DNA of 64,000 nucleotides from an uncultured Methanosarcinales archaeon (lineage in GTDB: Archaea > Nanobdellota > Nanobdellia > Woesearchaeales > SKGA01). The notes under the pieces were generated by a model. That model searched no databases, was not told the origin of the DNA, and worked only from the letters and a program-made list of their open reading frames with translations. The stretch's first letter is position 1. Each line of letters opens with the position of its first letter. Shown here piece by piece: positions 1-64,000 of this stretch. The stretch spans positions 6,414 to 70,413 of the forward strand of contig CAYRYB010000005.1 of NCBI GenBank assembly GCA_964428395.1, in the 5' to 3' direction. Both the position numbers and the translations under genes were made by a program.

Positions 1-244
1 TACCTTCTTTTGCAAATTGACAGACATCATTAAAAGGTATCTGAATTAATGTTGCACCGGATTTTTTTTTCAGACTACTACAGCGAGGACCTTCAAGAAA
101 CTTATGATGAGGACAAGCACGAAACATAGAATCAAGAAAAGAATATAATTTTTTTGGCGTGTATAAATTCGTCTTTTCCATATCCACATAATAATTATAA
201 AACCATGGATGGCGAAGAGCCGTATATTTAATTGCTGTATTCAT
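1..244 (-). CDS. hypothetical protein, 5'-partial on the window edge (N-terminus MNTAIKYTALRHPWFYNYYVDMEK...)
   Basis: The open frame read on the minus strand runs from the ATG at 244 to the window start with no stop. It lies outside the ORF track because it is unclosed. No family recognised. Confidence 0.4.
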   Translation of the reverse strand, partial: MNTAIKYTALRHPWFYNYYVDMEKTNLYTPKKLYSFLDSMFRACPHHKFLEGPRCSSLKKKSGATLIQIPFNDVCQFAKEG

Positions 245-280
245 TACCTGCACCAAAAAAGCAAGAAAAAGGAAAAAAAT

Positions 281-550
281 TTATTCTTCTTCGTCCTGAC
301 GATAGGAAGGGATTGCTGTTTTTGAAATAATCATAATATCGCCAATGGATTTTACCAATTGATGTGGTACAATTACTCCTTTTGCGCTTCCCAATACTTT
401 GTTAAGAAATGAATTCTTTGTTGCACGTACTTTCCACCCAAAAATCTTTGTTTGTGTTAGAATTGATTCCTCTACATCTCCAAAATAATCTCCAGCATCA
501 GTGAAAACGCGCATATCGTATGTTTCACTAATTTTTTTCATCTTTAACAT
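281..550 (-). CDS. small PRC-barrel-like protein (89 aa)
   Basis: ORF track entry. The G-D-Y-F-G-D-V-E and K-I-F-G-W-K-V pattern resembles archaeal PRC-barrel proteins. The family call is weak. Confidence 0.4.
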   Translation of the reverse strand: MLKMKKISETYDMRVFTDAGDYFGDVEESILTQTKIFGWKVRATKNSFLNKVLGSAKGVIVPHQLVKSIGDIMIISKTAIPSYRQDEEE

Positions 551-756
551 TATATCACCCTCAAAAAAACGTCACTAGGACAGGATAGTACTAAGGTGAT
601 TGTTCTCTTTAAATATTTTTCGCTTCAAATTCCTCTTTTCTGCAGTTGAGCGTCTCTAATCAGTATCGTTTAGATTACTTAATGAGCTTATTTGACGATA
701 CATTTATATACTCATCTTTAGTAGATGACTTCTATTACATGAGGTGAGGAATCAAA

Positions 757-1038
757 ATGGCAACTGATACCGTTATACTTGGCATAATTATTGGAACGCT
801 AGCTGCAATTGTTTACAGTCTGCGGGTTTTAATACTTCTTGAGCGACGTATTTCCCGAATGGACTTGAATATTGAAGCCTTAACAAATAGGGTTCTTCGT
901 GAAGAAGTTCAAATAGAACACGAAGAGAAAGTCTTGGAGACAAAAGCACGTGCGAAACCAAAAAAATCAGCCAAGAGAAAGACTGTGAAGAAGAAAACGA
1001 CAAAAAGAAAGTCATCTGCTAAAAAACGCAGGAAGTAA
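757..1038 (+). CDS. small membrane protein with a Lys/Arg-rich C-terminal tail
   Basis: ORF track entry. The N-terminal hydrophobic helix (ILGIIIGTLAAIVYSL) is followed by a KPKKSAKRKTVKKKTTKRKSSAKKRRK tail, with a GGTGAGG SD-like element upstream. Confidence 0.5.
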   Translation: MATDTVILGIIIGTLAAIVYSLRVLILLERRISRMDLNIEALTNRVLREEVQIEHEEKVLETKARAKPKKSAKRKTVKKKTTKRKSSAKKRRK

Positions 1039-1139
1039 ATTCTTCTTCATTTTTTTTATTGTTCAAAAAAATTGTTCATAAAGAATGCCTTGTTTTTTGA
1101 ACAGATTTAAAAAGCAATACGTCCTTTCTCATTCTTATT

Positions 1140-2684
1140 GTGTCAGCAAAAAAACCACTTCAGAAGGTTATGCAATCGACTTCCTTAATTAAACCAAAAC
1201 ATACACAAGAATGGCTTTTAGTATTGGTGCTTCTTTTTGTTCTTCTTATAAAAATTTATTTTGTTATGCAAACACCACTTCCTGCGTATGATTCGTACTA
1301 TGGTATACGACAAGTGGAGCATGTGCATACAACAGGACTACCTTTTATTGTAGATACGTTGAGTTATCAAGGAAGAATAACCTATGATGGTATTCTTTTT
1401 TACACGCTTGTTGCAGGAATTGCCGTTTTTATTCCTACAATAATTTTATTTAAGTATGCGAGCATAGTTCTTAGTTTACTTGTGCTTTTTTTAGTTTATA
1501 AAATAACTGTTCGTCTTGTTAAACATCGATGGATAGCGCTTCTAACAACAATTCTTGCAGCGCTAAGTCCTAGTCTTTTTACAGCGCATCTAAATACGTT
1601 GTTACCTACTTCTTTTTTTGCAGTGCTTTATCTCTTGCTCATACTTTTTTTCTTTAAGTCAAACAAAAAAAAGTATATTTCTTGGTTTGTAATAACGTTG
1701 GTTGTTGCAACGTTAATAAGTCCGTTAATTATTGTTTTTATTGTGGGATTTGCATTTTATTTTCTCTTACTAAAATTAGAAAGTTTATCTATTCGTAGAA
1801 GAGAATTTGAACTCTTGCTTTTTTCAAGTATTTTTGTAATCTGGTTTTATATTTTACTCTATAAACCATTGTTTTTGCAATATGGTGCAAAAATAATTTG
1901 GAAAACAATGCCTAAAGAATTGGTTGTGCAAACATTTCAGGGCTTAACTTTGCCTTTAGCAATTTCTCTTATTGGTGTTTTACCCTTACTTTTGGGCATG
2001 TATGCAATATATTTTGCGCTTTTTGTTAAGCGAAGCAAATTACAATTATTTCTCACAGCAATGGCTTTTTCATTTGGTGTTATTACTTGGTTTGGTTTTT
2101 TACCCTTAACAGAAGGATTATTTTACACGACATTAACATTTATTCTTCTTTCTGCACCAACGCTTGTAAAATTAAATTTGTTTGCAGATAAAACAATACT
2201 TCCAAAGGCAAGAGCAATACTTTTGCTCATTTTTTTCCTGCTTGTTTTTCTTAATTTTTCTCCCACCATCATTTACAAAAATACGTTAGCAGAGCAAGCA
2301 CCAACTTTAGATGAAGCGAGTGTTTTTACTGCTCTATCAAAGCAACTTCCTAATGATGCTGTTGTTTTAGGTTCTATACAAGAAGGATTTCTTATTACGG
2401 ATTTAATGAAACGAAAAAACTTTTATGATGAAAATTTTATTTTAGCACCTCACGCGCAACAACGTTATGACGATGCAAAGAAAATATACCTTTCTCAGTC
2501 ACAAACAACTATTTTGAGTACTTTGCAAGAATATGGCATAACACATATTCTTATAACGCCTCTTACATTAGCGGCGTATCCTGATGCAACAAAAACATTT
2601 ACAGATAATAATTGTTTTTTGCCTGTTTATCAATGGAATAATATAACTGCTTACAAGGTAACATGTCATCTAAAAAACAATTAA
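1140..2684 (+). CDS. polytopic membrane protein, GT-C-fold glycosyltransferase-like (PMT/ArnT/STT3-like architecture)
   Basis: 514 aa with a GTG start. About 11 N-terminal TM helices with a short loop carrying D/Y residues (PAYDSYYGIRQVEH), then a C-terminal soluble domain. The family call comes from architecture only. Confidence 0.5.
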   Translation: MSAKKPLQKVMQSTSLIKPKHTQEWLLVLVLLFVLLIKIYFVMQTPLPAYDSYYGIRQVEHVHTTGLPFIVDTLSYQGRITYDGILFYTLVAGIAVFIPTIILFKYASIVLSLLVLFLVYKITVRLVKHRWIALLTTILAALSPSLFTAHLNTLLPTSFFAVLYLLLILFFFKSNKKKYISWFVITLVVATLISPLIIVFIVGFAFYFLLLKLESLSIRRREFELLLFSSIFVIWFYILLYKPLFLQYGAKIIWKTMPKELVVQTFQGLTLPLAISLIGVLPLLLGMYAIYFALFVKRSKLQLFLTAMAFSFGVITWFGFLPLTEGLFYTTLTFILLSAPTLVKLNLFADKTILPKARAILLLIFFLLVFLNFSPTIIYKNTLAEQAPTLDEASVFTALSKQLPNDAVVLGSIQEGFLITDLMKRKNFYDENFILAPHAQQRYDDAKKIYLSQSQTTILSTLQEYGITHILITPLTLAAYPDATKTFTDNNCFLPVYQWNNITAYKVTCHLKNN

Positions 2685-4042
2685 CAGGACCTGTCTTTAC
2701 AATGCTTTTCTCACTTGTCGTATTACTTCTTATACCTTTCATTCGATACCTAAAAGGGAATATGTTTTCACCAACAATTGAAACTTATGTGCATCTAAAT
2801 GCTTTACACACAACATCTTTATCATTTTATGACTTTGTTTTAAAAAAAATAATTGCTTTAAGTTCTTTGCAAATTGCCGTTATACTTTTGCCTTTGCTTT
2901 TTGGTTTCGGTTCTCTTCTTTTTGCTTTCCTTTTGTTAAAACCATTACTTAAAAAGAAAGGAGAACTTTGCGCAACAATACTTGTTTTAGTGCTCACACC
3001 ATCATTTATTGCTCTACACACCGGTTTTACCCTTTATGCACCCTTGCTCTTTTTTACGCTTGTTTCTTTTTATCTTTTTAGGCAACATTCATTTTTTTAC
3101 CTGCTTTTTTTATCTCTGCTTTTTTTCTTAGACCCCTTTTATGCCACACTTTTTTTTGGATTATCGTTAATTGCAGAACTTTCCAAAAAGAGATATATTA
3201 ACTCTTTATTTATTGTACTCACTTATGCTTTGCTTATTGCTTCATTTACTTTGCAGGCATATCTTCCTTTTACCTTTTCATTTCTTTTTCATTTTTCACC
3301 AAGTATTAATGGACTCTTTAGCTTTCTAGGAGGAAAGTATGGGTATTCTTTATTTTTAGTTCTATTAGGACTTGGAGGGTTTTTTCTCAAATCTTCACGA
3401 ACCAAATCAGCACCATATAAAATGTTGCAAGCATTATTCTTGCTTTTCTCAATATTTTATGAACCAGCGCGTCTTCTTGGATTTTTGCTTCTTTCGTATT
3501 ACGCAGTCCAAGCTTTTATAGCACTTATCTCTTATCAATGGCATACACAAAGTCTACAAAAACTAACTGCGTTACTTCTATTATGTATCCTTCTCTTTTC
3601 AACAACCACTTTCATTAAAGAAGAAATAAAAAATCCTCCCACTAACGAGCAAATAGCATCACTATACTATCTTCAAAGAATTGTCACGCAGAATTTTAAT
3701 CAAACAACTCCACACATAATAACTCTTCCTGCGCATGCTCCTTTTGTAACGTTTTTTTCAGGTCTTCCTGCATACACGCACAACACTAACGAAATTTTTT
3801 CTTCTCAAAACTTTCCTTTTATTGCTTCTATTTTTATTCAACAGAAAATTGCTTTTGTTTATGTAGATCAAAGCATGCTTCAGGGAGGTGTTTGGCAACG
3901 TCCCGATGAAGGATTATTATTTGTCATGAAGTATAGTGATAGATTCAGAAAGATTTATGATGCAAATGGAAATACTCTTTATTATTTTTTGGATTGGAAT
4001 GCTACTGTTTCTCAAGAGTCTGCCTTAATAAATCACCCATAG
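2663..4042 (+). CDS. second polytopic GT-C-like membrane protein (tandem paralogue-like)
   Basis: 459 aa. It overlaps the upstream gene by 22 nt, with multiple TM helices and a C-terminal soluble domain. Confidence 0.5.
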   Translation: MSSKKQLTGPVFTMLFSLVVLLLIPFIRYLKGNMFSPTIETYVHLNALHTTSLSFYDFVLKKIIALSSLQIAVILLPLLFGFGSLLFAFLLLKPLLKKKGELCATILVLVLTPSFIALHTGFTLYAPLLFFTLVSFYLFRQHSFFYLLFLSLLFFLDPFYATLFFGLSLIAELSKKRYINSLFIVLTYALLIASFTLQAYLPFTFSFLFHFSPSINGLFSFLGGKYGYSLFLVLLGLGGFFLKSSRTKSAPYKMLQALFLLFSIFYEPARLLGFLLLSYYAVQAFIALISYQWHTQSLQKLTALLLLCILLFSTTTFIKEEIKNPPTNEQIASLYYLQRIVTQNFNQTTPHIITLPAHAPFVTFFSGLPAYTHNTNEIFSSQNFPFIASIFIQQKIAFVYVDQSMLQGGVWQRPDEGLLFVMKYSDRFRKIYDANGNTLYYFLDWNATVSQESALINHP

Positions 4043-4478
4043 TAATTTGAGTGTCCTCATTGCTTGTCTGCAAAGTATCTGCCGTTTTGAATGTATTGTT
4101 TTCAACAAGTATTATACCAAAAAATTTTTCTAGTTTTCTAGCAGTCTTTAAACTAGGCTTAAATCTACCAGACTCAATATTTTGAATAAGCGACTCCTTC
4201 TCGTTAAGTTGTTTAGCCACTTGTTCCTGCTTTAGACCTCTTTTCTCTCTTGCATTCTTGACTACTGTTTCGAATTGTTGTATGATTCTTGCTTCCGCAT
4301 CGGGATCGACAAATTCTCTAGGAGCATAATTTCGAATAATTTTTGCAGAAATCTTTTTTGGCAGAGTGACCTCTGCGCCATATGTTGCGCAAGCATCGCA
4401 AACCATCATCGTGGTTCCTTCAATAGTAACTTTTTTTGTAGCGACGCCTTTTTTACCACACATTTCGCAGTCAGTCAT
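4002..4478 (-). CDS. mbf1: archaeal multiprotein-bridging factor 1 (Zn-ribbon + XRE-type HTH)
   Basis: Zn-ribbon MTDCEMCGKKG...VCDACATYG plus a C-terminal HTH (LKQEQVAKQLNEKESLIQNIESGR). The start is trimmed from the track's 4526 to the internal Met that precedes the Zn-ribbon. Confidence 0.75.
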   Translation of the reverse strand: MTDCEMCGKKGVATKKVTIEGTTMMVCDACATYGAEVTLPKKISAKIIRNYAPREFVDPDAEARIIQQFETVVKNAREKRGLKQEQVAKQLNEKESLIQNIESGRFKPSLKTARKLEKFFGIILVENNTFKTADTLQTSNEDTQITMGDLLRQTLEKQ

Positions 4479-4537
4479 TACCAAGTTCCTCAAAAAGATA
4501 CACTCAAAAGATGCATTCTTTTTCAAGTATAAAAAGT

Positions 4538-5665
4538 TTATGGAGAAAAAAGCACTAAAGTGAAGGTAGAATCTCCCAAAGGCAGGGCAAATTCCTTTTT
4601 AAAGGATAATTTATGTTTCTTTGCGATATCCTTAATTTTTTCGGGATGATTTACGAAAACGCCAAGCGTTCCCTTCTTATTAAGTAAATACTTTGCTTGA
4701 TGACAAAGTTCATCATATAGTTTAAGCACCATTTTCTCATTTTTCGTGCGAGCACTAATTAAAGGTGGCTGCGTGATAATAACATCAACATCTCCTTTCT
4801 CAAATTTTGCATCAACCCAATCAACAGCAACTTTTGAAAATGAAAGACTTTCTTTGATACCAGCAATTTTTGCATTTTGTTTTGCACCATGCATCATGCG
4901 CAACTGTGCATCAAAACCAAATACAAGACTTTTTTTTGCTTTTTTCTCTTTTTTCTTTTTAGTTACTTTGGCAAACTCGTTTGAAAAGAAGGGAATGCTT
5001 CCTCCTGCAAATTTGTTTTCGAAATGAAATGAAGAAATATCTTGCTGAAATAAGGCTACTTCAATAGGAATTACTCCCGTACCGCAAAAAGGATCAACTA
5101 CAATGTTATTTTTTGTAACACCTGAAAGGCGCGCGATACTATAAGCAATACAGGCATTTAATGAGGTGGCATGTTGAAATAATTTATAAGGGCGTTTACA
5201 TAATGAAAAACCAACTACATCAATACCTACAAAATACTCACCTTTTATGGCAACAACAAGAAATGTAATATCAGGATTGCTCAATGAGACTTTTGGCGGT
5301 ATACCCTTTTTGATTAACCACCCACCAATTTTTTCTCCTACTATTTCTTCAAGTTCTGCTGAACCAAGCAAAACCTCTTTTGACTTTAAAGTGCGAACCG
5401 CAAATGTTGTTTCTGTACTCATGCAAGCAGCGAAGAGCTCATTATTTGTAAGTTGTAATTCTTCAATTTTTTTGGCACGCGCAATGAGAGGAAGAACTGT
5501 TTTTCCTGATTGCAAACCATACGTCAACTGAGCAATTTGCTTTGTAGAAACATTCTTTATAAAGCAGTATTCATTTCCTTTTTCTGCCTTCTTTTTAATA
5601 AGTTCTAAAACTTCTTTTACGCAAACATCTTCTGTTCCTTTATTAACGGGAATCAAGCATTCCAT
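4538..5665 (-). CDS. THUMP-domain RNA methyltransferase (Trm14/Trm11/RlmL-like, SAM-dependent)
   Basis: SAM motif I VVDPFCGTGVIPIEVA and a catalytic IITQPPL (N/D-PPY-like) motif follow a THUMP-like N-terminus. A Lys-rich insertion (KKKKEKKAKK) is present. Confidence 0.7.
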   Translation of the reverse strand: MECLIPVNKGTEDVCVKEVLELIKKKAEKGNEYCFIKNVSTKQIAQLTYGLQSGKTVLPLIARAKKIEELQLTNNELFAACMSTETTFAVRTLKSKEVLLGSAELEEIVGEKIGGWLIKKGIPPKVSLSNPDITFLVVAIKGEYFVGIDVVGFSLCKRPYKLFQHATSLNACIAYSIARLSGVTKNNIVVDPFCGTGVIPIEVALFQQDISSFHFENKFAGGSIPFFSNEFAKVTKKKKEKKAKKSLVFGFDAQLRMMHGAKQNAKIAGIKESLSFSKVAVDWVDAKFEKGDVDVIITQPPLISARTKNEKMVLKLYDELCHQAKYLLNKKGTLGVFVNHPEKIKDIAKKHKLSFKKEFALPLGDSTFTLVLFSP

Positions 5666-5859
5666 AAAGCAAACTAATCCTTGTTGCTTCTTAAACCTTT
5701 GGTTATAAAAATCTTCTTTTCTACATAGCTCTTTTTCACAGTCTACTGCTTTTACCTTTTTTATACTTTTACCTCTTTTTCTTTTTGCGAACAGTTTTCT
5801 TTGTGTATGCTTTAGGCAATGTCGTTAACTATAAAAAAGAGTTCACATTATTCATATAG

Positions 5860-6576
5860 ATGAAACAGAATTTGGACTTGGGTCAACATTTTATGATTGA
5901 TGAATCGCTTCTTGCAAGAATAGTTGCTGTTGCAACGCTCACGTCCAAAGACATCGTAGTAGAAATAGGTTCAGGAAAAGGTGCATTAACTAAACATCTT
6001 TATCGAGCAAAACCTCAAAAAATTATTTGCATAGAACAAGATGAGCGGTTTATCTTGCCCATACCTGTTCAGCACCTCTTTGGCAATGCACTTGAGCTCA
6101 TTACTCAACTATCCTTTAATAAAGTAGTTGCAAATATTCCTTATCACCTTGCTGAGCCACTCCTCATAAAATTACTTCTTTTGCAACCAGAAAAAATGGT
6201 CCTTGTTGTTGGTAAAACATTTGCAACCAAATTAACAAAAAACACTATTCTTGGACTCATTTTTCGAGAAGCCTATGATGTTCAAATTTTAGAAACGATT
6301 TCTTCCAAAGCATTTTTTCCACCTCCAAAAGTACAATCAGCTTTACTTGTTGCAACATTGCAACCTTCCGCTCTATTGCCTTTTCTCATGCCTTTTTATA
6401 CGCATCAAGGACAAAAAGTAAAGAATTATATACTATCTGTGACTCAAGGACTTTGGACAAAAAGAGAAGCAAAAAAACAATTGATTGTTCTTGGCGAATT
6501 GCAAGAAAAAAAACTTTATGCCTTGAATACAAAAGATTTTTTGAAGCTTTATCATTTCATTAAAACAATGGTGTGA
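5860..6576 (+). CDS. ksgA: 16S rRNA (adenine1518/1519-N6)-dimethyltransferase KsgA/Dim1
   Basis: Diagnostic N-terminus LGQHFMIDESLLARIV...VEIGSGKGALT and the NIPYH motif. Confidence 0.85.
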   Translation: MKQNLDLGQHFMIDESLLARIVAVATLTSKDIVVEIGSGKGALTKHLYRAKPQKIICIEQDERFILPIPVQHLFGNALELITQLSFNKVVANIPYHLAEPLLIKLLLLQPEKMVLVVGKTFATKLTKNTILGLIFREAYDVQILETISSKAFFPPPKVQSALLVATLQPSALLPFLMPFYTHQGQKVKNYILSVTQGLWTKREAKKQLIVLGELQEKKLYALNTKDFLKLYHFIKTMV

Positions 6577-6580
6577 ACAC

Positions 6581-7777
6581 ATGGAAAAAACACTTAAAGA
6601 TTTTATAAGACAATTGTTACCATTACAAAAAAAACATAGAAGAGAATTAAAAGAGTTAAGAACATTTCTTTCCCCAGATCAACTTTCGGATAGTAAATAT
6701 TTACTCAAAACAAAAAAAATAGGTTTGGGCGATAGTGCAACAAACATCAGCAAAAAACTTCTTTCTTTGTCTTCTTTAAAACAATTCAATGTACTTGTTG
6801 AAGAAACACCTATTCTTACTTTGGTTAAAGATTTAAACATGCTAATTCGAAAAAAAACCTATGAGCAATCCTATCGCGCTTTTGCACCTTTTGCAAAGGA
6901 AAGGATACTTGGATATATTGCACCAAATATTTTGGGAATGGACGATATCAAAGAAGCAGTTCTTTTACAACTCTTTTCTAAAGAGCGATTTCATATTCTT
7001 CTCTTGGGAGATCCTGGAACAGGAAAAACAGATATTTTGCGCAGTGTAAGTGCCATTTCACCTATTAATTCATTTGGTTTAGGATCAGGAACGAGTGGTG
7101 CCGGCCTTAGTGTGAGCATGAAAGGAAAAGATGTTCAAAAAGGGTTATTGCTCCTAGCCAACAACGGTCTTTGTTGTATTGATGAACTTAATTTAATGAA
7201 AAAAACCGATCGGGCGGCGCTGTATAGCGCAATGGAAAAAGGCATAGTAACTTATGATAAAGGAAGTATGCACAAGTCATTTCAAGCAAGAGTTAAAATT
7301 CTTGCAACAGCAAACCCTGTTGGCGATCGATTCGTAGGACAAAGTCTCTCTATTATAAAACAACAAGTGCCTTTTGACTCGGCACTTTTGAGCAGATTTC
7401 ACTTAGTGTATATTACACGAAAACCCGGAGTTAAAGAACTTGTTTTTATCACTAGAAAAATTATAAAATCAACAGCAACGCGACTTCGAGAGGAAGACTT
7501 ATGTTATATTAAGGATTATGTGGCCTATGCACTTAAACAAGAAGTACTATTTGACAAAACGCATGCAAGCCTTGTTGCTGACTTTATAGAAGATGTAAAA
7601 CTTCATGAAAATAAATATCTCATTGAAATAAGTCCTCGCCTCGTGCACGGAATAATGCGAATGGCACAAGCAAGAGCGAGACTCTTTTTGCGAGATAAAA
7701 CAGAAGAAGAAGATGTTAAAGAAGCGATACGATTAGTTAAGCAAAGTCTTGTTATCGACGGCGTTTCGCGAGCATAA
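6581..7777 (+). CDS. MCM-like AAA+ ATPase lacking the N-terminal Zn/OB domain (mini-MCM)
   Basis: Walker A LLLGDPGTGKTD, Walker B/sensor CCIDELNLM, an ATANP motif, and SRFHLVY matching the MCM SRFDLIF arginine-finger region. At 398 aa it lacks the ~250-aa MCM N-domain. Confidence 0.6.
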   Translation: MEKTLKDFIRQLLPLQKKHRRELKELRTFLSPDQLSDSKYLLKTKKIGLGDSATNISKKLLSLSSLKQFNVLVEETPILTLVKDLNMLIRKKTYEQSYRAFAPFAKERILGYIAPNILGMDDIKEAVLLQLFSKERFHILLLGDPGTGKTDILRSVSAISPINSFGLGSGTSGAGLSVSMKGKDVQKGLLLLANNGLCCIDELNLMKKTDRAALYSAMEKGIVTYDKGSMHKSFQARVKILATANPVGDRFVGQSLSIIKQQVPFDSALLSRFHLVYITRKPGVKELVFITRKIIKSTATRLREEDLCYIKDYVAYALKQEVLFDKTHASLVADFIEDVKLHENKYLIEISPRLVHGIMRMAQARARLFLRDKTEEEDVKEAIRLVKQSLVIDGVSRA

Positions 7778-7822
7778 CTTGTTTAAACACAAGATTAAAA
7801 TACTTTCTTGTTTTCTTCTCGC

Positions 7823-7887
7823 ATATCTCTGTGATGATGTTATTCCCGTCTGATGTGATGATGAGAAGAGAATTAGCTGAGGGATAT
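7823..7887 (+). ncRNA. C/D-box sRNA (2'-O-methylation guide)
   Basis: C box GTGATGA at 7831-7837, a 12-nt guide, D' CTGA at 7850-7853, a 4-nt spacer, C' ATGATGA at 7858-7864, a 12-nt guide, and D CTGA at 7877-7880. A 7-bp terminal stem forms between ATATCTC (7823-7829) and GGGATAT (7881-7887). It is intergenic with a TATA-like element about 25 nt upstream. Confidence 0.6.
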
Positions 7888-8024
7888 ATTTCACATTATT
7901 TTTTTTATTAAAAATATGCTTGCTTTTTGCAAGTTCTTATTACGATTATCAAAACATGTTAAACAATATTTTTTAACACAAGTTTTATTAACTTTAACCA
8001 TTACTACTTACTTGATGAGTTGTT

Positions 8025-9029
8025 ATGACTGTAATTAGCTTTTTTGAACTACAACCTTATGAGAGAGAATTCTTTAAAACGAAACTACAAGGTCATCACC
8101 TTATTTTTGAGGATAAACCCTTAAGTGAGCGCAATGCAAAACGATTTAAAAAATCAGAGATACTTGTAATTTTTATTCTTTCAAAAATAACCAAGAACGT
8201 TCTAGAACAATTGCCGAACCTGAAATTTATTACGACGATGTCATCAGGATTTGATCACATAAATTTAGATGAAGCAAAAAAGAAGGGAATAAAAGTAAGT
8301 AGAGTTCCTATTTACGGACAAAATACTGTTGCAGAACACGCTTTCACGCTTCTGCAAGCACTTAACAGGCACATTGTTGAGGCAGTGAGAAGAACACGAG
8401 AAGGAAACTTTTCGTATAAGGATCTTTTAGGAAGAGACTTAGCAAAAAAAACAATGGGCATAATAGGTACAGGGCATATTGGAGAATACATGGTTCGTTA
8501 TGCAAAAATTTTTGGAATGAACGTTTTAGCATATGATACTTTCAAACGAAAAGATCTTGCTAAAGAATTACATTTTCGTTACGTTTCGTTGCATGAACTC
8601 TATAAAAAATCAGATTTTATTTCTCTTCACGTACCTCTAAATGAAAAAACATATCACCTTTTAGATACTTTAGCATTTAGACAAATGAAACGAGGAGTGC
8701 TCATTATTAACACGGGAAGAGGTCCACTTATTGATACAAAAGCTCTTCTTAAAGCGTTAGATAGTAAAAAAGTAGGTGGCGCTGCATTAGATGTCTTAGA
8801 ACTTGAAACGGACCTTAAAAAAGAAGCAAAACTTTTGCAAAGTTTAAGTACTGATAAAAAAAGATTGCTTACTCTTGTTGAAAACCATAAACTTCTCTAT
8901 CGACCGAACGTAATTATAACGCCCCATTTAGCTTTTTATACAACAGAAGCATTAAAAAGAATAATGCAAACAACCTTAACTAATATAAAAGGATATTTGC
9001 ATAAACGATATCAAAACAGAGTTGTATGA
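8025..9029 (+). CDS. D-isomer-specific 2-hydroxyacid dehydrogenase (NAD-binding)
   Basis: GIIGTGHIGEYMVRYAKIFGMNVLAYD Rossmann motif plus the catalytic His/Glu/Arg region typical of the LdhA/SerA family. Confidence 0.8.
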   Translation: MTVISFFELQPYEREFFKTKLQGHHLIFEDKPLSERNAKRFKKSEILVIFILSKITKNVLEQLPNLKFITTMSSGFDHINLDEAKKKGIKVSRVPIYGQNTVAEHAFTLLQALNRHIVEAVRRTREGNFSYKDLLGRDLAKKTMGIIGTGHIGEYMVRYAKIFGMNVLAYDTFKRKDLAKELHFRYVSLHELYKKSDFISLHVPLNEKTYHLLDTLAFRQMKRGVLIINTGRGPLIDTKALLKALDSKKVGGAALDVLELETDLKKEAKLLQSLSTDKKRLLTLVENHKLLYRPNVIITPHLAFYTTEALKRIMQTTLTNIKGYLHKRYQNRVV

Positions 9030-9218
9030 CTGTTTTTTATTAACCTGTTTTAATCATTTTTATTTGTCTTTTTTATTACATCTTCTTTTTTATTACATCT
9101 TGTTCGTTCATTTTTAAACTCGACTTTTTACTATGTTTTTTCAGGTAAAGTTTCTAAAATAGAAAAAGATATAAACATCTTTTCTAAGATTACCTACTAG
9201 AAAAGGGTTGTATTTATA

Positions 9219-10034
9219 GTGACTGGGAAACGTTTACACATCATTGCGGAAGGTCTTGTTGATTTGGAGACCGCTATATTTCTTGATGAACACCTAAAAG
9301 TTTACGAATGGAATAAAGAAGTTCCTTTTATGAATTCACCAGCACTTTCCCTTAGAAACAACGAAGCGTACAAGTTTAAACAGTATACTCAATTGCTTTC
9401 TTCTTCAGCTGTTCTTTCTCTTTTAAGCACTCTTGATGATGCCAACTCTGATGCTAAAGAACTCTTAGAGTTGCTTGTTGCAGATGAACCACGCTTGCAT
9501 ATTGTTGCACAATACAAAGATGCACACTTTACTTCTTATTTTTTAGACTCTACATTTTCTGTGTTTTTACAATTATCTACTGCTCATAATCCTTATAGCC
9601 CATCGGCAGATCCAACATTTTTTAATCTAAAATCTTATTTTAAACCAATTCAATTACGTGATAAAGACATTTTCTTGAATTCTTTTTTTCCTTGGGAAGA
9701 ATCCTACAAAAAACAATTTGAACAAGAACAATTTGCAAAACGAAAAGAAAGAGAAGAACAGTATGCTCATTTTGCGTACCAAGCAGCGCATACATCAACC
9801 GATTTAAATTTTAATCTCCTAAAAAAACGATTAAAAGAATTATTATCTCGAGATGCTGTTATTTTGCCAAATGCAGTTTTTTCTCTTTTTCCCGACACTA
9901 GTGCTAAAATAAATCTTACTTTACAATCGGAAAAAACTCGGCGTTCCCTACCTTTGTATGATTCTAGAAATAATCATTTAACTTTTCATTCACCTAAAAG
10001 AAAATTTTTACCTTATCAGTATCGCTCAGCATGA
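9219..10034 (+). CDS. hypothetical protein (271 aa, GTG start)
   Basis: ORF track entry with compositionally ordinary coding sequence. No recognisable motif. Confidence 0.45.
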   Translation: MTGKRLHIIAEGLVDLETAIFLDEHLKVYEWNKEVPFMNSPALSLRNNEAYKFKQYTQLLSSSAVLSLLSTLDDANSDAKELLELLVADEPRLHIVAQYKDAHFTSYFLDSTFSVFLQLSTAHNPYSPSADPTFFNLKSYFKPIQLRDKDIFLNSFFPWEESYKKQFEQEQFAKRKEREEQYAHFAYQAAHTSTDLNFNLLKKRLKELLSRDAVILPNAVFSLFPDTSAKINLTLQSEKTRRSLPLYDSRNNHLTFHSPKRKFLPYQYRSA

Positions 10035-10145
10035 TTTTCTTTACATGATGTTTGACTTGTCGAAGCTTTATCTAAAAATATCTTTTGCTGACAGACGGGT
10101 TATGTTGTTTATCTTATTTTCTTTCTGTGCTAGCATGTATACATC

Positions 10146-11297
10146 TTGTTAGCATGCACAAATCTTATTCGCAATACTATTGCGCATACTATTTTATTCG
10201 CAATGATTATAAACTCGCTTTTCCTTCCAAATCGTGTTATGACATTACAAACAATCCTTAGTACAACCTTTTGGGAAAATAGCATTTTACAATGGTTAAT
10301 TTTCATTGGCATTTTGATAGGTGCTTTTTTTGCTATAAAACTACTTTACTTTCTCTTCTCAAAAATATTTAAAGTTCTCACCGCAAAAACGACATCTCTT
10401 TTAGATGATTTTTTAGTAGATGCTCTTCAAGGTCCCCTTGTTTTTGCAGTTGTTTTAGGAGCACTTCATTTTGGAAAAGAAGTACTCCTCTTCGGCGCTG
10501 CAGCAAACACTCTTTATGGAAAACTTTTTGGAACGCTTGTTGCAATAGATATAACTTGGTTACTTGTGCGAATTACAAATGTTCTTTTGGCGCATTTTGT
10601 TCAACCACTAACAAAAAAAACAAAAATACCTCTTAACAATACTTCTTATCCTGTGCTTAAACGCCTCATCAATTTTTTTATCTATCTTTTGGCAATTGTT
10701 GTTATCATACAAAACCTTGGCTTTCAAGTAGGCAGTCTTCTTGCAGGTTTAGGAATAGGAGGTCTTGCTTTTGCTCTTGCAGCGCAGGATATTTTGGGTA
10801 ATATGTTTGGGGGCATAGCACTTATCACTGATAAACCATTTAAAGTAGGGGATAGGATACTTGTTGATGATCGGGATGGCTTTGTAAAAAAAATAGGTCT
10901 TCGCACAACAACCCTTGAAACATTTGATGGTACAACAATTGTGCTTCCCAACAAAAAGATAGCAGACTCAACGTTAGAAAACATTAGTCAAGAACCAACA
11001 CGAAGAACAAAAATTGTCTTAGGCGTTGAATATACTACTTCAACAAAAAAATTGCAACAAGCAAAAAAACTTTTAGCTAGTATTATCAAAAAAAATGTGA
11101 GTACAACGGATAAAAGTCTAATACATTTTGTTGCTTTTGGACCCTCAAGTTTAGACATACAACTCATTTATTGGATAAAAGATTTAAACAACATTTTAGG
11201 TGCGCGAGACGAAGTAAATTTTGCTATTAAAGAAGCGTTTGAGAAAGCAAACATAGAATTTGCTTATCCAAGTCAAACTATTTATGTAAAAAAGTGA
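10146..11297 (+). CDS. mscS: small-conductance mechanosensitive channel (MscS family)
   Basis: TM3 pore helix signature GIGGLAFALAAQDILGNMFGGIALITDKPFKVGDRI with a C-terminal beta domain. Confidence 0.8.
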   Translation: MLACTNLIRNTIAHTILFAMIINSLFLPNRVMTLQTILSTTFWENSILQWLIFIGILIGAFFAIKLLYFLFSKIFKVLTAKTTSLLDDFLVDALQGPLVFAVVLGALHFGKEVLLFGAAANTLYGKLFGTLVAIDITWLLVRITNVLLAHFVQPLTKKTKIPLNNTSYPVLKRLINFFIYLLAIVVIIQNLGFQVGSLLAGLGIGGLAFALAAQDILGNMFGGIALITDKPFKVGDRILVDDRDGFVKKIGLRTTTLETFDGTTIVLPNKKIADSTLENISQEPTRRTKIVLGVEYTTSTKKLQQAKKLLASIIKKNVSTTDKSLIHFVAFGPSSLDIQLIYWIKDLNNILGARDEVNFAIKEAFEKANIEFAYPSQTIYVKK

Positions 11298-11476
11298 TTC
11301 TCAGACTTGTTTTTGTTCTTGTAGCAGAATTTGAGTAAATCGTTTTCTTTAAGAAATAGTAACAAACCTTTATAAACCGATTTAGGTGAAGTAGAATTGT
11401 TTAGGTAAGGGTTACTAGGTTTTGTATCATTATTTATCGTTAATTCCCTAACACGTAAATAAAAAGAGGCATATGT

Positions 11477-13894
11477 ATGGATAAATCGACAGCGTTCATT
11501 CTTTGGTTTGATCAAATAGATATAGATGATATTCCCTTTGTTGGTGGAAAAAACGCATCACTTGGAGAAATGTATATTAACCTTACTCCACATGGAGTAA
11601 AAGTTTCCAATGGCTTTGCGATAACAGCTCATGCCTATCGCTACCTTTTAGAATATGCAGGTATCAAAGAAAACATCAAAGAAATTCTTTCTGATCTTGA
11701 TGCAACTGATGTTACTAATATTGCAGAGCGAGGAAGAAAAGTTCGACATCTCATTAAAAATGCAGACTTTCCACCAGAACTTCGCGGAGCAATCATTGAA
11801 GCATATAAAAATCTAGGGATACAATACGGCGAAAATCCTGATGTGGCTGTAAGAAGCAGTGCTACAGCCGAAGACTTGCCCGACGCAAGCTTTGCAGGAC
11901 AACAAGAAAGTTATCTTAATATTACTGGTCCAGAAGAACTTATTTTAGCTTGCAAGAAATGTTTTGCAAGTCTTTTTACTGACAGAGCAATTAGTTATCG
12001 CGTAGACAAGCATTTTGATCATTTTTCTATAGGACTATCCATTGGCGTACAAAAAATGGTGAGAAGTGATAAAGCAACCAGCGGTGTTATGTTTAGTATT
12101 GATACAGAAACGGGACTGCAAAACGTTATTTTCATCACAGGAGCTTATGGATTAGGAGAAAACGTTGTACAAGGAGCGGTCAATCCAGACGAATACTACG
12201 TTTTTAAACCAACATTACGTCAAGGAAAACGAGCAATCATTAACAAGAAGATAGGAACTAAAACCATCAAAATGATTTATGATCATGGGGGTAATAAACC
12301 CGTGAAAAACGTTGCGGTTGATATCACTGACAGAAAACGATTTTGTCTTTCTGATGACGAAGTATTAACACTTGCCAATTGGGCTCAAATCATTGAAGAT
12401 CACTATTCTTCAAAAGCAGGGAAGTTCAAACCAATGGATATGGAATGGGCAAAAGATGGTATTAGCGGAGACCTTTATATTGTTCAAGCAAGACCTGAAA
12501 CGGTGCAATCACAAAAGAATACTAGTGTTTTACAAACGTATCGCATGACACAAGAAGGAAAAATTCTTATAACGGGTAGAAGTGTTGGACAAAAAATAGG
12601 TGCAGGACCTGCGCGTGTTATTCGCAATGTTCATAATATTCACGAATTTAAAAAAGGAGAAGTACTCATTACAGAAATGACTGACCCTGATTGGGAGCCC
12701 ATTATGAAAATAGCTAGCGCTATTGTTACAAACAGAGGTGGACGAACCTGCCATGCAGCAATAATTAGCAGAGAATTAGGAATACCTTGTGTTGTTGGAA
12801 CAGAAAACGGAACAGAAAAACTTCAAACGGGAATGCGCGTAACTGTTGATTGTAGCAAAGGAGATACTGGCTATGTTTATGAAGGACAGTTGACCTATAA
12901 CATTGAAGAAGTAAAACTTGACACGCTTCCAAAAACAAAAACAAAAATAATGATGAACGTGGGCAATCCCGAGCAAGCATTTGAAGAAAGCTTTATACCT
13001 AATGATGGTGTCGGTCTTGCTCGAGAAGAATTCATTATTAATTCAGAGATAAAAATACACCCACTCGCACTTGTCCACTACAATGAACTTGTAGATGCTG
13101 AAGACAAAAGAAAAATAGATGAACTTACTACAGGATACACTGACAAGAAAAACTATTTTGTGGAAAAATTAGCACAAGGAATCGCAAAGATTGCAGCAGG
13201 ATTTTATCCGAAACCGGTCATTCTTCGAATGAGTGATTTTAAAAGTAACGAATATGCAAATCTTATTGGTGGAAAGCAATTTGAGCCAAAAGAAGATAAT
13301 CCTATGATTGGCTGGCGAGGAGCAAGTAGATATTACAAAGGAAACTATGTTGAAGGATTTGCTTTGGAATGTCAAGCAATACTTAAAGTTCGCAATGATT
13401 TTGGTCTTACCAACGTGGAAGTGATGGTGCCTTTTTGTCGTACCATACAAGAAGCACATAATGTTCTTTCAGAAATGGCAAAAAATGGTCTTCGACAAGG
13501 AGAAAACGGTCTGCGCGTTATAGGAATGTGCGAAATACCTTCAAATGTTATTCTTGCAGATCAATTCCTTGATATTTTTGATGGGTTCTCTATCGGTAGT
13601 AATGATTTAACACAACTCACGCTGGGTTTGGACAGAGACTCAGAAATTCTCAGCGATATTTACGACGAGAGAAATGAAGCGGTAAAAATACTTATTAAGC
13701 AAGTCATTGAAACAGCGAATAGAAAAGGCAAATATATAGGAATTTGTGGACAAGCACCAAGTGATTATGAAGACTTTGCAGAGTTCCTTGTTGAAAATGG
13801 CATACAATCTATAAGTTTAAATCCGGACACCGTTATACGAACAACATTAAAAATAGCGGACAAGGAAAAACAACTTGGGATAAACCCAGAATAA
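11477..13894 (+). CDS. ppsA: phosphoenolpyruvate synthase (pyruvate, water dikinase)
   Basis: 805 aa with the phospho-His domain GGRTCHAAIISRELGIPCVVG and a C-terminal PEP-utilising TIM barrel. Confidence 0.9.
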   Translation: MDKSTAFILWFDQIDIDDIPFVGGKNASLGEMYINLTPHGVKVSNGFAITAHAYRYLLEYAGIKENIKEILSDLDATDVTNIAERGRKVRHLIKNADFPPELRGAIIEAYKNLGIQYGENPDVAVRSSATAEDLPDASFAGQQESYLNITGPEELILACKKCFASLFTDRAISYRVDKHFDHFSIGLSIGVQKMVRSDKATSGVMFSIDTETGLQNVIFITGAYGLGENVVQGAVNPDEYYVFKPTLRQGKRAIINKKIGTKTIKMIYDHGGNKPVKNVAVDITDRKRFCLSDDEVLTLANWAQIIEDHYSSKAGKFKPMDMEWAKDGISGDLYIVQARPETVQSQKNTSVLQTYRMTQEGKILITGRSVGQKIGAGPARVIRNVHNIHEFKKGEVLITEMTDPDWEPIMKIASAIVTNRGGRTCHAAIISRELGIPCVVGTENGTEKLQTGMRVTVDCSKGDTGYVYEGQLTYNIEEVKLDTLPKTKTKIMMNVGNPEQAFEESFIPNDGVGLAREEFIINSEIKIHPLALVHYNELVDAEDKRKIDELTTGYTDKKNYFVEKLAQGIAKIAAGFYPKPVILRMSDFKSNEYANLIGGKQFEPKEDNPMIGWRGASRYYKGNYVEGFALECQAILKVRNDFGLTNVEVMVPFCRTIQEAHNVLSEMAKNGLRQGENGLRVIGMCEIPSNVILADQFLDIFDGFSIGSNDLTQLTLGLDRDSEILSDIYDERNEAVKILIKQVIETANRKGKYIGICGQAPSDYEDFAEFLVENGIQSISLNPDTVIRTTLKIADKEKQLGINPE

Positions 13895-13931
13895 AAAATT
13901 TACATAAAGTAATTGATACATAAAAAATTAA

Positions 13932-14936
<1,005 letters not shown>

Positions 14937-14948
14937 GGAAAGAAAAAA

Positions 14949-15224
14949 ATGATGAGATTTAAGGTAGCACCATTGTCAGGATCTTTCATGCTTGTTGCAA
15001 TTTTTGGTTTTCTTTTTAGTTTAATGGTGCTTGCAAAAGCATCGCCGACTTGGGCATTAACCATAGGGTTTCTTAGCATCATAGCGTTTATTGCTTCTGT
15101 TATTAGTATGACCTATAGTCCTGTCGAAGAAGAACTTTTACTTGACGAACATCATTCTCTTCGAGACAAAAGGGTTCGCATAGAATGGCCAACTAAAAAA
15201 TCTTCAAAGAAAAAGAAAAAATGA
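14949..15224 (+). CDS. small membrane protein with a K-rich tail
   Basis: Two hydrophobic helices followed by a KKSSKKKKK terminus. It overlaps the next gene by 4 nt. Confidence 0.4.
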   Translation: MMRFKVAPLSGSFMLVAIFGFLFSLMVLAKASPTWALTIGFLSIIAFIASVISMTYSPVEEELLLDEHHSLRDKRVRIEWPTKKSSKKKKK

Positions 15225-16252
15225 ATCAAAATAAAATAAGTCAATATTTTTTCATTATTGCGGCGGTTGTTGCGATTTTAGATGGTGCATTTACACTTGA
15301 TTACACTATGCGATCATTAAAATTTATTTTACTAGTTTTTTCAGGAATAATTGTAGGTGCACTACGTGCGTGCAAACAAAGAGAATTTCTTTTAAGTAGT
15401 GTTGCAGTTATCATTACAGGATTTATACTTACTGAAACACTTCCAACCACGCTTTCAAGCTTTTCTATCATGATATATAATTTTGTTATTTTTCTTTCGG
15501 CAGCAACCGTCGTTGTTGGTATAGAGCAAATTGCGAACATACTAACCATCCCTCACGAAGAAGAGCCAACTCCTAAAGAACATTTTGAAAAATTTAAAAA
15601 ACTTACCTCTCCAGAAATCAAACATTTAACCTTTGAATATATTTGGGGCGTTATTATTCTCATAGCTGTTGCTTTAACCTTTATTGTTCTTTTAGCAGAA
15701 TCATTTTTTGATGTTTCAATGTATGCTAACATACTTTTAGTAGTAGAATCACTTATTACTCTTCTCTTTATTATTGACGTTGTGTTACTTTACGAGAAAT
15801 CTAAAAGTTTTTCAGAGTTTATCTATAAAAATATTTTTGATATCATTGCAGCAATACCTGCAGTTGGCGTTCTTCAAGGATTAAAACTTATCCGTGCAGT
15901 AAGAATAATCCGCGTTATGAAAAGTGGTATAAAAGTTACTAAAATGACTAAAATGTACAAAACGACAAAATTTTTTAGTGAAGAAAGTGATTTTAACAAA
16001 GTAAACAATTATCAAAGTAAAAAATCGACCTTGACAAGAAAAACTCACCCAAAGAAAAAAGGAAAAGTAAATTCAAGAGCTAATTCAAAAGCAAATCCAA
16101 AAACCAAAACGAGAATAAAAACAGTTTCTGTAAAGAAGAAAAGTCCTGCAAAAAAGAAGGTAAGAAAACAATCTGTAAACAAAAAAAAGTTGACCGCAAA
16201 AAAAAGACCTTCTCAAAAAAGGAAAACACATAAAACGCGCAGCAAACGATAA
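15221..16252 (+). CDS. ion-transport-family membrane protein with an S4-like voltage-sensor helix and an ~80-aa Lys/Arg-rich tail
   Basis: LKLIRAVRIIRVMKSGIKV carries a basic residue every third position, like an S4 helix. No GYGD selectivity filter was seen. The C-terminal third is almost pure K/R/S/T. Confidence 0.55.
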   Translation: MNQNKISQYFFIIAAVVAILDGAFTLDYTMRSLKFILLVFSGIIVGALRACKQREFLLSSVAVIITGFILTETLPTTLSSFSIMIYNFVIFLSAATVVVGIEQIANILTIPHEEEPTPKEHFEKFKKLTSPEIKHLTFEYIWGVIILIAVALTFIVLLAESFFDVSMYANILLVVESLITLLFIIDVVLLYEKSKSFSEFIYKNIFDIIAAIPAVGVLQGLKLIRAVRIIRVMKSGIKVTKMTKMYKTTKFFSEESDFNKVNNYQSKKSTLTRKTHPKKKGKVNSRANSKANPKTKTRIKTVSVKKKSPAKKKVRKQSVNKKKLTAKKRPSQKRKTHKTRSKR

Positions 16253-16275
16253 AACTATAAATACTTCTTTTTTAT

Positions 16276-17226
16276 ATGACTCTTATGAAACACAAGCCAT
16301 CAGTTATACTTCTTCTCATCGTCTTTTTTGTCATAGCTCAATTTGTAGGATTGCTACTCATTGACCATGCAGCAACTCCTGCTCCCTTATCAAACAATCA
16401 AACGCGCGTTGTCACCTTTGCTGAAACTGCTGCAGGACCAAGACCACAACTTACAGGTATGGGTACTATTATTTACCTTCTTGTGGGAATAGCTGTTGCA
16501 ACAGCACTTCTTTTAGGTCTTATTAAATTGAAGTTCGGAGGAAAACTATGGAAGCTTTGGTATTTTCTAGCAGTCGTTACTGCTTTAACTATTGCTTTTG
16601 GTGTTTTTTTACCCAAACTAGTTGCATTACTCATAGCAATACTTTTTGCACTCTTTAAAATAATAAAATATAATTTTTTCGTGCATAATTTCTCTGAATT
16701 GTTTATGTATGCAGGTCTTGCTGTGCTACTTGCACCCTTACTTACTGTTTTTTGGGCAATTATCTTGCTTTTAGCAATATCGCTCTATGATGCTTATGCT
16801 GTTTGGAAAAGTAAACATATGATAAAACTTGCACAATTTACCACAAAACAAGACCTTTTTGCAGGACTAATAGTAAAATATACTGATAGAACAGTAAAAA
16901 AGAGTCACAACAAAAAAAACAAGAAATCTGAGCATCAATCAAATAAGAAAATAAAAACGCAATCTCGTCAAGCAATATTAGGTGGCGGAGATATTGTTTT
17001 TCCACTTCTTTTTTTAGGAACAATACTTATTCATCTCTTACAAATAGGCTTTTCAAAAACACAAGCATTAGCTTTAAGCAGTATTGTTCTTGTTGTTATA
17101 ACAGGAAGCTTAACGTTGCTCTTTGTAAAAGGAAAGAAAGAAAAGTATTATCCTGCCATGCCTTTTTTAACAATAGGTTGTCTTGCAGGATATATTTTGC
17201 TGGAGGCAATATTGCGTGTTTTATGA
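16276..17226 (+). CDS. presenilin/signal-peptide-peptidase-like intramembrane aspartyl protease (PSH family)
   Basis: YD motif (LYDAYAVW), GxGD motif (LGGGDIVFP) and a PAL-like motif (YYPAMPFL) occur in the expected TM helices. A K-rich cytoplasmic loop lies between them. Confidence 0.7.
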   Translation: MTLMKHKPSVILLLIVFFVIAQFVGLLLIDHAATPAPLSNNQTRVVTFAETAAGPRPQLTGMGTIIYLLVGIAVATALLLGLIKLKFGGKLWKLWYFLAVVTALTIAFGVFLPKLVALLIAILFALFKIIKYNFFVHNFSELFMYAGLAVLLAPLLTVFWAIILLLAISLYDAYAVWKSKHMIKLAQFTTKQDLFAGLIVKYTDRTVKKSHNKKNKKSEHQSNKKIKTQSRQAILGGGDIVFPLLFLGTILIHLLQIGFSKTQALALSSIVLVVITGSLTLLFVKGKKEKYYPAMPFLTIGCLAGYILLEAILRVL

Positions 17227-17256
17227 GATTTATTGTTTGCTTTATGAGGTTACCGT

Positions 17257-17403
17257 ATGAATACAAATATATTTTTGGAATTATTTAATCATCTTCACCA
17301 TATTAGCGCGTCTGGTTGGCTTCTTATTACACTCATTTTTGCATTGTCTTTAGGGTTCTTTATTTCTGCCTATCGCTCATTTAAACGTCGAAAAATCCGT
17401 TGA
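17257..17403 (+). CDS. possible small membrane protein (48 aa)
   Basis: ATG...TGA ORF read from the sequence (MNTNIFLELFNHLHHISASGWLLITLIFALSLGFFISAYRSFKRRKIR). It falls below the track's length cut-off. Confidence 0.3.
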   Translation: MNTNIFLELFNHLHHISASGWLLITLIFALSLGFFISAYRSFKRRKIR

Positions 17404-17465
17404 AAAAAATTAAAAAGACAATTTACCTGCATATTTATAAAGGAATTCTTCTTTATACTTCTTGG

Positions 17466-17730
17466 CTATGCTGGGTGGTTGATCCTCACCTGTAACGCCA
17501 AGTGGATCGTTGGGCGAGCAGAAGTAGCGGGGGCGGCAAGAATAGTGTGTTGCAGTCTTTTAGGAATTGTTGATACTCTGTCCTGTTTGGTCGTTATATT
17601 CATCAATCTGGTCAGGCCTTGACGGGAGCAGCCATACGTGGACGTATTGGCGTTTATAGGGTTGCAGAGAGAAGAGACCCAAAAGAGTATACTGTGCGTG
17701 TTATTATTTGTCCACCCTGCTACACGCCAC
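17466..17730 (+). ncRNA. signal recognition particle RNA (7S/SRP RNA)
   Basis: The GC-rich ORF-free segment contains the helix-8 motif CUGGUCAGGCC-UUGA-CGGGAGCAGCC at 17608-17633 (compare E. coli 4.5S GGUCAGGUCC-GGAA-GGAAGCAGCC). The 5' GCTGGGTGG (17470-17478) pairs with the 3' CCACCCTGC (17712-17720) as helix 1. A TATA-like TTTATAAA sits about 25 nt upstream and a T6 run at 17731-17736 follows. Confidence 0.6.
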
Positions 17731-17841
17731 TTTTTTATTAAGTTTTATTCTATTGCAAAATGATTCTGCTTTTAGCTTCTTTTTTCTTTACATTTTTAGA
17801 ACGTTATGCTTACAAAAGATGTATTGTGTTTATTTTTAAGT

Positions 17842-18516
17842 TTATTTTTTTGCAGAAATCAATGATCGTACTAAAAACTGTTGAATAGATTCTTCAGAAA
17901 TATCTTCTGGGCTACATTTTGTTTGTGCAAATAATTGTTTTTCCAACGAAAAAAATCCTTTCTTAATTATTGTCGCTTGTTTGTTTGTTAAACGAAATTT
18001 CAATGGCTTTTTTTTATAACGCTCTTCTAAATCAATAAAACGATTGCTTAATGATAAAACGGATTCTGGACCAACACGATAATCAGCATATGCACAAATC
18101 TTTACCGCCCAATCATCATTTTCTATTATTTGCAAAATCTTATCATTTTTAGCACTTTCCAAAACATTACGAATACGCCTAGAAACACCAAGTTCATCAA
18201 GCATATTGCTGGTCGCTTCATCATCGAATTCTCCATATTTTTTTATAATTTGTTCCTTTATTGTCAACCATTCCTGACGTGGTTTTGTTTCGTACTGAAA
18301 AAATCGAGAACCCTGAAAACTTGTCTTAACAATATTTCCTAAGTCATGTAATAACATTACTGCGCATACCAAATTCTCATCTGCAGGTAACTGACATCGA
18401 CGAACTAAAAAACGAGCAACAGCTGCTGTTCGCAATAAATGATTACGAATACTGTTTGTCACAAAAAAACGATCGTAAATCTCATTATGATGAGCAATGA
18501 TATCTTGAGCATTCAT
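17842..18516 (-). CDS. HD-domain metal-dependent phosphohydrolase
   Basis: HD motif (VMLLHDLGN) with the His/Asp ladder. Confidence 0.7.
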   Translation of the reverse strand: MNAQDIIAHHNEIYDRFFVTNSIRNHLLRTAAVARFLVRRCQLPADENLVCAVMLLHDLGNIVKTSFQGSRFFQYETKPRQEWLTIKEQIIKKYGEFDDEATSNMLDELGVSRRIRNVLESAKNDKILQIIENDDWAVKICAYADYRVGPESVLSLSNRFIDLEERYKKKPLKFRLTNKQATIIKKGFFSLEKQLFAQTKCSPEDISEESIQQFLVRSLISAKK

Positions 18517-19169
18517 CTAAAAAACCTCTTAATTGCAGGATACAATTGTTTATGCGTTGAAACAATTGTTGCCCACGAAGGAATATCTTTTCTCTTTTCA
18601 GACGTGAGCAAGCATAAACAATGAATTCCTGCACGCTTTGCAGCAATAACGCCTGCTTTGGTATCTTCGATAATGAGACAATCCTTCTTTGTAAGATGCA
18701 GTTTTTTTTGCGCGTGCAAGAAAATCTCGGGATTGGGCTTTGCATGTTTTACCTCGCTACTTGAAATTATTGCATCAAAATAATCCAAAAGGTTGTTGTG
18801 TTTTAGAATTGTTTTTACATACGAAATATGTGATGATGAAGCAACAACCATGCTGTAACCATCCTTTCTTAATTTTTTCAAAACAGTTTTAACATAAGAA
18901 AACGTTTTAATTTTTGACAAGTCTGCCTGATACTTTGACAAATGACTTTTTTTTATTGCTTTTTGTAATGGTTTTTCGTTTCCTAGAAAATCTTGTAAAA
19001 TAGTATGATAAAATTCGTTTTCTTGAGAACCATCACAACGTTCTTCATAATACGCTCTTGTAAGATGAATGTTAAATTCTTGAGCAAACAATTTTTTGTG
19101 CCGACGAAAATGTACGGGAATAGAATTTACAAGTGTACCGTCCAAATCCCAAATAACACCCTTTTTCAA
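18513..19169 (-). CDS. HAD-superfamily hydrolase (beta-phosphoglucomutase/phosphatase-like)
   Basis: Motif I VIWDLDGTLVNS (DxDGT) and motif IV (IIEDTKAGVIAAKRAG). Confidence 0.75.
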   Translation of the reverse strand: MKKGVIWDLDGTLVNSIPVHFRRHKKLFAQEFNIHLTRAYYEERCDGSQENEFYHTILQDFLGNEKPLQKAIKKSHLSKYQADLSKIKTFSYVKTVLKKLRKDGYSMVVASSSHISYVKTILKHNNLLDYFDAIISSSEVKHAKPNPEIFLHAQKKLHLTKKDCLIIEDTKAGVIAAKRAGIHCLCLLTSEKRKDIPSWATIVSTHKQLYPAIKRFFR

Positions 19170-19277
19170 TTACTCACCTTGCCTTTTCTTTTGTAAACGT
19201 TTATATCATTTATTTTACTATCTAATTTTGCTTGTTTTCTTTTTTATACTTTATTGTTGATATTTGTTTGTGAGTAC

Positions 19278-21932
19278 TTATTGAATAATGATTGCAGGTT
19301 TTCCTGGAGACGCTTGTTTTGCTTTTGGATGATTAGCATCTTCTGCTTTTATTACTTTTATAGGGCAATGCCATTTTGTCTTACTAAAAGAATTTTTTAA
19401 TGCAGAAAATTCACTTTCTTGGTTAAGAATTACTTTGGGAAGTTTGCTTGAATCTTTTATAATCGAAGGAATTATTTTAGTAATATCTTGACCGTGCTTT
19501 CGCAAATTCGTTGCCATAATAGTTTTTATGATACTTCCTGGATTTCTTGTTTTTGTAAGTTCCTCTTTAAGTTTAACAAATAGTTCATATTTCCAGCCTG
19601 CACTTACAATAATAGTTATTTCTTTTGGTCGTGAAATTTTAGCAAGCTTGAGCACTTTTCCAATGTCAATATGTACTGCCTCAAGTAAGTCCTCTGTTGC
19701 TTCAGCACGCTCATCAATTTTACTCTCATCAAAAATAGGCCATGATGCTGTTGTGATGAATGTCGTGTTACCCAATTGTTCCCAAAGTTCTTCAGTAATA
19801 TGAGGACAGAAAGGATGCAAAAGTTTTAAAAAGCTTTCAAAATCTTTTTTAGCAATTTCATCACCAAAACTATTAAATGCTTCTCGAAGCTTAATTATCG
19901 CAAAATTATATTGAAAATTCTGAATGTCATTTGTTACTTCTTTAATTGCTCGATGTAATTTGCTTAACGCTATGTTGCTACTTTTACCAAAGGGTTTTTT
20001 CTGCGCAAAAAGAACTATTTTTTTTATGAATCGCAAACTGCCCATTGCACCTTCATCGCTCCAATCAATATCTTTATCAGGTCCAGCAACAGAAACCAAA
20101 AACAATCTTGCAGCATCAATACCATATTTTTCAGAAACAGTCTCAGGCAGAATAACATTACCTTTAGACTTGCTCATCTTCTCACCATCAGGACCATGAA
20201 GCATACCTTGATTAAACAATGTAATAGCAGGTTCATCAAAAGATAATAAACCAATATCTCGCAAAAACTTTGTATAAAAACGAATATATATTAAATGCAT
20301 GCAGGCATGTTCTTTTCCCCCGATGTATGTATCAATTGGTGCCCAATAGTTTGCTTTTGCTGTATTAAAGATTTCATTGTTATTTTTTTGGTCTGTGTAC
20401 CGAAGATAATACCAAGAAGAGTTTACAAACGTATCCATGGTATCTGTTTCTCGTTTTGCAGGACCACCACATTTTGGACAAACCGTGTTAATGAACGCAT
20501 CATTTTTCTGCAAAGGATTTTTTGTGTCTTCAAAAGCAATATCTTCTGGAAGTTTTACAGGCAAATCTTTTTCTGGAACAGGAACTGCGCCACATTTTTC
20601 ACAATAAACAATAGGAATTGGTGTTCCCCAGAATCGTTGACGGCTAATAAGCCAATCACGCAGACGATAATTAACCGTACGTTTTCCCAAACCTTTTTTC
20701 CCAAGAAAAGAAGTAATATTTACTATTGCATCACGATTTTCTTGACGAGAAAATTCTCCGGAATTTATAAGTACACCATCGCCAGTGTATGCTTCTTTTA
20801 ATTCATCTCTGTTTTTATCATTGTTGTTTTGTTGTGTTTTTTTTTGTTCTTTTGGTTCTACTACGCGCTTAATAGGAATGTTATATTTTTTAGCAAACTC
20901 AAAATCTCGCTGATCATGCGCAGGAACAGCCATAACCATGCCTGAACCATACTCTGCTAACACAAAATTACCTGCATACACAGGAATCTTTTCATTAGTA
21001 ATGGGATGCAGAGCGTAACTACCCGTAAAGACACCTTCTTTTTCTAACTTATCAATTTCTTCTTCACTTACTGCGTTTAGCTTTTTTTTGAATGCATCAA
21101 CAGCTTTTTTTTGCTCGGGAGTTACGAGTTCATCAAGAAGAGGATGTTGTGCTGCAACCACCATAAACGTTACACCAAAAAGAGTATCGGGACGAGTCGT
21201 GAAAATATTCCAAGGTTTTTTATTGATAAAAAAAGTAATTTGTGTTCCTTCACTTCTTCCAATCCAATTCTTCTGCAATTTCTTAATATTTTCAGGCCAT
21301 CCTTGTAATTGTTCAAAATTGTTTAATTCTTTTGCATACGCTGTTGTCTTCAAAAACCATTGTGATAAATGTTTTACTTGAACAGGAGTATCCTCATGAC
21401 GCCAACATTTACCATTATGCACTTGTTCATTGGCAAGCACCGTGTTACATTTAGGACACCAATTTACCGGAGCATCTTTTTTGTAAGCTAAACCTTTTTT
21501 GAACATCTCAAGAAAAATCCATTGATCCCACTTGTAATACTCTGGTTTGTGTGTTTGAATTGTTCTTGACCAATCATAACTTAAGCCAAGCATCTTCATT
21601 TGCTTGATATAATTTGTAATAGCTACTTCTGTAAATTTTTTAGGATGAGATTTAGCTTTAATTGCAGCGTTTTCAGCGGGCAAACCAAAAGAATCAAATC
21701 CCATAGGATAAAGCACATTAAAACCTTGCATACGCTTGAAACGAGAAAAAATATCGCCGATAGAATAATTAAGTGCGTGACCCATATGAAGTCCTGAAGA
21801 AGAGGGGTATGGAAACATCTCTAAAACGTAATACTTCTTTTTCTTGCTTTCTTCTGTAACTTTGAAAACTTTTTGCTCTTCCCACTTTGTCTGCCACTTC
21901 TTTTCAATTGTCTTAAAATCCATTTTTAACAC
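19278..21932 (-). CDS. leuS: leucyl-tRNA synthetase (archaeal/eukaryotic type)
   Basis: HIGH-type HMGHAL and KMSKS motifs with CP1 editing and Zn-knuckle CPKC motifs. 884 aa. Confidence 0.95.
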   Translation of the reverse strand: MLKMDFKTIEKKWQTKWEEQKVFKVTEESKKKKYYVLEMFPYPSSSGLHMGHALNYSIGDIFSRFKRMQGFNVLYPMGFDSFGLPAENAAIKAKSHPKKFTEVAITNYIKQMKMLGLSYDWSRTIQTHKPEYYKWDQWIFLEMFKKGLAYKKDAPVNWCPKCNTVLANEQVHNGKCWRHEDTPVQVKHLSQWFLKTTAYAKELNNFEQLQGWPENIKKLQKNWIGRSEGTQITFFINKKPWNIFTTRPDTLFGVTFMVVAAQHPLLDELVTPEQKKAVDAFKKKLNAVSEEEIDKLEKEGVFTGSYALHPITNEKIPVYAGNFVLAEYGSGMVMAVPAHDQRDFEFAKKYNIPIKRVVEPKEQKKTQQNNNDKNRDELKEAYTGDGVLINSGEFSRQENRDAIVNITSFLGKKGLGKRTVNYRLRDWLISRQRFWGTPIPIVYCEKCGAVPVPEKDLPVKLPEDIAFEDTKNPLQKNDAFINTVCPKCGGPAKRETDTMDTFVNSSWYYLRYTDQKNNNEIFNTAKANYWAPIDTYIGGKEHACMHLIYIRFYTKFLRDIGLLSFDEPAITLFNQGMLHGPDGEKMSKSKGNVILPETVSEKYGIDAARLFLVSVAGPDKDIDWSDEGAMGSLRFIKKIVLFAQKKPFGKSSNIALSKLHRAIKEVTNDIQNFQYNFAIIKLREAFNSFGDEIAKKDFESFLKLLHPFCPHITEELWEQLGNTTFITTASWPIFDESKIDERAEATEDLLEAVHIDIGKVLKLAKISRPKEITIIVSAGWKYELFVKLKEELTKTRNPGSIIKTIMATNLRKHGQDITKIIPSIIKDSSKLPKVILNQESEFSALKNSFSKTKWHCPIKVIKAEDANHPKAKQASPGKPAIIIQ

Positions 21933-21964
21933 CGTTTTAATGCAGTATACTAGTTAGTAGAGAG

Positions 21965-22039
21965 GGCGACGCCCGGGATTTGAACCCGAACTAAGAGATC
22001 CACAGTCTCTTGTGCTAACCAAGTTACACTAACGCCACC
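21965..22039 (-). tRNA. tRNA-His (anticodon GTG) with genome-encoded G-1 opposite C73; no encoded CCA
   Basis: Hand-folded cloverleaf. Acceptor GUGGCGU/GCGUCGC (7 bp including 3 G-U pairs), D-stem GUGU/GCAC, anticodon stem AGAGA/UCUCU, loop CUGUGGA, T-stem UCGGG/CCCGG and T-loop UUCAAAU. Confidence 0.85.
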
Positions 22040-22368
22040 ATAGTCACTTCTATCTACGAGTCAATAACTCTTTTTAAAGGTAGCTTTTTTTGCTTTATTT
22101 TTGCTTTATTATATACTTTGTTACAGGTTTTATTGGAGAATTTTTTGAATGATTCTTCGCGAAGTTCTTTACGGGGGTCTTATTATGACGTTAAATAGAA
22201 ATTTAAATTTTATTTATAACAAATCTTGGCAAACGAGAATTCTTTTTTAAACCATCAGTTTTATAAAGGGAGAGACGTTCCTTTCACTATTATCCCGAGT
22301 TCACGCGTTGAGGGAATGGCTCTATGTACGCCTCTTTCTTTGCGAAAACTACCTTGAGATTAATTAAA

Positions 22369-22884
22369 ATGGCAGAACAAGAGAAAACAACGTTTTCGGC
22401 ACACAAAGAATCAAAAACTGATTCTTCATCGTTTAGGCATATTGTACGTGTTGGAAATACGGACCTTAAAGGTGAAAAAGTACTCTACTTATCCCTGCAA
22501 AAAATAAAAGGCGTAGGGGAAAATTTCTCTCGAGCAATCTGTGTTGCAGCAAATGTCAATCACATGACTAAAACTGGTGAACTTACGGATAAACAAGTCA
22601 CTCTTTTAGAACAAGTTTTAGAAGCACCTGCAAAAGCAGGAATTCCAACACATTATTTTAACGTACAACAAGATTATGAAACGGGAGAAACACAACATCT
22701 CTATACTTCTGAACTTGAATTTCATAAAGATCAAGATATTAAACGATTACGTAAAATTAAATCACGGCGTGGTCTACGACACCACTGGAAATTACCTCTT
22801 CGAGGTCAACGCACACAGTCTAATTTTAGACCTAATAAAGGCAAAGGAACGGCTGTGAAAAAGAAAACAACAACGAGAAAGTAA
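22369..22884 (+). CDS. rps13: 30S ribosomal protein uS13
   Basis: FRHIVRVGNTDLKGEK...LQKIKGVGENFSRAI and the C-terminal RRGLRHHWKLPLRGQRTQSNFR. The start is trimmed from the track's 22324 to the internal Met at MAEQEK. Operon context supports the call. Confidence 0.85.
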   Translation: MAEQEKTTFSAHKESKTDSSSFRHIVRVGNTDLKGEKVLYLSLQKIKGVGENFSRAICVAANVNHMTKTGELTDKQVTLLEQVLEAPAKAGIPTHYFNVQQDYETGETQHLYTSELEFHKDQDIKRLRKIKSRRGLRHHWKLPLRGQRTQSNFRPNKGKGTAVKKKTTTRK

Positions 22885-22905
22885 ATAACACAAGAGCAAT
22901 AGACA

Positions 22906-23766
22906 ATGGGCGATCCAAAAAAAATCAGAAAGAAATACCAAACACCTAGTCATCCTTGGATTAAAAATAGAATTGATAGTGAAAAGAAATTAACAAGAGA
23001 ATTTGGCACGCAAAATAAAAAAGAAATCTGGAAGATGGAAACCATTCTTAAAAATTTCAAGACGCAAGCAAAAAAGCTCTTGGCACTTACATCTAATCAA
23101 GCAAAAGTAGAAACCCAGCACTTGTTTCGTCGCGTCAAAGAACTTAACTTAGTAACTGGAGAAGCAACTTTTGATCAAGTCCTTGGACTTGAGATAGAAG
23201 ATGTTATGGCACGACGATTACAAACTATTGTTTTTAAAAAGGGATTGGCTAGAACTATAAAACAAGCACGACAATTCATTGTGCATGAACACATCTTAGT
23301 TGGAGATAAAAAAATTACTTCGCCATCTTATTTAGTGAGTGTTCTAGAAGAATCCAGTGTTTCTTTTGCAGTTTCATCACCTCTTATTAGCGAAGATCAT
23401 CCTGAACGAGCAAGTCTTGAAAAGCTTGCAGAAGTAAGAGCACAGCAAGAACTCTTAGCAAAACAAGCAGCAGAAGAAGCAGCACGTAAAGCAGAGCGAG
23501 AAGCCAGAGAAAAAGCAGAAGGCATTGAAGAAGTTCCTCCCGTAGAAGAAGATATTAAAAAAACTGAAGAAGAAGAGACAAAAAAAATTCCAGATGCTGA
23601 AAAGAAAGAAGCAGAAAGCCAAGCAAAAGAAAAGAAAGAAAAAATTCCAGATGCTGAAAAGAAAGAAGCAGAAAGCCAAGCAAAAGAAAAGAAAGAAAAA
23701 ATTCAATCTGATGAAAAACCTTCCGATGTAAAGACTAACAATCCATCAAAGGAGGAAACACCATGA
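22906..23766 (+). CDS. rps4: 30S ribosomal protein uS4 with an unusual ~110-aa charged C-terminal extension
   Basis: [19 protein letters not shown]-terminus and the S4 domain [14 protein letters not shown]. The C-terminal E/K/A-rich low-complexity region contains a perfect 57-bp tandem duplication. Confidence 0.85.
23584..23697 (+). repeat. perfect 57-bp tandem duplication (2 copies) inside the uS4 C-terminal extension
   Basis: 23584-23640 is identical to 23641-23697 (aaaattccagatgctgaaaagaaagaagcagaaagccaagcaaaagaaaagaaagaa). It encodes [19 protein letters not shown] twice. Confidence 0.9.
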
Positions 23767-24164
23767 GATACGATTCAAATATTCGATGGGGAATAGCAAA
23801 TATTTTTGCTTCATATAACAATACTATTATTCATATTACTGACGTGACTGGAACTGAAACATTAGCTTTAGCTAGTGGCGGTCAAGTAGTAAAAAGTGAC
23901 CGATTAGAATCAAGTCCAACAGCAGCAATGACTGCAGCAAAAAAAGCAGCAGAAATAGCAAAAGAAAAAGGAATTACTGGATTACACATTAAAGTACGTG
24001 CGCCAGGAGGACATAATGGTCCGATGAACCCTGGTCCAGGAAGTCAAGCAGCAGTTCGAGCACTTTCTCGAATGGGATTGCGAATTGGCTTTATTGAAGA
24101 CGTTACACCCATTCCTCACGGCGGTTGTCGTAAAAAAGGAGGAAAGCGTGGACGACGAGTCTAG
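23763..24164 (+). CDS. rps11: 30S ribosomal protein uS11
   Basis: [20 protein letters not shown] signature. The ATGA start overlaps the uS4 stop. Confidence 0.9.
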
Positions 24165-24171
24165 GGGGCAA

Positions 24172-24957
24172 ATGACAATGAATATTTCCGTGGTAGAACA
24201 AACCAATGAAAAACTGCGCTTTACGTTGCAAGGAGTAACTACGGTATATGCAAATACTCTGCGACGACTCATGATGAGCGAAGTGCCAACCCTAGCAATA
24301 GAAGATGTAACAATCAATCGCAATGATTCCGTTCTTTATGATGAAATTATTGCTCATCGTTTAGGTCTTATTGTTCTTAAGACAGATTTAGATGCATACG
24401 CGTTTAAATATGATAAGAAAGGTAATCGAATTGAAGGACCTCATAGTCAAGTAGCAATTAGTCTTCGAGCAGAAGGCCCAAGAACTGTATATGCAAAAGA
24501 GTTAGTTTGTAAAGATAGAGGGGTTGTAGCTGTTTATCCAGAAACGCCCATTGTAAAACTGATGGAAGGACAATTATTAGAATTTGAAGCAGTAGCAAGC
24601 TTGGGTATTGGTAAAGAACATAGCAAATGGAGTCCTGGACTCATTTGGTATTATAACAAACCTATTATCAAAGTTAACAACAAACATAAAGATTTTGCGA
24701 CCTTTAAAGATAAATTTCCACCGCAAGTGTTTAACGCGAAAGGGGAAATTGATGCAAAACTCATAAACGCTCCAGAACTTGTCGATGCATGTTCAGAGGT
24801 TAATGATAGTATCGTTCACATCACCTATGATGAAGACACGTTCATCTTCATAGTTGAATCATTCGGCGCACTTTTAGCAAAAGAAATAGTCCTGCGAGCA
24901 ATAAACATATATGACTTGCAACTCAAAGAGTTTGCAACATTGCTTAAAGAAAAATAA
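24172..24957 (+). CDS. rpoD: DNA-directed RNA polymerase subunit D (Rpb3 homologue)
   Basis: The start is trimmed to the ATG just after the uS11 stop, preceded by a GGGGG SD-like run. The GVTTVYANTLRRLMMSEVPTLAIEDV dimerisation-domain motif and operon position fit. Confidence 0.8.
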   Translation: MTMNISVVEQTNEKLRFTLQGVTTVYANTLRRLMMSEVPTLAIEDVTINRNDSVLYDEIIAHRLGLIVLKTDLDAYAFKYDKKGNRIEGPHSQVAISLRAEGPRTVYAKELVCKDRGVVAVYPETPIVKLMEGQLLEFEAVASLGIGKEHSKWSPGLIWYYNKPIIKVNNKHKDFATFKDKFPPQVFNAKGEIDAKLINAPELVDACSEVNDSIVHITYDEDTFIFIVESFGALLAKEIVLRAINIYDLQLKEFATLLKEK

Positions 24958-24966
24958 TTTTTTTTC

Positions 24967-25094
24967 GCGGGAGTGCCGGAGTGGTCAAACGGGCTAGGTT
25001 GAGGTGTCAATGAACAAAGGCAAAATGTGTTTGGTCAATGACTCAAAAGCCTAGTGACTTAGTGTCTGCGCGTGTTCGAACCACGTCTCCCGCA
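24967..25094 (+). tRNA. tRNA-Leu (anticodon GAG), type II, with a 44-nt intron at canonical 37/38
   Basis: Acceptor GCGGGAG/CUCCCGC is perfect. The 5' exon 24967-25004 ends ...CUAGG-UU-GAG-G. The intron is 25005-25048. The 3' exon 25049-25094 has anticodon stem CCUAG, long variable arm UGACUUAGUGUCUGC, T-stem GCGUG/CACGU, T-loop UUCGAAC and discriminator A. Confidence 0.8.
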
Positions 25095-25118
25095 TTCACG
25101 ACCAAAACAAAAAATAAA

Positions 25119-25475
25119 ATGACACGAACAAAAAACGAGCAACTGGCAACGCTTATTCAAGCGCTCAAGACGTTAGCGATTCAAAAAGACGTGAGTCTTT
25201 GGAAACGAATAGCAACAGAACTAGAGAAGTCAACGCGAGCTCGACGAGAAGTAAATGTCTATAAGCTTGATCTGTTTGCAAAAGAAGGAGAACTTGTTAT
25301 CGTACCAGGAAAAGTACTTGGTTCAGGTGCACTCTCTAAGAAAGTAGTCGTTGCAGCATTAAGTTTTTCAACGAGTGCCAAAGATAAAATTCTAGCAAAC
25401 AAAGGAGAAGTACTCACCATCACACAATTAATGGAAAAGAACCCTCAAGCAAGCAAGGTTCGCATCATGGGATAA
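25119..25475 (+). CDS. rpl18e: 50S ribosomal protein eL18 (L18e)
   Basis: MTRTKNEQLATLIQALK...VPGKVLGSGALSKKVVVAALSFS. The start is trimmed from the track's 25038, where the longer ORF would overlap the tRNA-Leu 3' exon. Confidence 0.8.
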   Translation: MTRTKNEQLATLIQALKTLAIQKDVSLWKRIATELEKSTRARREVNVYKLDLFAKEGELVIVPGKVLGSGALSKKVVVAALSFSTSAKDKILANKGEVLTITQLMEKNPQASKVRIMG

Positions 25476-25478
25476 AAA

Positions 25479-25886
25479 ATGATAATTATAGATGCAACAA
25501 ATTTAATACTCGGACGCTTTGCAACATTTGCTGCAAAACAAGCGCTTCTTGGTAAAGAAGTCAGAGTGATTAATGCAGAGAAAGCAATTGTTTCAGGAGC
25601 AAAAGCAAAAACTATTCTAGATGCGAAACAAAGAAGAAACAGAGGAACGCCAGCAAAGGGACCATTTATTCCTCGGGTAGCTGATAGATACGTTAGACGA
25701 ACCATTCGGGGTATGCTTCCTCATCGACAAACAAAAGGAGCAATAGCATATAAAAGAATACTCTGCTATGTGGGTACTCCAGAAGAATTCAAAGATGTAA
25801 CGCCTGTAAAACTATCCTTTGCAGAAGCAAGTAAATTACCGAATCTTAAATTCACGAGAGTTGAAGAAATTATCAAAAACCTTTAG
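25479..25886 (+). CDS. rpl13: 50S ribosomal protein uL13
   Basis: MIIIDATNLILGRFATFAAKQALLGKEVRVINAEKAIVSG signature. Confidence 0.9.
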   Translation: MIIIDATNLILGRFATFAAKQALLGKEVRVINAEKAIVSGAKAKTILDAKQRRNRGTPAKGPFIPRVADRYVRRTIRGMLPHRQTKGAIAYKRILCYVGTPEEFKDVTPVKLSFAEASKLPNLKFTRVEEIIKNL

Positions 25887-25896
25887 GTGAAAGATT

Positions 25897-26292
25897 ATGA
25901 AAACAATTATTACAACCGGAAAACAAAAATCAGCAATAGCACGAGCTACACTAAAAACTGGAACCGGTAAAGTAACCATTAACAATATTGATGTTTCTGC
26001 ATTTCAACCAACAATAGCGCGACTTAAACTTCAAGAACCATTACTTTTAGCAGGAGCAAACGCAGAAAAAGTAGATATCGCTGTACGAGTATCTGGTGGT
26101 GGATTCATGGGACAAACCATTGCAGCACGACTGGCAATAGGTAGAGCACTTGTAGAAAAATATTCAAAATTAAAAGAAATATTCCTTACTTACGATAGAC
26201 AATTACTTGTAGCAGACGTTCGACGAAAAGAAGCAAGAAAACCAAATACGAGAGGAAACGCGCGAGCAAAACGGCAAAAATCGTATCGTTAA
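25897..26292 (+). CDS. rps9: 30S ribosomal protein uS9
   Basis: GGGFMGQTIAARLAIGRAL and the C-terminal RRKEARKPNTRGNARAKRQKSYR. Confidence 0.9.
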   Translation: MKTIITTGKQKSAIARATLKTGTGKVTINNIDVSAFQPTIARLKLQEPLLLAGANAEKVDIAVRVSGGGFMGQTIAARLAIGRALVEKYSKLKEIFLTYDRQLLVADVRRKEARKPNTRGNARAKRQKSYR

Positions 26293-26320
26293 ATCATAAT
26301 TAAGAGAGAGGAAAAATAAA

Positions 26321-26518
26321 ATGATAATTCCAGTTCGATGTATGAGTTGTGGAAAACCAATAGGACATTTGTGGGAAACCTTTAAAGAACGAGTAGCAAA
26401 AGGGGAAGACCGCAAAAAAGTACTTGACGAGCTAGGATTAGATAGATATTGTTGTCGAGCAGTTTTTATGGGACACGTTGATCTTATTGATACAGCAGCA
26501 GCGTTCAAAAAACATTAG
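26321..26518 (+). CDS. rpoN: DNA-directed RNA polymerase subunit N (Rpb10 homologue)
   Basis: [19 protein letters not shown]...[22 protein letters not shown] Zn-bundle signature. Confidence 0.9.
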
Positions 26519-26683
26519 TTTTTCTCATTACTTATTTTTTTAAGTTCTTTTTTAAAAAGCGTGTTTTTCTTAGAATGTCTTATGTGAGATAGTATTTCTA
26601 TGTATATTTTTTATTTTTTCTTATTACAAATAATTACACTTTTTTCCCAAACATTTTTATTCTTCTAGTTCTTAGAATATTTT

Positions 26684-27001
26684 ATGCCTCAAGGAAGACC
26701 TTCTAAAAGCGTTGTGCGTGACCGTTTAGTAGAAATGCTTTTCATCGCAGGACGACTTACAGCATACGAAGCACATAAACATTACTTGCGACTTTTTGGT
26801 AAAGCATCACAGCGAAATATTTATTATCAATTACAAAAAGGAGAAGCTCAAGGAATTTTCTCAAAAGAAGTGGTTGTTGAAAAAGGAGAATACACCTGGG
26901 GTGCAACAGCACAAAAAACGTATTATTCACTCACATCACAAGCAAGGCCACAAATTAATAAAGAAGTAAGAGATTATTTTCAAGAGGTGAACAAAAAGTG
27001 A
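26684..27001 (+). CDS. hypothetical small protein (105 aa) between rpoN and pgk
   Basis: ORF track entry. The TGA overlaps the pgk start. It sits where archaea usually carry rpoK/eno, and neither is recognisable. Confidence 0.45.
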   Translation: MPQGRPSKSVVRDRLVEMLFIAGRLTAYEAHKHYLRLFGKASQRNIYYQLQKGEAQGIFSKEVVVEKGEYTWGATAQKTYYSLTSQARPQINKEVRDYFQEVNKK

Positions 27002-28161
27002 GAACTATTAGGCAACTAAAGCTTGCAGGGAAAAAAGTTTTTATACGATGTGATTTTAATGTACCTTTAAAAAATGGTAACGTAACCGACGTGTATCGCA
27101 TCATAAATGCGCTTCCCACTATTAAATATGTCCTCGCGCAAAAGCCACGACAAATTATTCTTGCAAGTCACCTTGGACGACCAACACCTGGCGCGGGCCT
27201 TATTAATAAAGCATATAGTCTTAGAAGTGTTGCAAAAGAGCTTTCAAAACTTCTTAAGAGAACAGTTGTTTTTCATCCTCTTCTTGATGAACCTATTGTA
27301 TCAACACAAAAAATAGTTCTTTTGGAAAATTTGCGCTTTTATGCTGGAGAAAAAAAAGGAAGTGTGATCTTTGCAAGAAAACTAGCACAATTTGCAGACG
27401 TCTATATTGATGATGCTTTTGGCACCGCACATCGAAAAGATGCTTCAGTTTATGCTCTACCAAAGCTTTTACCTCATGCTGGCGGCTTACTTATGCAAAA
27501 AGAACTTGCAAATGTTCATCTGCACCATAAAAAACCTATTATCGCTATTTTTGGAGCGGCAAAAATAACGGATAAATTACCTCTTTTCAAAAAACTTCTT
27601 TCTAAAGTAGATAAAGTCATTTTAGGAGGAGGAGTAGTTTTTACTTTTATGAAAGCAGGCGGAATGGAAATTGGAAAGTCACTTGTTGAAGAAAACATGG
27701 TGCCTGAAGCAAAGAAGCTTCTCAAACAATATGCAAAAAAAATAATTTTCCCTACAGACTTCGTTGTTGCCAGCGTTTCAAAATTTAAAGGAAAGAAGAA
27801 CGTTGAGAAAAAAGATATTGCTGTGGTTTCCTTTGACGCGATTCCTAAAAACAAAGCAGCATATGACGTTGGACCTAAATCAGTGCACCTTTTTAACGCG
27901 GTTCTTCGTAATGCTAAAACTGTTGTCTGGAATGGGCCATTAGGCGTTTTTGAAGTAAAACCATTTGACAAGAGTACTAATGAAATTGCAAAATTTCTTG
28001 CGCAACAAAACATAACAACAATCATTGGAGGAGGAGACACGGCAAGCGCAATTAGAAAGACTCCTTATGCAAAACAAATGACTCATATTTCAACAGGAGG
28101 AGGAGCAAGTTTACAACTTCTTGCAGGAAAGAAATTGCCTGCTGTGGAAGTGTTACAATAA
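26998..28161 (+). CDS. pgk: phosphoglycerate kinase
   Basis: N-terminal VFIRCDFNVP and the hinge/ATP motifs (IIGGGDTASA, GGGASL). Confidence 0.9.
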   Translation: MRTIRQLKLAGKKVFIRCDFNVPLKNGNVTDVYRIINALPTIKYVLAQKPRQIILASHLGRPTPGAGLINKAYSLRSVAKELSKLLKRTVVFHPLLDEPIVSTQKIVLLENLRFYAGEKKGSVIFARKLAQFADVYIDDAFGTAHRKDASVYALPKLLPHAGGLLMQKELANVHLHHKKPIIAIFGAAKITDKLPLFKKLLSKVDKVILGGGVVFTFMKAGGMEIGKSLVEENMVPEAKKLLKQYAKKIIFPTDFVVASVSKFKGKKNVEKKDIAVVSFDAIPKNKAAYDVGPKSVHLFNAVLRNAKTVVWNGPLGVFEVKPFDKSTNEIAKFLAQQNITTIIGGGDTASAIRKTPYAKQMTHISTGGGASLQLLAGKKLPAVEVLQ

Positions 28162-28237
28162 AACTTTTTTTAGCAAATAATTGATAAATAATTAATTAGA
28201 AAATAATTTTTTTATCTTATTTATTCTTTAATAAATC

Positions 28238-28669
28238 TTATTTATTTTTTAATAATTCGCCAGAATTTTTTATATTTTTGTAGAAACGAGATGTTTTTTT
28301 CGCAAGACCAAGTGTTTGACCGTGCTCATCTTCTACAATTACTTCTCTTGCTTTTGCATCACCAGAAAGAATGTTTTCTTCTAGTATGTCTCGACCGCAT
28401 ACAAAGAGCCAGGAGGCTTTCTCGTTAAGTATAATCTTTTTTTTTGTACGAGGCGTGATTAGTTGTAATAAGGCAATAGATGGTGAAAACCTTGGTTTAA
28501 GTGTTCCTAATAGCAATCCAGCGCTTATTGGTTCTTCTTGCAACTTATCTATTTGTTGTTGGGCACTAGAATTGAGTAGGTAAATTGCCTTGTGTAGCTT
28601 TATTATGTGCTCTGTAGGCAAAGACACTTCAAAGGTCTGAAGAAATGCTGTAAGCTCTGGAATTATCAT
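28238..28669 (-). CDS. PUA-domain protein, Nip7/UPF0113-like (pre-rRNA processing)
   Basis: C-terminal PUA-like WLFVCGRDIL...VIVEDEHGQTLGLAKK. The start is trimmed to the internal Met (MIIPELTAF) to remove a 51-nt antisense overlap with rnp4. Confidence 0.45.
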   Translation of the reverse strand: MIIPELTAFLQTFEVSLPTEHIIKLHKAIYLLNSSAQQQIDKLQEEPISAGLLLGTLKPRFSPSIALLQLITPRTKKKIILNEKASWLFVCGRDILEENILSGDAKAREVIVEDEHGQTLGLAKKTSRFYKNIKNSGELLKNK

Positions 28670-28726
28670 CTTTTTTATGGTGAAGAAGCAAGTTTTTTTA
28701 TATGTTCCGTGTTTTAGCTTTGTTTT

Positions 28727-29032
28727 ATGACAAGAACTAAACCACAAGAGCGTTTGGCACAAGAGCATATTTCGCAACTCTCAAAAGAATATGACAAAGC
28801 ACGGTATGCTAATAAAGCGCTTGCTAACAGGTATTTACAGCTCATACGACGCATCGCTATGAAATTTCGTTTACGATTGCCTCGAGAGGTCAAACATTCA
28901 TATTGTAAGCATTGTAAACAAGCTTTTATTCCAGGGAAAAATTGTCGAGTGCGCACAAGAGATGGAAAACTCGTCTATTATTGTTATTCTTGTAAAAAAT
29001 ATACTCGTTTACCGCTTTCTTTGAAGCGTTAG
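28727..29032 (+). CDS. rnp4: RNase P protein component 4 (Rpp21/Rpr2)
   Basis: N-terminal helical ERLAQEHISQLSK plus a Zn-ribbon CKHCKQAFIPGKNCRVRTRDGKLVYYCYSCKK in the Rpp21 pattern. Confidence 0.7.
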   Translation: MTRTKPQERLAQEHISQLSKEYDKARYANKALANRYLQLIRRIAMKFRLRLPREVKHSYCKHCKQAFIPGKNCRVRTRDGKLVYYCYSCKKYTRLPLSLKR

Positions 29033-29274
29033 TTTTTTCTTCTCTTTATTTTATAATGTGTTAGCCTGTAATCCGTGTGCTGTATAAAAAAGAAGTACAA
29101 CCCTGCTAGAACAAGAATTAGGCCGAATAAGAAGATTAAAAAGTCGACGAATTTAGGAATGATGAGTAAAAGTCCAAAAAGGATGAGTACTATTCCAAAT
29201 ACTCTAAACGTGATTTCTTCGTATTGTTTCTTTTTGACCATTGTATACAAGGATTGCAACCCTGTGAAACTCAA
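29029..29274 (-). CDS. small two-helix membrane protein
   Basis: ORF track entry with two hydrophobic helices and a basic C-terminus (YKIKRRKN). Confidence 0.4.
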   Translation of the reverse strand: MSFTGLQSLYTMVKKKQYEEITFRVFGIVLILFGLLLIIPKFVDFLIFLFGLILVLAGLYFFFIQHTDYRLTHYKIKRRKN

Positions 29275-29602
29275 ACGCAGTCATTAAAGAGCTTTATATG
29301 GCTATTTTCGGCGTTCTTAAGGCACAGGGCAATACTTTGCATGCTCCTGTCTTTTTAAAGCTTTCTTTACAGCAAAAAGGTTATTACTCTGTAGGAATAA
29401 CAAAATAGAAATATTTATATATGACTTCCTCGCAAAAATTGCTACAATGGATAAAATACGCATTGACTTAGGAAAAGGAGTAGTATTAAGTGCTCCTATA
29501 AAACTGCGAATGACTGTTGATGAATGGCGAAGAATGAGTGCGCACATTAACGGAATAGTCAAGGAAGACACGTTGCGACGCAAATAAAAGGAGGTCTGTA
29601 CA

Positions 29603-29902
29603 ATGGAATATGAAGAAAATCAAGAGGAATATGATCCTGACTTGTATGATGATTTTGGTGAAGGATTTGAAGATGATTTTGACGTTGTAGGCGAAAAAGT
29701 GTATGAAAAAGCGTTTGAGGAAGCAAGTGTTGATGCAAGTGTTGCTCAGCCATTACCTGTAACAGAAGAACTTACTGAAAACGATTATGAATTTGACTCA
29801 ATAGTTGGTGGTCGAGATAAAAAACCAGTTATGAGCATACTTAATAAAGGAAAACTTTCTAAGTATGAAATGGATGATCTTCTTAATACTATTGATGAAT
29901 AG
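29603..29902 (+). CDS. small highly acidic protein (99 aa)
   Basis: AAGGAGG SD at -8. The D/E-rich N-terminus is followed by a conserved-looking C-terminal half. No family recognised, and the aP1 stalk motif is absent. Confidence 0.5.
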   Translation: MEYEENQEEYDPDLYDDFGEGFEDDFDVVGEKVYEKAFEEASVDASVAQPLPVTEELTENDYEFDSIVGGRDKKPVMSILNKGKLSKYEMDDLLNTIDE

Positions 29903-30424
29903 GTGAATTATTTGTTTGATCCTTTTTCTTTAACAGCTCTTGTGGAATCATTACCACCTGCTCAGCTTCAAAAACGTTTCATTTTAAAGGATGCTTCTTT
30001 TTCTCATCATTTGCTTTTTGAAACATATTACTTTAATGAAAATAATCAATTAGAATATATGGGCTTCTTAAGTTTTCTTTATCATCCCTTTTCAAACACC
30101 CTTGTCTGGCAAGATGTCTACCCCTTATTCATGGCGAGCTTTCTTACGTATGCACAATCATCATTTTTTACGAAAGATAATAAAAAAAGAAGTTTTGGAC
30201 TGGGCTCTCTTGCTCACACGCAAGCATTACTTTTAGCATATCAACAAAAAAAAGAACTTCTTACAGGAATAGTAAAAAGTAGTACTGCTGTTAAATCATC
30301 TCGACGAGCACAGCTTAAGCATATGGGTCTTTTATCGAAGCCAACACCATTTCACGAATATGTGCAAAAATCAATAGAGTATGTAAGCTCAAAAGGATTT
30401 GTTTTTCCAGAGAAAGTTTTTTAA
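29903..30424 (+). CDS. hypothetical protein (173 aa) immediately upstream of bud32
   Basis: ORF track entry. It is contiguous with the acidic ORF (stop and start codons abut). Confidence 0.45.
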   Translation: MNYLFDPFSLTALVESLPPAQLQKRFILKDASFSHHLLFETYYFNENNQLEYMGFLSFLYHPFSNTLVWQDVYPLFMASFLTYAQSSFFTKDNKKRSFGLGSLAHTQALLLAYQQKKELLTGIVKSSTAVKSSRRAQLKHMGLLSKPTPFHEYVQKSIEYVSSKGFVFPEKVF

Positions 30425-30447
30425 TCAATCGCACTCTTCTTTTTTAT

Positions 30448-31062
30448 ATGGTTATACTCTCACAAGGGGCAGAAGCAATACTTTTTCTTAAAAACGATAA
30501 AGTGTATAAGAAGAGAATAGCAAAATCTTATCGACTAACAGAAATTAATAACGTACTTTTGCTCTCGCGAACAAACAGGGAACGAAAAGTATTACAAAAA
30601 GCAGCATTACTTGGCATTCCTGTTCCTCACTTATTTCCTCAAACAGAAAAGTTTACGTTAGTAATAGAATATTTTGCAGGTCAACGCTTTAAAGACTGGT
30701 TGCGCACGCAGGGTGAAAAAAATCTTCTTCTTGCTAAAACTTATTTGCAACAAATAGGAACCTGGCTTGCAATACTCCACGACAACAATATCATACACGG
30801 CGATTTAACAACATCAAACGTGCTGTATACAGAAAATAAAAAAATAATTCTCATTGATTTTGGTCTTTCCTTTTTCTCATCAAAAATAGAAGATAGAGCT
30901 GTGGATTTACATTTATTTGAGCAAGCATTACAAAGTACACATTATCAACATGCAGACAAGTACTTCTCTTTTTTTCTTGAAGGATATCAAAAAAGCAAAC
31001 TTGCAAACGATGTGTTGCAAAGACTTGCAGTAGTGCGCAAGCGAGGAAAAAACAAACAATAA
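30448..31062 (+). CDS. bud32: Bud32/PRPK-type atypical Ser/Thr kinase (KEOPS subunit)
   Basis: ~200-aa mini-kinase with a Gly-loop-like QGAEAILF, catalytic HGDLTTSNVLY and DFG-like IDFGLS. Confidence 0.75.
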   Translation: MVILSQGAEAILFLKNDKVYKKRIAKSYRLTEINNVLLLSRTNRERKVLQKAALLGIPVPHLFPQTEKFTLVIEYFAGQRFKDWLRTQGEKNLLLAKTYLQQIGTWLAILHDNNIIHGDLTTSNVLYTENKKIILIDFGLSFFSSKIEDRAVDLHLFEQALQSTHYQHADKYFSFFLEGYQKSKLANDVLQRLAVVRKRGKNKQ

Positions 31063-31078
31063 GTTTTTATACACTCTT

Positions 31079-32833
31079 TTGTTTACCAACCTGATGAAAC
31101 GTTGGTTTTTAGTAGCAGTCTTATTTCTTCTTGTGCCGTTAGCAACAGCAATTACTACAAATGAAGTTTCTTCAATAACACTTCTTTCAGTAACTCAAGG
31201 AGAAAACAACACCTTCATTGGAGGAACCGCTCAACTTCGTTTGCAACTTCGACCTGGTCATGGTGCAATTTTTATAGAAACGTATCCTCTTTCAAAAATA
31301 GATACGCAAGTAGCAACGCGTCTTGCAAACGAAATAGCCTGCTCTTTTTCAACGCATGATTGTCAGAATTATGATTTTTTTTATACAATTCGTGCTGACG
31401 CACCTGTAATAGGAGGTCCTAGTGCAGGAGGAGCAACCGCATTATTAACATTAGCTGCTTTAGAAGGTATTCCCTTAAAAAAGAATCTTGCTATGACGGG
31501 CGCAATTAGTTCAGGAGGCATTATTACTCCTGTTGGCGCTGTTACTGAGAAAGTTAAGGCAGCAAAACAATCTCATCAAAAAATTGTACTTGTACCTCTC
31601 TTAGGTTTGTTAGGAAATAACACTTCCTTAGCAACTGCAGAACTTGATAAACTAAAAAACATTTCCATTGCAGTAAAGCCCGTACTTACCTTACAAGACG
31701 CGTTGTCTTTGGCTGCAGAAAAAAAAGTTTCTTTTCCTGAAAGCTCATTTACTGTTGACAAACAATACGCTACGCAAATGAAAATTACTGCCAATATTCT
31801 TTGTCAACGAACAAGCGATATGCTTTTAGAAATTACGCCAACGCAACAAAACGATTCCCTTTATTCATTAGCAATGCAATTTTTTAATCAATCCTTATCT
31901 GCAGAAAAAAAAGAGAACTATTATGCAAAAGCTTCATTTTGCTATTCTGCAAATATCAACTTGCGAGAACTCATTATTGATGGCCTTTCTGAAAAAACAC
32001 GACTAGAAAATAAAAATCGCTTAACCTCCTCTCTTCTTTCTTTAGAAAAACAAATTGATGCAGAACCGCTTCAAACGTTTTCTGATTTAGAGACTTATTT
32101 TATTGTCAAAGAACGCGCTTTAGAAGCCCAGCAATATCTTGACGAGATCAACAATGAAACACACGTCTCTATGAACTCTACAAATACTAGTTCTCGTTTA
32201 TTGGCATTGGCAATCGAGCGATATTACAGTGGTGTTGCATGGAGTGCATTTTTTGGTCTTCACGGCAAACCGCTCGCTATAGATAATTCTTCTTTGCGCA
32301 TAGCAGCACTTCAAGAATTTGAGAAAGTAGAAAGCAGATTAAATTATTTGCAAATGTACTTGCCAGATTATTTTTTAGAAGGAACAAAAGAACAACTTAA
32401 ACAAGCAAGGATTTACTTTATTAATGGACAATACGCACTTGCTCTCTTTAAGGCGACAAAAACAAGAGCGAGTGCAAATGCGTATCTTTCTACAATGACC
32501 TTAACAGATGACAATTCCCCTCTTTTAGTTTTGGCAAAACTTAATCGCACTAAAGAAGTCATTGCATCACAACAGACATTTCCCATCTTAGGATATAGTT
32601 ATTATGAATATGCTTCAGATTTAGTGGATTCTGATACGCCAACAGCGCTTCTTTACAGCGAATATGCTCTTGCTTTTAGCAATTTAGATAATTATTTTGC
32701 TCCCTTAAAAAAACATTATTTTTTTTACCGATTGCAAAAAATCGATATTTTTCTCTTTTTTACAGGACTTTTTGTTGGAGTTTTTATCATGTTTTTAAAG
32801 GAAAGTTTTATTAAGCATAAAAACAAAAAATAA
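31079..32833 (+). CDS. secreted, membrane-anchored Lon-like S16 peptidase domain protein (no AAA+ module)
   Basis: A signal peptide is followed by the Lon proteolytic-domain motifs VIGGPSAGGATALLTLAALEG (catalytic Ser) and TGAISSGGIITPVGAVTEKVKAAKQSHQKIVLVP (catalytic Lys). A ~350-aa unknown domain and a C-terminal TM helix follow. Confidence 0.65.
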   Translation: MFTNLMKRWFLVAVLFLLVPLATAITTNEVSSITLLSVTQGENNTFIGGTAQLRLQLRPGHGAIFIETYPLSKIDTQVATRLANEIACSFSTHDCQNYDFFYTIRADAPVIGGPSAGGATALLTLAALEGIPLKKNLAMTGAISSGGIITPVGAVTEKVKAAKQSHQKIVLVPLLGLLGNNTSLATAELDKLKNISIAVKPVLTLQDALSLAAEKKVSFPESSFTVDKQYATQMKITANILCQRTSDMLLEITPTQQNDSLYSLAMQFFNQSLSAEKKENYYAKASFCYSANINLRELIIDGLSEKTRLENKNRLTSSLLSLEKQIDAEPLQTFSDLETYFIVKERALEAQQYLDEINNETHVSMNSTNTSSRLLALAIERYYSGVAWSAFFGLHGKPLAIDNSSLRIAALQEFEKVESRLNYLQMYLPDYFLEGTKEQLKQARIYFINGQYALALFKATKTRASANAYLSTMTLTDDNSPLLVLAKLNRTKEVIASQQTFPILGYSYYEYASDLVDSDTPTALLYSEYALAFSNLDNYFAPLKKHYFFYRLQKIDIFLFFTGLFVGVFIMFLKESFIKHKNKK

Positions 32834-32836
32834 CCT

Positions 32837-33355
32837 ATGAAAAGAGGTGTCTTACTTGTTCTTGTAGCAGTAGCGTTGCTGAGCATAGTTGCTTCTCCTG
32901 CTTTATCTGCGGAACAAACAGAAGCAAATACGTCAACAACATCATTTACTAATCTTTTTAACCAAACGAATATGTCCACTGATGGGTTTACAACAACATC
33001 GGGCAATATGGATGACTTTGGGCAAAGCGGGTTCTCTGGAGAGAATCCTGCCTTGTTACCACTTTTTGATCTTGATAATATTATGAGTAAAATTCGTCTT
33101 TTTGCAATACTAGGAATTGCATTCGTATCACTTGTTATTCTTCATTTCATCGCTTTCATTATCTTTCTTATTTATTTCTTTCATAAATTAAAACAAGTAA
33201 ACAAACCAGAAATAACGCCTGAATTACATCAATATGTTAGTGCGTGTCAAGTTGCTGGAACATTAAAAGAACAGTTACAGCAGGTTTTGCAAAAACAAGG
33301 ATACGACGATGCAACTATTGCTTTAGCACTTCAAAATTATGTTGAAAAACCTTAA
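32837..33355 (+). CDS. type-I membrane protein (signal peptide + one TM)
   Basis: MKRGVLLVLVAVALLSIVASPALSA signal, an S/T/N-rich ectodomain, a TM helix IAFVSLVILHFIAFIIFLIYFF and a short cytoplasmic domain. Confidence 0.5.
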   Translation: MKRGVLLVLVAVALLSIVASPALSAEQTEANTSTTSFTNLFNQTNMSTDGFTTTSGNMDDFGQSGFSGENPALLPLFDLDNIMSKIRLFAILGIAFVSLVILHFIAFIIFLIYFFHKLKQVNKPEITPELHQYVSACQVAGTLKEQLQQVLQKQGYDDATIALALQNYVEKP

Positions 33356-33676
33356 GACGGAAGATATTTCTTTATGCTGCTTTTTTTAAGTAAAAAATGC
33401 TTTTTTATCCAACATCTTTTAAGAACGGTTGTTTTTTTGTAGAATAAAAACCCTGAGAAGACCACAACCAAGGTTGCAGTCCTCCCGGGAAAAAGAGGTG
33501 AGCTTGAATAGTAGAGAAAGATACTTTTTCACCTTTTTCTAATTGGAGGAAAAATCTTTCTCATATATAAATGTTTCTTGATTGTCACTATTTTAAAATA
33601 GGTACAATTTATTTTCTGCAGAAAGTTCAAATCTCTAAGCAGAAGCTTTAAGAAGGCTAAAAACATCCTTTACAGC

Positions 33677-34201
33677 ATGAAAGCTTATTTTTCTGACTTT
33701 ACTCAAAAAACATATACAGCTCAAGAATTTACGAAAATGCTGGAGCGACGTATTCGAAAAGACTGGCGAACTCATAAGCTTTTGCAGACGAGCAAAAAAT
33801 ATGCTCTTATTGAAACTCCCACAATTTCAACAGCTCTTCTAAAAAAGTTTTTAGAAAAGATTTTTGTAGGACGATTCTCACTTACCCTTTTTTTACCAAA
33901 GGAAAACATTCCTGAACGTTTTGAACTGCTTAGCGATGATTGTTTAGATACATATCTTTCTTCACGACTAAATGTTTTTTTACAAAAAAAACCTTTTGAA
34001 GTATTTCAAATGAAAACGCCGCTTCGATCCATCACTAAAAAAGAATGCGAACAACTTGCAAAACTTTGGCACATTACAGGAAAAGATATTCCTGATGGAC
34101 ATGAAATAATACATCATTTACACGAAAAATACAATCAAACAAAACAAAGCATGCTTAAAAGTTTTTTACATATAGAAGAAACCGTAAATTTTTCGAAATA
34201 A
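33677..34201 (+). CDS. hypothetical protein (174 aa)
   Basis: ORF track entry. No motif recognised. Confidence 0.45.
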   Translation: MKAYFSDFTQKTYTAQEFTKMLERRIRKDWRTHKLLQTSKKYALIETPTISTALLKKFLEKIFVGRFSLTLFLPKENIPERFELLSDDCLDTYLSSRLNVFLQKKPFEVFQMKTPLRSITKKECEQLAKLWHITGKDIPDGHEIIHHLHEKYNQTKQSMLKSFLHIEETVNFSK

Positions 34202-34244
34202 ACACCGCTTATTTTTTTAAACTAGTTAAAAATAACAGTACATT

Positions 34245-35198
34245 ATGCGTCATCTTTTATTTATTGGGTTTTATGTTATTCTTCTTTTTCTACTTTTTTT
34301 TTCAACATCATCTTCTATTACAACAGTACATGATATTGGTTTTGTAAAAGCATACTTTTGTCAAGAGACGCATTGCGCAAAATTACTTACGGATTTATTG
34401 CAAGAGAGCAATACTACAATGTGTGCTTTTTATGACTTGAATGAACCAAGTGTTCTGCAAACCATTGTCAAACAAAATGCAAGCATACTTTTGTTTGATA
34501 AAAATTATGACAAAACATTTCCCGAGAATGTTCAACCAGTGAAAAGCAGAGGATTGATGCACAATAAGTTTTGTGAAATGGATAATGAATATGTGCTAAC
34601 GGGCTCTTGGAATCCAACAGCGCGAGGAACCAACCTGAATGATAATTATGTACTCTTTTTTTCTTCAGAAAAAATAGCTAAACAATTCTCAAAAGAATAT
34701 CAATACGTGCAGACCAGAAAAAATCCTCCTTCTGCACTTAACGTAAACCTTTCAGGAACTTCTGTTTCTCTTTATTTTTGTCCATTACATCATTGTGAAC
34801 AAACAGTGCTTAAAACGCTTCAAAAAGCACATCATTTCATATATGTTTTAGCATTCTCGTTTACCAGCAAACCGCTTGCAACAATGCTTGTTAATGAATC
34901 GCTGCAAGGAATTAATATTTCTGTTGTGTTTGAAAAAACAAGAATTGCAACATATAGTGTATATGATTATTTACAAGAACATAATATTTCTGTTTTTAAA
35001 GATGCAAATCCATATACTATGCATGAAAAACTTTTTATCATAGATAATAAAACCATCGTTGTTGGATCATATAATCCAACACATTCAGCTGATACAAAAA
35101 ATGATGAAAATCTTCTCATCATAGAAAATAAAACTTTAGCAAAACAATTTTATGAAGAATTTTCAAGAATTCAAAATCTTTCAAAACAACAAAATTAA
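34245..35198 (+). CDS. secreted phospholipase-D-family protein (two HKD motifs; Nuc-like nuclease or phospholipase)
   Basis: HKD-1 MHNKFCEMDNEYVLTGSWNPT and HKD-2 MHEKLFIIDNKTIVVGSYNPT, with an N-terminal signal/anchor helix. Confidence 0.75.
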   Translation: MRHLLFIGFYVILLFLLFFSTSSSITTVHDIGFVKAYFCQETHCAKLLTDLLQESNTTMCAFYDLNEPSVLQTIVKQNASILLFDKNYDKTFPENVQPVKSRGLMHNKFCEMDNEYVLTGSWNPTARGTNLNDNYVLFFSSEKIAKQFSKEYQYVQTRKNPPSALNVNLSGTSVSLYFCPLHHCEQTVLKTLQKAHHFIYVLAFSFTSKPLATMLVNESLQGINISVVFEKTRIATYSVYDYLQEHNISVFKDANPYTMHEKLFIIDNKTIVVGSYNPTHSADTKNDENLLIIENKTLAKQFYEEFSRIQNLSKQQN

Positions 35199-35257
35199 GC
35201 TTCTTTTTATCATTCTTTAAAAAGAACGTTTTTTTCTTAACAACAAACTTTAAATAC

Positions 35258-35743
35258 TTGTCTATGCTCTTTTTTTTGACGCAAGGATTAAAAAAATGCG
35301 TGTATAGGGTGAATTATATGGGAATATTAAATCTTAATTTTAGCAAAATTCTAGTAGAACGAACAGGAAAAGCATCAAAGCAAATAAACATTAAATCAGG
35401 CATGAACATTGTAGATGTTGTTTCTTCAGACATTATTAAAGAAACCAGCCAAAAAGCGTACGCGATAAAATTTTCCTTTGAAGTTAACTACGAACCAAAA
35501 TTTGCACAGATTACGCTTGAAGGAAGCGTCATTTATTTGGCAGAAGAAAAACTTGGTAAAGAAATTGAAACAGTATGGAAAAAAAATAAAGCACTTCCAA
35601 AAGACATTGCACTTAATGTCTTTAACAGAATACTGCATCATTGTAATGTTGAAGCACTTATCTTAAGTAAAGAACTTAGCCTTCCTGCGCCAATACAGTT
35701 ACCGAAAGTAAAAATGGCAACAGCACCAACAGGAGAAAAATAA
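35258..35743 (+). CDS. hypothetical protein upstream of cdc48 (true start possibly at the Met at 35318)
   Basis: ORF track entry. No motif recognised. Confidence 0.4.
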   Translation: MSMLFFLTQGLKKCVYRVNYMGILNLNFSKILVERTGKASKQINIKSGMNIVDVVSSDIIKETSQKAYAIKFSFEVNYEPKFAQITLEGSVIYLAEEKLGKEIETVWKKNKALPKDIALNVFNRILHHCNVEALILSKELSLPAPIQLPKVKMATAPTGEK

Positions 35744-35757
35744 TTTTCTTTGGGTGA

Positions 35758-37983
35758 ATGTGCATGACTGAAATACAACTGAAAGTTGTTGAAGCAATTC
35801 AAGAAGACGTCAATAAGGGTTTAATAAGAATTGATAAATCTTTTATGGATGATATTGGCGTTTATCCAGGAGATTACGTTTCTATAACGGGCGCTCGAAC
35901 AACAGTTGCTCAAATTGAACGAAGTCTTCCAGGAGATATAGGTCTTACTATTATTCGAATGGATGGTCTTACTCGTCGAAATGCTGGCGCTCGAATTGGA
36001 GAATACGTTGCAATCAAGAAAGCCGACACGCAACCGGCTCAACATGTTGTTATCGCACCTGCTCGAGAAGGCATTAAAATACGTGTTGATAATCCAGAAC
36101 TTTTAAATCGATTTCTTTTAGGACGAGTCATGCAAAAAGGAGATGTTATTAGCCTTGGAACTCATCAATTCCAATTTGCATTTGGTGATCTTAAATTTGT
36201 TGTTGCAGAAACCATTCCAAAAAAGCAACCCGTCGTTGTTCGCTCAAGTTCTACTATTGAATGTTTAAGTGAAGCTGTTGAGCTTAAAGATGAACCAACA
36301 ATACCTGAAGTATCTTATGAAGATATTGGTGGTCTTTCAGATGAATTGCATAAAATTCGTGAAATGATAGAGCTTCCACTACGTCATCCAGAACTCTTTG
36401 ATAGACTGGGTATTGAACCACCAAAAGGAGTTCTCTTGCACGGACCTCCTGGAACTGGAAAGACACTCCTTGCAAAAGCTGTAGCAAATGAAACAAATAG
36501 TAATTTTTATGTTATTAACGGCCCTGAAATTATGAGCAAGTTTTATGGTCAATCTGAAGAGAACCTACGAAAAATTTTTGAAGAAGCAGAAAAAAACGCA
36601 CCATCAATTATTTTTATAGATGAAATAGATGCCATAGCACCCAAGCGAGAAGAAAGCAAAGGAGAAGTAGAGCGACGCGTCGTAGCACAATTACTTACTA
36701 TTATGGATGGCTTAGCAACACGAGGAAAAGTTGTTGTCATGGCCGCAACGAACATTCCAAATTCAATAGATCCTGCACTTCGTCGACCAGGACGATTTGA
36801 TAGAGAACTAGAGCTTGGAGCACCGGATATAAAAGGACGAGAAAACATTCTTAAGATTCATACGAGAAACATGCCTTTAGGTGAAAAAGTTGATTTGAAA
36901 GTGCTTGCGCAACTCACTCATGGTTTTGTAGGTGCAGATTTAGCATCATTAGTGAAGGAAGCTGCAATGAATGTTCTTCGAAAGCTCTTGCCCGAACTAA
37001 AGATTAAGGATGACGATGCAGTTATACCTCCAGAAATTTTAGATAAAATAGTTATTGCACAGCGAGACCTTATTGATGCATTAAAGGTTGTACGACCAAG
37101 CGCTATGCGAGAAGTTCTTATTGAAACGCCAAACGTAAAATGGTCAGATGTGGGTGGACTACAGGATATTAAACAAGAGCTTATAGAAGCAGTTGAGTGG
37201 CCACTTAAGTATAAACCTGTCTTTAAACGATTAGGCGTTCGACCACCAAAAGGAGTGCTCATTTATGGTCCTCCGGGAACAGGAAAAACACTTCTTGCAA
37301 AAGCTGTAGCTAAAGAGACAGAAGCAAATTTTATTGCAATTAAGGGTCCAGAATTACTTTCTAAATGGGTTGGTGAAAGTGAAAAAGCAGTTCGAGAAAT
37401 TTTTAAAAAAGCACGACAAGTAAGTCCTGCAATAATATTTATTGATGAGATAGATTCTTTGGCGCCAAGCAGAACAGCGCAAGGAGATAGTAATCACGTT
37501 AGTGAAAAAGTAGTAAATCAACTCTTAACAGAAATGGATGGCTTGCAAGAACTTAATGATGTAGTGGTTATTGCAGCAACAAATAGACCAGATGTGATGG
37601 ATACTGCGCTTCTTCGACCAGGAAGATTTGATAGAATAATACTTGCAGGTGTTCCAGATACAAAAAGTCGAGAAGAAATTTTTCGTGTACACACAAAAAA
37701 AATGCCTTTGGCAAAGAATGTTTCCTTAAAAGAACTCGTAGAGAAAACGGAAGGATATGTAGGTGCAGATATAGAAGCAGTATGTCGAGAAGCCGCGATG
37801 TTTGAACTGCGAAAAAATATTAAAACAAAACAAGTAAGCAATAAATCCTTTGAACAAGCACTTCAAAAAGTACGACCAAGCGCGTCAAAAGAAATACAAG
37901 AAGCTTATGCAATGCTTCAGAATCAATTTAGTGCGGCGCGAGGTAAAGAGTTTAAAGAAGAAAGACCTAATTATTATGGTTAA
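35758..37983 (+). CDS. cdc48: CDC48/VCP-like AAA+ ATPase (N-domain + D1 + D2)
   Basis: Two Walker A motifs ([15 protein letters not shown] twice), two Walker B motifs ([18 protein letters not shown]), SRH regions and a Cdc48 N-domain. Confidence 0.9.
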
Positions 37984-38276
37984 ACTTTTTTTATCTTCTT
38001 CTTTATTTTTTTCTTCATTGTAGTAGTATTTATAAAGGAAAAGACGTTTTCACCTGTTATGTCAACCGAAAATACTGTAAAATCAAACAGTTAAACACTT
38101 TTTCTAGGTTGCAATGGCTTGTTACTACGCACGGCATTTTTTTCTGAACGCTATCAGATTTCTTTATATTTTCTTTGCATGAATCGGAGCGATCTCTAAT
38201 GTATTTGTCAGGGTGCTAGTAGTAATGATAATATTTTTTTAGAATAAAAAAATTTCAGAATGAAAAGAGAATAAAA

Positions 38277-39212
38277 ATGGCATATGTACAAGATTTACAA
38301 TGGAAAGAAGGAATGAAGGTTTCCGAACTTTTAGATAGTTATGGCTCTATAGGATTTCAAAGCGTGGAACTAAAACGAGCAATGGATGTGTTTGTGAAGA
38401 TGAAAAAAGCAAACGCGAAGATATATTTAACATTTACAAGTAACATGGTTACGTCGGGCTTGCGCGGTTTTTTTGCACAACTTATTACATTAGGAATGGT
38501 TGATGTTATCGTTACAACTGCAGGCGGTCTTGAAGAAGATATTATGAAAGCAAAAGGTGCAACATTTGCTATAGGAACGTTTGATGCTGACGATGTAGAA
38601 CTCTATGAACAAGGAGTGAATAGAGTGGGAAATTTACAAATCAAAAATGAGTTTTACATGCAGTTTGAAGATACGCTACTTCCTCTTATCCAAGGACTCT
38701 ACGATGAAAAACCACGATGGACAGTATCTGACATGCTTAAAAAAATTGGAAACCAATTAGAAGACGAGGATTCAATTCTTTATCAAGCGGCAAAACATAA
38801 CATTCCTGTTTTTTGTCCTGCAATTACTGATGGCGCCCTAGGATTTCATTTATACTTATTTCAACAAAAAAATAAAGACTTTGTTATTGACGTCGTGAAA
38901 GACTTTGGAAATATTCTTTTATCAACAACCATGGATGAAGAAAAAGCTGTTATTGCTCTTGGTGGAAGCATTAGCAAACATCACGCAATACTCTCAACAC
39001 TTCTTAATGGCGGAGCAAGCTACGCAGTTTATATGACAACAGCACATAAAACAAGCGGTTCTATGAGTGGCGCTACAACACAAGAAGCAAAGAGTTGGGG
39101 AAAAGTAAAAGACGTAAGCGATGTTGCAACCGTGATAGGTGATGTAACGATTATGTTTCCTTTAGCAATGATAGGAGCTCTAGAACAATTACGAAAGGAG
39201 AAGTTACTATGA
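38277..39212 (+). CDS. dys: deoxyhypusine synthase
   Basis: DHS-family motifs TFTSNMVTSGLRG and VDVIVTTAGGLEEDI. Confidence 0.8.
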   Translation: MAYVQDLQWKEGMKVSELLDSYGSIGFQSVELKRAMDVFVKMKKANAKIYLTFTSNMVTSGLRGFFAQLITLGMVDVIVTTAGGLEEDIMKAKGATFAIGTFDADDVELYEQGVNRVGNLQIKNEFYMQFEDTLLPLIQGLYDEKPRWTVSDMLKKIGNQLEDEDSILYQAAKHNIPVFCPAITDGALGFHLYLFQQKNKDFVIDVVKDFGNILLSTTMDEEKAVIALGGSISKHHAILSTLLNGGASYAVYMTTAHKTSGSMSGATTQEAKSWGKVKDVSDVATVIGDVTIMFPLAMIGALEQLRKEKLL

Positions 39213-40243
39213 CTGACGCACACTTTACACTCTCAAAATCAATTGTAATCGAACAATACAACAAAGTAGCACAAGTAGCTGATGTTGTAAGTTATAGTTC
39301 AAAAACAAATCCTTTGGTAACTCCTGTTTTAGAAGAGGCAACAACAAGTTTGTTTAGTGTGCATTTAGTTAATGAATTAAAACATGTTAAAGATATGAGC
39401 CGGGTTTTGTTTTTAGCACAAGGTTTGACAACAGAGATTCTTGATGACTTATTTAGTGAAGGAATAAGGAAATTTGTTATTGATAACGAACCCGACCTTG
39501 ATTTGCTTATTTCTTATTTAGAACGTAGCGAAGAGAAAATAGAATTATTTCTTCGAATGAAACTTCGAGAAAACACTATTAGAACAGAACGATACTTTGT
39601 TTTTGGTATTGCCCAAGATGTTGTTAATCAACGTGTACGAGAACTCTGGGGTCATAAGAACATCTCTTCACTTGGTATTCACTTTCACAGAAAAACACAA
39701 AATATGGCAGAATGGAATTACGAATATGAAATAAAACAAGTTATCGATGAAGATGTCTTAGAAATTATTGATTTTCTTAATATTGGTGGAGGACTTCCTA
39801 GTACGTACGCAAACACGAACAAAAACGTTATTGATAGTATTTTTACAACACTTGGCAAACTTAAAACATTTCTACATGAAAAAGAAATTAAACTTATTAT
39901 TGAACCAGGGCGATTTATTGCAGCTCCAGCAGGAAAACTTTATACAAAAATTGTAAATGTGTATGAAAACAACATTATTGTTAACGCGAGTGTCTATAAT
40001 GCAGATATGGATGCACTCATTGTACCTGTGAAACTCTTAATTGAAGGCGAACTTGATAAAAATGAAGGCGAACCTTATGTTGTTAAAGGAAAAACACCTT
40101 GTAGTTTAGATTTATTTCGTTATCGAGTATATCTTAAAAACCCAAAAGTTGGAAATGAACTTGTGTTTCTTAATGCAGGAGCATACAATTTTACAACAAA
40201 CTTTTGCGATTTAGAAGAAATAAAAACAAAGGTGATTTTATGA
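39209..40243 (+). CDS. PLP-dependent fold-III decarboxylase (ornithine/arginine decarboxylase family, short form)
   Basis: PLP-Lys region VVSYSSKTNP, Gly loop NIGGGLPSTY, KGKTPCSLDLF (compare GPTCDSLD) and C-terminal NAGAYNFT. The ATGA overlaps dys. Confidence 0.7.
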   Translation: MTDAHFTLSKSIVIEQYNKVAQVADVVSYSSKTNPLVTPVLEEATTSLFSVHLVNELKHVKDMSRVLFLAQGLTTEILDDLFSEGIRKFVIDNEPDLDLLISYLERSEEKIELFLRMKLRENTIRTERYFVFGIAQDVVNQRVRELWGHKNISSLGIHFHRKTQNMAEWNYEYEIKQVIDEDVLEIIDFLNIGGGLPSTYANTNKNVIDSIFTTLGKLKTFLHEKEIKLIIEPGRFIAAPAGKLYTKIVNVYENNIIVNASVYNADMDALIVPVKLLIEGELDKNEGEPYVVKGKTPCSLDLFRYRVYLKNPKVGNELVFLNAGAYNFTTNFCDLEEIKTKVIL

Positions 40244-41022
40244 AAATCATTAGTATTCCTTTTAGTGGTGGAGGTCTTGAACATGGCAGTGGAGCAAACG
40301 AAGCACCAGACGCCATTAAAAAACAACTAGAAGAGTGTTATGCTGATGAAGATGGCGTTGAGCCGATGTTTGAACACATTACTGTAATGGTTGATGAAGA
40401 ACATGTTGCAAATAGTCATGAAGCAATTGAAAAAGTGATTGCAAGCAGTACTGAAAAGTCAATTCTTTTAGGAGGAGATCATTCTATTACGTATTCAACA
40501 GTAAAAGGCTTTGCGCAACATACTTCTGATTTTTTGTTCGTGGTCTTTGATGCACACCCTGATTTAATGCAAGATTTTGTTCCACCAACACAAGAATCAT
40601 TTCTTCGAGCATTAATTGATGAAGGAATTGTAAAGCCAGAACATTGTATTCTCATAGGTGTTCGCAATTGGGACAAACAAGAAGTTGATTATCTTAAAGA
40701 AAAGAATATTCTCTGCTATACGACGCAAGATATCTTTGCCAAAGGCATTAAAACAATCATGAGAGAAATTGTTGCTGCACTTAATAAACCCGTTTATCTC
40801 TCGTTAGATATTGATGTTGTTGATCCAGTAGAAGCAATCGGAACAGGTTACTTAGAGCATGGAGGACTTTCCAGCAGAGAACTTCTTTACGCGTTACAAA
40901 CACTTAAGCACACAAAAAAACTTGCAATGGCAGACATTGTAGAAGTAAATCCAACAAAAGACATTAACAATATAACTTCGAAACTTGCAGCTAAATGCGT
41001 TGTAGAGCTCGCAAATTTTTAG
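40240..41022 (+). CDS. speB: agmatinase/arginase-family ureohydrolase
   Basis: Metal-binding motifs GGDHSITYSTV, FDAHPD and SLDIDVVDP. The start is set at MKIISIPFSGGG (ATGA overlap) rather than the track's 40204. Confidence 0.8.
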   Translation: MKIISIPFSGGGLEHGSGANEAPDAIKKQLEECYADEDGVEPMFEHITVMVDEEHVANSHEAIEKVIASSTEKSILLGGDHSITYSTVKGFAQHTSDFLFVVFDAHPDLMQDFVPPTQESFLRALIDEGIVKPEHCILIGVRNWDKQEVDYLKEKNILCYTTQDIFAKGIKTIMREIVAALNKPVYLSLDIDVVDPVEAIGTGYLEHGGLSSRELLYALQTLKHTKKLAMADIVEVNPTKDINNITSKLAAKCVVELANF

Positions 41023-41035
41023 TTGTTATGCATTT

Positions 41036-42847
41036 CTAATTGCTTTTTGTTACTTTATTTTTCTTCGTTGCTCTTTGATATTTTTCTAATAACTTTCTAA
41101 ATGTCAAAGAGTTCTTCTTTAGCTCATCATAAGAGCCACTTGCAATAATCCGTCCTTTTGAAAAGAAATAAATAGTATCAAATAAAGATAAGAGATGTAA
41201 TCGATGAATTGAAGAGATAATTGTCTTTTGTTTAAATGAAGAAAAAATATTCTTGTAAATTGCTAACTCGTTTTTTGCATCAACACTGCTTGTTGGTTCA
41301 TCAAGTAATATGATTTCTTTTCCTTGACTGGCAAACAAACCTCTAGAAAGTGCTAGACGTTGCTTTTCTCCACCACTTAGATTAACACCTTTTTCAACTA
41401 TGGACGAATTCCATTGATGAGGTAAGCGTTTTATAACATCAGTAAATCTTGCTAAATCAGTATATTTTTTTAAGCGTTTGCTGCTTGTTGAAATGCCCAC
41501 GCTAATATTGTCTTTAATAGTTGTTGTAAAGATTTCTGGATCTTGAGGAATGAGAGAAATAGAATTGCTTATCTTACTAAGTCCTTGAGAAACAAATTTT
41601 TTATCAATAAAAACTTTAACATTTTTTGGCGTATACAACTCTCTCATAATCTTTAACATAGTAGTTTTTCCGCTTCCACTTTCACCAATAAATGCAATTC
41701 GTTCTTTTCTATGAATCGTTATGTTTATTTTCTTAAGATGCATTTCTTTACCTTTACTGTTTTCATACTGAAAATCTAAGTCTTGTATGGTAATTGTTTT
41801 CCATTTACTTAGTTTTGTCCGTTTTACCTTTTTTTTATCAGTGAACATATCAGAAACAATTTCAGCGTTCGCAACGTTAGCACGCCATTTTACAATGTCT
41901 CCGTAACGATACGCAAAATGATAAAACAAACTGCCAATTTTGTTTGTGTAAGCAAACAAAGCAGAAACAGTTCCTACTAGAATAATAGTATTTCTGTGTG
42001 CTGCTTGAATAAAGAACACGCCCATAACAAGAATGTTCATAATAGCAACGCATAGTGATACAAAAAACCATTTGGTCTCCGTATATTTGTTTGTTCTTAC
42101 ATCATAATAATACGGTTCAATCATTTTTCGAAAAATGGATCCTGAAACGAGCCGCTGAATACGCAGAATAATGATGGTGGTGATATTACTTAATGTATCA
42201 AAAATTTTAGCAGCAATACCGTTATACATTTTATTAAGTTTCTTAATTCGCTTGATAATAATTCTATCAAATCTTATGATGATAATCAACGTGATAATTA
42301 TCATACCTAAAATAATGTAACTTGAACTAGGATTAAAGTAAATAAGTGCAATGTATGATGTTATGAATTTTACAATGAATTGAACAATTTCAAATGTATG
42401 AACGCCAAACTGACGTAAACCCTCGCTTGCTTTTTCTATTTTATCAATAGTATCTCCAGAATGATGATCTGCATGCCAGCTTGCTGGCAAATCCATCGTA
42501 CCATCAAGCAAATATTTTCTATAATTAACTTTTGCAATGAATGCGTTTGCAGTTTCCAAAATCCTAGCGGGACCATGAAATACCCAAAAAGCAACTTCAA
42601 TGGCAAGAAAAGAACAAAGCCACCACAACAAGGCGTGTAAACTTTCTTTTACGATTCCTTGTTCTTGGACAATATTTAAAATCTTTGCAACGATGAGTGG
42701 CTCAAGAAACATAAAAGCTTGTGCTATAGTGAATAATCCAATGTATATGATAAGATTTTTTCTATTGCCTTCTGAGAACTCCCACAATTTTTGAAACATG
42801 AAAGAAATAGGATTTCGTTTGCTTTTTTCCCTGTTCATCCCAATCAC
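41036..42847 (-). CDS. ABC exporter, fused permease-ATPase (MsbA/ABCB-like)
   Basis: Six N-terminal TM helices, Walker A GESGSGKTT, signature LSGGEKQRLALSRGL and Walker B ILLDEPTS. Confidence 0.85.
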   Translation of the reverse strand: MIGMNREKSKRNPISFMFQKLWEFSEGNRKNLIIYIGLFTIAQAFMFLEPLIVAKILNIVQEQGIVKESLHALLWWLCSFLAIEVAFWVFHGPARILETANAFIAKVNYRKYLLDGTMDLPASWHADHHSGDTIDKIEKASEGLRQFGVHTFEIVQFIVKFITSYIALIYFNPSSSYIILGMIIITLIIIIRFDRIIIKRIKKLNKMYNGIAAKIFDTLSNITTIIILRIQRLVSGSIFRKMIEPYYYDVRTNKYTETKWFFVSLCVAIMNILVMGVFFIQAAHRNTIILVGTVSALFAYTNKIGSLFYHFAYRYGDIVKWRANVANAEIVSDMFTDKKKVKRTKLSKWKTITIQDLDFQYENSKGKEMHLKKINITIHRKERIAFIGESGSGKTTMLKIMRELYTPKNVKVFIDKKFVSQGLSKISNSISLIPQDPEIFTTTIKDNISVGISTSSKRLKKYTDLARFTDVIKRLPHQWNSSIVEKGVNLSGGEKQRLALSRGLFASQGKEIILLDEPTSSVDAKNELAIYKNIFSSFKQKTIISSIHRLHLLSLFDTIYFFSKGRIIASGSYDELKKNSLTFRKLLEKYQRATKKNKVTKSN

Positions 42848-42949
42848 ATTTTAGTTGGGATAAAATCTAATTTATAAATGTTCGTTGTAGCGGAAAAGAA
42901 GCAATATCACGTAATATTTATAACTATAGAAAAATATCTTCGTGTCAGA

Positions 42950-44248
42950 ATGGAGCTTGCACATATAAAAACGCTTTCAAAGGTTCGTCTTACTACTACG
43001 ACACAAACATATGAAGGATTACTTATGCCCCGAGAAGGAGAATATGTTATTCTTAAACTTTCATCAGGATATAATATTGGCATTCATCAAGAAAAAATAG
43101 AAGATGTGCTTGTTTTAAATGAACCAGTGCAAAGACAAGAACAATCTTCTTATCATATTATTCAAGACAAATCACTTCCAATAGTAAAATTACTTCATAC
43201 GGGAGGTACCATTGCATCAAAAGTTGATTATAGAACAGGAGCGGTTGTTGCAGCATTTGATCCATCAGAAATTCTTTCTATGTTTCCCGAACTTTCAAAA
43301 ATTGCTTATTTGGAAAGTGAACTTTTGGAAAATATGCAAAGTGATGATTTTCGATTTAGTCATTTTAACAAAATAGCAGCTGCTATTTACAAAGCAGCAA
43401 AGAAAGGCATACAAAATTTTATCGTTACAAGTGGAACAGATTTTTTACATTACCTTTCAGCAGCATTGTCTTTTATTCTTAAAGATGTGTCTGTTGGAGT
43501 TTTAGTTGTTGGTAGTCAACGAAGTAGTGATAGAGGAAGCACTGATGCAGCGATGAATTTAATTTGCGCAGCACAATTTTTAGCAACAACGTCTTTTACA
43601 GGGGTTGCAGTATGTATGCACGCAACTCAAAGTGATGATATATGCAATATTATCGCAGGGACACGCGTTCGCAAGATGCATAGTTCTCGACGAGATGCTT
43701 TTAAGGCAATAAATGATGAACCTCTTGCAACGGTTGATTATCGGACAAAAAAAGTACTGCTTCATGAAGAATTGTTTCAAAGACACAAAACAAAAATACC
43801 ATCCACAATTCCTTTATTTAAAGAGAATATTAGAGTAGGACTTTTGTATTCGCGACCGCAATTATTTGAAGAAGAGTTAGCAATGTATGATTCTTATGAT
43901 GGTTTAGTACTTGCAGGTTCTGGTCTTGGTCACTTTCCTATAACAAAAGTTGATGAAAGTTGTAAAGAACACGAACAATTACGAAAAACTCTTGCGCTTT
44001 TAGCAAAAAAAATACCTGTAGTGATGAGTGTGCAAACCATTTATGGGCGAGTGCATATGAATGTGTATAGCCCAGGAAGAGTTTTGCAAGAATTAGGTGT
44101 AATAGGACAAGGTTTGACAATGACGCCAGAAACAAGCTATATAAAACTAGCGTGGCTTTTAAGCAATCACACACCAAAAGAAGCAAAAGCACTATTCATG
44201 AAAGATATTGTAGGCGAACTTTCCAACAACAGCTCAAACAAACAATAA
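42950..44248 (+). CDS. gatD: Glu-tRNA(Gln) amidotransferase subunit D
   Basis: Asparaginase-type motifs LHTGGTIAS and IVTSGTDFL. The start is taken at MELAHIK instead of the track's 42878, which leaves only 30 nt to the divergent ABC gene. Confidence 0.8.
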   Translation: MELAHIKTLSKVRLTTTTQTYEGLLMPREGEYVILKLSSGYNIGIHQEKIEDVLVLNEPVQRQEQSSYHIIQDKSLPIVKLLHTGGTIASKVDYRTGAVVAAFDPSEILSMFPELSKIAYLESELLENMQSDDFRFSHFNKIAAAIYKAAKKGIQNFIVTSGTDFLHYLSAALSFILKDVSVGVLVVGSQRSSDRGSTDAAMNLICAAQFLATTSFTGVAVCMHATQSDDICNIIAGTRVRKMHSSRRDAFKAINDEPLATVDYRTKKVLLHEELFQRHKTKIPSTIPLFKENIRVGLLYSRPQLFEEELAMYDSYDGLVLAGSGLGHFPITKVDESCKEHEQLRKTLALLAKKIPVVMSVQTIYGRVHMNVYSPGRVLQELGVIGQGLTMTPETSYIKLAWLLSNHTPKEAKALFMKDIVGELSNNSSNKQ

Positions 44249-44307
44249 AACGAACAACAAAACATAAAATAAATTAAATCAAAATAGTATTTCAAGCAGA
44301 ATGCGTT

Positions 44308-46158
44308 GTGAAACTGAAAACAATGAAACTAAAAACAACTATAACCGATGATGATTCTAACGTGTTAGGACTAAAGTGCGGTCTAGAAATACATCAACAA
44401 TTAGAAGGCAAAAAACTCTTTTGTAATTGTCCAACACATATTCGAGATGATGCACCTGACTATGAAATCATCCGCTTCTTGCGTGCAAGTGCTGGCGAAG
44501 GTGGCAAAGTAGATATCGCGGCGCTTGCAGAAACAAAAAAACAAAAATACTTTATTTACGAAGCATATAAAGATACAACTTGTTTAGTTGAACTTGATGA
44601 AGAACCTCCTGGACCGGTAAATGACGAAGCATTAACCTCCGCACTTCAAATAGCAAAATTATTTTCTATGAATATAGTAGATCAACTACGCTTCATGAGA
44701 AAAACAGTAGTAAATGGTTCAAATACTTCAGGGTTTCAACGAACAGGATTAGTTGCTCTTGGTGGAGAACTAACAACTGCAAAAGGCAAAAAAGTACGCC
44801 TTGAGTCTTTAGGTTTAGAAGAAGACTCTTGCAAGGATGTAAAAAAAAGCACAACATATACAAGATATAATCTTTCTCGATTAGGAATTCCTCTCTTAGA
44901 ATTAGCAACAGCACCAGATATTACGTTACCTAAAGAAGCAAAAGATGTTGCAGAACACATTGGCATGGTTATGCGAAGCTTGTCAAACGTAAAACGAGGC
45001 CTTGGAACTATTAGACAAGATGTAAACATTTCTATTGCAAAAGGAGTTCGTGTAGAAATAAAAGGTGCACAAGATTTGAAGATGATTCCAACAATTCTTG
45101 AGAACGAAATGATGCGACAACATAATCTTTTAGAAATTTTCTCAGAACTAAAGCAACGAAAAGCAACTGTTGGTGAAGAACTTGTTGATGTAACAAATCT
45201 CTTTAAAGAAAGCTCATCATCAGTAATTATGTCTGCGCTTGCTAAACAGGATGGGGTTGTCTTAGCGTTACCTCTTTATTACTTTGCAGGATTAACCAAA
45301 ATAGAAATTCAACCGAAAAGACGTTATGGTAGTGAACTTTCTGATTATGCAAAAGTTATGGGCGTTAAAGGATTATTTCATGCTGATGAATTGCCAAACT
45401 ATGGTATAACACAAAAAGAAAAAGATGCAGTTTTTTCACACTTGCAATTAGATACTCGCCAAGATAATTTTCTTCTTATAGCAGATAGCAAGCCCTTGGC
45501 AATACGAGCACTTCTTGCAGCGCAAGCTCGAGCAAAAGACTTTACTTTGCAACGAGAAGTTCGCAACGCTCAAGCAAATGGATCAAGTGTTTATTTGCGA
45601 CCAATGCCCGGTGCTGCTCGTATGTATCCTGAAACAGATGTGAAACCCATCCTATTGGATACTAACAACATTATTGTTCCGACACTTTTAAGCGTAAAAA
45701 TAAAAAATCTTGAAACCACTTTTGGTTTATCATCAGATATTGCAAAGCATCTACTAAAAGATAAAATAGATTTATTTTCTCTAACAAAAAAATATCCTCA
45801 TCTTAAACCATCATTTATTGTTGCAACCTATTATTCTTTGCCTGCTTTACTTAAAAAGAAACATGGTTTGATTATTGATATTGCTTCTTATGCTCCTTTG
45901 CTTTTTGAGAAACTTGATAAACAACAAATAACAAAAGATTCTTTTGAAGAAATAACACTCTTGCTTGCACAAAAAAAACCTGTAGATTATAAAAAATATA
46001 AACCACTTTCTTTAACTGTTCTGCAAGATGATATTAAAAAGATAATTGCTACGATGAAAGGTGCTCCCTTGGGCGCAGTAATGGGAAAAGTTATGGCAAA
46101 ATACAAAGGACAAGTAGATGGAAAAGAACTCTCTTTGCTTGTAAAAAAACTATTTTAA
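44308..46158 (+). CDS. gatE: Glu-tRNA(Gln) amidotransferase subunit E
   Basis: GatE N-terminus LGLKCGLEIHQQL. 616 aa. Confidence 0.9.
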   Translation: MKLKTMKLKTTITDDDSNVLGLKCGLEIHQQLEGKKLFCNCPTHIRDDAPDYEIIRFLRASAGEGGKVDIAALAETKKQKYFIYEAYKDTTCLVELDEEPPGPVNDEALTSALQIAKLFSMNIVDQLRFMRKTVVNGSNTSGFQRTGLVALGGELTTAKGKKVRLESLGLEEDSCKDVKKSTTYTRYNLSRLGIPLLELATAPDITLPKEAKDVAEHIGMVMRSLSNVKRGLGTIRQDVNISIAKGVRVEIKGAQDLKMIPTILENEMMRQHNLLEIFSELKQRKATVGEELVDVTNLFKESSSSVIMSALAKQDGVVLALPLYYFAGLTKIEIQPKRRYGSELSDYAKVMGVKGLFHADELPNYGITQKEKDAVFSHLQLDTRQDNFLLIADSKPLAIRALLAAQARAKDFTLQREVRNAQANGSSVYLRPMPGAARMYPETDVKPILLDTNNIIVPTLLSVKIKNLETTFGLSSDIAKHLLKDKIDLFSLTKKYPHLKPSFIVATYYSLPALLKKKHGLIIDIASYAPLLFEKLDKQQITKDSFEEITLLLAQKKPVDYKKYKPLSLTVLQDDIKKIIATMKGAPLGAVMGKVMAKYKGQVDGKELSLLVKKLF

Positions 46159-46184
46159 TATTCTTAGTTTTTCTTATATGCTTA

Positions 46185-47252
46185 CTATAGTTTTTTGCTT
46201 TGTAATTTTTCTACTTTTTCGTTAAGTAGTTTTATGTCTTCTCTTTCTAGACTTTTCTTATATGCTTTTTTTATGTCAAAACCAAAAAAGAGAAGAATAA
46301 TAATTGCAAAAACAGTCCATACAAGATCTCTTGTGCGAATAATCATAGAAAGTGCAACACCTGCGGCTGCTTTAAACTGCAATAGACCAAATGTTGAAAT
46401 TTGACCTGCTTCTAGAACACCTAATGCTAAAGGAACGGGAATAAGATATGCAAAACCAATAGTAGTTATAATAAGAAATAAACCAGCAAAACTAACCTTA
46501 TAAATGCCAAGAATCATAAGAGCTGTTTTGTATTCAACAAACATCAATAACCATGTTATTATGGTGATCAAAACTGCTTTGTTAAACGCGCTAGTGTGAT
46601 GCTTACGAAAGTCAATCATCCATGCGTCCATTTTAACAATATTTTTTTCCCAATGTTTTAATTTTTTAATTTTATGTAATCTAAAAAATTTAAATGCTTT
46701 TAAGATACTTTTTTTGTCGCTTAAAAGAATAAGATAAAACCATCCTAAAATTGCGATTGTTCCTATTCCTAAAAAAATCATAATAACCAATAATTTTTTG
46801 GGGAGCGCTAACGAAAGTATCGCAATAAAAATACCACTTACAAATAAAATTCCTGAAGTAGAAAGCTCAATAACTTTATCGATGATAACTGTTGAAAATC
46901 CCCTTGCAAAAGATGCACCTTCTCGTTGCAAAAGCACGGCGCGAAGTGGTTCACCACCAACCTTTGCAACAGGAGTAATAAAACTTATACCATAGCCAAC
47001 AATCTTATACAAAAATGTTTTCCAAAAAGAAATTTTTATATTGGTTGTTTTTATAATAATTTGCCATCGCCACGCTTGCAAAAGCATACTACAAATAGAT
47101 ACGATGATAAAACCCCATACGACTAGAGGAGTGCTGTTTTGGAGCGATTGAAAAACTTGTTGCAAAGGAATTTCTTGAAAAATTTTTCCGATGATAAGAA
47201 GACCAAGAATGCTGGTGAGAATGACAGTAAAAATAGTCCATTGTTTTTTCAT
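46185..47252 (-). CDS. UPF0104/LPG-synthase-TM-like (flippase-like) integral membrane protein
   Basis: Eight TM helices with the conserved WRWQII...PVAKVGGEPLRAVLL region typical of that family. Confidence 0.5.
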   Translation of the reverse strand: MKKQWTIFTVILTSILGLLIIGKIFQEIPLQQVFQSLQNSTPLVVWGFIIVSICSMLLQAWRWQIIIKTTNIKISFWKTFLYKIVGYGISFITPVAKVGGEPLRAVLLQREGASFARGFSTVIIDKVIELSTSGILFVSGIFIAILSLALPKKLLVIMIFLGIGTIAILGWFYLILLSDKKSILKAFKFFRLHKIKKLKHWEKNIVKMDAWMIDFRKHHTSAFNKAVLITIITWLLMFVEYKTALMILGIYKVSFAGLFLIITTIGFAYLIPVPLALGVLEAGQISTFGLLQFKAAAGVALSMIIRTRDLVWTVFAIIILLFFGFDIKKAYKKSLEREDIKLLNEKVEKLQSKKL

Positions 47253-47465
47253 GTTTCTTTTTTTTTAAAATTGCTTTTATTTAAATACTCTTATGTTTTT
47301 TGTTCTTTTTTTTCTAGTTTATTTTTCTTCGTTTTTTTACAGCAGTTCTTTTTATACTCTTTTTTTGACTTAAACCTGACACTTTTCAAGCTTTTTTCAA
47401 AATGCGAAGTGTTGTTTATGAATACTTTTGAAACGTTTAAGAGGATAAATCAGAAGATAATCTTA

Positions 47466-47590
47466 GCGGACCTGGAGGGATTTGAACCCTCAACCTACAG
47501 CTCACTACAACGCAAAATTGTCTATACATTGCATTATAACATTTTTTCGTTTTAGGAGGCTGTCGCCCTATCCAGATTAGGCTACAGGTC
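47466..47590 (-). tRNA. tRNA-Arg (anticodon CCT) with a 50-nt intron at canonical 37/38
   Basis: Acceptor GGACCUG/CAGGUCC is perfect. D-stem GCCU/GGGC, anticodon stem ACAGC/GCUGU, loop CU-CCU-A|A, T-stem GAGGG/CCCUC, T-loop UUCAAAU and discriminator G. The 5' exon is 47590-47552, the intron 47551-47502 and the 3' exon 47501-47466. Confidence 0.85.
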
Positions 47591-47794
47591 CGAAGCCTTT
47601 TTAAGAAGATTTTGCTTGCTAATAAATATACTTGTTTTTCATGCGTGTTTTTCTTTATTTACCCTTCTTGGCTCTTTTTTGTGAAATTTTACTATTTTTT
47701 AATCTTTTACTCTTATATTTTTTTGCTCTTTGCTTTTTTTCTTTGTATGTGCTTTGGGGTAGTATACAAATTATTTTGAATAACGTTTCGTAAT

Positions 47795-47816
47795 CGTTAG
47801 TTTTATAAATGATTTC
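47795..47816 (+). promoter_or_regulatory. TATA-containing promoter motif shared with 49781-49802
   Basis: cgttaGTtttataaatgatttc is 20/22 identical to cgttaAGtttataaatgatttc at 49781-49802. TTTATAAA is a canonical archaeal TATA box, and it lies about 40 nt upstream of the 47852 start. Confidence 0.5.
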
Positions 47817-47851
47817 TCTTGTAAAGAGATTAGATTCGAGTAGATTGAACA

Positions 47852-49699
47852 ATGGGAAAATCTTATATGAAAGGGGGAATAGTTCTTCTTATAGCTTTGC
47901 TTCTTACAGGCACGCTTCTTGCAGGAGCGCTAGCAGCAGAATCAAAATCCTTTACTGTGGTGAATTCGAAGGATTGGCATGACTTATACTTAGGAACCAT
48001 TTATGCTTCAGCAACAAATTCAGAATTTGTTTTTTTCACTAATCTTGCAGACACTCAATTAAAAACCAAGATGATGGCTCCTACCGACAAAATTACTGTC
48101 TTTGAATCAAAAAACAATCCTGTAGTAAAGAATTATCCTTCGCTTTTAAAGGTAAATGCTTACAAAAATGTTGATACAACCTTTTATGATTCTTTTTATG
48201 ATCTCCAAAAAATATTTGTAAATAATCTAAGAAAACACATAAAAGGATTTTTCGTATTTGATGCTTCATTTGGCATGAATCCTGTTGCAGCAGCGCCTTA
48301 TTTGGTAAAAAATTCTTATTTTCCTCTTTTTTTAGATGAACAAAGCTTTTCTTTTGTTCAATCAACAATAAAAGGAAAAAATACCTATATTGCAGGTCAT
48401 ATTCCTGTGCGTCAATTAGAGCACTTACAAGGAACTATCTTTTCAGGTTTTTCTTATGAAACATTAGATCAAGTAACCAAACTTGTCATTAATGATTTTC
48501 CCAATGCAAGCTGGGGTGTTCTAATCAAGATAGATATTGTTGATTTAGCGGCAATAAAACAAAAACTACCTGTCTTTGTTTTTTACGGCGATGCATATCT
48601 TGATACATTAGCAGATCTTTTAAAACAAACAAACATTACAGATTTTGAAGTGATAGGCGGTCCAACAGCCGATGTTGCACGAGCTCTTGAAATTCGTTCA
48701 CAACGAAATCTCAATTTCATGCTTAAATATGGTCGACGAGTGACAAATTATCCTGGATTTACACAAAACGTTTTAGAATTAGATTCTGCACCATTTCCGT
48801 ACCCGATAGAATCTTTAATAATAACAAATGCAATATACTACCCTAATATGGGTGTTTTAGCAATAACCTTTGATAACAAAGGAAATGTTCCCCTTCTTCA
48901 ATTTTCTAATCTTGAATTCGCAGGATCTGCACTTTCAGATACGGCAACACATTTTATTTTGCAGGGAGAACAAAAGACAATTCCTTTTCAAGTTTTACCA
49001 TCAACTGCAACAAATGATTTAACGGTAACCACGAGATATGGCGAATCTATTCCTTTGCAATTCGAAATAGGATCTAAAGAAGATTCATTATTTTACCAAA
49101 AGAATGTGACTTTAATTAACAATTATCAAGATGATGCAGTCATACAATATGTTTCTTCAGTTTTTGATACTACCAAAGGTCAATTGGAATTAACGTACAA
49201 AAATCCAACAAGTAAACCTATTCATATCTATGCTGAACTTTTCATTGATGACGCACAAGTTCTTTCATCGCCAGTAATAGCTATTCCTGCAGGTCAAAAA
49301 GATGTGGTGATTATCAAAACACCGTTCATACCTGATGCTGACTTGCTAAAAAAATCAGTTCAAATTACTACGTATTATGGTCATAAAGATACGTTGCTTT
49401 CACAAACAAATACTATTGTAATTAAGGAAAAAGGTCCACTAGGAGCTTTAACAGGATGGGTAACGCTTGATTACTCTGATACGCCTGCTAAAGCAGGAAT
49501 AACGACCATTGTCATTCTCTTTATCATTGCATTATTACTTTTCTTCATCTTTAGAAGAAAAAAGAATAAAAATAATAAAAAAAGAGTGTTTGTCAATGAG
49601 AAAAGAAGACGCTCATCAAAGAAAAAACCTTCTTTTTCAAAGAAAGCAACAGCAAAAAAATCTGTAAAGAAATCTTCTCGACGAAAACCATCCCGATAA
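47852..49699 (+). CDS. secreted type-I membrane-anchored surface protein with a K/R/S-rich cytoplasmic tail
   Basis: Signal peptide (IVLLIALLLTGTLLAGALAAES), a ~540-aa ectodomain, a TM helix ITTIVILFIIALLLFFIF, and a RRKKNKNNKKR...KKSSRRKPSR tail. Confidence 0.7.
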   Translation: MGKSYMKGGIVLLIALLLTGTLLAGALAAESKSFTVVNSKDWHDLYLGTIYASATNSEFVFFTNLADTQLKTKMMAPTDKITVFESKNNPVVKNYPSLLKVNAYKNVDTTFYDSFYDLQKIFVNNLRKHIKGFFVFDASFGMNPVAAAPYLVKNSYFPLFLDEQSFSFVQSTIKGKNTYIAGHIPVRQLEHLQGTIFSGFSYETLDQVTKLVINDFPNASWGVLIKIDIVDLAAIKQKLPVFVFYGDAYLDTLADLLKQTNITDFEVIGGPTADVARALEIRSQRNLNFMLKYGRRVTNYPGFTQNVLELDSAPFPYPIESLIITNAIYYPNMGVLAITFDNKGNVPLLQFSNLEFAGSALSDTATHFILQGEQKTIPFQVLPSTATNDLTVTTRYGESIPLQFEIGSKEDSLFYQKNVTLINNYQDDAVIQYVSSVFDTTKGQLELTYKNPTSKPIHIYAELFIDDAQVLSSPVIAIPAGQKDVVIIKTPFIPDADLLKKSVQITTYYGHKDTLLSQTNTIVIKEKGPLGALTGWVTLDYSDTPAKAGITTIVILFIIALLLFFIFRRKKNKNNKKRVFVNEKRRRSSKKKPSFSKKATAKKSVKKSSRRKPSR

Positions 49700-49780
49700 G
49701 TTACTTCTTTATCTGTTTTTTTTGTACTCATTGCTTGATGATAACAGTAACGTACATTGTTTGAACGACAACAATACTAA

Positions 49781-49802
49781 CGTTAAGTTTATAAATGATT
49801 TC
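49781..49802 (+). promoter_or_regulatory. second copy of the shared TATA-containing motif, upstream of the giant gene
   Basis: See 47795-47816. This copy lies about 125-175 nt upstream of the candidate start codons at 49927 and 49978. Confidence 0.45.
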
Positions 49803-49926
49803 ATTCATATAATGAACAACAAACTATTGTGGGAAGTAGTTATTGGAAGGGTGTGGATGTAATTTCTTCTGCAACAAAAACCACAAACAAAGATAGTGTT
49901 AGCTTTAAGGAAAAATTTCCTCAGGG

Positions 49927-52900
49927 GTGGGTTTTATTAGAAGTGTCACACGCAAGTTTAGTGTAATTGTAGTAATCATGTTTACGCTTGTTTTAGCGAT
50001 AGCATTCCTTCCTTCATTAACTACTTCTTCAACGGATAAAACTCTTTCTCTTTATTTTCCACAACTTTCCCAACGAACCTTAAATATCACATCACAAACA
50101 GGGAATTATACCATAGAAAAACTTACACGCTTGCCCATTGTCTTTAACCAACCGGTACAATGGGAACTCGTTCTTACCGACGGTGTACAACTCTTTAACG
50201 TGCAATATGAAACTCCTGCAATTTACTTAACACAAAGCCAAACAAACACAGTAAGTACTTGGCAAAAAACATTAACGTTTAGTACCAATTTTACTGAAGG
50301 ATACAGCAATATTTCTTATAAAGAATTCTTACCAACAGTTGCAAATCTCACTCTCACCCCTTCACTTAACTACACCCTTGGGTATAACAACGCTTTAACC
50401 TTTACGCTTCCACAACTTGATTTAAAAGAAATAGTCCATTTGCAAACCACCCTTCCCCAACTCACACCCGCAAATAGTACGAACACCGCACCTTTTCAAA
50501 ACAATACAAACACCACATCTTTTCAAAATGAAACCCTTTCTACAACAAACATCCTTTCACACCCGCAAGCAATGCCAGAGAGCAAACAAGCAAAAAATAA
50601 GTATGGTTTGTTTGCTTTACATTTGGCAAAAGGACAAATAAAGAAACTAGAACTATCAAACGATTTTTTATTAACAATTGAACTGGAAAATATTACTTCA
50701 TCAAACTCCACTATCTTACATATCGATTTACCAACTTCCTTACAAAAAAATGAATATCTTTACGTATGGTATGTTGCGTCAGCAGATTATTTTAAACAAC
50801 TACCTTACACGCTTTCTTCAAATAGAAAAACACTCTTACTTGACTTGGCAAACATACCTGTTACACCTTATCAAGGAAAGATGAATTTTAGACTTAAGAT
50901 AGGACTGCCCACCTACCCTGTCAACATTACTACAGTATCGCCTCAACAAGCAGATGTTATGGCAGATGGAAAAGAACTTGTTCTTACAACATCAAAAGGA
51001 AATTTGGCAAAGATACGTGTTGTTGATCCAAAAAATATTCCTTCGCTACCACCACGTGCAGGCGTTTTTACTCATAAACTGCTCAAATTTTCCTTAACTA
51101 ACCTAACATCACCAAACGTTACTATTAATTTAACGTTTGATTACCTGCCTAGAACTTTTCAACTCTGGAAATTTAATCCGAATACGAACGTTTGGTACAC
51201 GTTTCCTTACACAAAATTAACTGCAAATACTATTGCTTTAACTCTTGTTGATGGTGGTTTTGGCGATGATGATGGGATAGTCAATGGCATTATTGAAGAT
51301 GACTTAGGTATAACAACCGGTTGGCAAAACGAAAGTTTTTCCTGGAGAATGGCCTTTAATGTTTCAAACAACGGTGCGGGAGATTTAACAAATTACCAAA
51401 TGCTTGTTTTACTCAATACTTCAAACTTTAATTTTAGTAATGCGCAAGATGATTTAGATGATATACGCGTTGTGTATTATAATGCTTCATCAGATACAGA
51501 AACACTTCTTTCTTACTGGATAGAAAATTCAGGACTAAATTTTAGTGCTGGCAATGAAACTGCCCGTGTTTGGTTTAAAGCACCCTATCTAGCTAACAAT
51601 ACGAATACAACATTTTTTGTTTATTATGGCAATCCAACAGCAAACTCCATTGAAAATGGAAGTGCAGTCTTTTTGTATTTTAACGACTTTGAAACACAAG
51701 TTGGTTTTGATACAGGAGACATGATGCCTGTACGAAGCACTACACGGGTAAAACATGGAACGTATGGACTAGACGGTTTTGGAAGCGGTAGTTATGATCA
51801 AGCATACACCAGCGGACTTAATAGCAGTCGTAATATTATTTTAGAATCATGGGTGCAAGGAAGAGATTACACATCAGGACCAGATACTTCTCTTGCTGCA
51901 ATCATGGTTGGTCATCCACCAGGAGGCGCGGATCGAAACGGATACCAAGCATATCTTGATGAACGAGGAGCTCCCTACTTAGGAATACGAAGAGATTATC
52001 AATCAACACAAATAATTGCCAGCGCAGACTCACCTACCATTACTTTTGACACATGGTATCTTTTACAACTTACTTGGCTTAGTAATAACTCGTTAATTTT
52101 TCGAGTGTATGATACGAACTATAATCTTTTACAAACGTTGTCTGCTGTTGATTCCAATCATACTGATGGAGAATTTGGTGTTGGAGCATACTATAACGCG
52201 AGTTGGGATGACTTTCGAATGCGACAATGGGCAAGTCCAGAACCAAACATAGCAAGCGTTATAGGAAGTGAGTTCGTAGGAATAATTAATATCAGTATTG
52301 ACAAGCCAACAGATGCTTCGCAACAAACTCGTTTACAATCATTTACCATGAATGGAACGCTCTCATGCTCGCGAGGAGATAATTGCGGTAATGTTTCAAC
52401 ATATTTTCAATATTATACAACTGCTGCACCGACACAAACATGGCTTCAAACATCATATGAAGATTTTAATAGCTCTTTGACATCAACAAACATTTCTGCA
52501 ACACAATCAGGAACAATTCTTCTTAATGTAACTAATGGTGGTGCGCAATGGTGGAACACGCAATGGCCTTACCGACAAGACTTTGAAATAACAAACGTAA
52601 CTGCAAATGTTACTGATTATTCGTTTAAAATTCAACTTAACAGCTCGCTTGTTGGTACTCATTTTAACTGGACAACAGCATTTAATGAGAGTCGGTTTGT
52701 ATGGGTAAATGAGACTTCTGGTCTTTTGGAATCGTGTAACTATTGGATTGAAAACTGGAACATTGCAGGACAAAATGCTACCATTTGGGTGAAAATTCCT
52801 TTTTTAGAAAGTGGAATGAATACTTCAGTGTATCTCTACTATGGCAATTTGAATGCTCTTTCGCAATCAAATTCTAGCAACACGTTTTTGTTTTATGATG

Positions 52901-55900
52901 ACTTTAGTGATGGTAAGACTGATAAATGGACTGTACAAGGAGGAACATGGCAAGTAGAAAACAATGAATCTTATTATCAAACAACAGCTATAGCATCTTA
53001 TCTGATTACTGAAGCAGGGGATAGTTCTTGGCAGGATTACACTATAGACACGCGAATAAATATGACGGGTTTAGCAGGCTCAACTTATTTTGCAGGAATA
53101 CTTTACCGATACCAAGACGTAGATAATCATTATGCAGTTATTTTAGATGACCGAGATAATGACAGTATTTGGCTTCGACAATGGGTGGGAGGAGATTATG
53201 CATCACACAACCCTCAAGAATGGACAGACGTTACCATTAATTTAGATGTTTGGAGTCCTTTACAAGTGGATATTTTTACAAATAAAGGTGGAACACATAC
53301 ATTAAGAGCTCACTTTGACGGAAAAGTAAAAGAATATAATTACTCAACATTTAATTCAGGAAAAATAGGGTTGATGACATATAACACGCAACCACGTTAT
53401 GATTATGTTCGTGTACGAAAATTTACAACATCTAACTTAGTATTAAAAAATAATTCTGAAGAAGAATTACTTGTAGCGTCTAATGGAAGTTATTATTCAG
53501 ATATTCACGATTTTACATCTCAAGATGTTAGTTTTGGAAATATTTACTGGACAGCATTAACACCTAATCAAACTAACTTAGATATTTACACTCGTTCATC
53601 AGTAGGTTTAGGAGGAACATGGTACTCACCAAATTGGCCTTATCAAAGAGAAATAAATGTGAGCAATACTGCAGGTGATCAAGAAGAGTATCAAATATTT
53701 ATTGAAGAAAATCTTTCATCGGCTTATGCTGCAGGAAAAATAAACGCTAATTGTAGTGATGTGCACTTCACCTATCTTAATTTAACGTCATTATTACAAC
53801 AAGAAGTCTCCTTTTTTACCGATGACTGTAACCTCACTGCTAGTGATATTGCACAGTTCTGGGTAAAAATGCCTCTCTTAGAAAATTCATCAGCAAATAA
53901 AATATTTCTTTATTATGGTAACAACACTTTAGTTGACGCAAGTGACATTGATGCAACCTTTAGTTATACAACTCCTCGAAGAATTGGATACATTGTAAGC
54001 AGCAAACTTGCAGCGAATGGTTTGAAGCTTACTAGTTTTTCAAATGGAAATGAAATAGATGTTGGTTCAAATACGTACAATCAAGATTATCTTAATGTAA
54101 CAGATATTTCTTTTACATCAGCATCTGATGAAATTAAAGTAAAAAATTTAGCACAACTTGCAGGACGAGGAATGAACGGAGATAGTATTGTTCCCATTTC
54201 TTGGGCAGGAACATTTTTTACCTACGATGGTATGCGAGCAAGTGACGACACTATATGTATGCTTAGTCCCTATGGTACTGCTTTTGTAAACATCAGTGAA
54301 CTTGGTGTTGAACGATGGTCGGGAAATGTTACTAGTGCAGGTTATTGTTATAATGGAACAGATTTCTCAGCAAACAACGCTTTGATTATTAATGCAACAT
54401 TACCTATTTTAGCATTTCATGATGGAGGACTTTCAAGCAATGAGGATGCATGGCCTTTTTATCCAGCACAAAATGAACCTCTATATGGAACATCGTCAAC
54501 AACCACTCCTATAGGAGTTGGTTCAAGTATTACTTCTCTTGTTTGTTATGGAGATAATGGAACATCTCAAGCAGCAAACAATATTCCTGCATATCAAGAT
54601 AGTTCTTGTGGTACATTAGGTGTTAGTAATCGAAATCAAGGCTTAGGGGCTGCTGTAAAAATTGTTCCTTCTACAGGTTATATTGGTGCAATTCAACAAG
54701 CAGATAGTGATGGAACAGAATCAACAACATATGCTCCCCGAAGAGAGATGGGAACAAGAATGGGCTCTGGACAAGACACACAATATATTGCTATTGTTAC
54801 GCCTTACGCAGGAGTGAATTGCAGTTTATATGATCAAAGTGGTTATGTAGCATCAAACATCACAACAACAAATTCTACGCAAGGTGTTGCAAAAGGCTGT
54901 TTTGGTTGTGGCAATAATAATGTATATGTTAATGGACCATGGGTTATGCAATGTGATAAGCCTGTATGGGCTTATTTTGAAAAAGACTATAATAATGAAG
55001 AAACATCACTTCTTAACCAAAAACAAATGCGTCAATATGTTTATCCATCACCGACAACAGCAATAAGTACAAAAGAATGTAATTATACGGAAGTTTCTTT
55101 GCATCCTGAAACATATTTTCTTTGGTCGCCTTGGTTTTTAGAAACAAATGGTACAGCAATTAGTTCTCCAAGTAATCGTTATGTACAATATAAATCCATT
55201 TTTGGAACTACAAACACCACAAGGTCAGCAGTACTATATGATATATCTTTAGAATTCAAAATTATTACAAATACTTGGAAAAATATGGCATCTTCTGGCA
55301 CACTTTTTACGGCGAACAATCCTGTTTTTACATTACTTAACTCATCAGTTAATGCAACACCAACACTTTTGGTAGTGCCAAAAGAAACAGGAAATTATTC
55401 TTTGCGACTTTATGTAAATGGATCGGGATCTGAAAGCCCAGTAATTTCTTTAAATAGATCTATAGCAATTTTTATGCAACCAGCATTCTCTAGTTTTAGT
55501 ACTTCACAAACAACAGTACCAAGAGACGATACTATACCATTAACCGCACTCTTTCTTGATGACGTGGCATCACCAATGAAATATTATAACGTTACTTTTT
55601 ACGATGAAACGGGTAATGGTTCTCGTTATGTTATAGGTTCTGTTCTTACCGATAAAAATGGTTACGCAACACTTACTTATGTTATACCCTCTGATGCAAG
55701 CTATGGAGATCACACGCTTAATGTAAGTTATTTGGGTTCAACAGCATCGTTTATTAAACGTGCAGAAAGAACAACAACTATTCATGTCTCTTCAACACCG
55801 ATTATTCATTCAACCAGTACATCACCAACAAATTTTGGTTATGGTTTTAATATATCCATTTATGCAAACATTACTGACGGTGTGGGACTTGATAAAGTAT

Positions 55901-58900
55901 TTGTTACTATTACAAATGAATCATCACAAAATCAGACGCATGAAATGAACCTTATTAATGGTCTTTATACATACAATTTTAGCAATCCTTGGATAAAACA
56001 AAATTACACTTATACCCTTATTGCAAACAATACTGATGGTATAACTACAACACTTGGAGACAACTCTTTTTCATTATTTGTTCAAACACTTTTTGATTTA
56101 AACACAAGCAAGCAAGCATACAAAAATAACGAAGTAGTAACTCTTGCAACAACAAAAGGAAGATGGCCAAAAATGAATGGTTGGCTTTACAGAATACCTA
56201 TTAATTTAACTTCACAGGCGCAATTGTATGATTATCAAGTAGAAATTGATTTAGACTCAACAAACTTTAAATTCGATCAATCAAACAATGGTTCAGACAT
56301 ACGCTTTAGATATTATAATCAATCAACAGGAAACGAAACAAATCTTTCTTATTGGATACAAGACTATAATGAAACAGCAAAAACAGCAACTATCTGGGTA
56401 AAACTTCCAGAAATAACAAACACAACAAATACACTTTTTTATCTTTACTACAAAAACGATAATGTTACAACCACAAGCAATGGTACAGCGACTTTTATTT
56501 ATTTTAATGACATGGAAGGACCTTTTACCTGGACGGATTATGGTTCAGGAGATATTCGTCAAAGAAACTCGCGAGCATATAGTGGTATGTATTCTGCACA
56601 TAAAGAAAACAATAATGATCCAAATGGAGGCTATGACAATGTTGGTACAACATTCGGACGAAATGTTATCATGGAATTTTTGGTAAATAGAAACGCAGCA
56701 TACAGTGGTGGTGCATATGATAGAATAGGATTTATCGATAACTCTGGAAATGGTTACGGATGGGTATATGACCATAGTGGTAATAGGATTATAGCTGATG
56801 TAAGAAACAATTATAGTGCTTCAACATTAAGTCCTGTTTCAGCACCAGATGCTATGGACGAATGGGTCTTTGGACGTTTTATTGTAAAATCAAGCGGGGT
56901 TGTTGAAGCGTATCGTTACGTTAATGGAACGCTTTCAGGAAATATGGCAACAATAGATTCTAGTTATAATAGTTTTACACGAGTCTATATTTTTGGAGGA
57001 AACGATTACTGGGTTGATGACATACGCATTAGAAAAAGTGATGATACGGCATTTCTTAATGTGCAGTATGGAACAGAAGAGGTAGATGCACTAGGTCTTC
57101 TTAATCTTGCTAATACCAAGTTTAAAGGATATCTAAAAATGATTGTGCAACATTGGACAGGCAGTTCTTGGCAAAATATTCTTCCACCAATCATAGAAAA
57201 CCAAGAACACGTCTTAGATAATTACGAAATTTTAGATATATCGTCACTTTGGCAAACGGCAGGAGCATGGAATACAACAAATAGGAATCCTGGAACGTAT
57301 AGGATTTATGCTGTCATGGAAAATCCTAATAGAATCACATTAGAAAATTATGATGATAGTCTTCTTTTAGGAACGCATAATTTTACTATTAAAGAATCAG
57401 CAGTGAGACTCACTAATTTTACATACGAAAACAAATACGAAAAAGGATTAACTGAATACGAAACAGGAGATACTATTGATTGGATAAACGCAACCGTGAC
57501 AGCGTTTGACAATATTGCTTATGATGCTAACATTACCTTAAGTCTATTGGATAATGGTAAAATATCAACAGGATGGGGCCCCCAAGGAGAAACAAAACTT
57601 TGTGGTGACTTATTAGAGAATCAAACGTGTGAGAAACGATGGGATAATGCAACAAATGGTTATGCTATTCCAATAGATGCAACAACAGGTACGTATACTT
57701 TTTTTTGGGGAGTGAATTCTACTTCAAAGAATGGGCAAATATATAGTAATAAATCTATATCATTTTCTATTCACAATATACCTTCAACAGCCAACACTGT
57801 TCTTGGTACAACTCGAATCTATAAACCAAACAGCACCACCTACAACGTTACTTTCACTAATTTATGGACTAAAAATATTACTGCAGTAAACGTTTTTATT
57901 AATTGTCCTGTAGTTACGGGTTTTACCTGCATGAATATTACACCTCAAACTTTTGCAAGTATTGAAAATAATACGAACTTTACTGTGTCTTTTAACATAA
58001 CAGCTAATGAGAGTGTTTCTTCAAATGATTATGCTCTTTCTGTTCAATTAAATTATACTGATCCTGGAGAAGAAAATAGATCTTGGAATGATGTAGCAAG
58101 CACTTCTTTGGAGGTTCGACTAGCAGGAATATTGGTTATTACAGATAATACTCATCCTACAACGGTAACAAGAAGTCATTCCTCTTTTTTTAGTGCGTAT
58201 ATGAATAACACAGGAGATGTACTTGCAACAAATGCATGGCTTAATTATACTTTTCCTGCGTTTTGGAGTTTAACTGCAGGCACTCAAAACAAAACTTTTG
58301 CTTCAATTCCTATAAATGCAATTGCGTGGAACAATGTATCTTTACAACCATCACAAACGACAACGCTTGGATCAGCTTCTATTCGTTTAGATTCTAATGC
58401 GGATGATGGTCGAAACGATTTCAAACAATACACTGTGGTAGTTTATGCAAATACTACTCTTACTCTCACAAAAAACCTTTCAATAGTTAATCGGGGAGAA
58501 AAAATAAAACTAACAGGCACATTACATTATGATAATGGTACGGCGGTTTCTAACCAATGGATTTCTTTTTATGATCAAACAAGAGGAATTTATTTGGGAA
58601 CAAATAAAACAAATATTGCAGGACAAACAAGTATTGAATATTTTATTAATGCATCAACAACCTTGGGTGCTCATACTATTAATGCAAGTTACAATGGAAG
58701 TGATGCATTATATCTTCGAAGTGTTTTGAACAGAAGCAGTATTGATGTTCATGAGAAACCACAACTTTCAGGGATTATTATTTCTCCAAACCTAACCGGT
58801 TATGGAAATACTATTTATATTAATGTAACTATTACCGACGCAGATGTTTTTGATGAAATAGATGCTGCGTGGGTAAATATAACCTATCCTGATGAAACCA

Positions 58901-61900
58901 CCACAATATTTTCAATGACTAACGTTCCACCAGATGACTACTATCTTCTTTTTAATGATACGTGGCAATTGGGAAACTATACCTTAACTATTTATGCAAA
59001 TGATACAACCGGCGCATTAAATAAAAGTGACTTGTATACATTTACTCTTAATGCCAGTCTTTTGTTAGGGATGCAAACAACAAACGATACGTATTCGCAA
59101 AATGAATATGTAAATCTTACTTCTACATCAGAAACAACGTGGTGGAATGAAAACTGGCCGTATCGCGAAGCGATAAATATTACTAATACTGCTGGTAATC
59201 TTACAGAGTATCAAATATTTATCAATTATGATTTTGCAACGCCTTACTCTGAAGATCATATACAACAAGATTGTAGAGATATCCGTATCACGTATTATAA
59301 CACAACACGCAATAAAGAAGAAGAAATACCTTACAGTATAGATGTTTGTAACCTTTCTGATTCTACCAACGCAACACTTTGGTCAAAAATACCTTTCCTT
59401 ATCAATGGAACAACAACAATTTATCTTTATTATGGCAATCCAACAGTAAGCACAACACAAAATCTTACAGCAGTTTTTACATATACTACAAAACACACAA
59501 TTGGCTATGTGGTAAGTTCAACATCAGTAACTAATGGATTAACAATTGCTAGTTTGGATGACAACAATGATATTAGTGTAGGAAGTAATACGTATTCTAT
59601 GAATGAACTGCAAACGACAACTCTTTCTTCAGGTTTAAGTATAGGAACTAAAATTCAAGCAACAAAACTTGTACAAGTAGAAGGAAATGGAGATGATGAT
59701 GATATGATTGTTCCTGTATCTTGGGCGGGAACTGAATTTTCTTATGGAGGAATGGATTCTTCAACAGATACATTTTGTGTTGTAAGCCCTTGGGGAAATG
59801 CAACGGTAGAAGTACGAGATGCAGGAACGTTACGCACAACGATGACAGTAAATAGTACAGGAACTTGTTATGAGTATGATACTAATGCAAATGCTGCAAC
59901 AAGAATTAATTCAACTATTCCCATACTTGTCTTTCATAATGGAGGATCAAATGCCAGACGTGCATGGGCTTGGTACCCTGCGACAAGAAAAGATTTATTT
60001 TCAATAGTTTCAACAAGCACGCCTGTTGGCAATGGACCAAACGCTGCAATAGTGAATTGTTATGGTAGTGATGATAATTATGATGTTTGGAACTCGGTTT
60101 CAGCTAATGATGACTTCTCTTGCACAGGAATTACCAATACAGGAAGCGGTAGTGGTGCTGCAGTACGTATTACTACAAACCAGCCAATAGGCGCGATACA
60201 ATTTGCTGATGGAGATGGTGCAGATGCAACAACTGCGGTTCCACAACAAGAAATGAGCACTTTATTTGGCTCATCTTTAAATGCAGAATATATTGCAATT
60301 GCAACTCCTTATAAAAATACGAATTGTTCTGTTTATGATTCCTCAGGACTTGTGGGAACAACAACAGTAGCAGGGTCTGATGCAAACAAAGTCTATAAAG
60401 GTTGCTTTGGTTGTGGTAATAGTAATGTATATGTTAATGGACCGTGGAAACTAGAATGTACTAATCCTGTTTGGCCGTACTATGAAGAAGATACTGATAG
60501 TGATGAAACAAATCTTTTTGGTTATAAACAAATGAGACAATTTGTTTATCCAACACCACAAGTAAGTTTAACTGGAGAACAAAGCATTGGTTCAAAGATT
60601 TACAATAAGCAGACTAACATACATAAAGGTCGCTTACTTATGACTATTGAGCAAAATAATAGTGGTGTTTGGCAACACGTTGCAACAATTATTAATGATA
60701 CTACTGGTCTTCGCACCATTACTGCGACAGGACTTGATCTTGCAACTATTTGGAATCCTATCTCTTGGTTTACAGGAACTCACGATGCAGGAATGTATAG
60801 AGCATATGCAGAACTAGAAGATACATCACACGCTGTTCTTAAAAATTATGATGGAACAAACATAAGTGGTTCATGGAAATTTACTATAGAAGAACCTGCA
60901 TTAAATTTAAACATTTCAACTATTAGAATTTATGATGTTACCTCAACAGCAGAAGCAAATTGGAAAATCTATACGGGTAACCTCATTGATTCTGGACTTA
61001 ATAAGTCCTACACGTTATACAAAGATAATATTTATCGAGTAGAAGTAGATGTGGACAATGTAGGAAACGATGATTGGAACATTAATCAAACAAATATAAG
61101 TTACACTAATTTTAATTCAAGTTGGTTTATTAACGAAAGTGATTACCTTTGGTATTCTAATTTGAGCACTATTGCAACTAGAAGAACTGATACTTCAAAA
61201 ATGTCAGGAACATTTAATGGCTCTATTGATTGGAACATTACTTCTCTTGGAGGTATTGTGCCCTCTTTGGAAACGGCAACATTCTTTTTTATTGTTAATC
61301 TTACACAGGATGATACGAAGAACGTACGATTTAGAATTCAACATACTTCATTTGATAAATCAGATTATTCTACCTTACAAGCCATTATTTTCACAGCAAG
61401 TGCGCCATCTTTACTAAATAATATATACAATATTACGAAGACAAAAGTTATCAGAGGAAACACAACCCTTCTTTATGCGCGTTGGGATAAAACGATAGCA
61501 GAAGCAAATTTTACGTACAATACCGCAACGCCGGTTGGATATACAACTTACTCAAACAACAGCATAAATAATGCTGAAAACTGGACAAACCATACTTTAC
61601 AAACAGGATCAACATGGTTTTTAGGAAATCATAGCGCAAAAATAAGCGTAGAAGATCAAAGTGGTAATGTGAATGATACGCTTTCTTATTTGACTTTTGG
61701 TGTTTGGGGTCTTGCGCAACTTACTGATATACAACTAAACGCTAGCAATATCAATGTTGGTGAGACAACAGAAATTAAATGTAAAGTAACTGATTATACA
61801 GACTCGGATGCAGTAATTGCAGGTTACAATGTTAGTTTTAGAAATAGCACTGATACTATAGGATGGAATGTTACTGATGGAACTGGTTGGGCAGTATTTG

Positions 61901-64000
61901 ATTATGTAGATCAAACAGCAGGAACCGAGCAAGTAGGATGCGCCATTGTTGAAAACAAGACTGGATTTTATACTATCGGAACATTAAATACAACTTCAAT
62001 AACAGTTCATACTACAGAACAAGTTTATCCGACTTATTCATCACTTTCTGGACCAAGCATTGCACATAAAGGAGATTCTGTTTTTCTTGCTAGTTATTGG
62101 CAAGATAACTTTGCACTAGATTTTGCAAACCTTTCAACAAACGCTTCTGGAACTTATGTGAATTATTCACGTGTAGAAATTTCCGGTCTTGCAGACTGGG
62201 CAAACTTTACCTACACTATTCCAACGACAATGACACCAGGAATGTTGGGATGGAAAGTACATGGAGCAGATACTTCTGGAAATGTGAATACCACCCTTGT
62301 TGAAAATATTTCTGTATGGGGATATTCTTTACTAGCTGATTCCTCAATAAATCCTGCGAGTGTACAACAAAGCAATCCAACAACAATAAAATGTCAGGTA
62401 ACTGATGCTAATGACTCAACAAACCTTACAAATTACAATGTAACTTTTTATTATAAAAATCAATCAACATCAACATATCTTTATTTAGGATATAATATTA
62501 CCTCTGCGGATGGTTGGGCAAACTATACATTTGCGCTAGATAACGCCACTACTTATGATATTTTATGTAATATTACAGATGACACCAACAAACAATATAA
62601 TGTCACCAGTCCAAGTAGCGCCATAAAACAACTTAATGTTGTATCTAGTGCAGATGTTTATCCGCCAGTTATTATCAATAGCAACTATGGAATTAATGAC
62701 ACGTCACTTTATCGCGGAGATTGCTTTCAAGTGTATGGTGAATGGAATGAATCACTTAACGTTTCATGGATAGAATATAATAACACGCCAACAAATATTA
62801 GTAGATATAATGGTACGCCTCCATTTACTGCTAACTGGACAAACAGTAGTATTTGTACAAACAGCTCATGGGAGCCAGGAACGTACACCGTGAAACTTTT
62901 TGCAAAAGATCAAGTAGGAAATCTTAACGATACTCTTTCTTATTTATCATTTGAAGTAAAAGCCAGAGCAAATCTTTCATGGTATGCGCCAACAGGCGAT
63001 CTTAACAGAACGTGGATAAATATGAGTTGTCAAGTTAACGATTATGATACAGGAGATCCAATAAGTGGTTATACCGTTCGATTTTATGATGGAGATTTAG
63101 GAAGCACATTAGGAAATGTGCAAACAAATGCAAGTGGCATTGCAACGCTAGAATATAATTATGCAACTATTCGTTCAGGAGGTCCTATTTATGTAGGACC
63201 TGATGATCTTTCCTGTCAAATATTTGCAACGACAGGATACGAAATTGCAACAGGTTTTGTACAAGAAACCGTTGATTTTTATGGAACTTTATCTGCAAAC
63301 ATAACAACGCCAATCACAGATGCAATATTGCACACTGGTGTTACAGAAAATCTTGTTGTTGCTACTCTGGATGAATTTGGAAATACACCAAAAGATCAAA
63401 ATGGTAATACTGCAAGTATTACTGCAAATTGGACAAACTCAACTGGAACGCAACTCGCAATGGGAACAAGCACTGCGTGGAATGTGCCTGCAACATATAC
63501 AACAGGACCTGAAACTCTTCACGTAGCAACAACAGCATCATATTATTACAATGGATCAGATACAACGAATGTTGTTATTTGGGGTTATTCTGATGTTACG
63601 TTATCAACACCTACAACAGGTGTTTATCCTAATAATACGCTTCTTACTATGACTTGTCGAGCAACCAATAGTGCTACTGGCCAAGGAATTAACACATATC
63701 CAATACTGTTTTATAATGATACAACACTTCTTGCTACTTTACCTGCAAACACAACAGGGTATGCAACGTATCAAATAAACACTAACAGCATGAGCGAAGG
63801 ATCAAGAACACTTCGTTGCGAGATAGATAACAATGCTACATTACTGTACAATAAAAGTTCTGCTTATCAAAGCAACGTAACAGTTATTGTAGACACTTCT
63901 GCGCCACAAATAACGTATGTGTTAACCAGCGATACTAATGGAACCTATGCGCGTGATTGGATACTTGTTAATGCAACTATTACAGAACCTAATATTGATA
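49927..64000 (+). CDS. giant secreted surface/adhesin-like protein, 3'-partial (>4,690 codons open to the window edge)
   Basis: Triplet-by-triplet reading from the in-frame stop at 49906-49908 to 64000 meets no stop. The GTG at 49927 gives a canonical signal peptide (GFIRSVTRKFSVIVVIMFTLVLAIAFLPSLTTSS). The first ATG is at 49978. Repeated W-x-Y-R...YYGN (DUF2341-like) modules, LamG-like modules and Ig-like repeats run throughout. No competing ORF of 60 aa or more is found on either strand across 13 kb. Confidence 0.85.
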   Translation, partial: MGFIRSVTRKFSVIVVIMFTLVLAIAFLPSLTTSSTDKTLSLYFPQLSQRTLNITSQTGNYTIEKLTRLPIVFNQPVQWELVLTDGVQLFNVQYETPAIYLTQSQTNTVSTWQKTLTFSTNFTEGYSNISYKEFLPTVANLTLTPSLNYTLGYNNALTFTLPQLDLKEIVHLQTTLPQLTPANSTNTAPFQNNTNTTSFQNETLSTTNILSHPQAMPESKQAKNKYGLFALHLAKGQIKKLELSNDFLLTIELENITSSNSTILHIDLPTSLQKNEYLYVWYVASADYFKQLPYTLSSNRKTLLLDLANIPVTPYQGKMNFRLKIGLPTYPVNITTVSPQQADVMADGKELVLTTSKGNLAKIRVVDPKNIPSLPPRAGVFTHKLLKFSLTNLTSPNVTINLTFDYLPRTFQLWKFNPNTNVWYTFPYTKLTANTIALTLVDGGFGDDDGIVNGIIEDDLGITTGWQNESFSWRMAFNVSNNGAGDLTNYQMLVLLNTSNFNFSNAQDDLDDIRVVYYNASSDTETLLSYWIENSGLNFSAGNETARVWFKAPYLANNTNTTFFVYYGNPTANSIENGSAVFLYFNDFETQVGFDTGDMMPVRSTTRVKHGTYGLDGFGSGSYDQAYTSGLNSSRNIILESWVQGRDYTSGPDTSLAAIMVGHPPGGADRNGYQAYLDERGAPYLGIRRDYQSTQIIASADSPTITFDTWYLLQLTWLSNNSLIFRVYDTNYNLLQTLSAVDSNHTDGEFGVGAYYNASWDDFRMRQWASPEPNIASVIGSEFVGIINISIDKPTDASQQTRLQSFTMNGTLSCSRGDNCGNVSTYFQYYTTAAPTQTWLQTSYEDFNSSLTSTNISATQSGTILLNVTNGGAQWWNTQWPYRQDFEITNVTANVTDYSFKIQLNSSLVGTHFNWTTAFNESRFVWVNETSGLLESCNYWIENWNIAGQNATIWVKIPFLESGMNTSVYLYYGNLNALSQSNSSNTFLFYDDFSDGKTDKWTVQGGTWQVENNESYYQTTAIASYLITEAGDSSWQDYTIDTRINMTGLAGSTYFAGILYRYQDVDNHYAVILDDRDNDSIWLRQWVGGDYASHNPQEWTDVTINLDVWSPLQVDIFTNKGGTHTLRAHFDGKVKEYNYSTFNSGKIGLMTYNTQPRYDYVRVRKFTTSNLVLKNNSEEELLVASNGSYYSDIHDFTSQDVSFGNIYWTALTPNQTNLDIYTRSSVGLGGTWYSPNWPYQREINVSNTAGDQEEYQIFIEENLSSAYAAGKINANCSDVHFTYLNLTSLLQQEVSFFTDDCNLTASDIAQFWVKMPLLENSSANKIFLYYGNNTLVDASDIDATFSYTTPRRIGYIVSSKLAANGLKLTSFSNGNEIDVGSNTYNQDYLNVTDISFTSASDEIKVKNLAQLAGRGMNGDSIVPISWAGTFFTYDGMRASDDTICMLSPYGTAFVNISELGVERWSGNVTSAGYCYNGTDFSANNALIINATLPILAFHDGGLSSNEDAWPFYPAQNEPLYGTSSTTTPIGVGSSITSLVCYGDNGTSQAANNIPAYQDSSCGTLGVSNRNQGLGAAVKIVPSTGYIGAIQQADSDGTESTTYAPRREMGTRMGSGQDTQYIAIVTPYAGVNCSLYDQSGYVASNITTTNSTQGVAKGCFGCGNNNVYVNGPWVMQCDKPVWAYFEKDYNNEETSLLNQKQMRQYVYPSPTTAISTKECNYTEVSLHPETYFLWSPWFLETNGTAISSPSNRYVQYKSIFGTTNTTRSAVLYDISLEFKIITNTWKNMASSGTLFTANNPVFTLLNSSVNATPTLLVVPKETGNYSLRLYVNGSGSESPVISLNRSIAIFMQPAFSSFSTSQTTVPRDDTIPLTALFLDDVASPMKYYNVTFYDETGNGSRYVIGSVLTDKNGYATLTYVIPSDASYGDHTLNVSYLGSTASFIKRAERTTTIHVSSTPIIHSTSTSPTNFGYGFNISIYANITDGVGLDKVFVTITNESSQNQTHEMNLINGLYTYNFSNPWIKQNYTYTLIANNTDGITTTLGDNSFSLFVQTLFDLNTSKQAYKNNEVVTLATTKGRWPKMNGWLYRIPINLTSQAQLYDYQVEIDLDSTNFKFDQSNNGSDIRFRYYNQSTGNETNLSYWIQDYNETAKTATIWVKLPEITNTTNTLFYLYYKNDNVTTTSNGTATFIYFNDMEGPFTWTDYGSGDIRQRNSRAYSGMYSAHKENNNDPNGGYDNVGTTFGRNVIMEFLVNRNAAYSGGAYDRIGFIDNSGNGYGWVYDHSGNRIIADVRNNYSASTLSPVSAPDAMDEWVFGRFIVKSSGVVEAYRYVNGTLSGNMATIDSSYNSFTRVYIFGGNDYWVDDIRIRKSDDTAFLNVQYGTEEVDALGLLNLANTKFKGYLKMIVQHWTGSSWQNILPPIIENQEHVLDNYEILDISSLWQTAGAWNTTNRNPGTYRIYAVMENPNRITLENYDDSLLLGTHNFTIKESAVRLTNFTYENKYEKGLTEYETGDTIDWINATVTAFDNIAYDANITLSLLDNGKISTGWGPQGETKLCGDLLENQTCEKRWDNATNGYAIPIDATTGTYTFFWGVNSTSKNGQIYSNKSISFSIHNIPSTANTVLGTTRIYKPNSTTYNVTFTNLWTKNITAVNVFINCPVVTGFTCMNITPQTFASIENNTNFTVSFNITANESVSSNDYALSVQLNYTDPGEENRSWNDVASTSLEVRLAGILVITDNTHPTTVTRSHSSFFSAYMNNTGDVLATNAWLNYTFPAFWSLTAGTQNKTFASIPINAIAWNNVSLQPSQTTTLGSASIRLDSNADDGRNDFKQYTVVVYANTTLTLTKNLSIVNRGEKIKLTGTLHYDNGTAVSNQWISFYDQTRGIYLGTNKTNIAGQTSIEYFINASTTLGAHTINASYNGSDALYLRSVLNRSSIDVHEKPQLSGIIISPNLTGYGNTIYINVTITDADVFDEIDAAWVNITYPDETTTIFSMTNVPPDDYYLLFNDTWQLGNYTLTIYANDTTGALNKSDLYTFTLNASLLLGMQTTNDTYSQNEYVNLTSTSETTWWNENWPYREAINITNTAGNLTEYQIFINYDFATPYSEDHIQQDCRDIRITYYNTTRNKEEEIPYSIDVCNLSDSTNATLWSKIPFLINGTTTIYLYYGNPTVSTTQNLTAVFTYTTKHTIGYVVSSTSVTNGLTIASLDDNNDISVGSNTYSMNELQTTTLSSGLSIGTKIQATKLVQVEGNGDDDDMIVPVSWAGTEFSYGGMDSSTDTFCVVSPWGNATVEVRDAGTLRTTMTVNSTGTCYEYDTNANAATRINSTIPILVFHNGGSNARRAWAWYPATRKDLFSIVSTSTPVGNGPNAAIVNCYGSDDNYDVWNSVSANDDFSCTGITNTGSGSGAAVRITTNQPIGAIQFADGDGADATTAVPQQEMSTLFGSSLNAEYIAIATPYKNTNCSVYDSSGLVGTTTVAGSDANKVYKGCFGCGNSNVYVNGPWKLECTNPVWPYYEEDTDSDETNLFGYKQMRQFVYPTPQVSLTGEQSIGSKIYNKQTNIHKGRLLMTIEQNNSGVWQHVATIINDTTGLRTITATGLDLATIWNPISWFTGTHDAGMYRAYAELEDTSHAVLKNYDGTNISGSWKFTIEEPALNLNISTIRIYDVTSTAEANWKIYTGNLIDSGLNKSYTLYKDNIYRVEVDVDNVGNDDWNINQTNISYTNFNSSWFINESDYLWYSNLSTIATRRTDTSKMSGTFNGSIDWNITSLGGIVPSLETATFFFIVNLTQDDTKNVRFRIQHTSFDKSDYSTLQAIIFTASAPSLLNNIYNITKTKVIRGNTTLLYARWDKTIAEANFTYNTATPVGYTTYSNNSINNAENWTNHTLQTGSTWFLGNHSAKISVEDQSGNVNDTLSYLTFGVWGLAQLTDIQLNASNINVGETTEIKCKVTDYTDSDAVIAGYNVSFRNSTDTIGWNVTDGTGWAVFDYVDQTAGTEQVGCAIVENKTGFYTIGTLNTTSITVHTTEQVYPTYSSLSGPSIAHKGDSVFLASYWQDNFALDFANLSTNASGTYVNYSRVEISGLADWANFTYTIPTTMTPGMLGWKVHGADTSGNVNTTLVENISVWGYSLLADSSINPASVQQSNPTTIKCQVTDANDSTNLTNYNVTFYYKNQSTSTYLYLGYNITSADGWANYTFALDNATTYDILCNITDDTNKQYNVTSPSSAIKQLNVVSSADVYPPVIINSNYGINDTSLYRGDCFQVYGEWNESLNVSWIEYNNTPTNISRYNGTPPFTANWTNSSICTNSSWEPGTYTVKLFAKDQVGNLNDTLSYLSFEVKARANLSWYAPTGDLNRTWINMSCQVNDYDTGDPISGYTVRFYDGDLGSTLGNVQTNASGIATLEYNYATIRSGGPIYVGPDDLSCQIFATTGYEIATGFVQETVDFYGTLSANITTPITDAILHTGVTENLVVATLDEFGNTPKDQNGNTASITANWTNSTGTQLAMGTSTAWNVPATYTTGPETLHVATTASYYYNGSDTTNVVIWGYSDVTLSTPTTGVYPNNTLLTMTCRATNSATGQGINTYPILFYNDTTLLATLPANTTGYATYQINTNSMSEGSRTLRCEIDNNATLLYNKSSAYQSNVTVIVDTSAPQITYVLTSDTNGTYARDWILVNATITEPNID
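53612..55055 (+). repeat. intragenic module A (DUF2341-like + ~400-aa Cys-containing module); diverged copy at 59137-60565
   Basis: The protein-level repeat is about 40% identical. Shared motifs are NWPY(Q/R)(R/E)(E/A)IN(V/I)(S/T)NTAG, LYYGN, IGY(I/V)VSS, VP(I/V)SWAGT, YKGCFGCGN(N/S)NVYVNGPW and QMRQ(Y/F)VYP. Confidence 0.75.
59137..60565 (+). repeat. intragenic module B (paralogous to 53612-55055)
   Basis: See module A. The copies are separated by about 5.5 kb within the same ORF. Confidence 0.75.

Follow-up and report, generated by a model that had tools for sequence, protein, structure and literature searches.

Giant surface proteins of DPANN archaea and related families

Among the closest described systems are the SPEARE giants of Nanohaloarchaeota, SVXNc_0300 (9,409 aa) and BNXNv_0298 (8,880 aa), known from a study that proposed LamG-type surface proteins as the means by which DPANN cells are fixed to their hosts (PMC10266531). 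The protein analyzed here, encoded at the end of a 64,000-nucleotide stretch of DNA (hereafter the window), is like them a giant, acidic, Ig-like-rich surface protein, predicted to be Sec-exported, of a DPANN archaeon with a genome of ~1 Mb, for which contact with a host is proposed, but no sequence relationship between the two was detected. Unlike the SPEARE proteins, it is built from DUF2341 units and a four-sandwich module, it has no WD40 propellers, C-terminal TM segments or VirB4/TraG-like ATPase domain, and no secretion ATPase gene adjoins it. The search for these features covered the part of the protein within the window and the C-terminal 2,949 aa of a complete orthologue (see below); given the absence of the WD40, ATPase and C-terminal TM elements, we rejected an assignment to SPEARE-type secretion proteins.

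DUF2341 occurs also in Patescibacteria (CPR), in proteins of >4,000 aa for which a role in adhesion was proposed (PMC11809585). These DUF2341/FhaB proteins resemble the giant in their size and predicted surface location, and their carriers are ultrasmall, probably host-dependent cells; they differ in being bacterial and in their FhaB-type regions, some of them have autotransporter partners, and the likeness is by domain only. Among Archaea, DUF2341 proteins were proposed as pilus-tip adhesins (PMC4858521). The arCOG03508 proteins from type IV pilus (T4P) loci of Methanococci and the PilY1-type proteins resemble the giant in containing DUF2341 and in being proposed to act as adhesins on a surface structure, but the giant has no pilus locus, is far larger and exhibits a different architecture. 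Archaeal S-layer glycoproteins are similar to the giant in their richness in predicted sequons and in low pI, but the giant matches none of their families and its orthologues lack a PGF-CTERM or TM anchor.

A giant open reading frame and its integrity

The + frame that contains GTG 49927 runs for 4,691 codons to position 63999 with no stop codon; the nearest stop on the 5' side is located at 49906-49908, and ATG 49978 is in the same frame. Thus, the first-pass annotation of this DNA, which had described the frame as stop-free to the window edge, had not overlooked an in-frame stop, and it was also right that no other frame contains a long ORF between 49.7 and 64 kb (six-frame check) and that the giant is missing from the ORF list for the sole reason that it extends past the window edge. 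The features of the region are as follows:

47852..49699, + strand: 615-aa protein directly 5' of the giant, of type I membrane topology; signal peptide and C-terminal TM helix present, tail very basic
49923..49938, + strand: start region, SD-like GGGGTGG overlapping GTG 49927, then ATT 49936
49927..64000, + strand: giant ORF without a stop up to the window edge (4,691 codons), encoding the N-terminal ~62% of a protein whose full length is probably ~7,500 aa
49927..50031, + strand: N-terminal aa 1-35, putatively a signal peptide or signal anchor; R5/R9/K10 in the n-region, hydrophobic core aa 11-29
51052..51312, + strand: choice-of-anchor U domain (aa 376-462), NCBIfam NF041766, 62.3 bits vs a cutoff of 32
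51313..51696, + strand: DUF2341 unit 1 (aa ~463-590); next to it, at aa 590-790, a beta domain of ~200 aa
52534..52905, + strand: DUF2341 unit 2 (aa ~870-993), Pfam and self-comparison
53602..53943, + strand: DUF2341 unit 3 (aa ~1226-1339), Pfam and self-comparison
53944..55086, + strand: first copy of the four-sandwich beta module (aa 1340-1720), no Pfam/NCBIfam family
55504..56136, + strand: Ig-like domains, Big_3_5/MG2-like (aa ~1860-2070), weak Pfam matches below the gathering score
56188..56520, + strand: DUF2341 unit 4 (aa ~2088-2198), best Pfam stretch 2121-2198, followed by a beta domain (aa 2200-2375)
57835..58056, + strand: NPCBM_assoc (CARDB-like) beta-sandwich, PF10633 (aa 2637-2710)
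58561..59136, + strand: Ig-like domains, copy 2 (aa ~2879-3070), self-comparison
59134..59460, + strand: DUF2341 unit 5 (aa ~3070-3178), Pfam and self-comparison
59461..60591, + strand: second copy of the four-sandwich beta module (aa 3179-3555), sharing 44-47% identity with the first
61417..63999, + strand: Ig-like repeat array (aa 3831-4691), ~200-aa period, bMG3/CarboxypepD_reg-like, extending past the window

The source contig (ENA ERZ23499380, SONG20-1_SAMN10739806_METAG-scaffold_20, 71,104 bp) continues for 3,145 bases beyond the window. Its gene call, which begins at ATG 49978, comprises 5,722 aa and has not terminated where the contig ends, so that the gene has at least 5,722 codons; downstream extension, which had been suggested as a check, therefore kept the frame open but did not reach a stop. 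Scans for the 3' continuation in GTDB genomes (with the last 500 aa) and in JGI metagenomes (with an exact 50-mer and the last 1,000 aa) returned zero matches.

The independently assembled MAG GCA_021734105.1 of a Candidatus Woesearchaeota contains a complete orthologue with its stop codon, MCF7798375.1 (P0003), of 7,549 aa. Compared to this protein from another species, the giant, whose window copy is cut by the contig end, is collinear over residues 21-4691 (4,671 aligned) with 61% identity; internal indels do not exceed 5 aa, and identity ranges from 46 to 78% per 200-aa bin. The ORF is thus part of one real giant gene and encodes the N-terminal ~62% of a protein of probably ~7,500 residues and ~0.8 MDa. 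An artificial fusion of genes by misassembly, or a decayed gene that has remained open by luck, is scarcely conceivable. Such a reading could draw on the origin of the data, which are a short-read metagenome assembly, and on the absence of the stop codon from both the window and the source contig. However, given the base composition of the region, stops should recur every ~14 codons, and the probability of meeting none over 4,691 codons is ~1e-154; the collinearity with a complete gene from an independent assembly, evenly conserved and interrupted by tiny indels only, indicates one gene without a frameshift, as the first reading had assumed; the DNA of the gene has neither tandem nor near-identical repeats able to cause misassembly; and its GC3 (0.215 vs 0.227 in the neighbouring genes, called the same) is that of the genome. 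On these grounds the artefact or pseudogene was rejected.

Other statements about the size and novelty of the gene need correction. It is not "unannotated", because orthologues are already present in NCBI nr and the source assembly has a gene call. The protein is indeed large, but it is not exceptional for DPANN, considering the nanohaloarchaeal proteins of 8,880 and 9,409 aa (PMC10266531) and the 17 relatives longer than 4,000 aa among the best 150. The "large share" of the genome attributed to the gene is actually ~2% of ~1 Mb.

N-terminus and surface features

Judged from sequence conservation, the true start of the giant is upstream of ATG 49978. The motif SVTRK[FY]SV is conserved 5' of the annotated ATG in the homologous locus L002, which offers nothing but GAGGTGG and a subsequent ATT; L014 has TTG at the homologous codon; other genes in the window carry GGAGG/AGGTG 5-8 nt 5' of their starts.

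The predicted N-terminal signal was recognized correctly in the first-pass annotation: a charged n-region precedes aa 11-29, the sole hydrophobic segment in the 4,691 aa according to a Kyte-Doolittle scan, and there is no other TM helix. The hydrophobic feature is found also in the orthologues P0002, P0096, P0077 and P0072, with a conserved n-region. By inspection, the N-terminus of the giant has no class III ([KR]-G/A) signal, and the orthologues have no C-terminal anchor or sorting signal, their C-termini being hydrophilic. The sequence contains 218 predicted N-X-S/T sequons, compared to 95 +/- 8 in shuffled sequences; their density of 4.65 per 100 aa is ~8x that of the neighbouring genes (0.59) and similar to that of the orthologues (4.9-5.8). 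The pI is 4.6. The suggested extracellular location fits the predicted sequons, and from the sequence we infer that the giant is a Sec-exported, heavily N-glycosylated surface protein of a Woesearchaeota (DPANN) archaeon. The DPANN origin, proposed earlier, agrees with the archaeal SRP RNA, GatD/GatE and intron-bearing tRNA in the window and with the Candidatus Woesearchaeota label of the orthologues.

Domain architecture

The recurring motifs seen in the first reading of this coherent protein are real internal duplications, with 26-47% identity in a self-comparison, which was also used to set the boundaries of the DUF2341 units. DUF2341 (Pfam PF10102) was detected in 5 separate stretches, with 227.3 bits in total vs a gathering score of 23.4. 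The beta domain at aa 590-790 is related to that at aa 2200-2375 (hhalign 88%); each follows a DUF2341 unit. With respect to a possible ConA/LamG nature of these post-DUF2341 domains, neither Pfam searches with the segments nor a phmmer search of PDB gave a match, and hhalign against the Laminin_G_3 domain of a relative gave <4%. The first Ig-like region is duplicated at aa 2879-3102, which is 31% identical to aa 1889-2110. PF10633 scored 26.7 bits with the whole protein and 32 bits with the segment (cutoff 24.4), and the C-terminal Ig-like array was delineated from self-similarity and a weak bMG3 match. Neither the window part nor the orthologue's C-terminal 2,949 aa contains a catalytic, ATPase or nuclease domain, and a search of PDB sequences with the whole giant gave no match.

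The ~375-aa all-beta module present in two copies is absent from Pfam and NCBIfam (no Pfam match at E<=0.1). AlphaFold yielded a confident model from a 23-sequence alignment, while a 3-sequence alignment gave an unusable one (pLDDT 49). The best match of the model is the sugar-binding TM1070/ASRT sandwich, covering 83/381 residues. The modelled fold appears to retain the structural core of ASRT/TM1070 (ASRAH; PDB 1nc7, 2ii7; PMC2739507), but the sequence identity is only 10-17% and no Pfam match supports it. The four sandwiches form one compact unit in the model, and this overall arrangement has no counterpart in PDB, where Foldseek retrieved generic strings of Ig domains only (TM <= 0.16). 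The module also resembles a predicted phaeovirus protein, FirrV-1-C4 (TM 0.75). It is present in at least 549 protein clusters, and beyond DPANN it occurs in Thermoplasmata, Methanosarcinales, Chloroflexota and Gammaproteobacteria; its role is therefore not specific to episymbiosis.

Orthologues and genomic context

A word-indexed search with the module or the 23-sequence profile recovered only 1-3 short proteins, and the picture of the family was therefore drawn from an exhaustive HMMER search. The giant belongs with the Woesearchaeota DUF2341 giants both by collinear similarity and by genomic position. MCF7798375.1, named "DUF2341 domain-containing protein" in NCBI, has the same flanking genes and domain order; past the region corresponding to the window part the order is Big_13, DUF2341, Big_7, Big_3_5 and CARDB, and the protein closes with a conserved C-terminal domain of ~200 aa. 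The latter is found, after the CARDB domain, at the extreme C-terminus of 11 related representatives. Another related Woesearchaeota giant is USN45765.1, and relatives have the modules and the terminal domain in common. CARDB recurs in relatives, and Laminin_G_3 (PF13385) is found in the relatives P0004 and P0017. The N-terminal half is rearranged between genomes, and the copy numbers of the module vary. All named relatives are from Woesearchaeota, with contigs of 1.07-1.13 Mb and genomes of ~1.1 Mb. The names of MCF7798375.1 and its relatives are automatic: the family is in public databases yet was never studied, and our literature search found no paper on Woesearchaeota giant proteins or on the accession of the sample.

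The gene is in the core chromosome in conserved synteny: in three genomes (the window, L002 and L015) the order is GatD, GatE, LPG synthase, a ~610-aa membrane protein and the giant. The 615-aa protein of the window, which matches no known family, is retained directly 5' of the giant with 62% identity in L002 and 36% in L015, and it may be the giant's membrane partner. The 61% identity of the giant to its orthologue MCF7798375.1 is close to the values for GatD (65%) and LPG synthase (60%) in this pair of genomes; with constraint along the whole length, this bears out the proposal of strong selection. We found no gene for a pilin, a T2SSE/FlaI-type ATPase or TadC among the ~45 window ORFs or beside the orthologues, and the window showed no canonical S-layer gene. 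Genes for sugar transporters or hydrolases are likewise absent from the 50 kb upstream and from the vicinity of the orthologues, except for a GH114 gene 4 kb downstream in L014.

Possible functions of the giant

We lean towards regarding the giant as a fibre, long and glycosylated, that would serve attachment at the cell surface by means of lectin-like modules. The N-terminal signal or anchor would take the chain across the membrane and may retain it there, while the remainder, ~70 successive beta-sandwich domains, would project as a long fibre of, when fully extended, a few hundred nm, i.e. approximately a cell diameter. Ig/MG2/CARDB-like domains would act as spacers; the DUF2341 units with the beta domains that follow them, together with the two four-sandwich modules, would provide multivalent glycan-binding sites, tying the cell to the glycosylated envelope of another cell or to extracellular polysaccharide. 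In the orthologues the fibre would end in the conserved ~200-aa C-terminal domain, and the 615-aa protein may be the fibre's membrane partner. In this scheme we infer that the protein is exported and glycosylated, forms a fibre of this geometry, binds sugars, mediates attachment and has the 615-aa protein as its partner, and it is the domain content alone that suggests host attachment and an episymbiotic lifestyle. The shortness of the TM1070 match, the lack of matches for a ConA/LamG nature of the post-DUF2341 domains and the absence of a C-terminal anchor or sorting signal from the orthologues count against the fibre.

Host-specificity adhesins usually evolve fast. The giant, in contrast, is conserved like a housekeeping protein and keeps a fixed position, and a structural role therefore fits these data at least as well. 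According to this serious rival, which we nevertheless consider rather unlikely, the giant would be the main coat glycoprotein (an S-layer substitute, sheath or glycocalyx scaffold) that maintains cell integrity, with the 615-aa protein as its anchor. Identity at the level of GatD and LPG synthase, the syntenic position beside a conserved type I membrane protein in three genomes, the restriction of named relatives to Woesearchaeota with ~1.1 Mb genomes and the lack of a canonical S-layer gene in the window all agree with such a role, as does the extreme density of sequons combined with an acidic pI, a combination typical of archaeal S-layer glycoproteins. On the other hand, the giant exceeds known S-layer proteins 10- to 20-fold in length, it matches neither an S-layer family nor a PGF-CTERM-type anchor, some 70 domains in a row are met more typically in fibres and adhesins, and a rearranged N-terminal half with variable numbers of modules would be unusual for a lattice protein.

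The resemblance of the beta-sandwich modules to carbohydrate-binding modules and TM1070/ASRT, the presence of NPCBM_assoc/CARDB-like domains, which usually accompany glycosidases, and the occurrence of the module in non-DPANN archaea and bacteria would also suit a non-catalytic, multivalent scaffold that captures polysaccharides for nutrition, comparable to scaffoldins and surface glycan-binding proteins. We regard this as quite improbable, as the giant contains no glycoside hydrolase, lyase, dockerin or cohesin and, apart from the GH114 gene, has no sugar transporter or hydrolase gene in its surroundings. An adhesin at the tip of a type IV pilus, of the PilY1 type or like the arCOG03508 proteins of methanococcal pilus loci, is a highly improbable identity for the giant, even though large DUF2341 proteins of archaeal T4P loci were proposed to have exactly this function (PMC4858521): a length of ~7,500 aa is far greater and the class III signal is missing. 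A pilus-locus adhesin was rejected on the absence of pilus genes among the window ORFs and the orthologue neighbours.

For the Woesearchaeota, an abundant and uncultured group, ideas on lifestyle come almost wholly from genomes. A protein that takes up ~2% of the genome, in a fixed position and with conservation resembling that of a tRNA amidotransferase, is therefore likely to be central to their biology. At its furthest, and in our opinion doubtfully, the giant and the 615-aa protein could constitute an essential, lineage-wide surface organelle of Woesearchaeota, a cell-length fibre possibly translated from a non-canonical ATT start, whose compact modules represent an undescribed glycan-binding unit that also occurs in other archaea, some bacteria and a virus of brown algae, and which is the basis for holding partners; if so, it would be the physical means by which uncultured ultrasmall archaea grip their partners. 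The general picture is unchanged, for adhesin-like giant surface proteins of DPANN and CPR are already known, and what is new, the domain-level detail, is modest. The giant nevertheless gives antibody work, cryo-ET and metaproteomics a concrete target, with the 615-aa upstream gene as a candidate partner, and the ~375-aa module, well modelled and unclassified, could be expressed for glycan arrays.

Integrity and start of the giant gene

The frame containing GTG 49927 and ATG 49978 (+) is preceded by a TAA (49906-49908) and then runs for 4,691 codons without a stop to the end of the window, as the first-pass annotation had read it. At a G+C content of ~35% stops make up ~7% of random codons, and the chance of an open run of this length is ~1e-154; no other frame over this stretch contains a long ORF. 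Its absence from the mechanical ORF list, which stops at 49699, had been attributed correctly to the omission of ORFs that run off the sequence. By exact look-up, the 615-aa product of the gene directly upstream was placed on ENA ERZ23499380 SONG20-1_SAMN10739806_METAG-scaffold_20 (71,104 bp), where the gene call for the giant starts at the ATG and gives a protein of 5,722 aa that reaches the contig end. Downstream extension thus lengthened the gene by at least 1,048 codons, with the stop lying outside the contig.

Relatives of the giant were gathered by an exhaustive profile search. The closest one is a protein of 7,549 aa (NCBI MCF7798375.1, 'DUF2341 domain-containing protein [Candidatus Woesearchaeota archaeon]'), encoded in GCA_021734105.1 by a complete gene with a stop codon, which matches residues 21-4691 of the giant (counted from GTG 49927) in one collinear BLAST segment with 61% identity. 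In the global alignment each 200-residue bin is 46-78% identical, and this orthologue continues for 2,877 residues past the aligned part of the giant. All internal gaps comprise at most 5 residues, which speaks against a frameshift of the kind that could have split the gene according to the first-pass annotation. We found neither tandem repeats nor near-identical DNA repeats in the giant region (the most similar pair shares 76% identity across 161 nt), and its GC3 is that of the adjacent genes. Given the collinear complete orthologue, the tiny indels, the lack of repeats and the matching GC3, a frameshift, a chimera and a pseudogene were set aside.

Both gene callers picked the ATG, which removes an n-region with the conserved peptide SVTRK[FY]SV. 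In the window (49923-49978) GTG 49927 overlaps an SD-like GGGGTGG, itself located 6 nt before ATT 49936, while other window genes have GGAGG/AGGTG 5-8 nt ahead of their starts. In the locus of the orthologue (L002, 9910-10001) GAGGTGG is followed after 8 nt by ATT, and no ATG, GTG or TTG was found upstream; the locus of a 6,711-aa relative (L014, 7979-8001) has TTG at the homologous codon. Judging from the conserved n-region, the SD-like spacing and the starts of the other genes, GTG 49927 is a better start than the ATG, and translation may even begin at the ATT.

Domain architecture

Analysis of the part of the giant within the window revealed the following regions.

Regions of the giant protein (aa from GTG 49927; window coordinates on the + strand)
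aa 11-29: N-terminal hydrophobic core, with positive charges at 5, 9 and 10; the sole hydrophobic segment of the protein
aa 376-462: choice-of-anchor U domain
near residues 463, 870, 1226, 2088 and 3070: five DUF2341 units
aa 1340-1720 and 3179-3555 (53944-55086 and 59461-60591): two copies of a four-sandwich module, 44-47% identical to each other
aa ~1860-2070 and ~2879-3070: Ig/MG2-like stretches
aa 2637-2710: NPCBM_assoc sandwich
aa 3831 to the window edge: Ig-like repeat array

After DUF2341 units 1 and 4 comes a beta domain of ~180 aa, the two being related; after units 3 and 5 comes the ~375-aa module. Past the window, the orthologue contains Big_13, one more DUF2341, Big_7, Big_3_5, two additional choice-of-anchor-U-like stretches, CARDB and a hydrophilic C-terminal domain of ~200 aa, which is found at the very C-terminal end of 11 related representatives. 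Neither the window part of the giant nor this continuation contains a catalytic, ATPase, nuclease or TM domain. The giant is acidic (pI 4.6) and has 218 N-X-S/T sequons vs 95 +/- 8 in composition-matched shuffles, i.e. 4.65 per 100 aa vs 0.59 in other window ORFs.

Module copy number varies among the relatives: the 6,711-aa protein (GCA_054039615.1, 8001-28136) has three, in a different neighbourhood, and in the Zod_Metabat.644 MAG (L003/L007, JAFGOT010000006.1) two modules lie 5.5 kb apart within an ORF spanning the entire 7-kb locus. The N-terminal half of these giants is thus rearranged between lineages, with the C-terminal half remaining collinear.

The four-sandwich module

The module has no Pfam or NCBIfam match. 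Searching with its profile brought up 549 cluster representatives, 271 of them at E<1e-30, and in most of the 549 a DUF2341 unit lies directly N-terminal of it; 17 of the 150 best relatives are longer than 4,000 aa. Among GTDB genomes it is present in Woesearchaeota, Nanoarchaeota, Aenigmatarchaeota, Thermoplasmata and Methanosarcinales, as well as in one Chloroflexota MAG and one Gammaproteobacteria MAG. The AlphaFold model (23-sequence alignment; pLDDT 89.6, pTM 0.89) consists entirely of beta structure, arranged in about four sandwich subdomains, of which 2 and 4 are detectably related. Structure comparison likened part of it to the ASRT/TM1070 superfamily, argued to bind sugars, in extracellular proteins included (PMC2739507). 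The whole four-domain arrangement has no counterpart among solved structures (TM <= 0.16), but is reproduced over the entire module by the model predicted for FirrV-1-C4, a protein of the brown-alga phaeovirus Feldmannia irregularis virus a (Foldseek E 1.3e-16, TM 0.75, 14% identity). The conserved residues D254, D256, G257, E268 and E353 and paired cysteines suggest a putative metal site and disulfides.

Proposed role

The most likely reading is that the giant is a glycosylated attachment fibre with lectin-like units. It would be Sec-exported and N-glycosylated, with roughly 70 beta-sandwich domains, in which Ig-like spacers would set apart the repeated lectin-like DUF2341 units and four-sandwich modules, and it would attach to glycosylated surfaces or polymers. 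Attachment agrees with roles proposed, without experiment, for archaeal DUF2341 proteins encoded in pilus loci (PMC4858521), for the giant DUF2341 proteins known from Patescibacteria (PMC11809585) and for DPANN surface proteins of the LamG type (PMC10266531). An essential envelope protein with a structural function fits no less well than an adhesin specific to a host: the two closest genomes share 61% identity in the giant, against 65% in GatD and 60% in the LPG-synthase-like protein, and such housekeeping-level conservation, together with a fixed core-genome position, calls for caution about adhesion to a host. No anchor is visible in the giant besides the N-terminal segment.

A candidate partner is the 615-aa type I membrane protein (47852-49699, +), in which a signal peptide is combined with a C-terminal TM helix and a tail rich in lysine and arginine. 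It has no identifiable Pfam or NCBIfam family. Two other Woesearchaeota genomes have conserved it immediately ahead of the giant, at 62% and 36% identity, and L002 also encodes a paralogue of 575 aa downstream of the giant.

The published nanohaloarchaeal 'SPEARE' giants, also from DPANN (8,880-9,409 aa), combine WD40 propellers with TM segments and a VirB4-like ATPase (PMC10266531). Since the giant described here lacks all of these, it belongs to another family, whose presumed role is similar. Its size, which had been ranked among the largest in any archaeon, is large indeed, but the SPEARE proteins deny it the record. Orthologues were already in NCBI nr; what is new concerns the domains (the four-sandwich module, the terminal domain) and the locus (the conserved candidate partner gene, the fixed synteny).

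Genomic context

The giant resides in the core chromosome, not in an island, since the window carries GatD/GatE, CDC48, a ribosomal-protein/RpoD cluster, PGK, GAPDH and PPDK. The gene order DS, (ABC), GatD, GatE, LPG-synthase-like, ~610-aa protein, giant is kept in GCA_021734105.1 and on a 1,065,401-bp ENA contig with a 6,220-aa relative. All named relatives are from Candidatus Woesearchaeota, one on a 1,131,583-bp contig. Together with archaeal markers, including an archaeal SRP RNA and an intron-bearing tRNA, this order and these relatives on ~1.1-Mb contigs make a DPANN source with a ~1-Mb genome well supported; the ~22.6-kb giant gene would take up ~2% of it.

The SRP RNA (17459-17733, +) scores barely above the Rfam gathering score (97.5 vs 96.5 bits), which suggests that it is divergent or reduced. 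A tRNA match (47467-47591, -; 125 nt, 56 bits in Rfam), between the LPG-synthase-like and 615-aa genes, is absent from the ARAGORN output and is probably an intron-containing archaeal tRNA. The leucyl-tRNA synthetase (19278-21932, -), adjoined by tRNA-His (21964-22038), strongly matches the PF13603 editing-domain model (220 bits), which is typical of bacterial-type LeuRS and would suggest horizontal origin. A 398-aa MCM-like ATPase (6581-7777, +) comprises solely the P-loop and lid domains, without the N-terminal MCM domain, and is truncated or minimal. In a 584-aa protein (31079-32833, +) the sole recognisable part is the Lon C-terminal proteolytic domain (residues ~90-215), with no AAA+ domain found. 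Genes of the polyamine to hypusine route at 38277-41022 (+), for deoxyhypusine synthase, Orn/Arg decarboxylase and the arginase/agmatinase family, form a cluster that is likewise kept ahead of the giant locus by related genomes.

What the first reader, a model, noticed from the sequence alone, without database searches (positions are those of the whole stretch)
53930..55055. Unrecognised ~400-aa Cys-containing module present twice in the giant protein (second copy 59450-60565)
After DUF2341-like copies 3 and 5 the protein carries a large module that I cannot place in any family. The two copies are clearly homologous at about 40% identity. Fully conserved islands are IGY(I/V)VSS, (G/D)xxIVP(I/V)SWAGTxF(T/S)Y, AxxYIAI(V/A)TPY, SGxVxxxxxxxxxxVxKGCFGCGN(N/S)NVYVNGPW, xPVW(A/P)Y(F/Y)E and QMRQ(Y/F)VYP(S/T)P. 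The CFGCGN Cys pair and the strict conservation after divergence argue for a folded functional domain rather than low complexity. It could be an enzymatic or binding domain specific to this lineage.
Basis: seen in the sequence. Interest (0 to 1): 0.65.

Follow-up and report, generated by a model that had tools for sequence, protein, structure and literature searches.

The report
Unnamed adhesin module, distant IgGFc-binding-domain relative
The twice-repeated 370-residue stretch is a real, well-folded all-beta domain of a giant archaeal surface protein; it is not lineage-specific but belongs to a large, still unnamed prokaryotic family that nearly always follows a DUF2341 domain and is a distant relative of the animal 'IgGFc-binding protein N-terminal' domain, most likely serving attachment rather than catalysis.

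Summary
The giant ORF (49909 to beyond 63999, + strand) carries two copies of a ~370-aa module, at nt 53944-55065 and 59461-60570. They are 45-47% identical (E 2e-122), and each directly follows a DUF2341 domain (copies 3 and 5). Neither copy matches Pfam, NCBIfam or PDB sequences.

The module is not lineage-specific. An exhaustive profile search found 560 cluster representatives, 269 of them at E<=1e-30. They come from DPANN and other archaea and from several bacterial phyla, and are annotated only as "DUF2341 domain-containing" or hypothetical.

With 53 homologues, AlphaFold2 gives a confident all-beta model (pLDDT 93, pTM 0.92) with no PDB neighbour by Foldseek. The module is built from repeated ~90-aa beta units. 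Profile-profile comparison shows remote homology to Pfam PF17517 (IgGFc_binding): 95% probability, score 70, against at most 29 in shuffles. The curated PF17517 model itself does not hit it.

Relatives carry pilin-type or T9SS signals, or lie in archaellum/type IV pilus-like loci. The best reading is an extracellular binding or adhesion module. No function has been shown directly.

The parts
49927..63999 (+). Giant surface-protein gene, truncated by the window end. The start is either GTG 49927 or ATG 49978. The N-terminus has one hydrophobic signal/anchor segment.
   Evidence: Open frame 49909-63999. There is a single hydrophobic 19-mer at aa 13-40, and N-glycosylation sequons number 218 against 94.7+-9.2 in shuffles. 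It is 61% identical over 4688 aa to P0003, the 7549-aa protein MCF7798375.1 of Candidatus Woesearchaeota.
53620..53937 (+). DUF2341 (PF10102) copy 3, directly N-terminal to module copy 1.
   Evidence: Pfam finds DUF2341 in 5 stretches, E 2e-68. Motif and HMM positions are aa 1238-1343.
53944..55065 (+). Module copy 1 (aa 1346-1719): a ~370-aa all-beta domain built of repeated ~90-aa units.
   Evidence: Family HMM 392 bits. AF2 model with pLDDT 93.4. No Pfam, NCBIfam or PDB sequence hit.
59140..59454 (+). DUF2341 copy 5, directly N-terminal to module copy 2.
   Evidence: aa 3078-3182.
59461..60570 (+). Module copy 2 (aa 3185-3554).
   Evidence: Family HMM 433 bits. 45-47% identical to copy 1.
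51322..51648 (+). DUF2341 copy 1, not followed by the module.
   Evidence: aa 472-580.
52549..52863 (+). DUF2341 copy 2, not followed by the module.
   Evidence: aa 881-985.
56164..56472 (+). DUF2341 copy 4, not followed by the module.
   Evidence: aa 2086-2188; this is the best Pfam stretch, 2127-2204.

Best explanation
Each copy is a self-contained extracellular all-beta domain of about 370 residues. It arose by repeated duplication of a ~90-residue beta unit. Each unit opens with an acidic residue followed by Pro-x-Gly-Thr-x-Phe and closes with a buried 'S-D-x-P-I-L-V' strand. Together with the DUF2341 domain in front of it, the module forms a conserved two-domain cassette. That cassette is used by archaea and bacteria in secreted, pilus-associated or cell-anchored proteins. 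It is a divergent prokaryotic branch of the superfamily that contains the animal IgGFc-binding protein N-terminal domain (PF17517). In this Woesearchaeota-like (DPANN) archaeon, two such cassettes sit along a protein of more than 4700 aa that is N-terminally anchored and rich in N-glycosylation sequons. There they most likely act as ligand-binding or adhesive heads that attach the cell to a partner cell, polymer or surface. Shown here: the fold confidence, the family size, the DUF2341 coupling, the repeat structure, the remote homology, and the surface and pilus context of relatives. Inferred: the binding function, the four disulfides suggested by co-varying Cys pairs, and a possible Ca2+ site at the near-invariant A-D-x-D-G-x-E loop.
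For: The two copies are 45% identical, E 2e-122. The family has 560 representatives at E<=1e-3 and 269 at <=1e-30. The AF2 model has pLDDT 93.4 and pTM 0.92 and is all-beta.

DUF2341 is present in 46 of 53 single-module relatives. At least 134 of 210 modules are directly preceded by a DUF2341-like domain, and 24 more by another module.

Internal repeats are supported by hhalign: half 1 against half 2 gives 94.7%, E 6e-8. Units 80-167, 168-253 and 254-352 are mutually similar, P 9e-5 to 4e-8.

Remote homology to PF17517 is supported by hhalign at 95.2%, P 2.5e-8, score 69.9 over 269 columns. Controls scored 15 (reversed), at most 17.8 (column shuffles) and at most 28.9 (block shuffles). The family HMM hits 43 of 50 PF17517 proteins at E<1e-3, while reversed sequences score at most 6 bits.

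Relatives have surface contexts. Partner domains include N_methyl prepilin signal, Class_IIIsignal, Por_Secre_tail, Laminin_G_3, FG-GAP, cadherin-like, PKD and HYR. The 845-aa archaeal relatives lie next to Arch_fla_DE and Flagellin_arch-type genes, and one of them (P0019) also near T2SSE/T2SSF. A Chloroflexota relative is itself a prepilin-type protein next to another pilin.

The window protein has an N-terminal hydrophobic anchor and 2.3-fold sequon enrichment. Cys pairs 105-135, 201-222, 293-337 and 319-322 co-occur almost perfectly across 196 copies.

The literature fits this reading. DUF2341 proteins lie in archaeal type IV pilus loci and are proposed as tip adhesins (PMC4858521). A DUF2341 protein in the epd pilus locus was hit in a screen for genes needed for transformation in M. 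maripaludis (PMC10133366). The IgGFc-binding domain occurs in extracellular and adhesive animal proteins (PMC11237159).
Against: No ligand, binding assay or localisation exists for any member, so function is inferred from context alone. The window itself shows no pilus or secretion genes within 14 kb upstream; the neighbours are housekeeping genes. The downstream side lies outside the window. The curated PF17517 model does not hit the window copies (E<=10) or more distant family members, so the homology rests on my own profiles. No model coordinates or fold libraries other than PDB/Foldseek and BFVD were available. The positions of the conserved acidic residues, the disulfides and any binding surface could therefore not be examined. 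One PF17517-containing protein (Bombina) is described as a peptide L/D-isomerase (PMC11237159), so catalysis occurs somewhere in the superfamily.
Confidence: 0.6

Rival explanations
1. The module is an enzyme domain, for example a glycan- or peptide-modifying activity displayed on the cell surface. The near-invariant acidic residues (D168, D254, D256, E353) would be the catalytic or metal-binding centre.
For: D254 is 99% conserved, D256 96%, E353 99% and D168 92% across 196 copies. A Bombina protein containing the related IgGFc-binding domain is described as a peptidyl-aminoacyl L/D-isomerase (PMC11237159).
Against: The conserved acidic residues sit at equivalent unit-opening positions of the repeated units (D80..P84, D168..P174, E259..P265, E353..P368). 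That pattern suggests a structural or metal-stapling role repeated in each unit rather than one active site. The module occurs in tandem arrays of 2-4 copies, as adhesive repeats do. No catalytic family matches by Pfam, NCBIfam, PDB sequence or Foldseek. In my hhalign alignment, the His and Cys invariant in my PF17517 alignment fall opposite the acidic DxDG loop.
Confidence: 0.12
2. The module is mainly a rigid structural spacer. It would give length or mechanical strength to the giant fibre or pilus-associated protein without a specific ligand.
For: It is an all-beta, compact, repeat-built domain with co-varying Cys pairs suggesting disulfide staples. It occurs in multiple or tandem copies. 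For the related animal domain in frog glue, a mechanical role (rigidity or sacrificial unfolding) has been proposed (PMC11237159).
Against: Generic spacers in such proteins are usually ~100-aa Ig-like domains, of which this protein already has many (bMG3, MG2 and NPCBM_assoc hits). The strict coupling to DUF2341 and the conserved charged loops argue for a specific function. The small 845-aa pilus-locus proteins consist largely of LamG + DUF2341 + module and so have little to space apart.
Confidence: 0.2
3. The similarity to PF17517 is convergent or an artefact of repetitive beta-strand patterns, and the family is a truly separate fold with no known relatives.
For: The curated PF17517 model gives no hit. 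The shallow-profile comparison A1 against A3 is not significant. The registers of the best alignments differ between runs because both domains are internally repetitive.
Against: The deep-profile score of 69.9 compares with at most 28.9 for block shuffles that keep local strand patterns. Both halves hit independently. Reciprocal HMM searches reach 30-38 bits, against at most 6 bits for reversed sequences. The domain lengths are similar (~370 against ~390 aa), and both share the junction motif acid-x3-5-P-x-S-x-(W/A)-G-T-x-(F/Y).
Confidence: 0.08

Closest known systems
IgGFc-binding protein N-terminal domain (Pfam PF17517 IgGFc_binding / InterPro IPR035234)
   Same: Both are beta-rich extracellular domains of similar size (~370 against ~390 aa). 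Both are built from repeated units joined by the motif 'buried P-[IV]-x-V strand, loop, acidic residue-x3-5-Pro-x-S-x-(W/A)-G-T-x-(F/Y)'. The profile-profile match is 95.2%, P 2.5e-8, with clean controls. Both occur singly or in tandem in large secreted or adhesive proteins (PMC11237159).
   Different: The curated PF17517 HMM does not detect the module. In the hhalign alignment, the PF17517 loop carrying its invariant His and Cys falls opposite the near-invariant A-D-x-D-G-x-E loop of the module. The module is almost always fused behind DUF2341, whereas the PF17517 proteins retrieved here carry Big_1, PASTA, VWD-type or other partners and no DUF2341. No PF17517 structure is in the PDB, so fold identity is untested.
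DUF2341 / MJ1470-type proteins of type IV pilus-like systems (PF10102; arCOG03508-like)
   Same: The module is part of these proteins: 46 of 53 single-module relatives have PF10102 directly upstream. NCBI names them 'DUF2341 domain-containing protein'. Smaller relatives lie in archaellum/type IV pilus-like loci, as described for DUF2341 proteins in PMC4858521 and PMC10133366.
   Different: PF10102 covers only ~85 aa, and the 370-aa module behind it has no model or name. Not every DUF2341 is followed by the module: copies 1, 2 and 4 of this protein are not. The window gene is not in a pilus locus.
FirrV-1-C4 (UniProt Q6XLX4, Feldmannia irregularis virus a), predicted structure in BFVD
   Same: It is the only convincing structural neighbour found: Foldseek probability 1.00, E 2.8e-15, TM 0.76 normalised to the query, over 394 columns.
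   Different: Sequence identity is only 14%. It is a eukaryotic-virus protein of unknown function.
Giant surface proteins of DPANN archaea and CPR bacteria (e.g. nanohaloarchaeal SPEARE-like proteins; Patescibacteria giant proteins with DUF2341)
   Same: These are also very large, signal-peptide-bearing, multi-domain extracellular proteins of ultrasmall episymbionts, proposed to mediate host attachment (PMC10266531, PMC11809585). The Patescibacteria examples also contain DUF2341.
   Different: The nanohaloarchaeal proteins are built from Ig-like, WD40 and VirB4-like domains (PMC10266531), not from DUF2341-module cassettes. No homology to them was tested here.

Membership tests
Pfam PF17517 IgGFc_binding | Scores at or above the curated gathering threshold (25.6 bits) of the PF17517 HMM | tested here: not met
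   There is no PF17517 hit for either window copy even at E<=10. PF17517 is not among the families matched by 2 or more of 53 relatives. There is no hit in P0105, P0112, P0106 or P0132 at E<=1. As a positive control, the FCGBP N-terminus scores 227 bits.
Pfam PF17517 IgGFc_binding | Significant profile-profile similarity to an alignment of bona fide PF17517 domains (superfamily-level homology) | tested here: met
   hhalign gives 95.2%, P 2.5e-8, score 69.9. Controls score at most 28.9. Against vertebrate-only PF17517 sequences it gives 65.5%, P 5.8e-5. Reciprocal HMM hits reach 30-38 bits, against at most 6 bits for reversed sequences.
Pfam PF17517 IgGFc_binding | Same three-dimensional fold and unit order | not testable with these tools
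Pfam PF17517 IgGFc_binding | Binding of IgG Fc, or another demonstrated ligand | not testable with these tools
   This needs experiment. IgG is in any case not a plausible ligand for an archaeal protein.
DUF2341 (PF10102)-module cassette proteins | The module directly follows a PF10102 domain | tested here: met
   In the window, DUF2341 copies 3 and 5 end 2-3 residues before the modules. In relatives, 46 of 53 have PF10102, and at least 134 of 210 modules are adjacent to a DUF2341-like domain.
Type IV pilus / archaellum-associated adhesins | Encoded in a locus with pilin/archaellin, prepilin peptidase, and PilB/FlaI and PilC/FlaJ genes, or carries a class III / N-methyl signal | tested here: not met
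   The window protein has a plain N-terminal hydrophobic segment, and its upstream neighbours are housekeeping genes. The downstream side lies outside the window. The feature is met only by smaller relatives.

The most novel reading that the evidence does not exclude
The DUF2341-plus-module cassette is the ligand-recognition head of a pan-prokaryotic class of adhesins, comprising pilus-tip proteins in methanogens and Chloroflexota, T9SS cargo in bacteria, and giant fibres in DPANN archaea. In Woesearchaeota it would mediate attachment to the host cell. The animal IgGFc-binding/mucin-associated domain would then descend from this prokaryotic adhesin domain. That would give the first functional handle on both DUF2341 and the uncharacterised vertebrate IgGFcBD gene cluster.
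Probability: 0.3. Interest if true: 0.6.

Novelty: new variant of a known kind. Interest (0 to 1): 0.42.

Why it matters
The module is a large (370-aa), confidently folding domain. It is present in at least 560 sequence clusters across archaea and bacteria, yet it has no Pfam or NCBIfam model and no solved structure. About 8% of this giant protein, and roughly 40% of many 845-aa pilus-locus proteins, is therefore currently unannotated. Defining the family and linking it to PF17517 would improve annotation of DUF2341 proteins. One such protein was hit in a screen for genes needed for DNA uptake in Methanococcus (PMC10133366). It would also point to the likely business end of giant DPANN and CPR surface proteins, and connect them to an animal domain family whose function is also largely unknown (PMC11237159). 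This is useful for domain annotation and for work on episymbiont attachment, but it is not a surprise in kind: it is another adhesin-type beta domain in a giant surface protein.

Tried and rejected
- **Coordinates as given.** Translating the given coordinates directly is out of frame.
- **Word-index homologue search.** It found only one relative. The family became visible only with the exhaustive HMMER search.
- **First AF2 run.** With 3 sequences it failed, pLDDT 41.
- **Foldseek against PDB.** It gave only meaningless multi-Ig matches with TM at most 0.17.
- **Profile searches of PDB sequences.** They hit only the Laminin_G region of relatives and nothing for PF17517.
- **Weak PF17517 comparisons.** A single FCGBP sequence against the family profile and the shallow comparison A1 against A3 were not significant. 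Only deep profiles were.
- **Locus scans.** The viral contig scan found nothing.
- **Fourth repeat unit.** Unit 1-79 is only weakly supported, P ~0.04-0.08.
- **Thioredoxin-like CxxC centre.** I considered and rejected this for CFGC. The pair is present in only 16 of 196 copies and always together, in an extracellular beta domain, so it is more likely a local disulfide.
- **Low-complexity or chance repeat.** Rejected on the E 2e-122 match and on family conservation.
- **Post-DUF2341 stretches.** I checked whether the stretches after DUF2341 copies 1, 2 and 4 are Laminin_G. They have no Pfam hit.

Full report
**1. Observation**

The window is AT-rich (65% A+T) and archaeal. It holds an archaeal SRP RNA and an apparently intron-containing tRNA, GatD/GatE, deoxyhypusine synthase and CDC48. 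The frame implied by the finding's coordinates is shifted. The module lies in the single open frame 49909-63999, which is 4697 codons long and still open at the window end.

BLASTP of the two regions gives 45% identity over 420 residues, E 2e-122. A family HMM places exactly two copies, at aa 1346-1719 (nt 53944-55065) and aa 3185-3554 (nt 59461-60570). Pfam finds five DUF2341 stretches in the protein. The modules begin 2-3 residues after DUF2341 copies 3 and 5.

**2. No curated match, but a large family**

Neither copy hits Pfam-A at E<=10 beyond noise, nor NCBIfam, nor PDB sequences. The word-indexed search found a single relative, P0001, which again has DUF2341 followed by the module.

The exhaustive profile search of 1.84 billion cluster representatives found 560 proteins at E<=1e-3, 470 at <=1e-10 and 269 at <=1e-30. 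P0003 (7549 aa, MCF7798375.1, Candidatus Woesearchaeota) is 61% identical to the window protein over 4688 residues. It is evidently the orthologue in a related genome. Other giant relatives carry two or three modules.

Genome hits come from Woesearchaeota, Nanoarchaeota, Aenigmatarchaeota, Thermoplasmata, Methanosarcinales, Chloroflexota and Gammaproteobacteria, plus Margulisbacteria. Sources call these proteins "DUF2341 domain-containing protein" or hypothetical. The module is thus widespread and unnamed, not lineage-specific.

**3. Anatomy of the family**

Conservation was measured across 196 aligned domain copies.

| Residue (copy-1 numbering) | Conservation |
|---|---|
| P84 | 96% |
| F92 | 96% |
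| D168 | 92% |
| P174 | 97% |
| G182 | 96% |
| D254 | 99% |
| D256 | 96% |
| G257 | 98% |
| Y281 | 91% |
| E353 | 99% |
| C319 and C322 (the CFGCGN pair) | 8-9% |

The eight cysteines of the window copies form four pairs that co-occur almost perfectly across the family: 105-135, 201-222, 293-337 and 319-322. This is what disulfide partners would show. It is an inference, since I had no coordinates.

The module is internally repetitive:
- The two halves match by hhalign at 94.7% probability, E 6e-8.
- Units 80-167, 168-253 and 254-352 match one another in register, P 9e-5 to 4e-8. Unit 1-79 is only weakly similar.
- Each unit opens with an acidic residue followed a few residues later by Pro and Gly-Thr-x-Phe: D80..P84, D168..P174, E259..P265 and E353..P368.
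- At least two of the units close with an 'S-D-x-P-I-L-V'-type strand.

The conserved acids thus recur at equivalent unit junctions.

**4. Structure**

With three sequences AlphaFold2 failed, pLDDT 41. With 53 sequences it gave pLDDT 93.4 and pTM 0.92, an all-beta domain of about 30 strands.

**5. Closest known family**

The junction motif recalled the IgGFc-binding protein N-terminal domain. I treated that as a lead and tested it.

- **Control.** A recalled FCGBP N-terminus was confirmed as PF17517 (227 bits) and is 100% identical over the 309-aa stretch searched to the database protein P0152.
- **Vertebrate PF17517 only.** The 196-copy family profile against 50 vertebrate PF17517 sequences gave hhalign score 43.6, P 5.8e-5. 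Both halves hit independently. Reversed and shuffled controls scored at most 23.
- **Reciprocal HMM searches.** These reached 30-38 bits, against at most 6 bits for reversed sequences. The family HMM hit 43 of 50 PF17517 proteins.
- **Broader PF17517 alignment.** After adding about 95 bacterial PF17517 domains, hhalign gave 95.2% probability, P 2.5e-8 and score 69.9 over 269 columns. Controls scored 15.0 (reversed), at most 17.8 (column shuffles) and at most 28.9 (10-column block shuffles).

The curated PF17517 model, however, does not hit the window copies or more distant members. No PF17517 structure is in the PDB. I therefore file the module as a separate, unnamed family in the same superfamily, not as a PF17517 member.

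**6. Function**

There is no direct evidence of function. The context is consistently extracellular:
- **Window protein.** It has one N-terminal hydrophobic segment and 218 N-glycosylation sequons, against 94.7+-9.2 expected.
- **Signals and partner domains in relatives.** These include prepilin N_methyl or class III signals, T9SS sorting domains, Laminin_G_3, FG-GAP, cadherin-like, PKD, HYR, He_PIG and reprolysin domains.
- **The 845-aa archaeal proteins.** P0019 and P0035 (LamG + DUF2341 + module) lie immediately after Arch_fla_DE and Flagellin_arch-type genes. P0019 also lies near T2SSE and T2SSF genes.
- **Chloroflexota relative.** It is itself a prepilin-type protein next to another pilin and a second DUF2341 protein.
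- **A further set of relatives (P0110; organism not named by the sources).** These form arrays of paralogues with lectin-type domains.

The literature agrees. DUF2341 proteins in archaeal type IV pilus loci are proposed to be tip adhesins (PMC4858521). A DUF2341 gene in the M. maripaludis epd locus was hit repeatedly in a screen for transformation-defective mutants (PMC10133366). Giant Patescibacteria proteins carry DUF2341 (PMC11809585). Giant DPANN surface proteins are thought to mediate host contact (PMC10266531). The animal IgGFc-binding domain occurs in mucin-like and glue proteins (PMC11237159).

The most likely role is a binding or adhesion head, possibly stabilised by disulfides and by Ca2+ at the A-D-x-D-G-x-E loop. 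Rivals are an enzymatic role, a purely mechanical spacer, and convergence rather than homology with PF17517. Their weights are given in the rival-explanations section.

The window gene itself is not in a pilus locus. Its upstream neighbours are housekeeping genes, plus a 615-aa membrane-anchored protein with no Pfam hit.

**7. Verdict**

The module is a new, sizeable prokaryotic branch of a known but poorly understood superfamily, fixed behind DUF2341. This is valuable for annotation and for work on DPANN and pilus adhesins. It is moderately interesting rather than surprising.

Noticed in passing
window 47467-47591 (-): The Rfam tRNA hit spans 125 nt for a 71-position model (56 bits). It is probably an intron-containing archaeal tRNA. 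ARAGORN did not report it, and a mechanical ORF (47139-47555, +) overlaps it.
   Followed up: no
window 17459-17733 (+): The archaeal SRP RNA hit is only 1 bit above the Rfam gathering score (97.5 against 96.5), suggesting a divergent DPANN-type SRP RNA.
   Followed up: no
window 47852-49699 (+): A 615-aa ORF lies directly upstream of the giant gene. It has an N-terminal signal peptide, a C-terminal transmembrane helix and a Lys/Arg-rich tail, with no Pfam hit. It may be a second surface protein of the same locus.
   Followed up: partly
window 51661-52293, 52876-53463, 56482-57093 (+): The ~200-aa stretches that follow DUF2341 copies 1, 2 and 4 occupy the place where relatives carry Laminin_G_3. 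They have no Pfam hit at E<=1 and resemble one another only marginally. They may be further unannotated domains.
   Followed up: partly
window 49909-63999 (+): N-x-S/T sequons are 2.3-fold enriched over shuffled sequence (218 against 94.7+-9.2). The two modules carry fewer (9 and 4 in ~370 aa each) than the protein average.
   Followed up: partly
L011 1764-16313; L012 168-4266: The 845-aa relatives (LamG + DUF2341 + module) sit immediately after FlaC_arch/Arch_fla_DE and Flagellin_arch-type genes. In L011 they also sit near KaiC-like ATPase, T2SSE and T2SSF genes and another 1309-aa DUF2341 protein. Together this forms an archaellum/type IV pilus-like locus.
   Followed up: partly
window 62329-63969 (+) and elsewhere in the giant ORF: The C-terminal part of the ORF contains bMG3/MG2-like (alpha-2-macroglobulin-type) and NPCBM_assoc beta-sandwich repeats, at or below the Pfam thresholds.
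   Followed up: no
BFVD Q6XLX4 (FirrV-1-C4): A brown-alga phaeovirus protein of unknown function is the only strong structural neighbour of the module (TM 0.76). This hints that the superfamily also reaches eukaryotic viruses.
   Followed up: no
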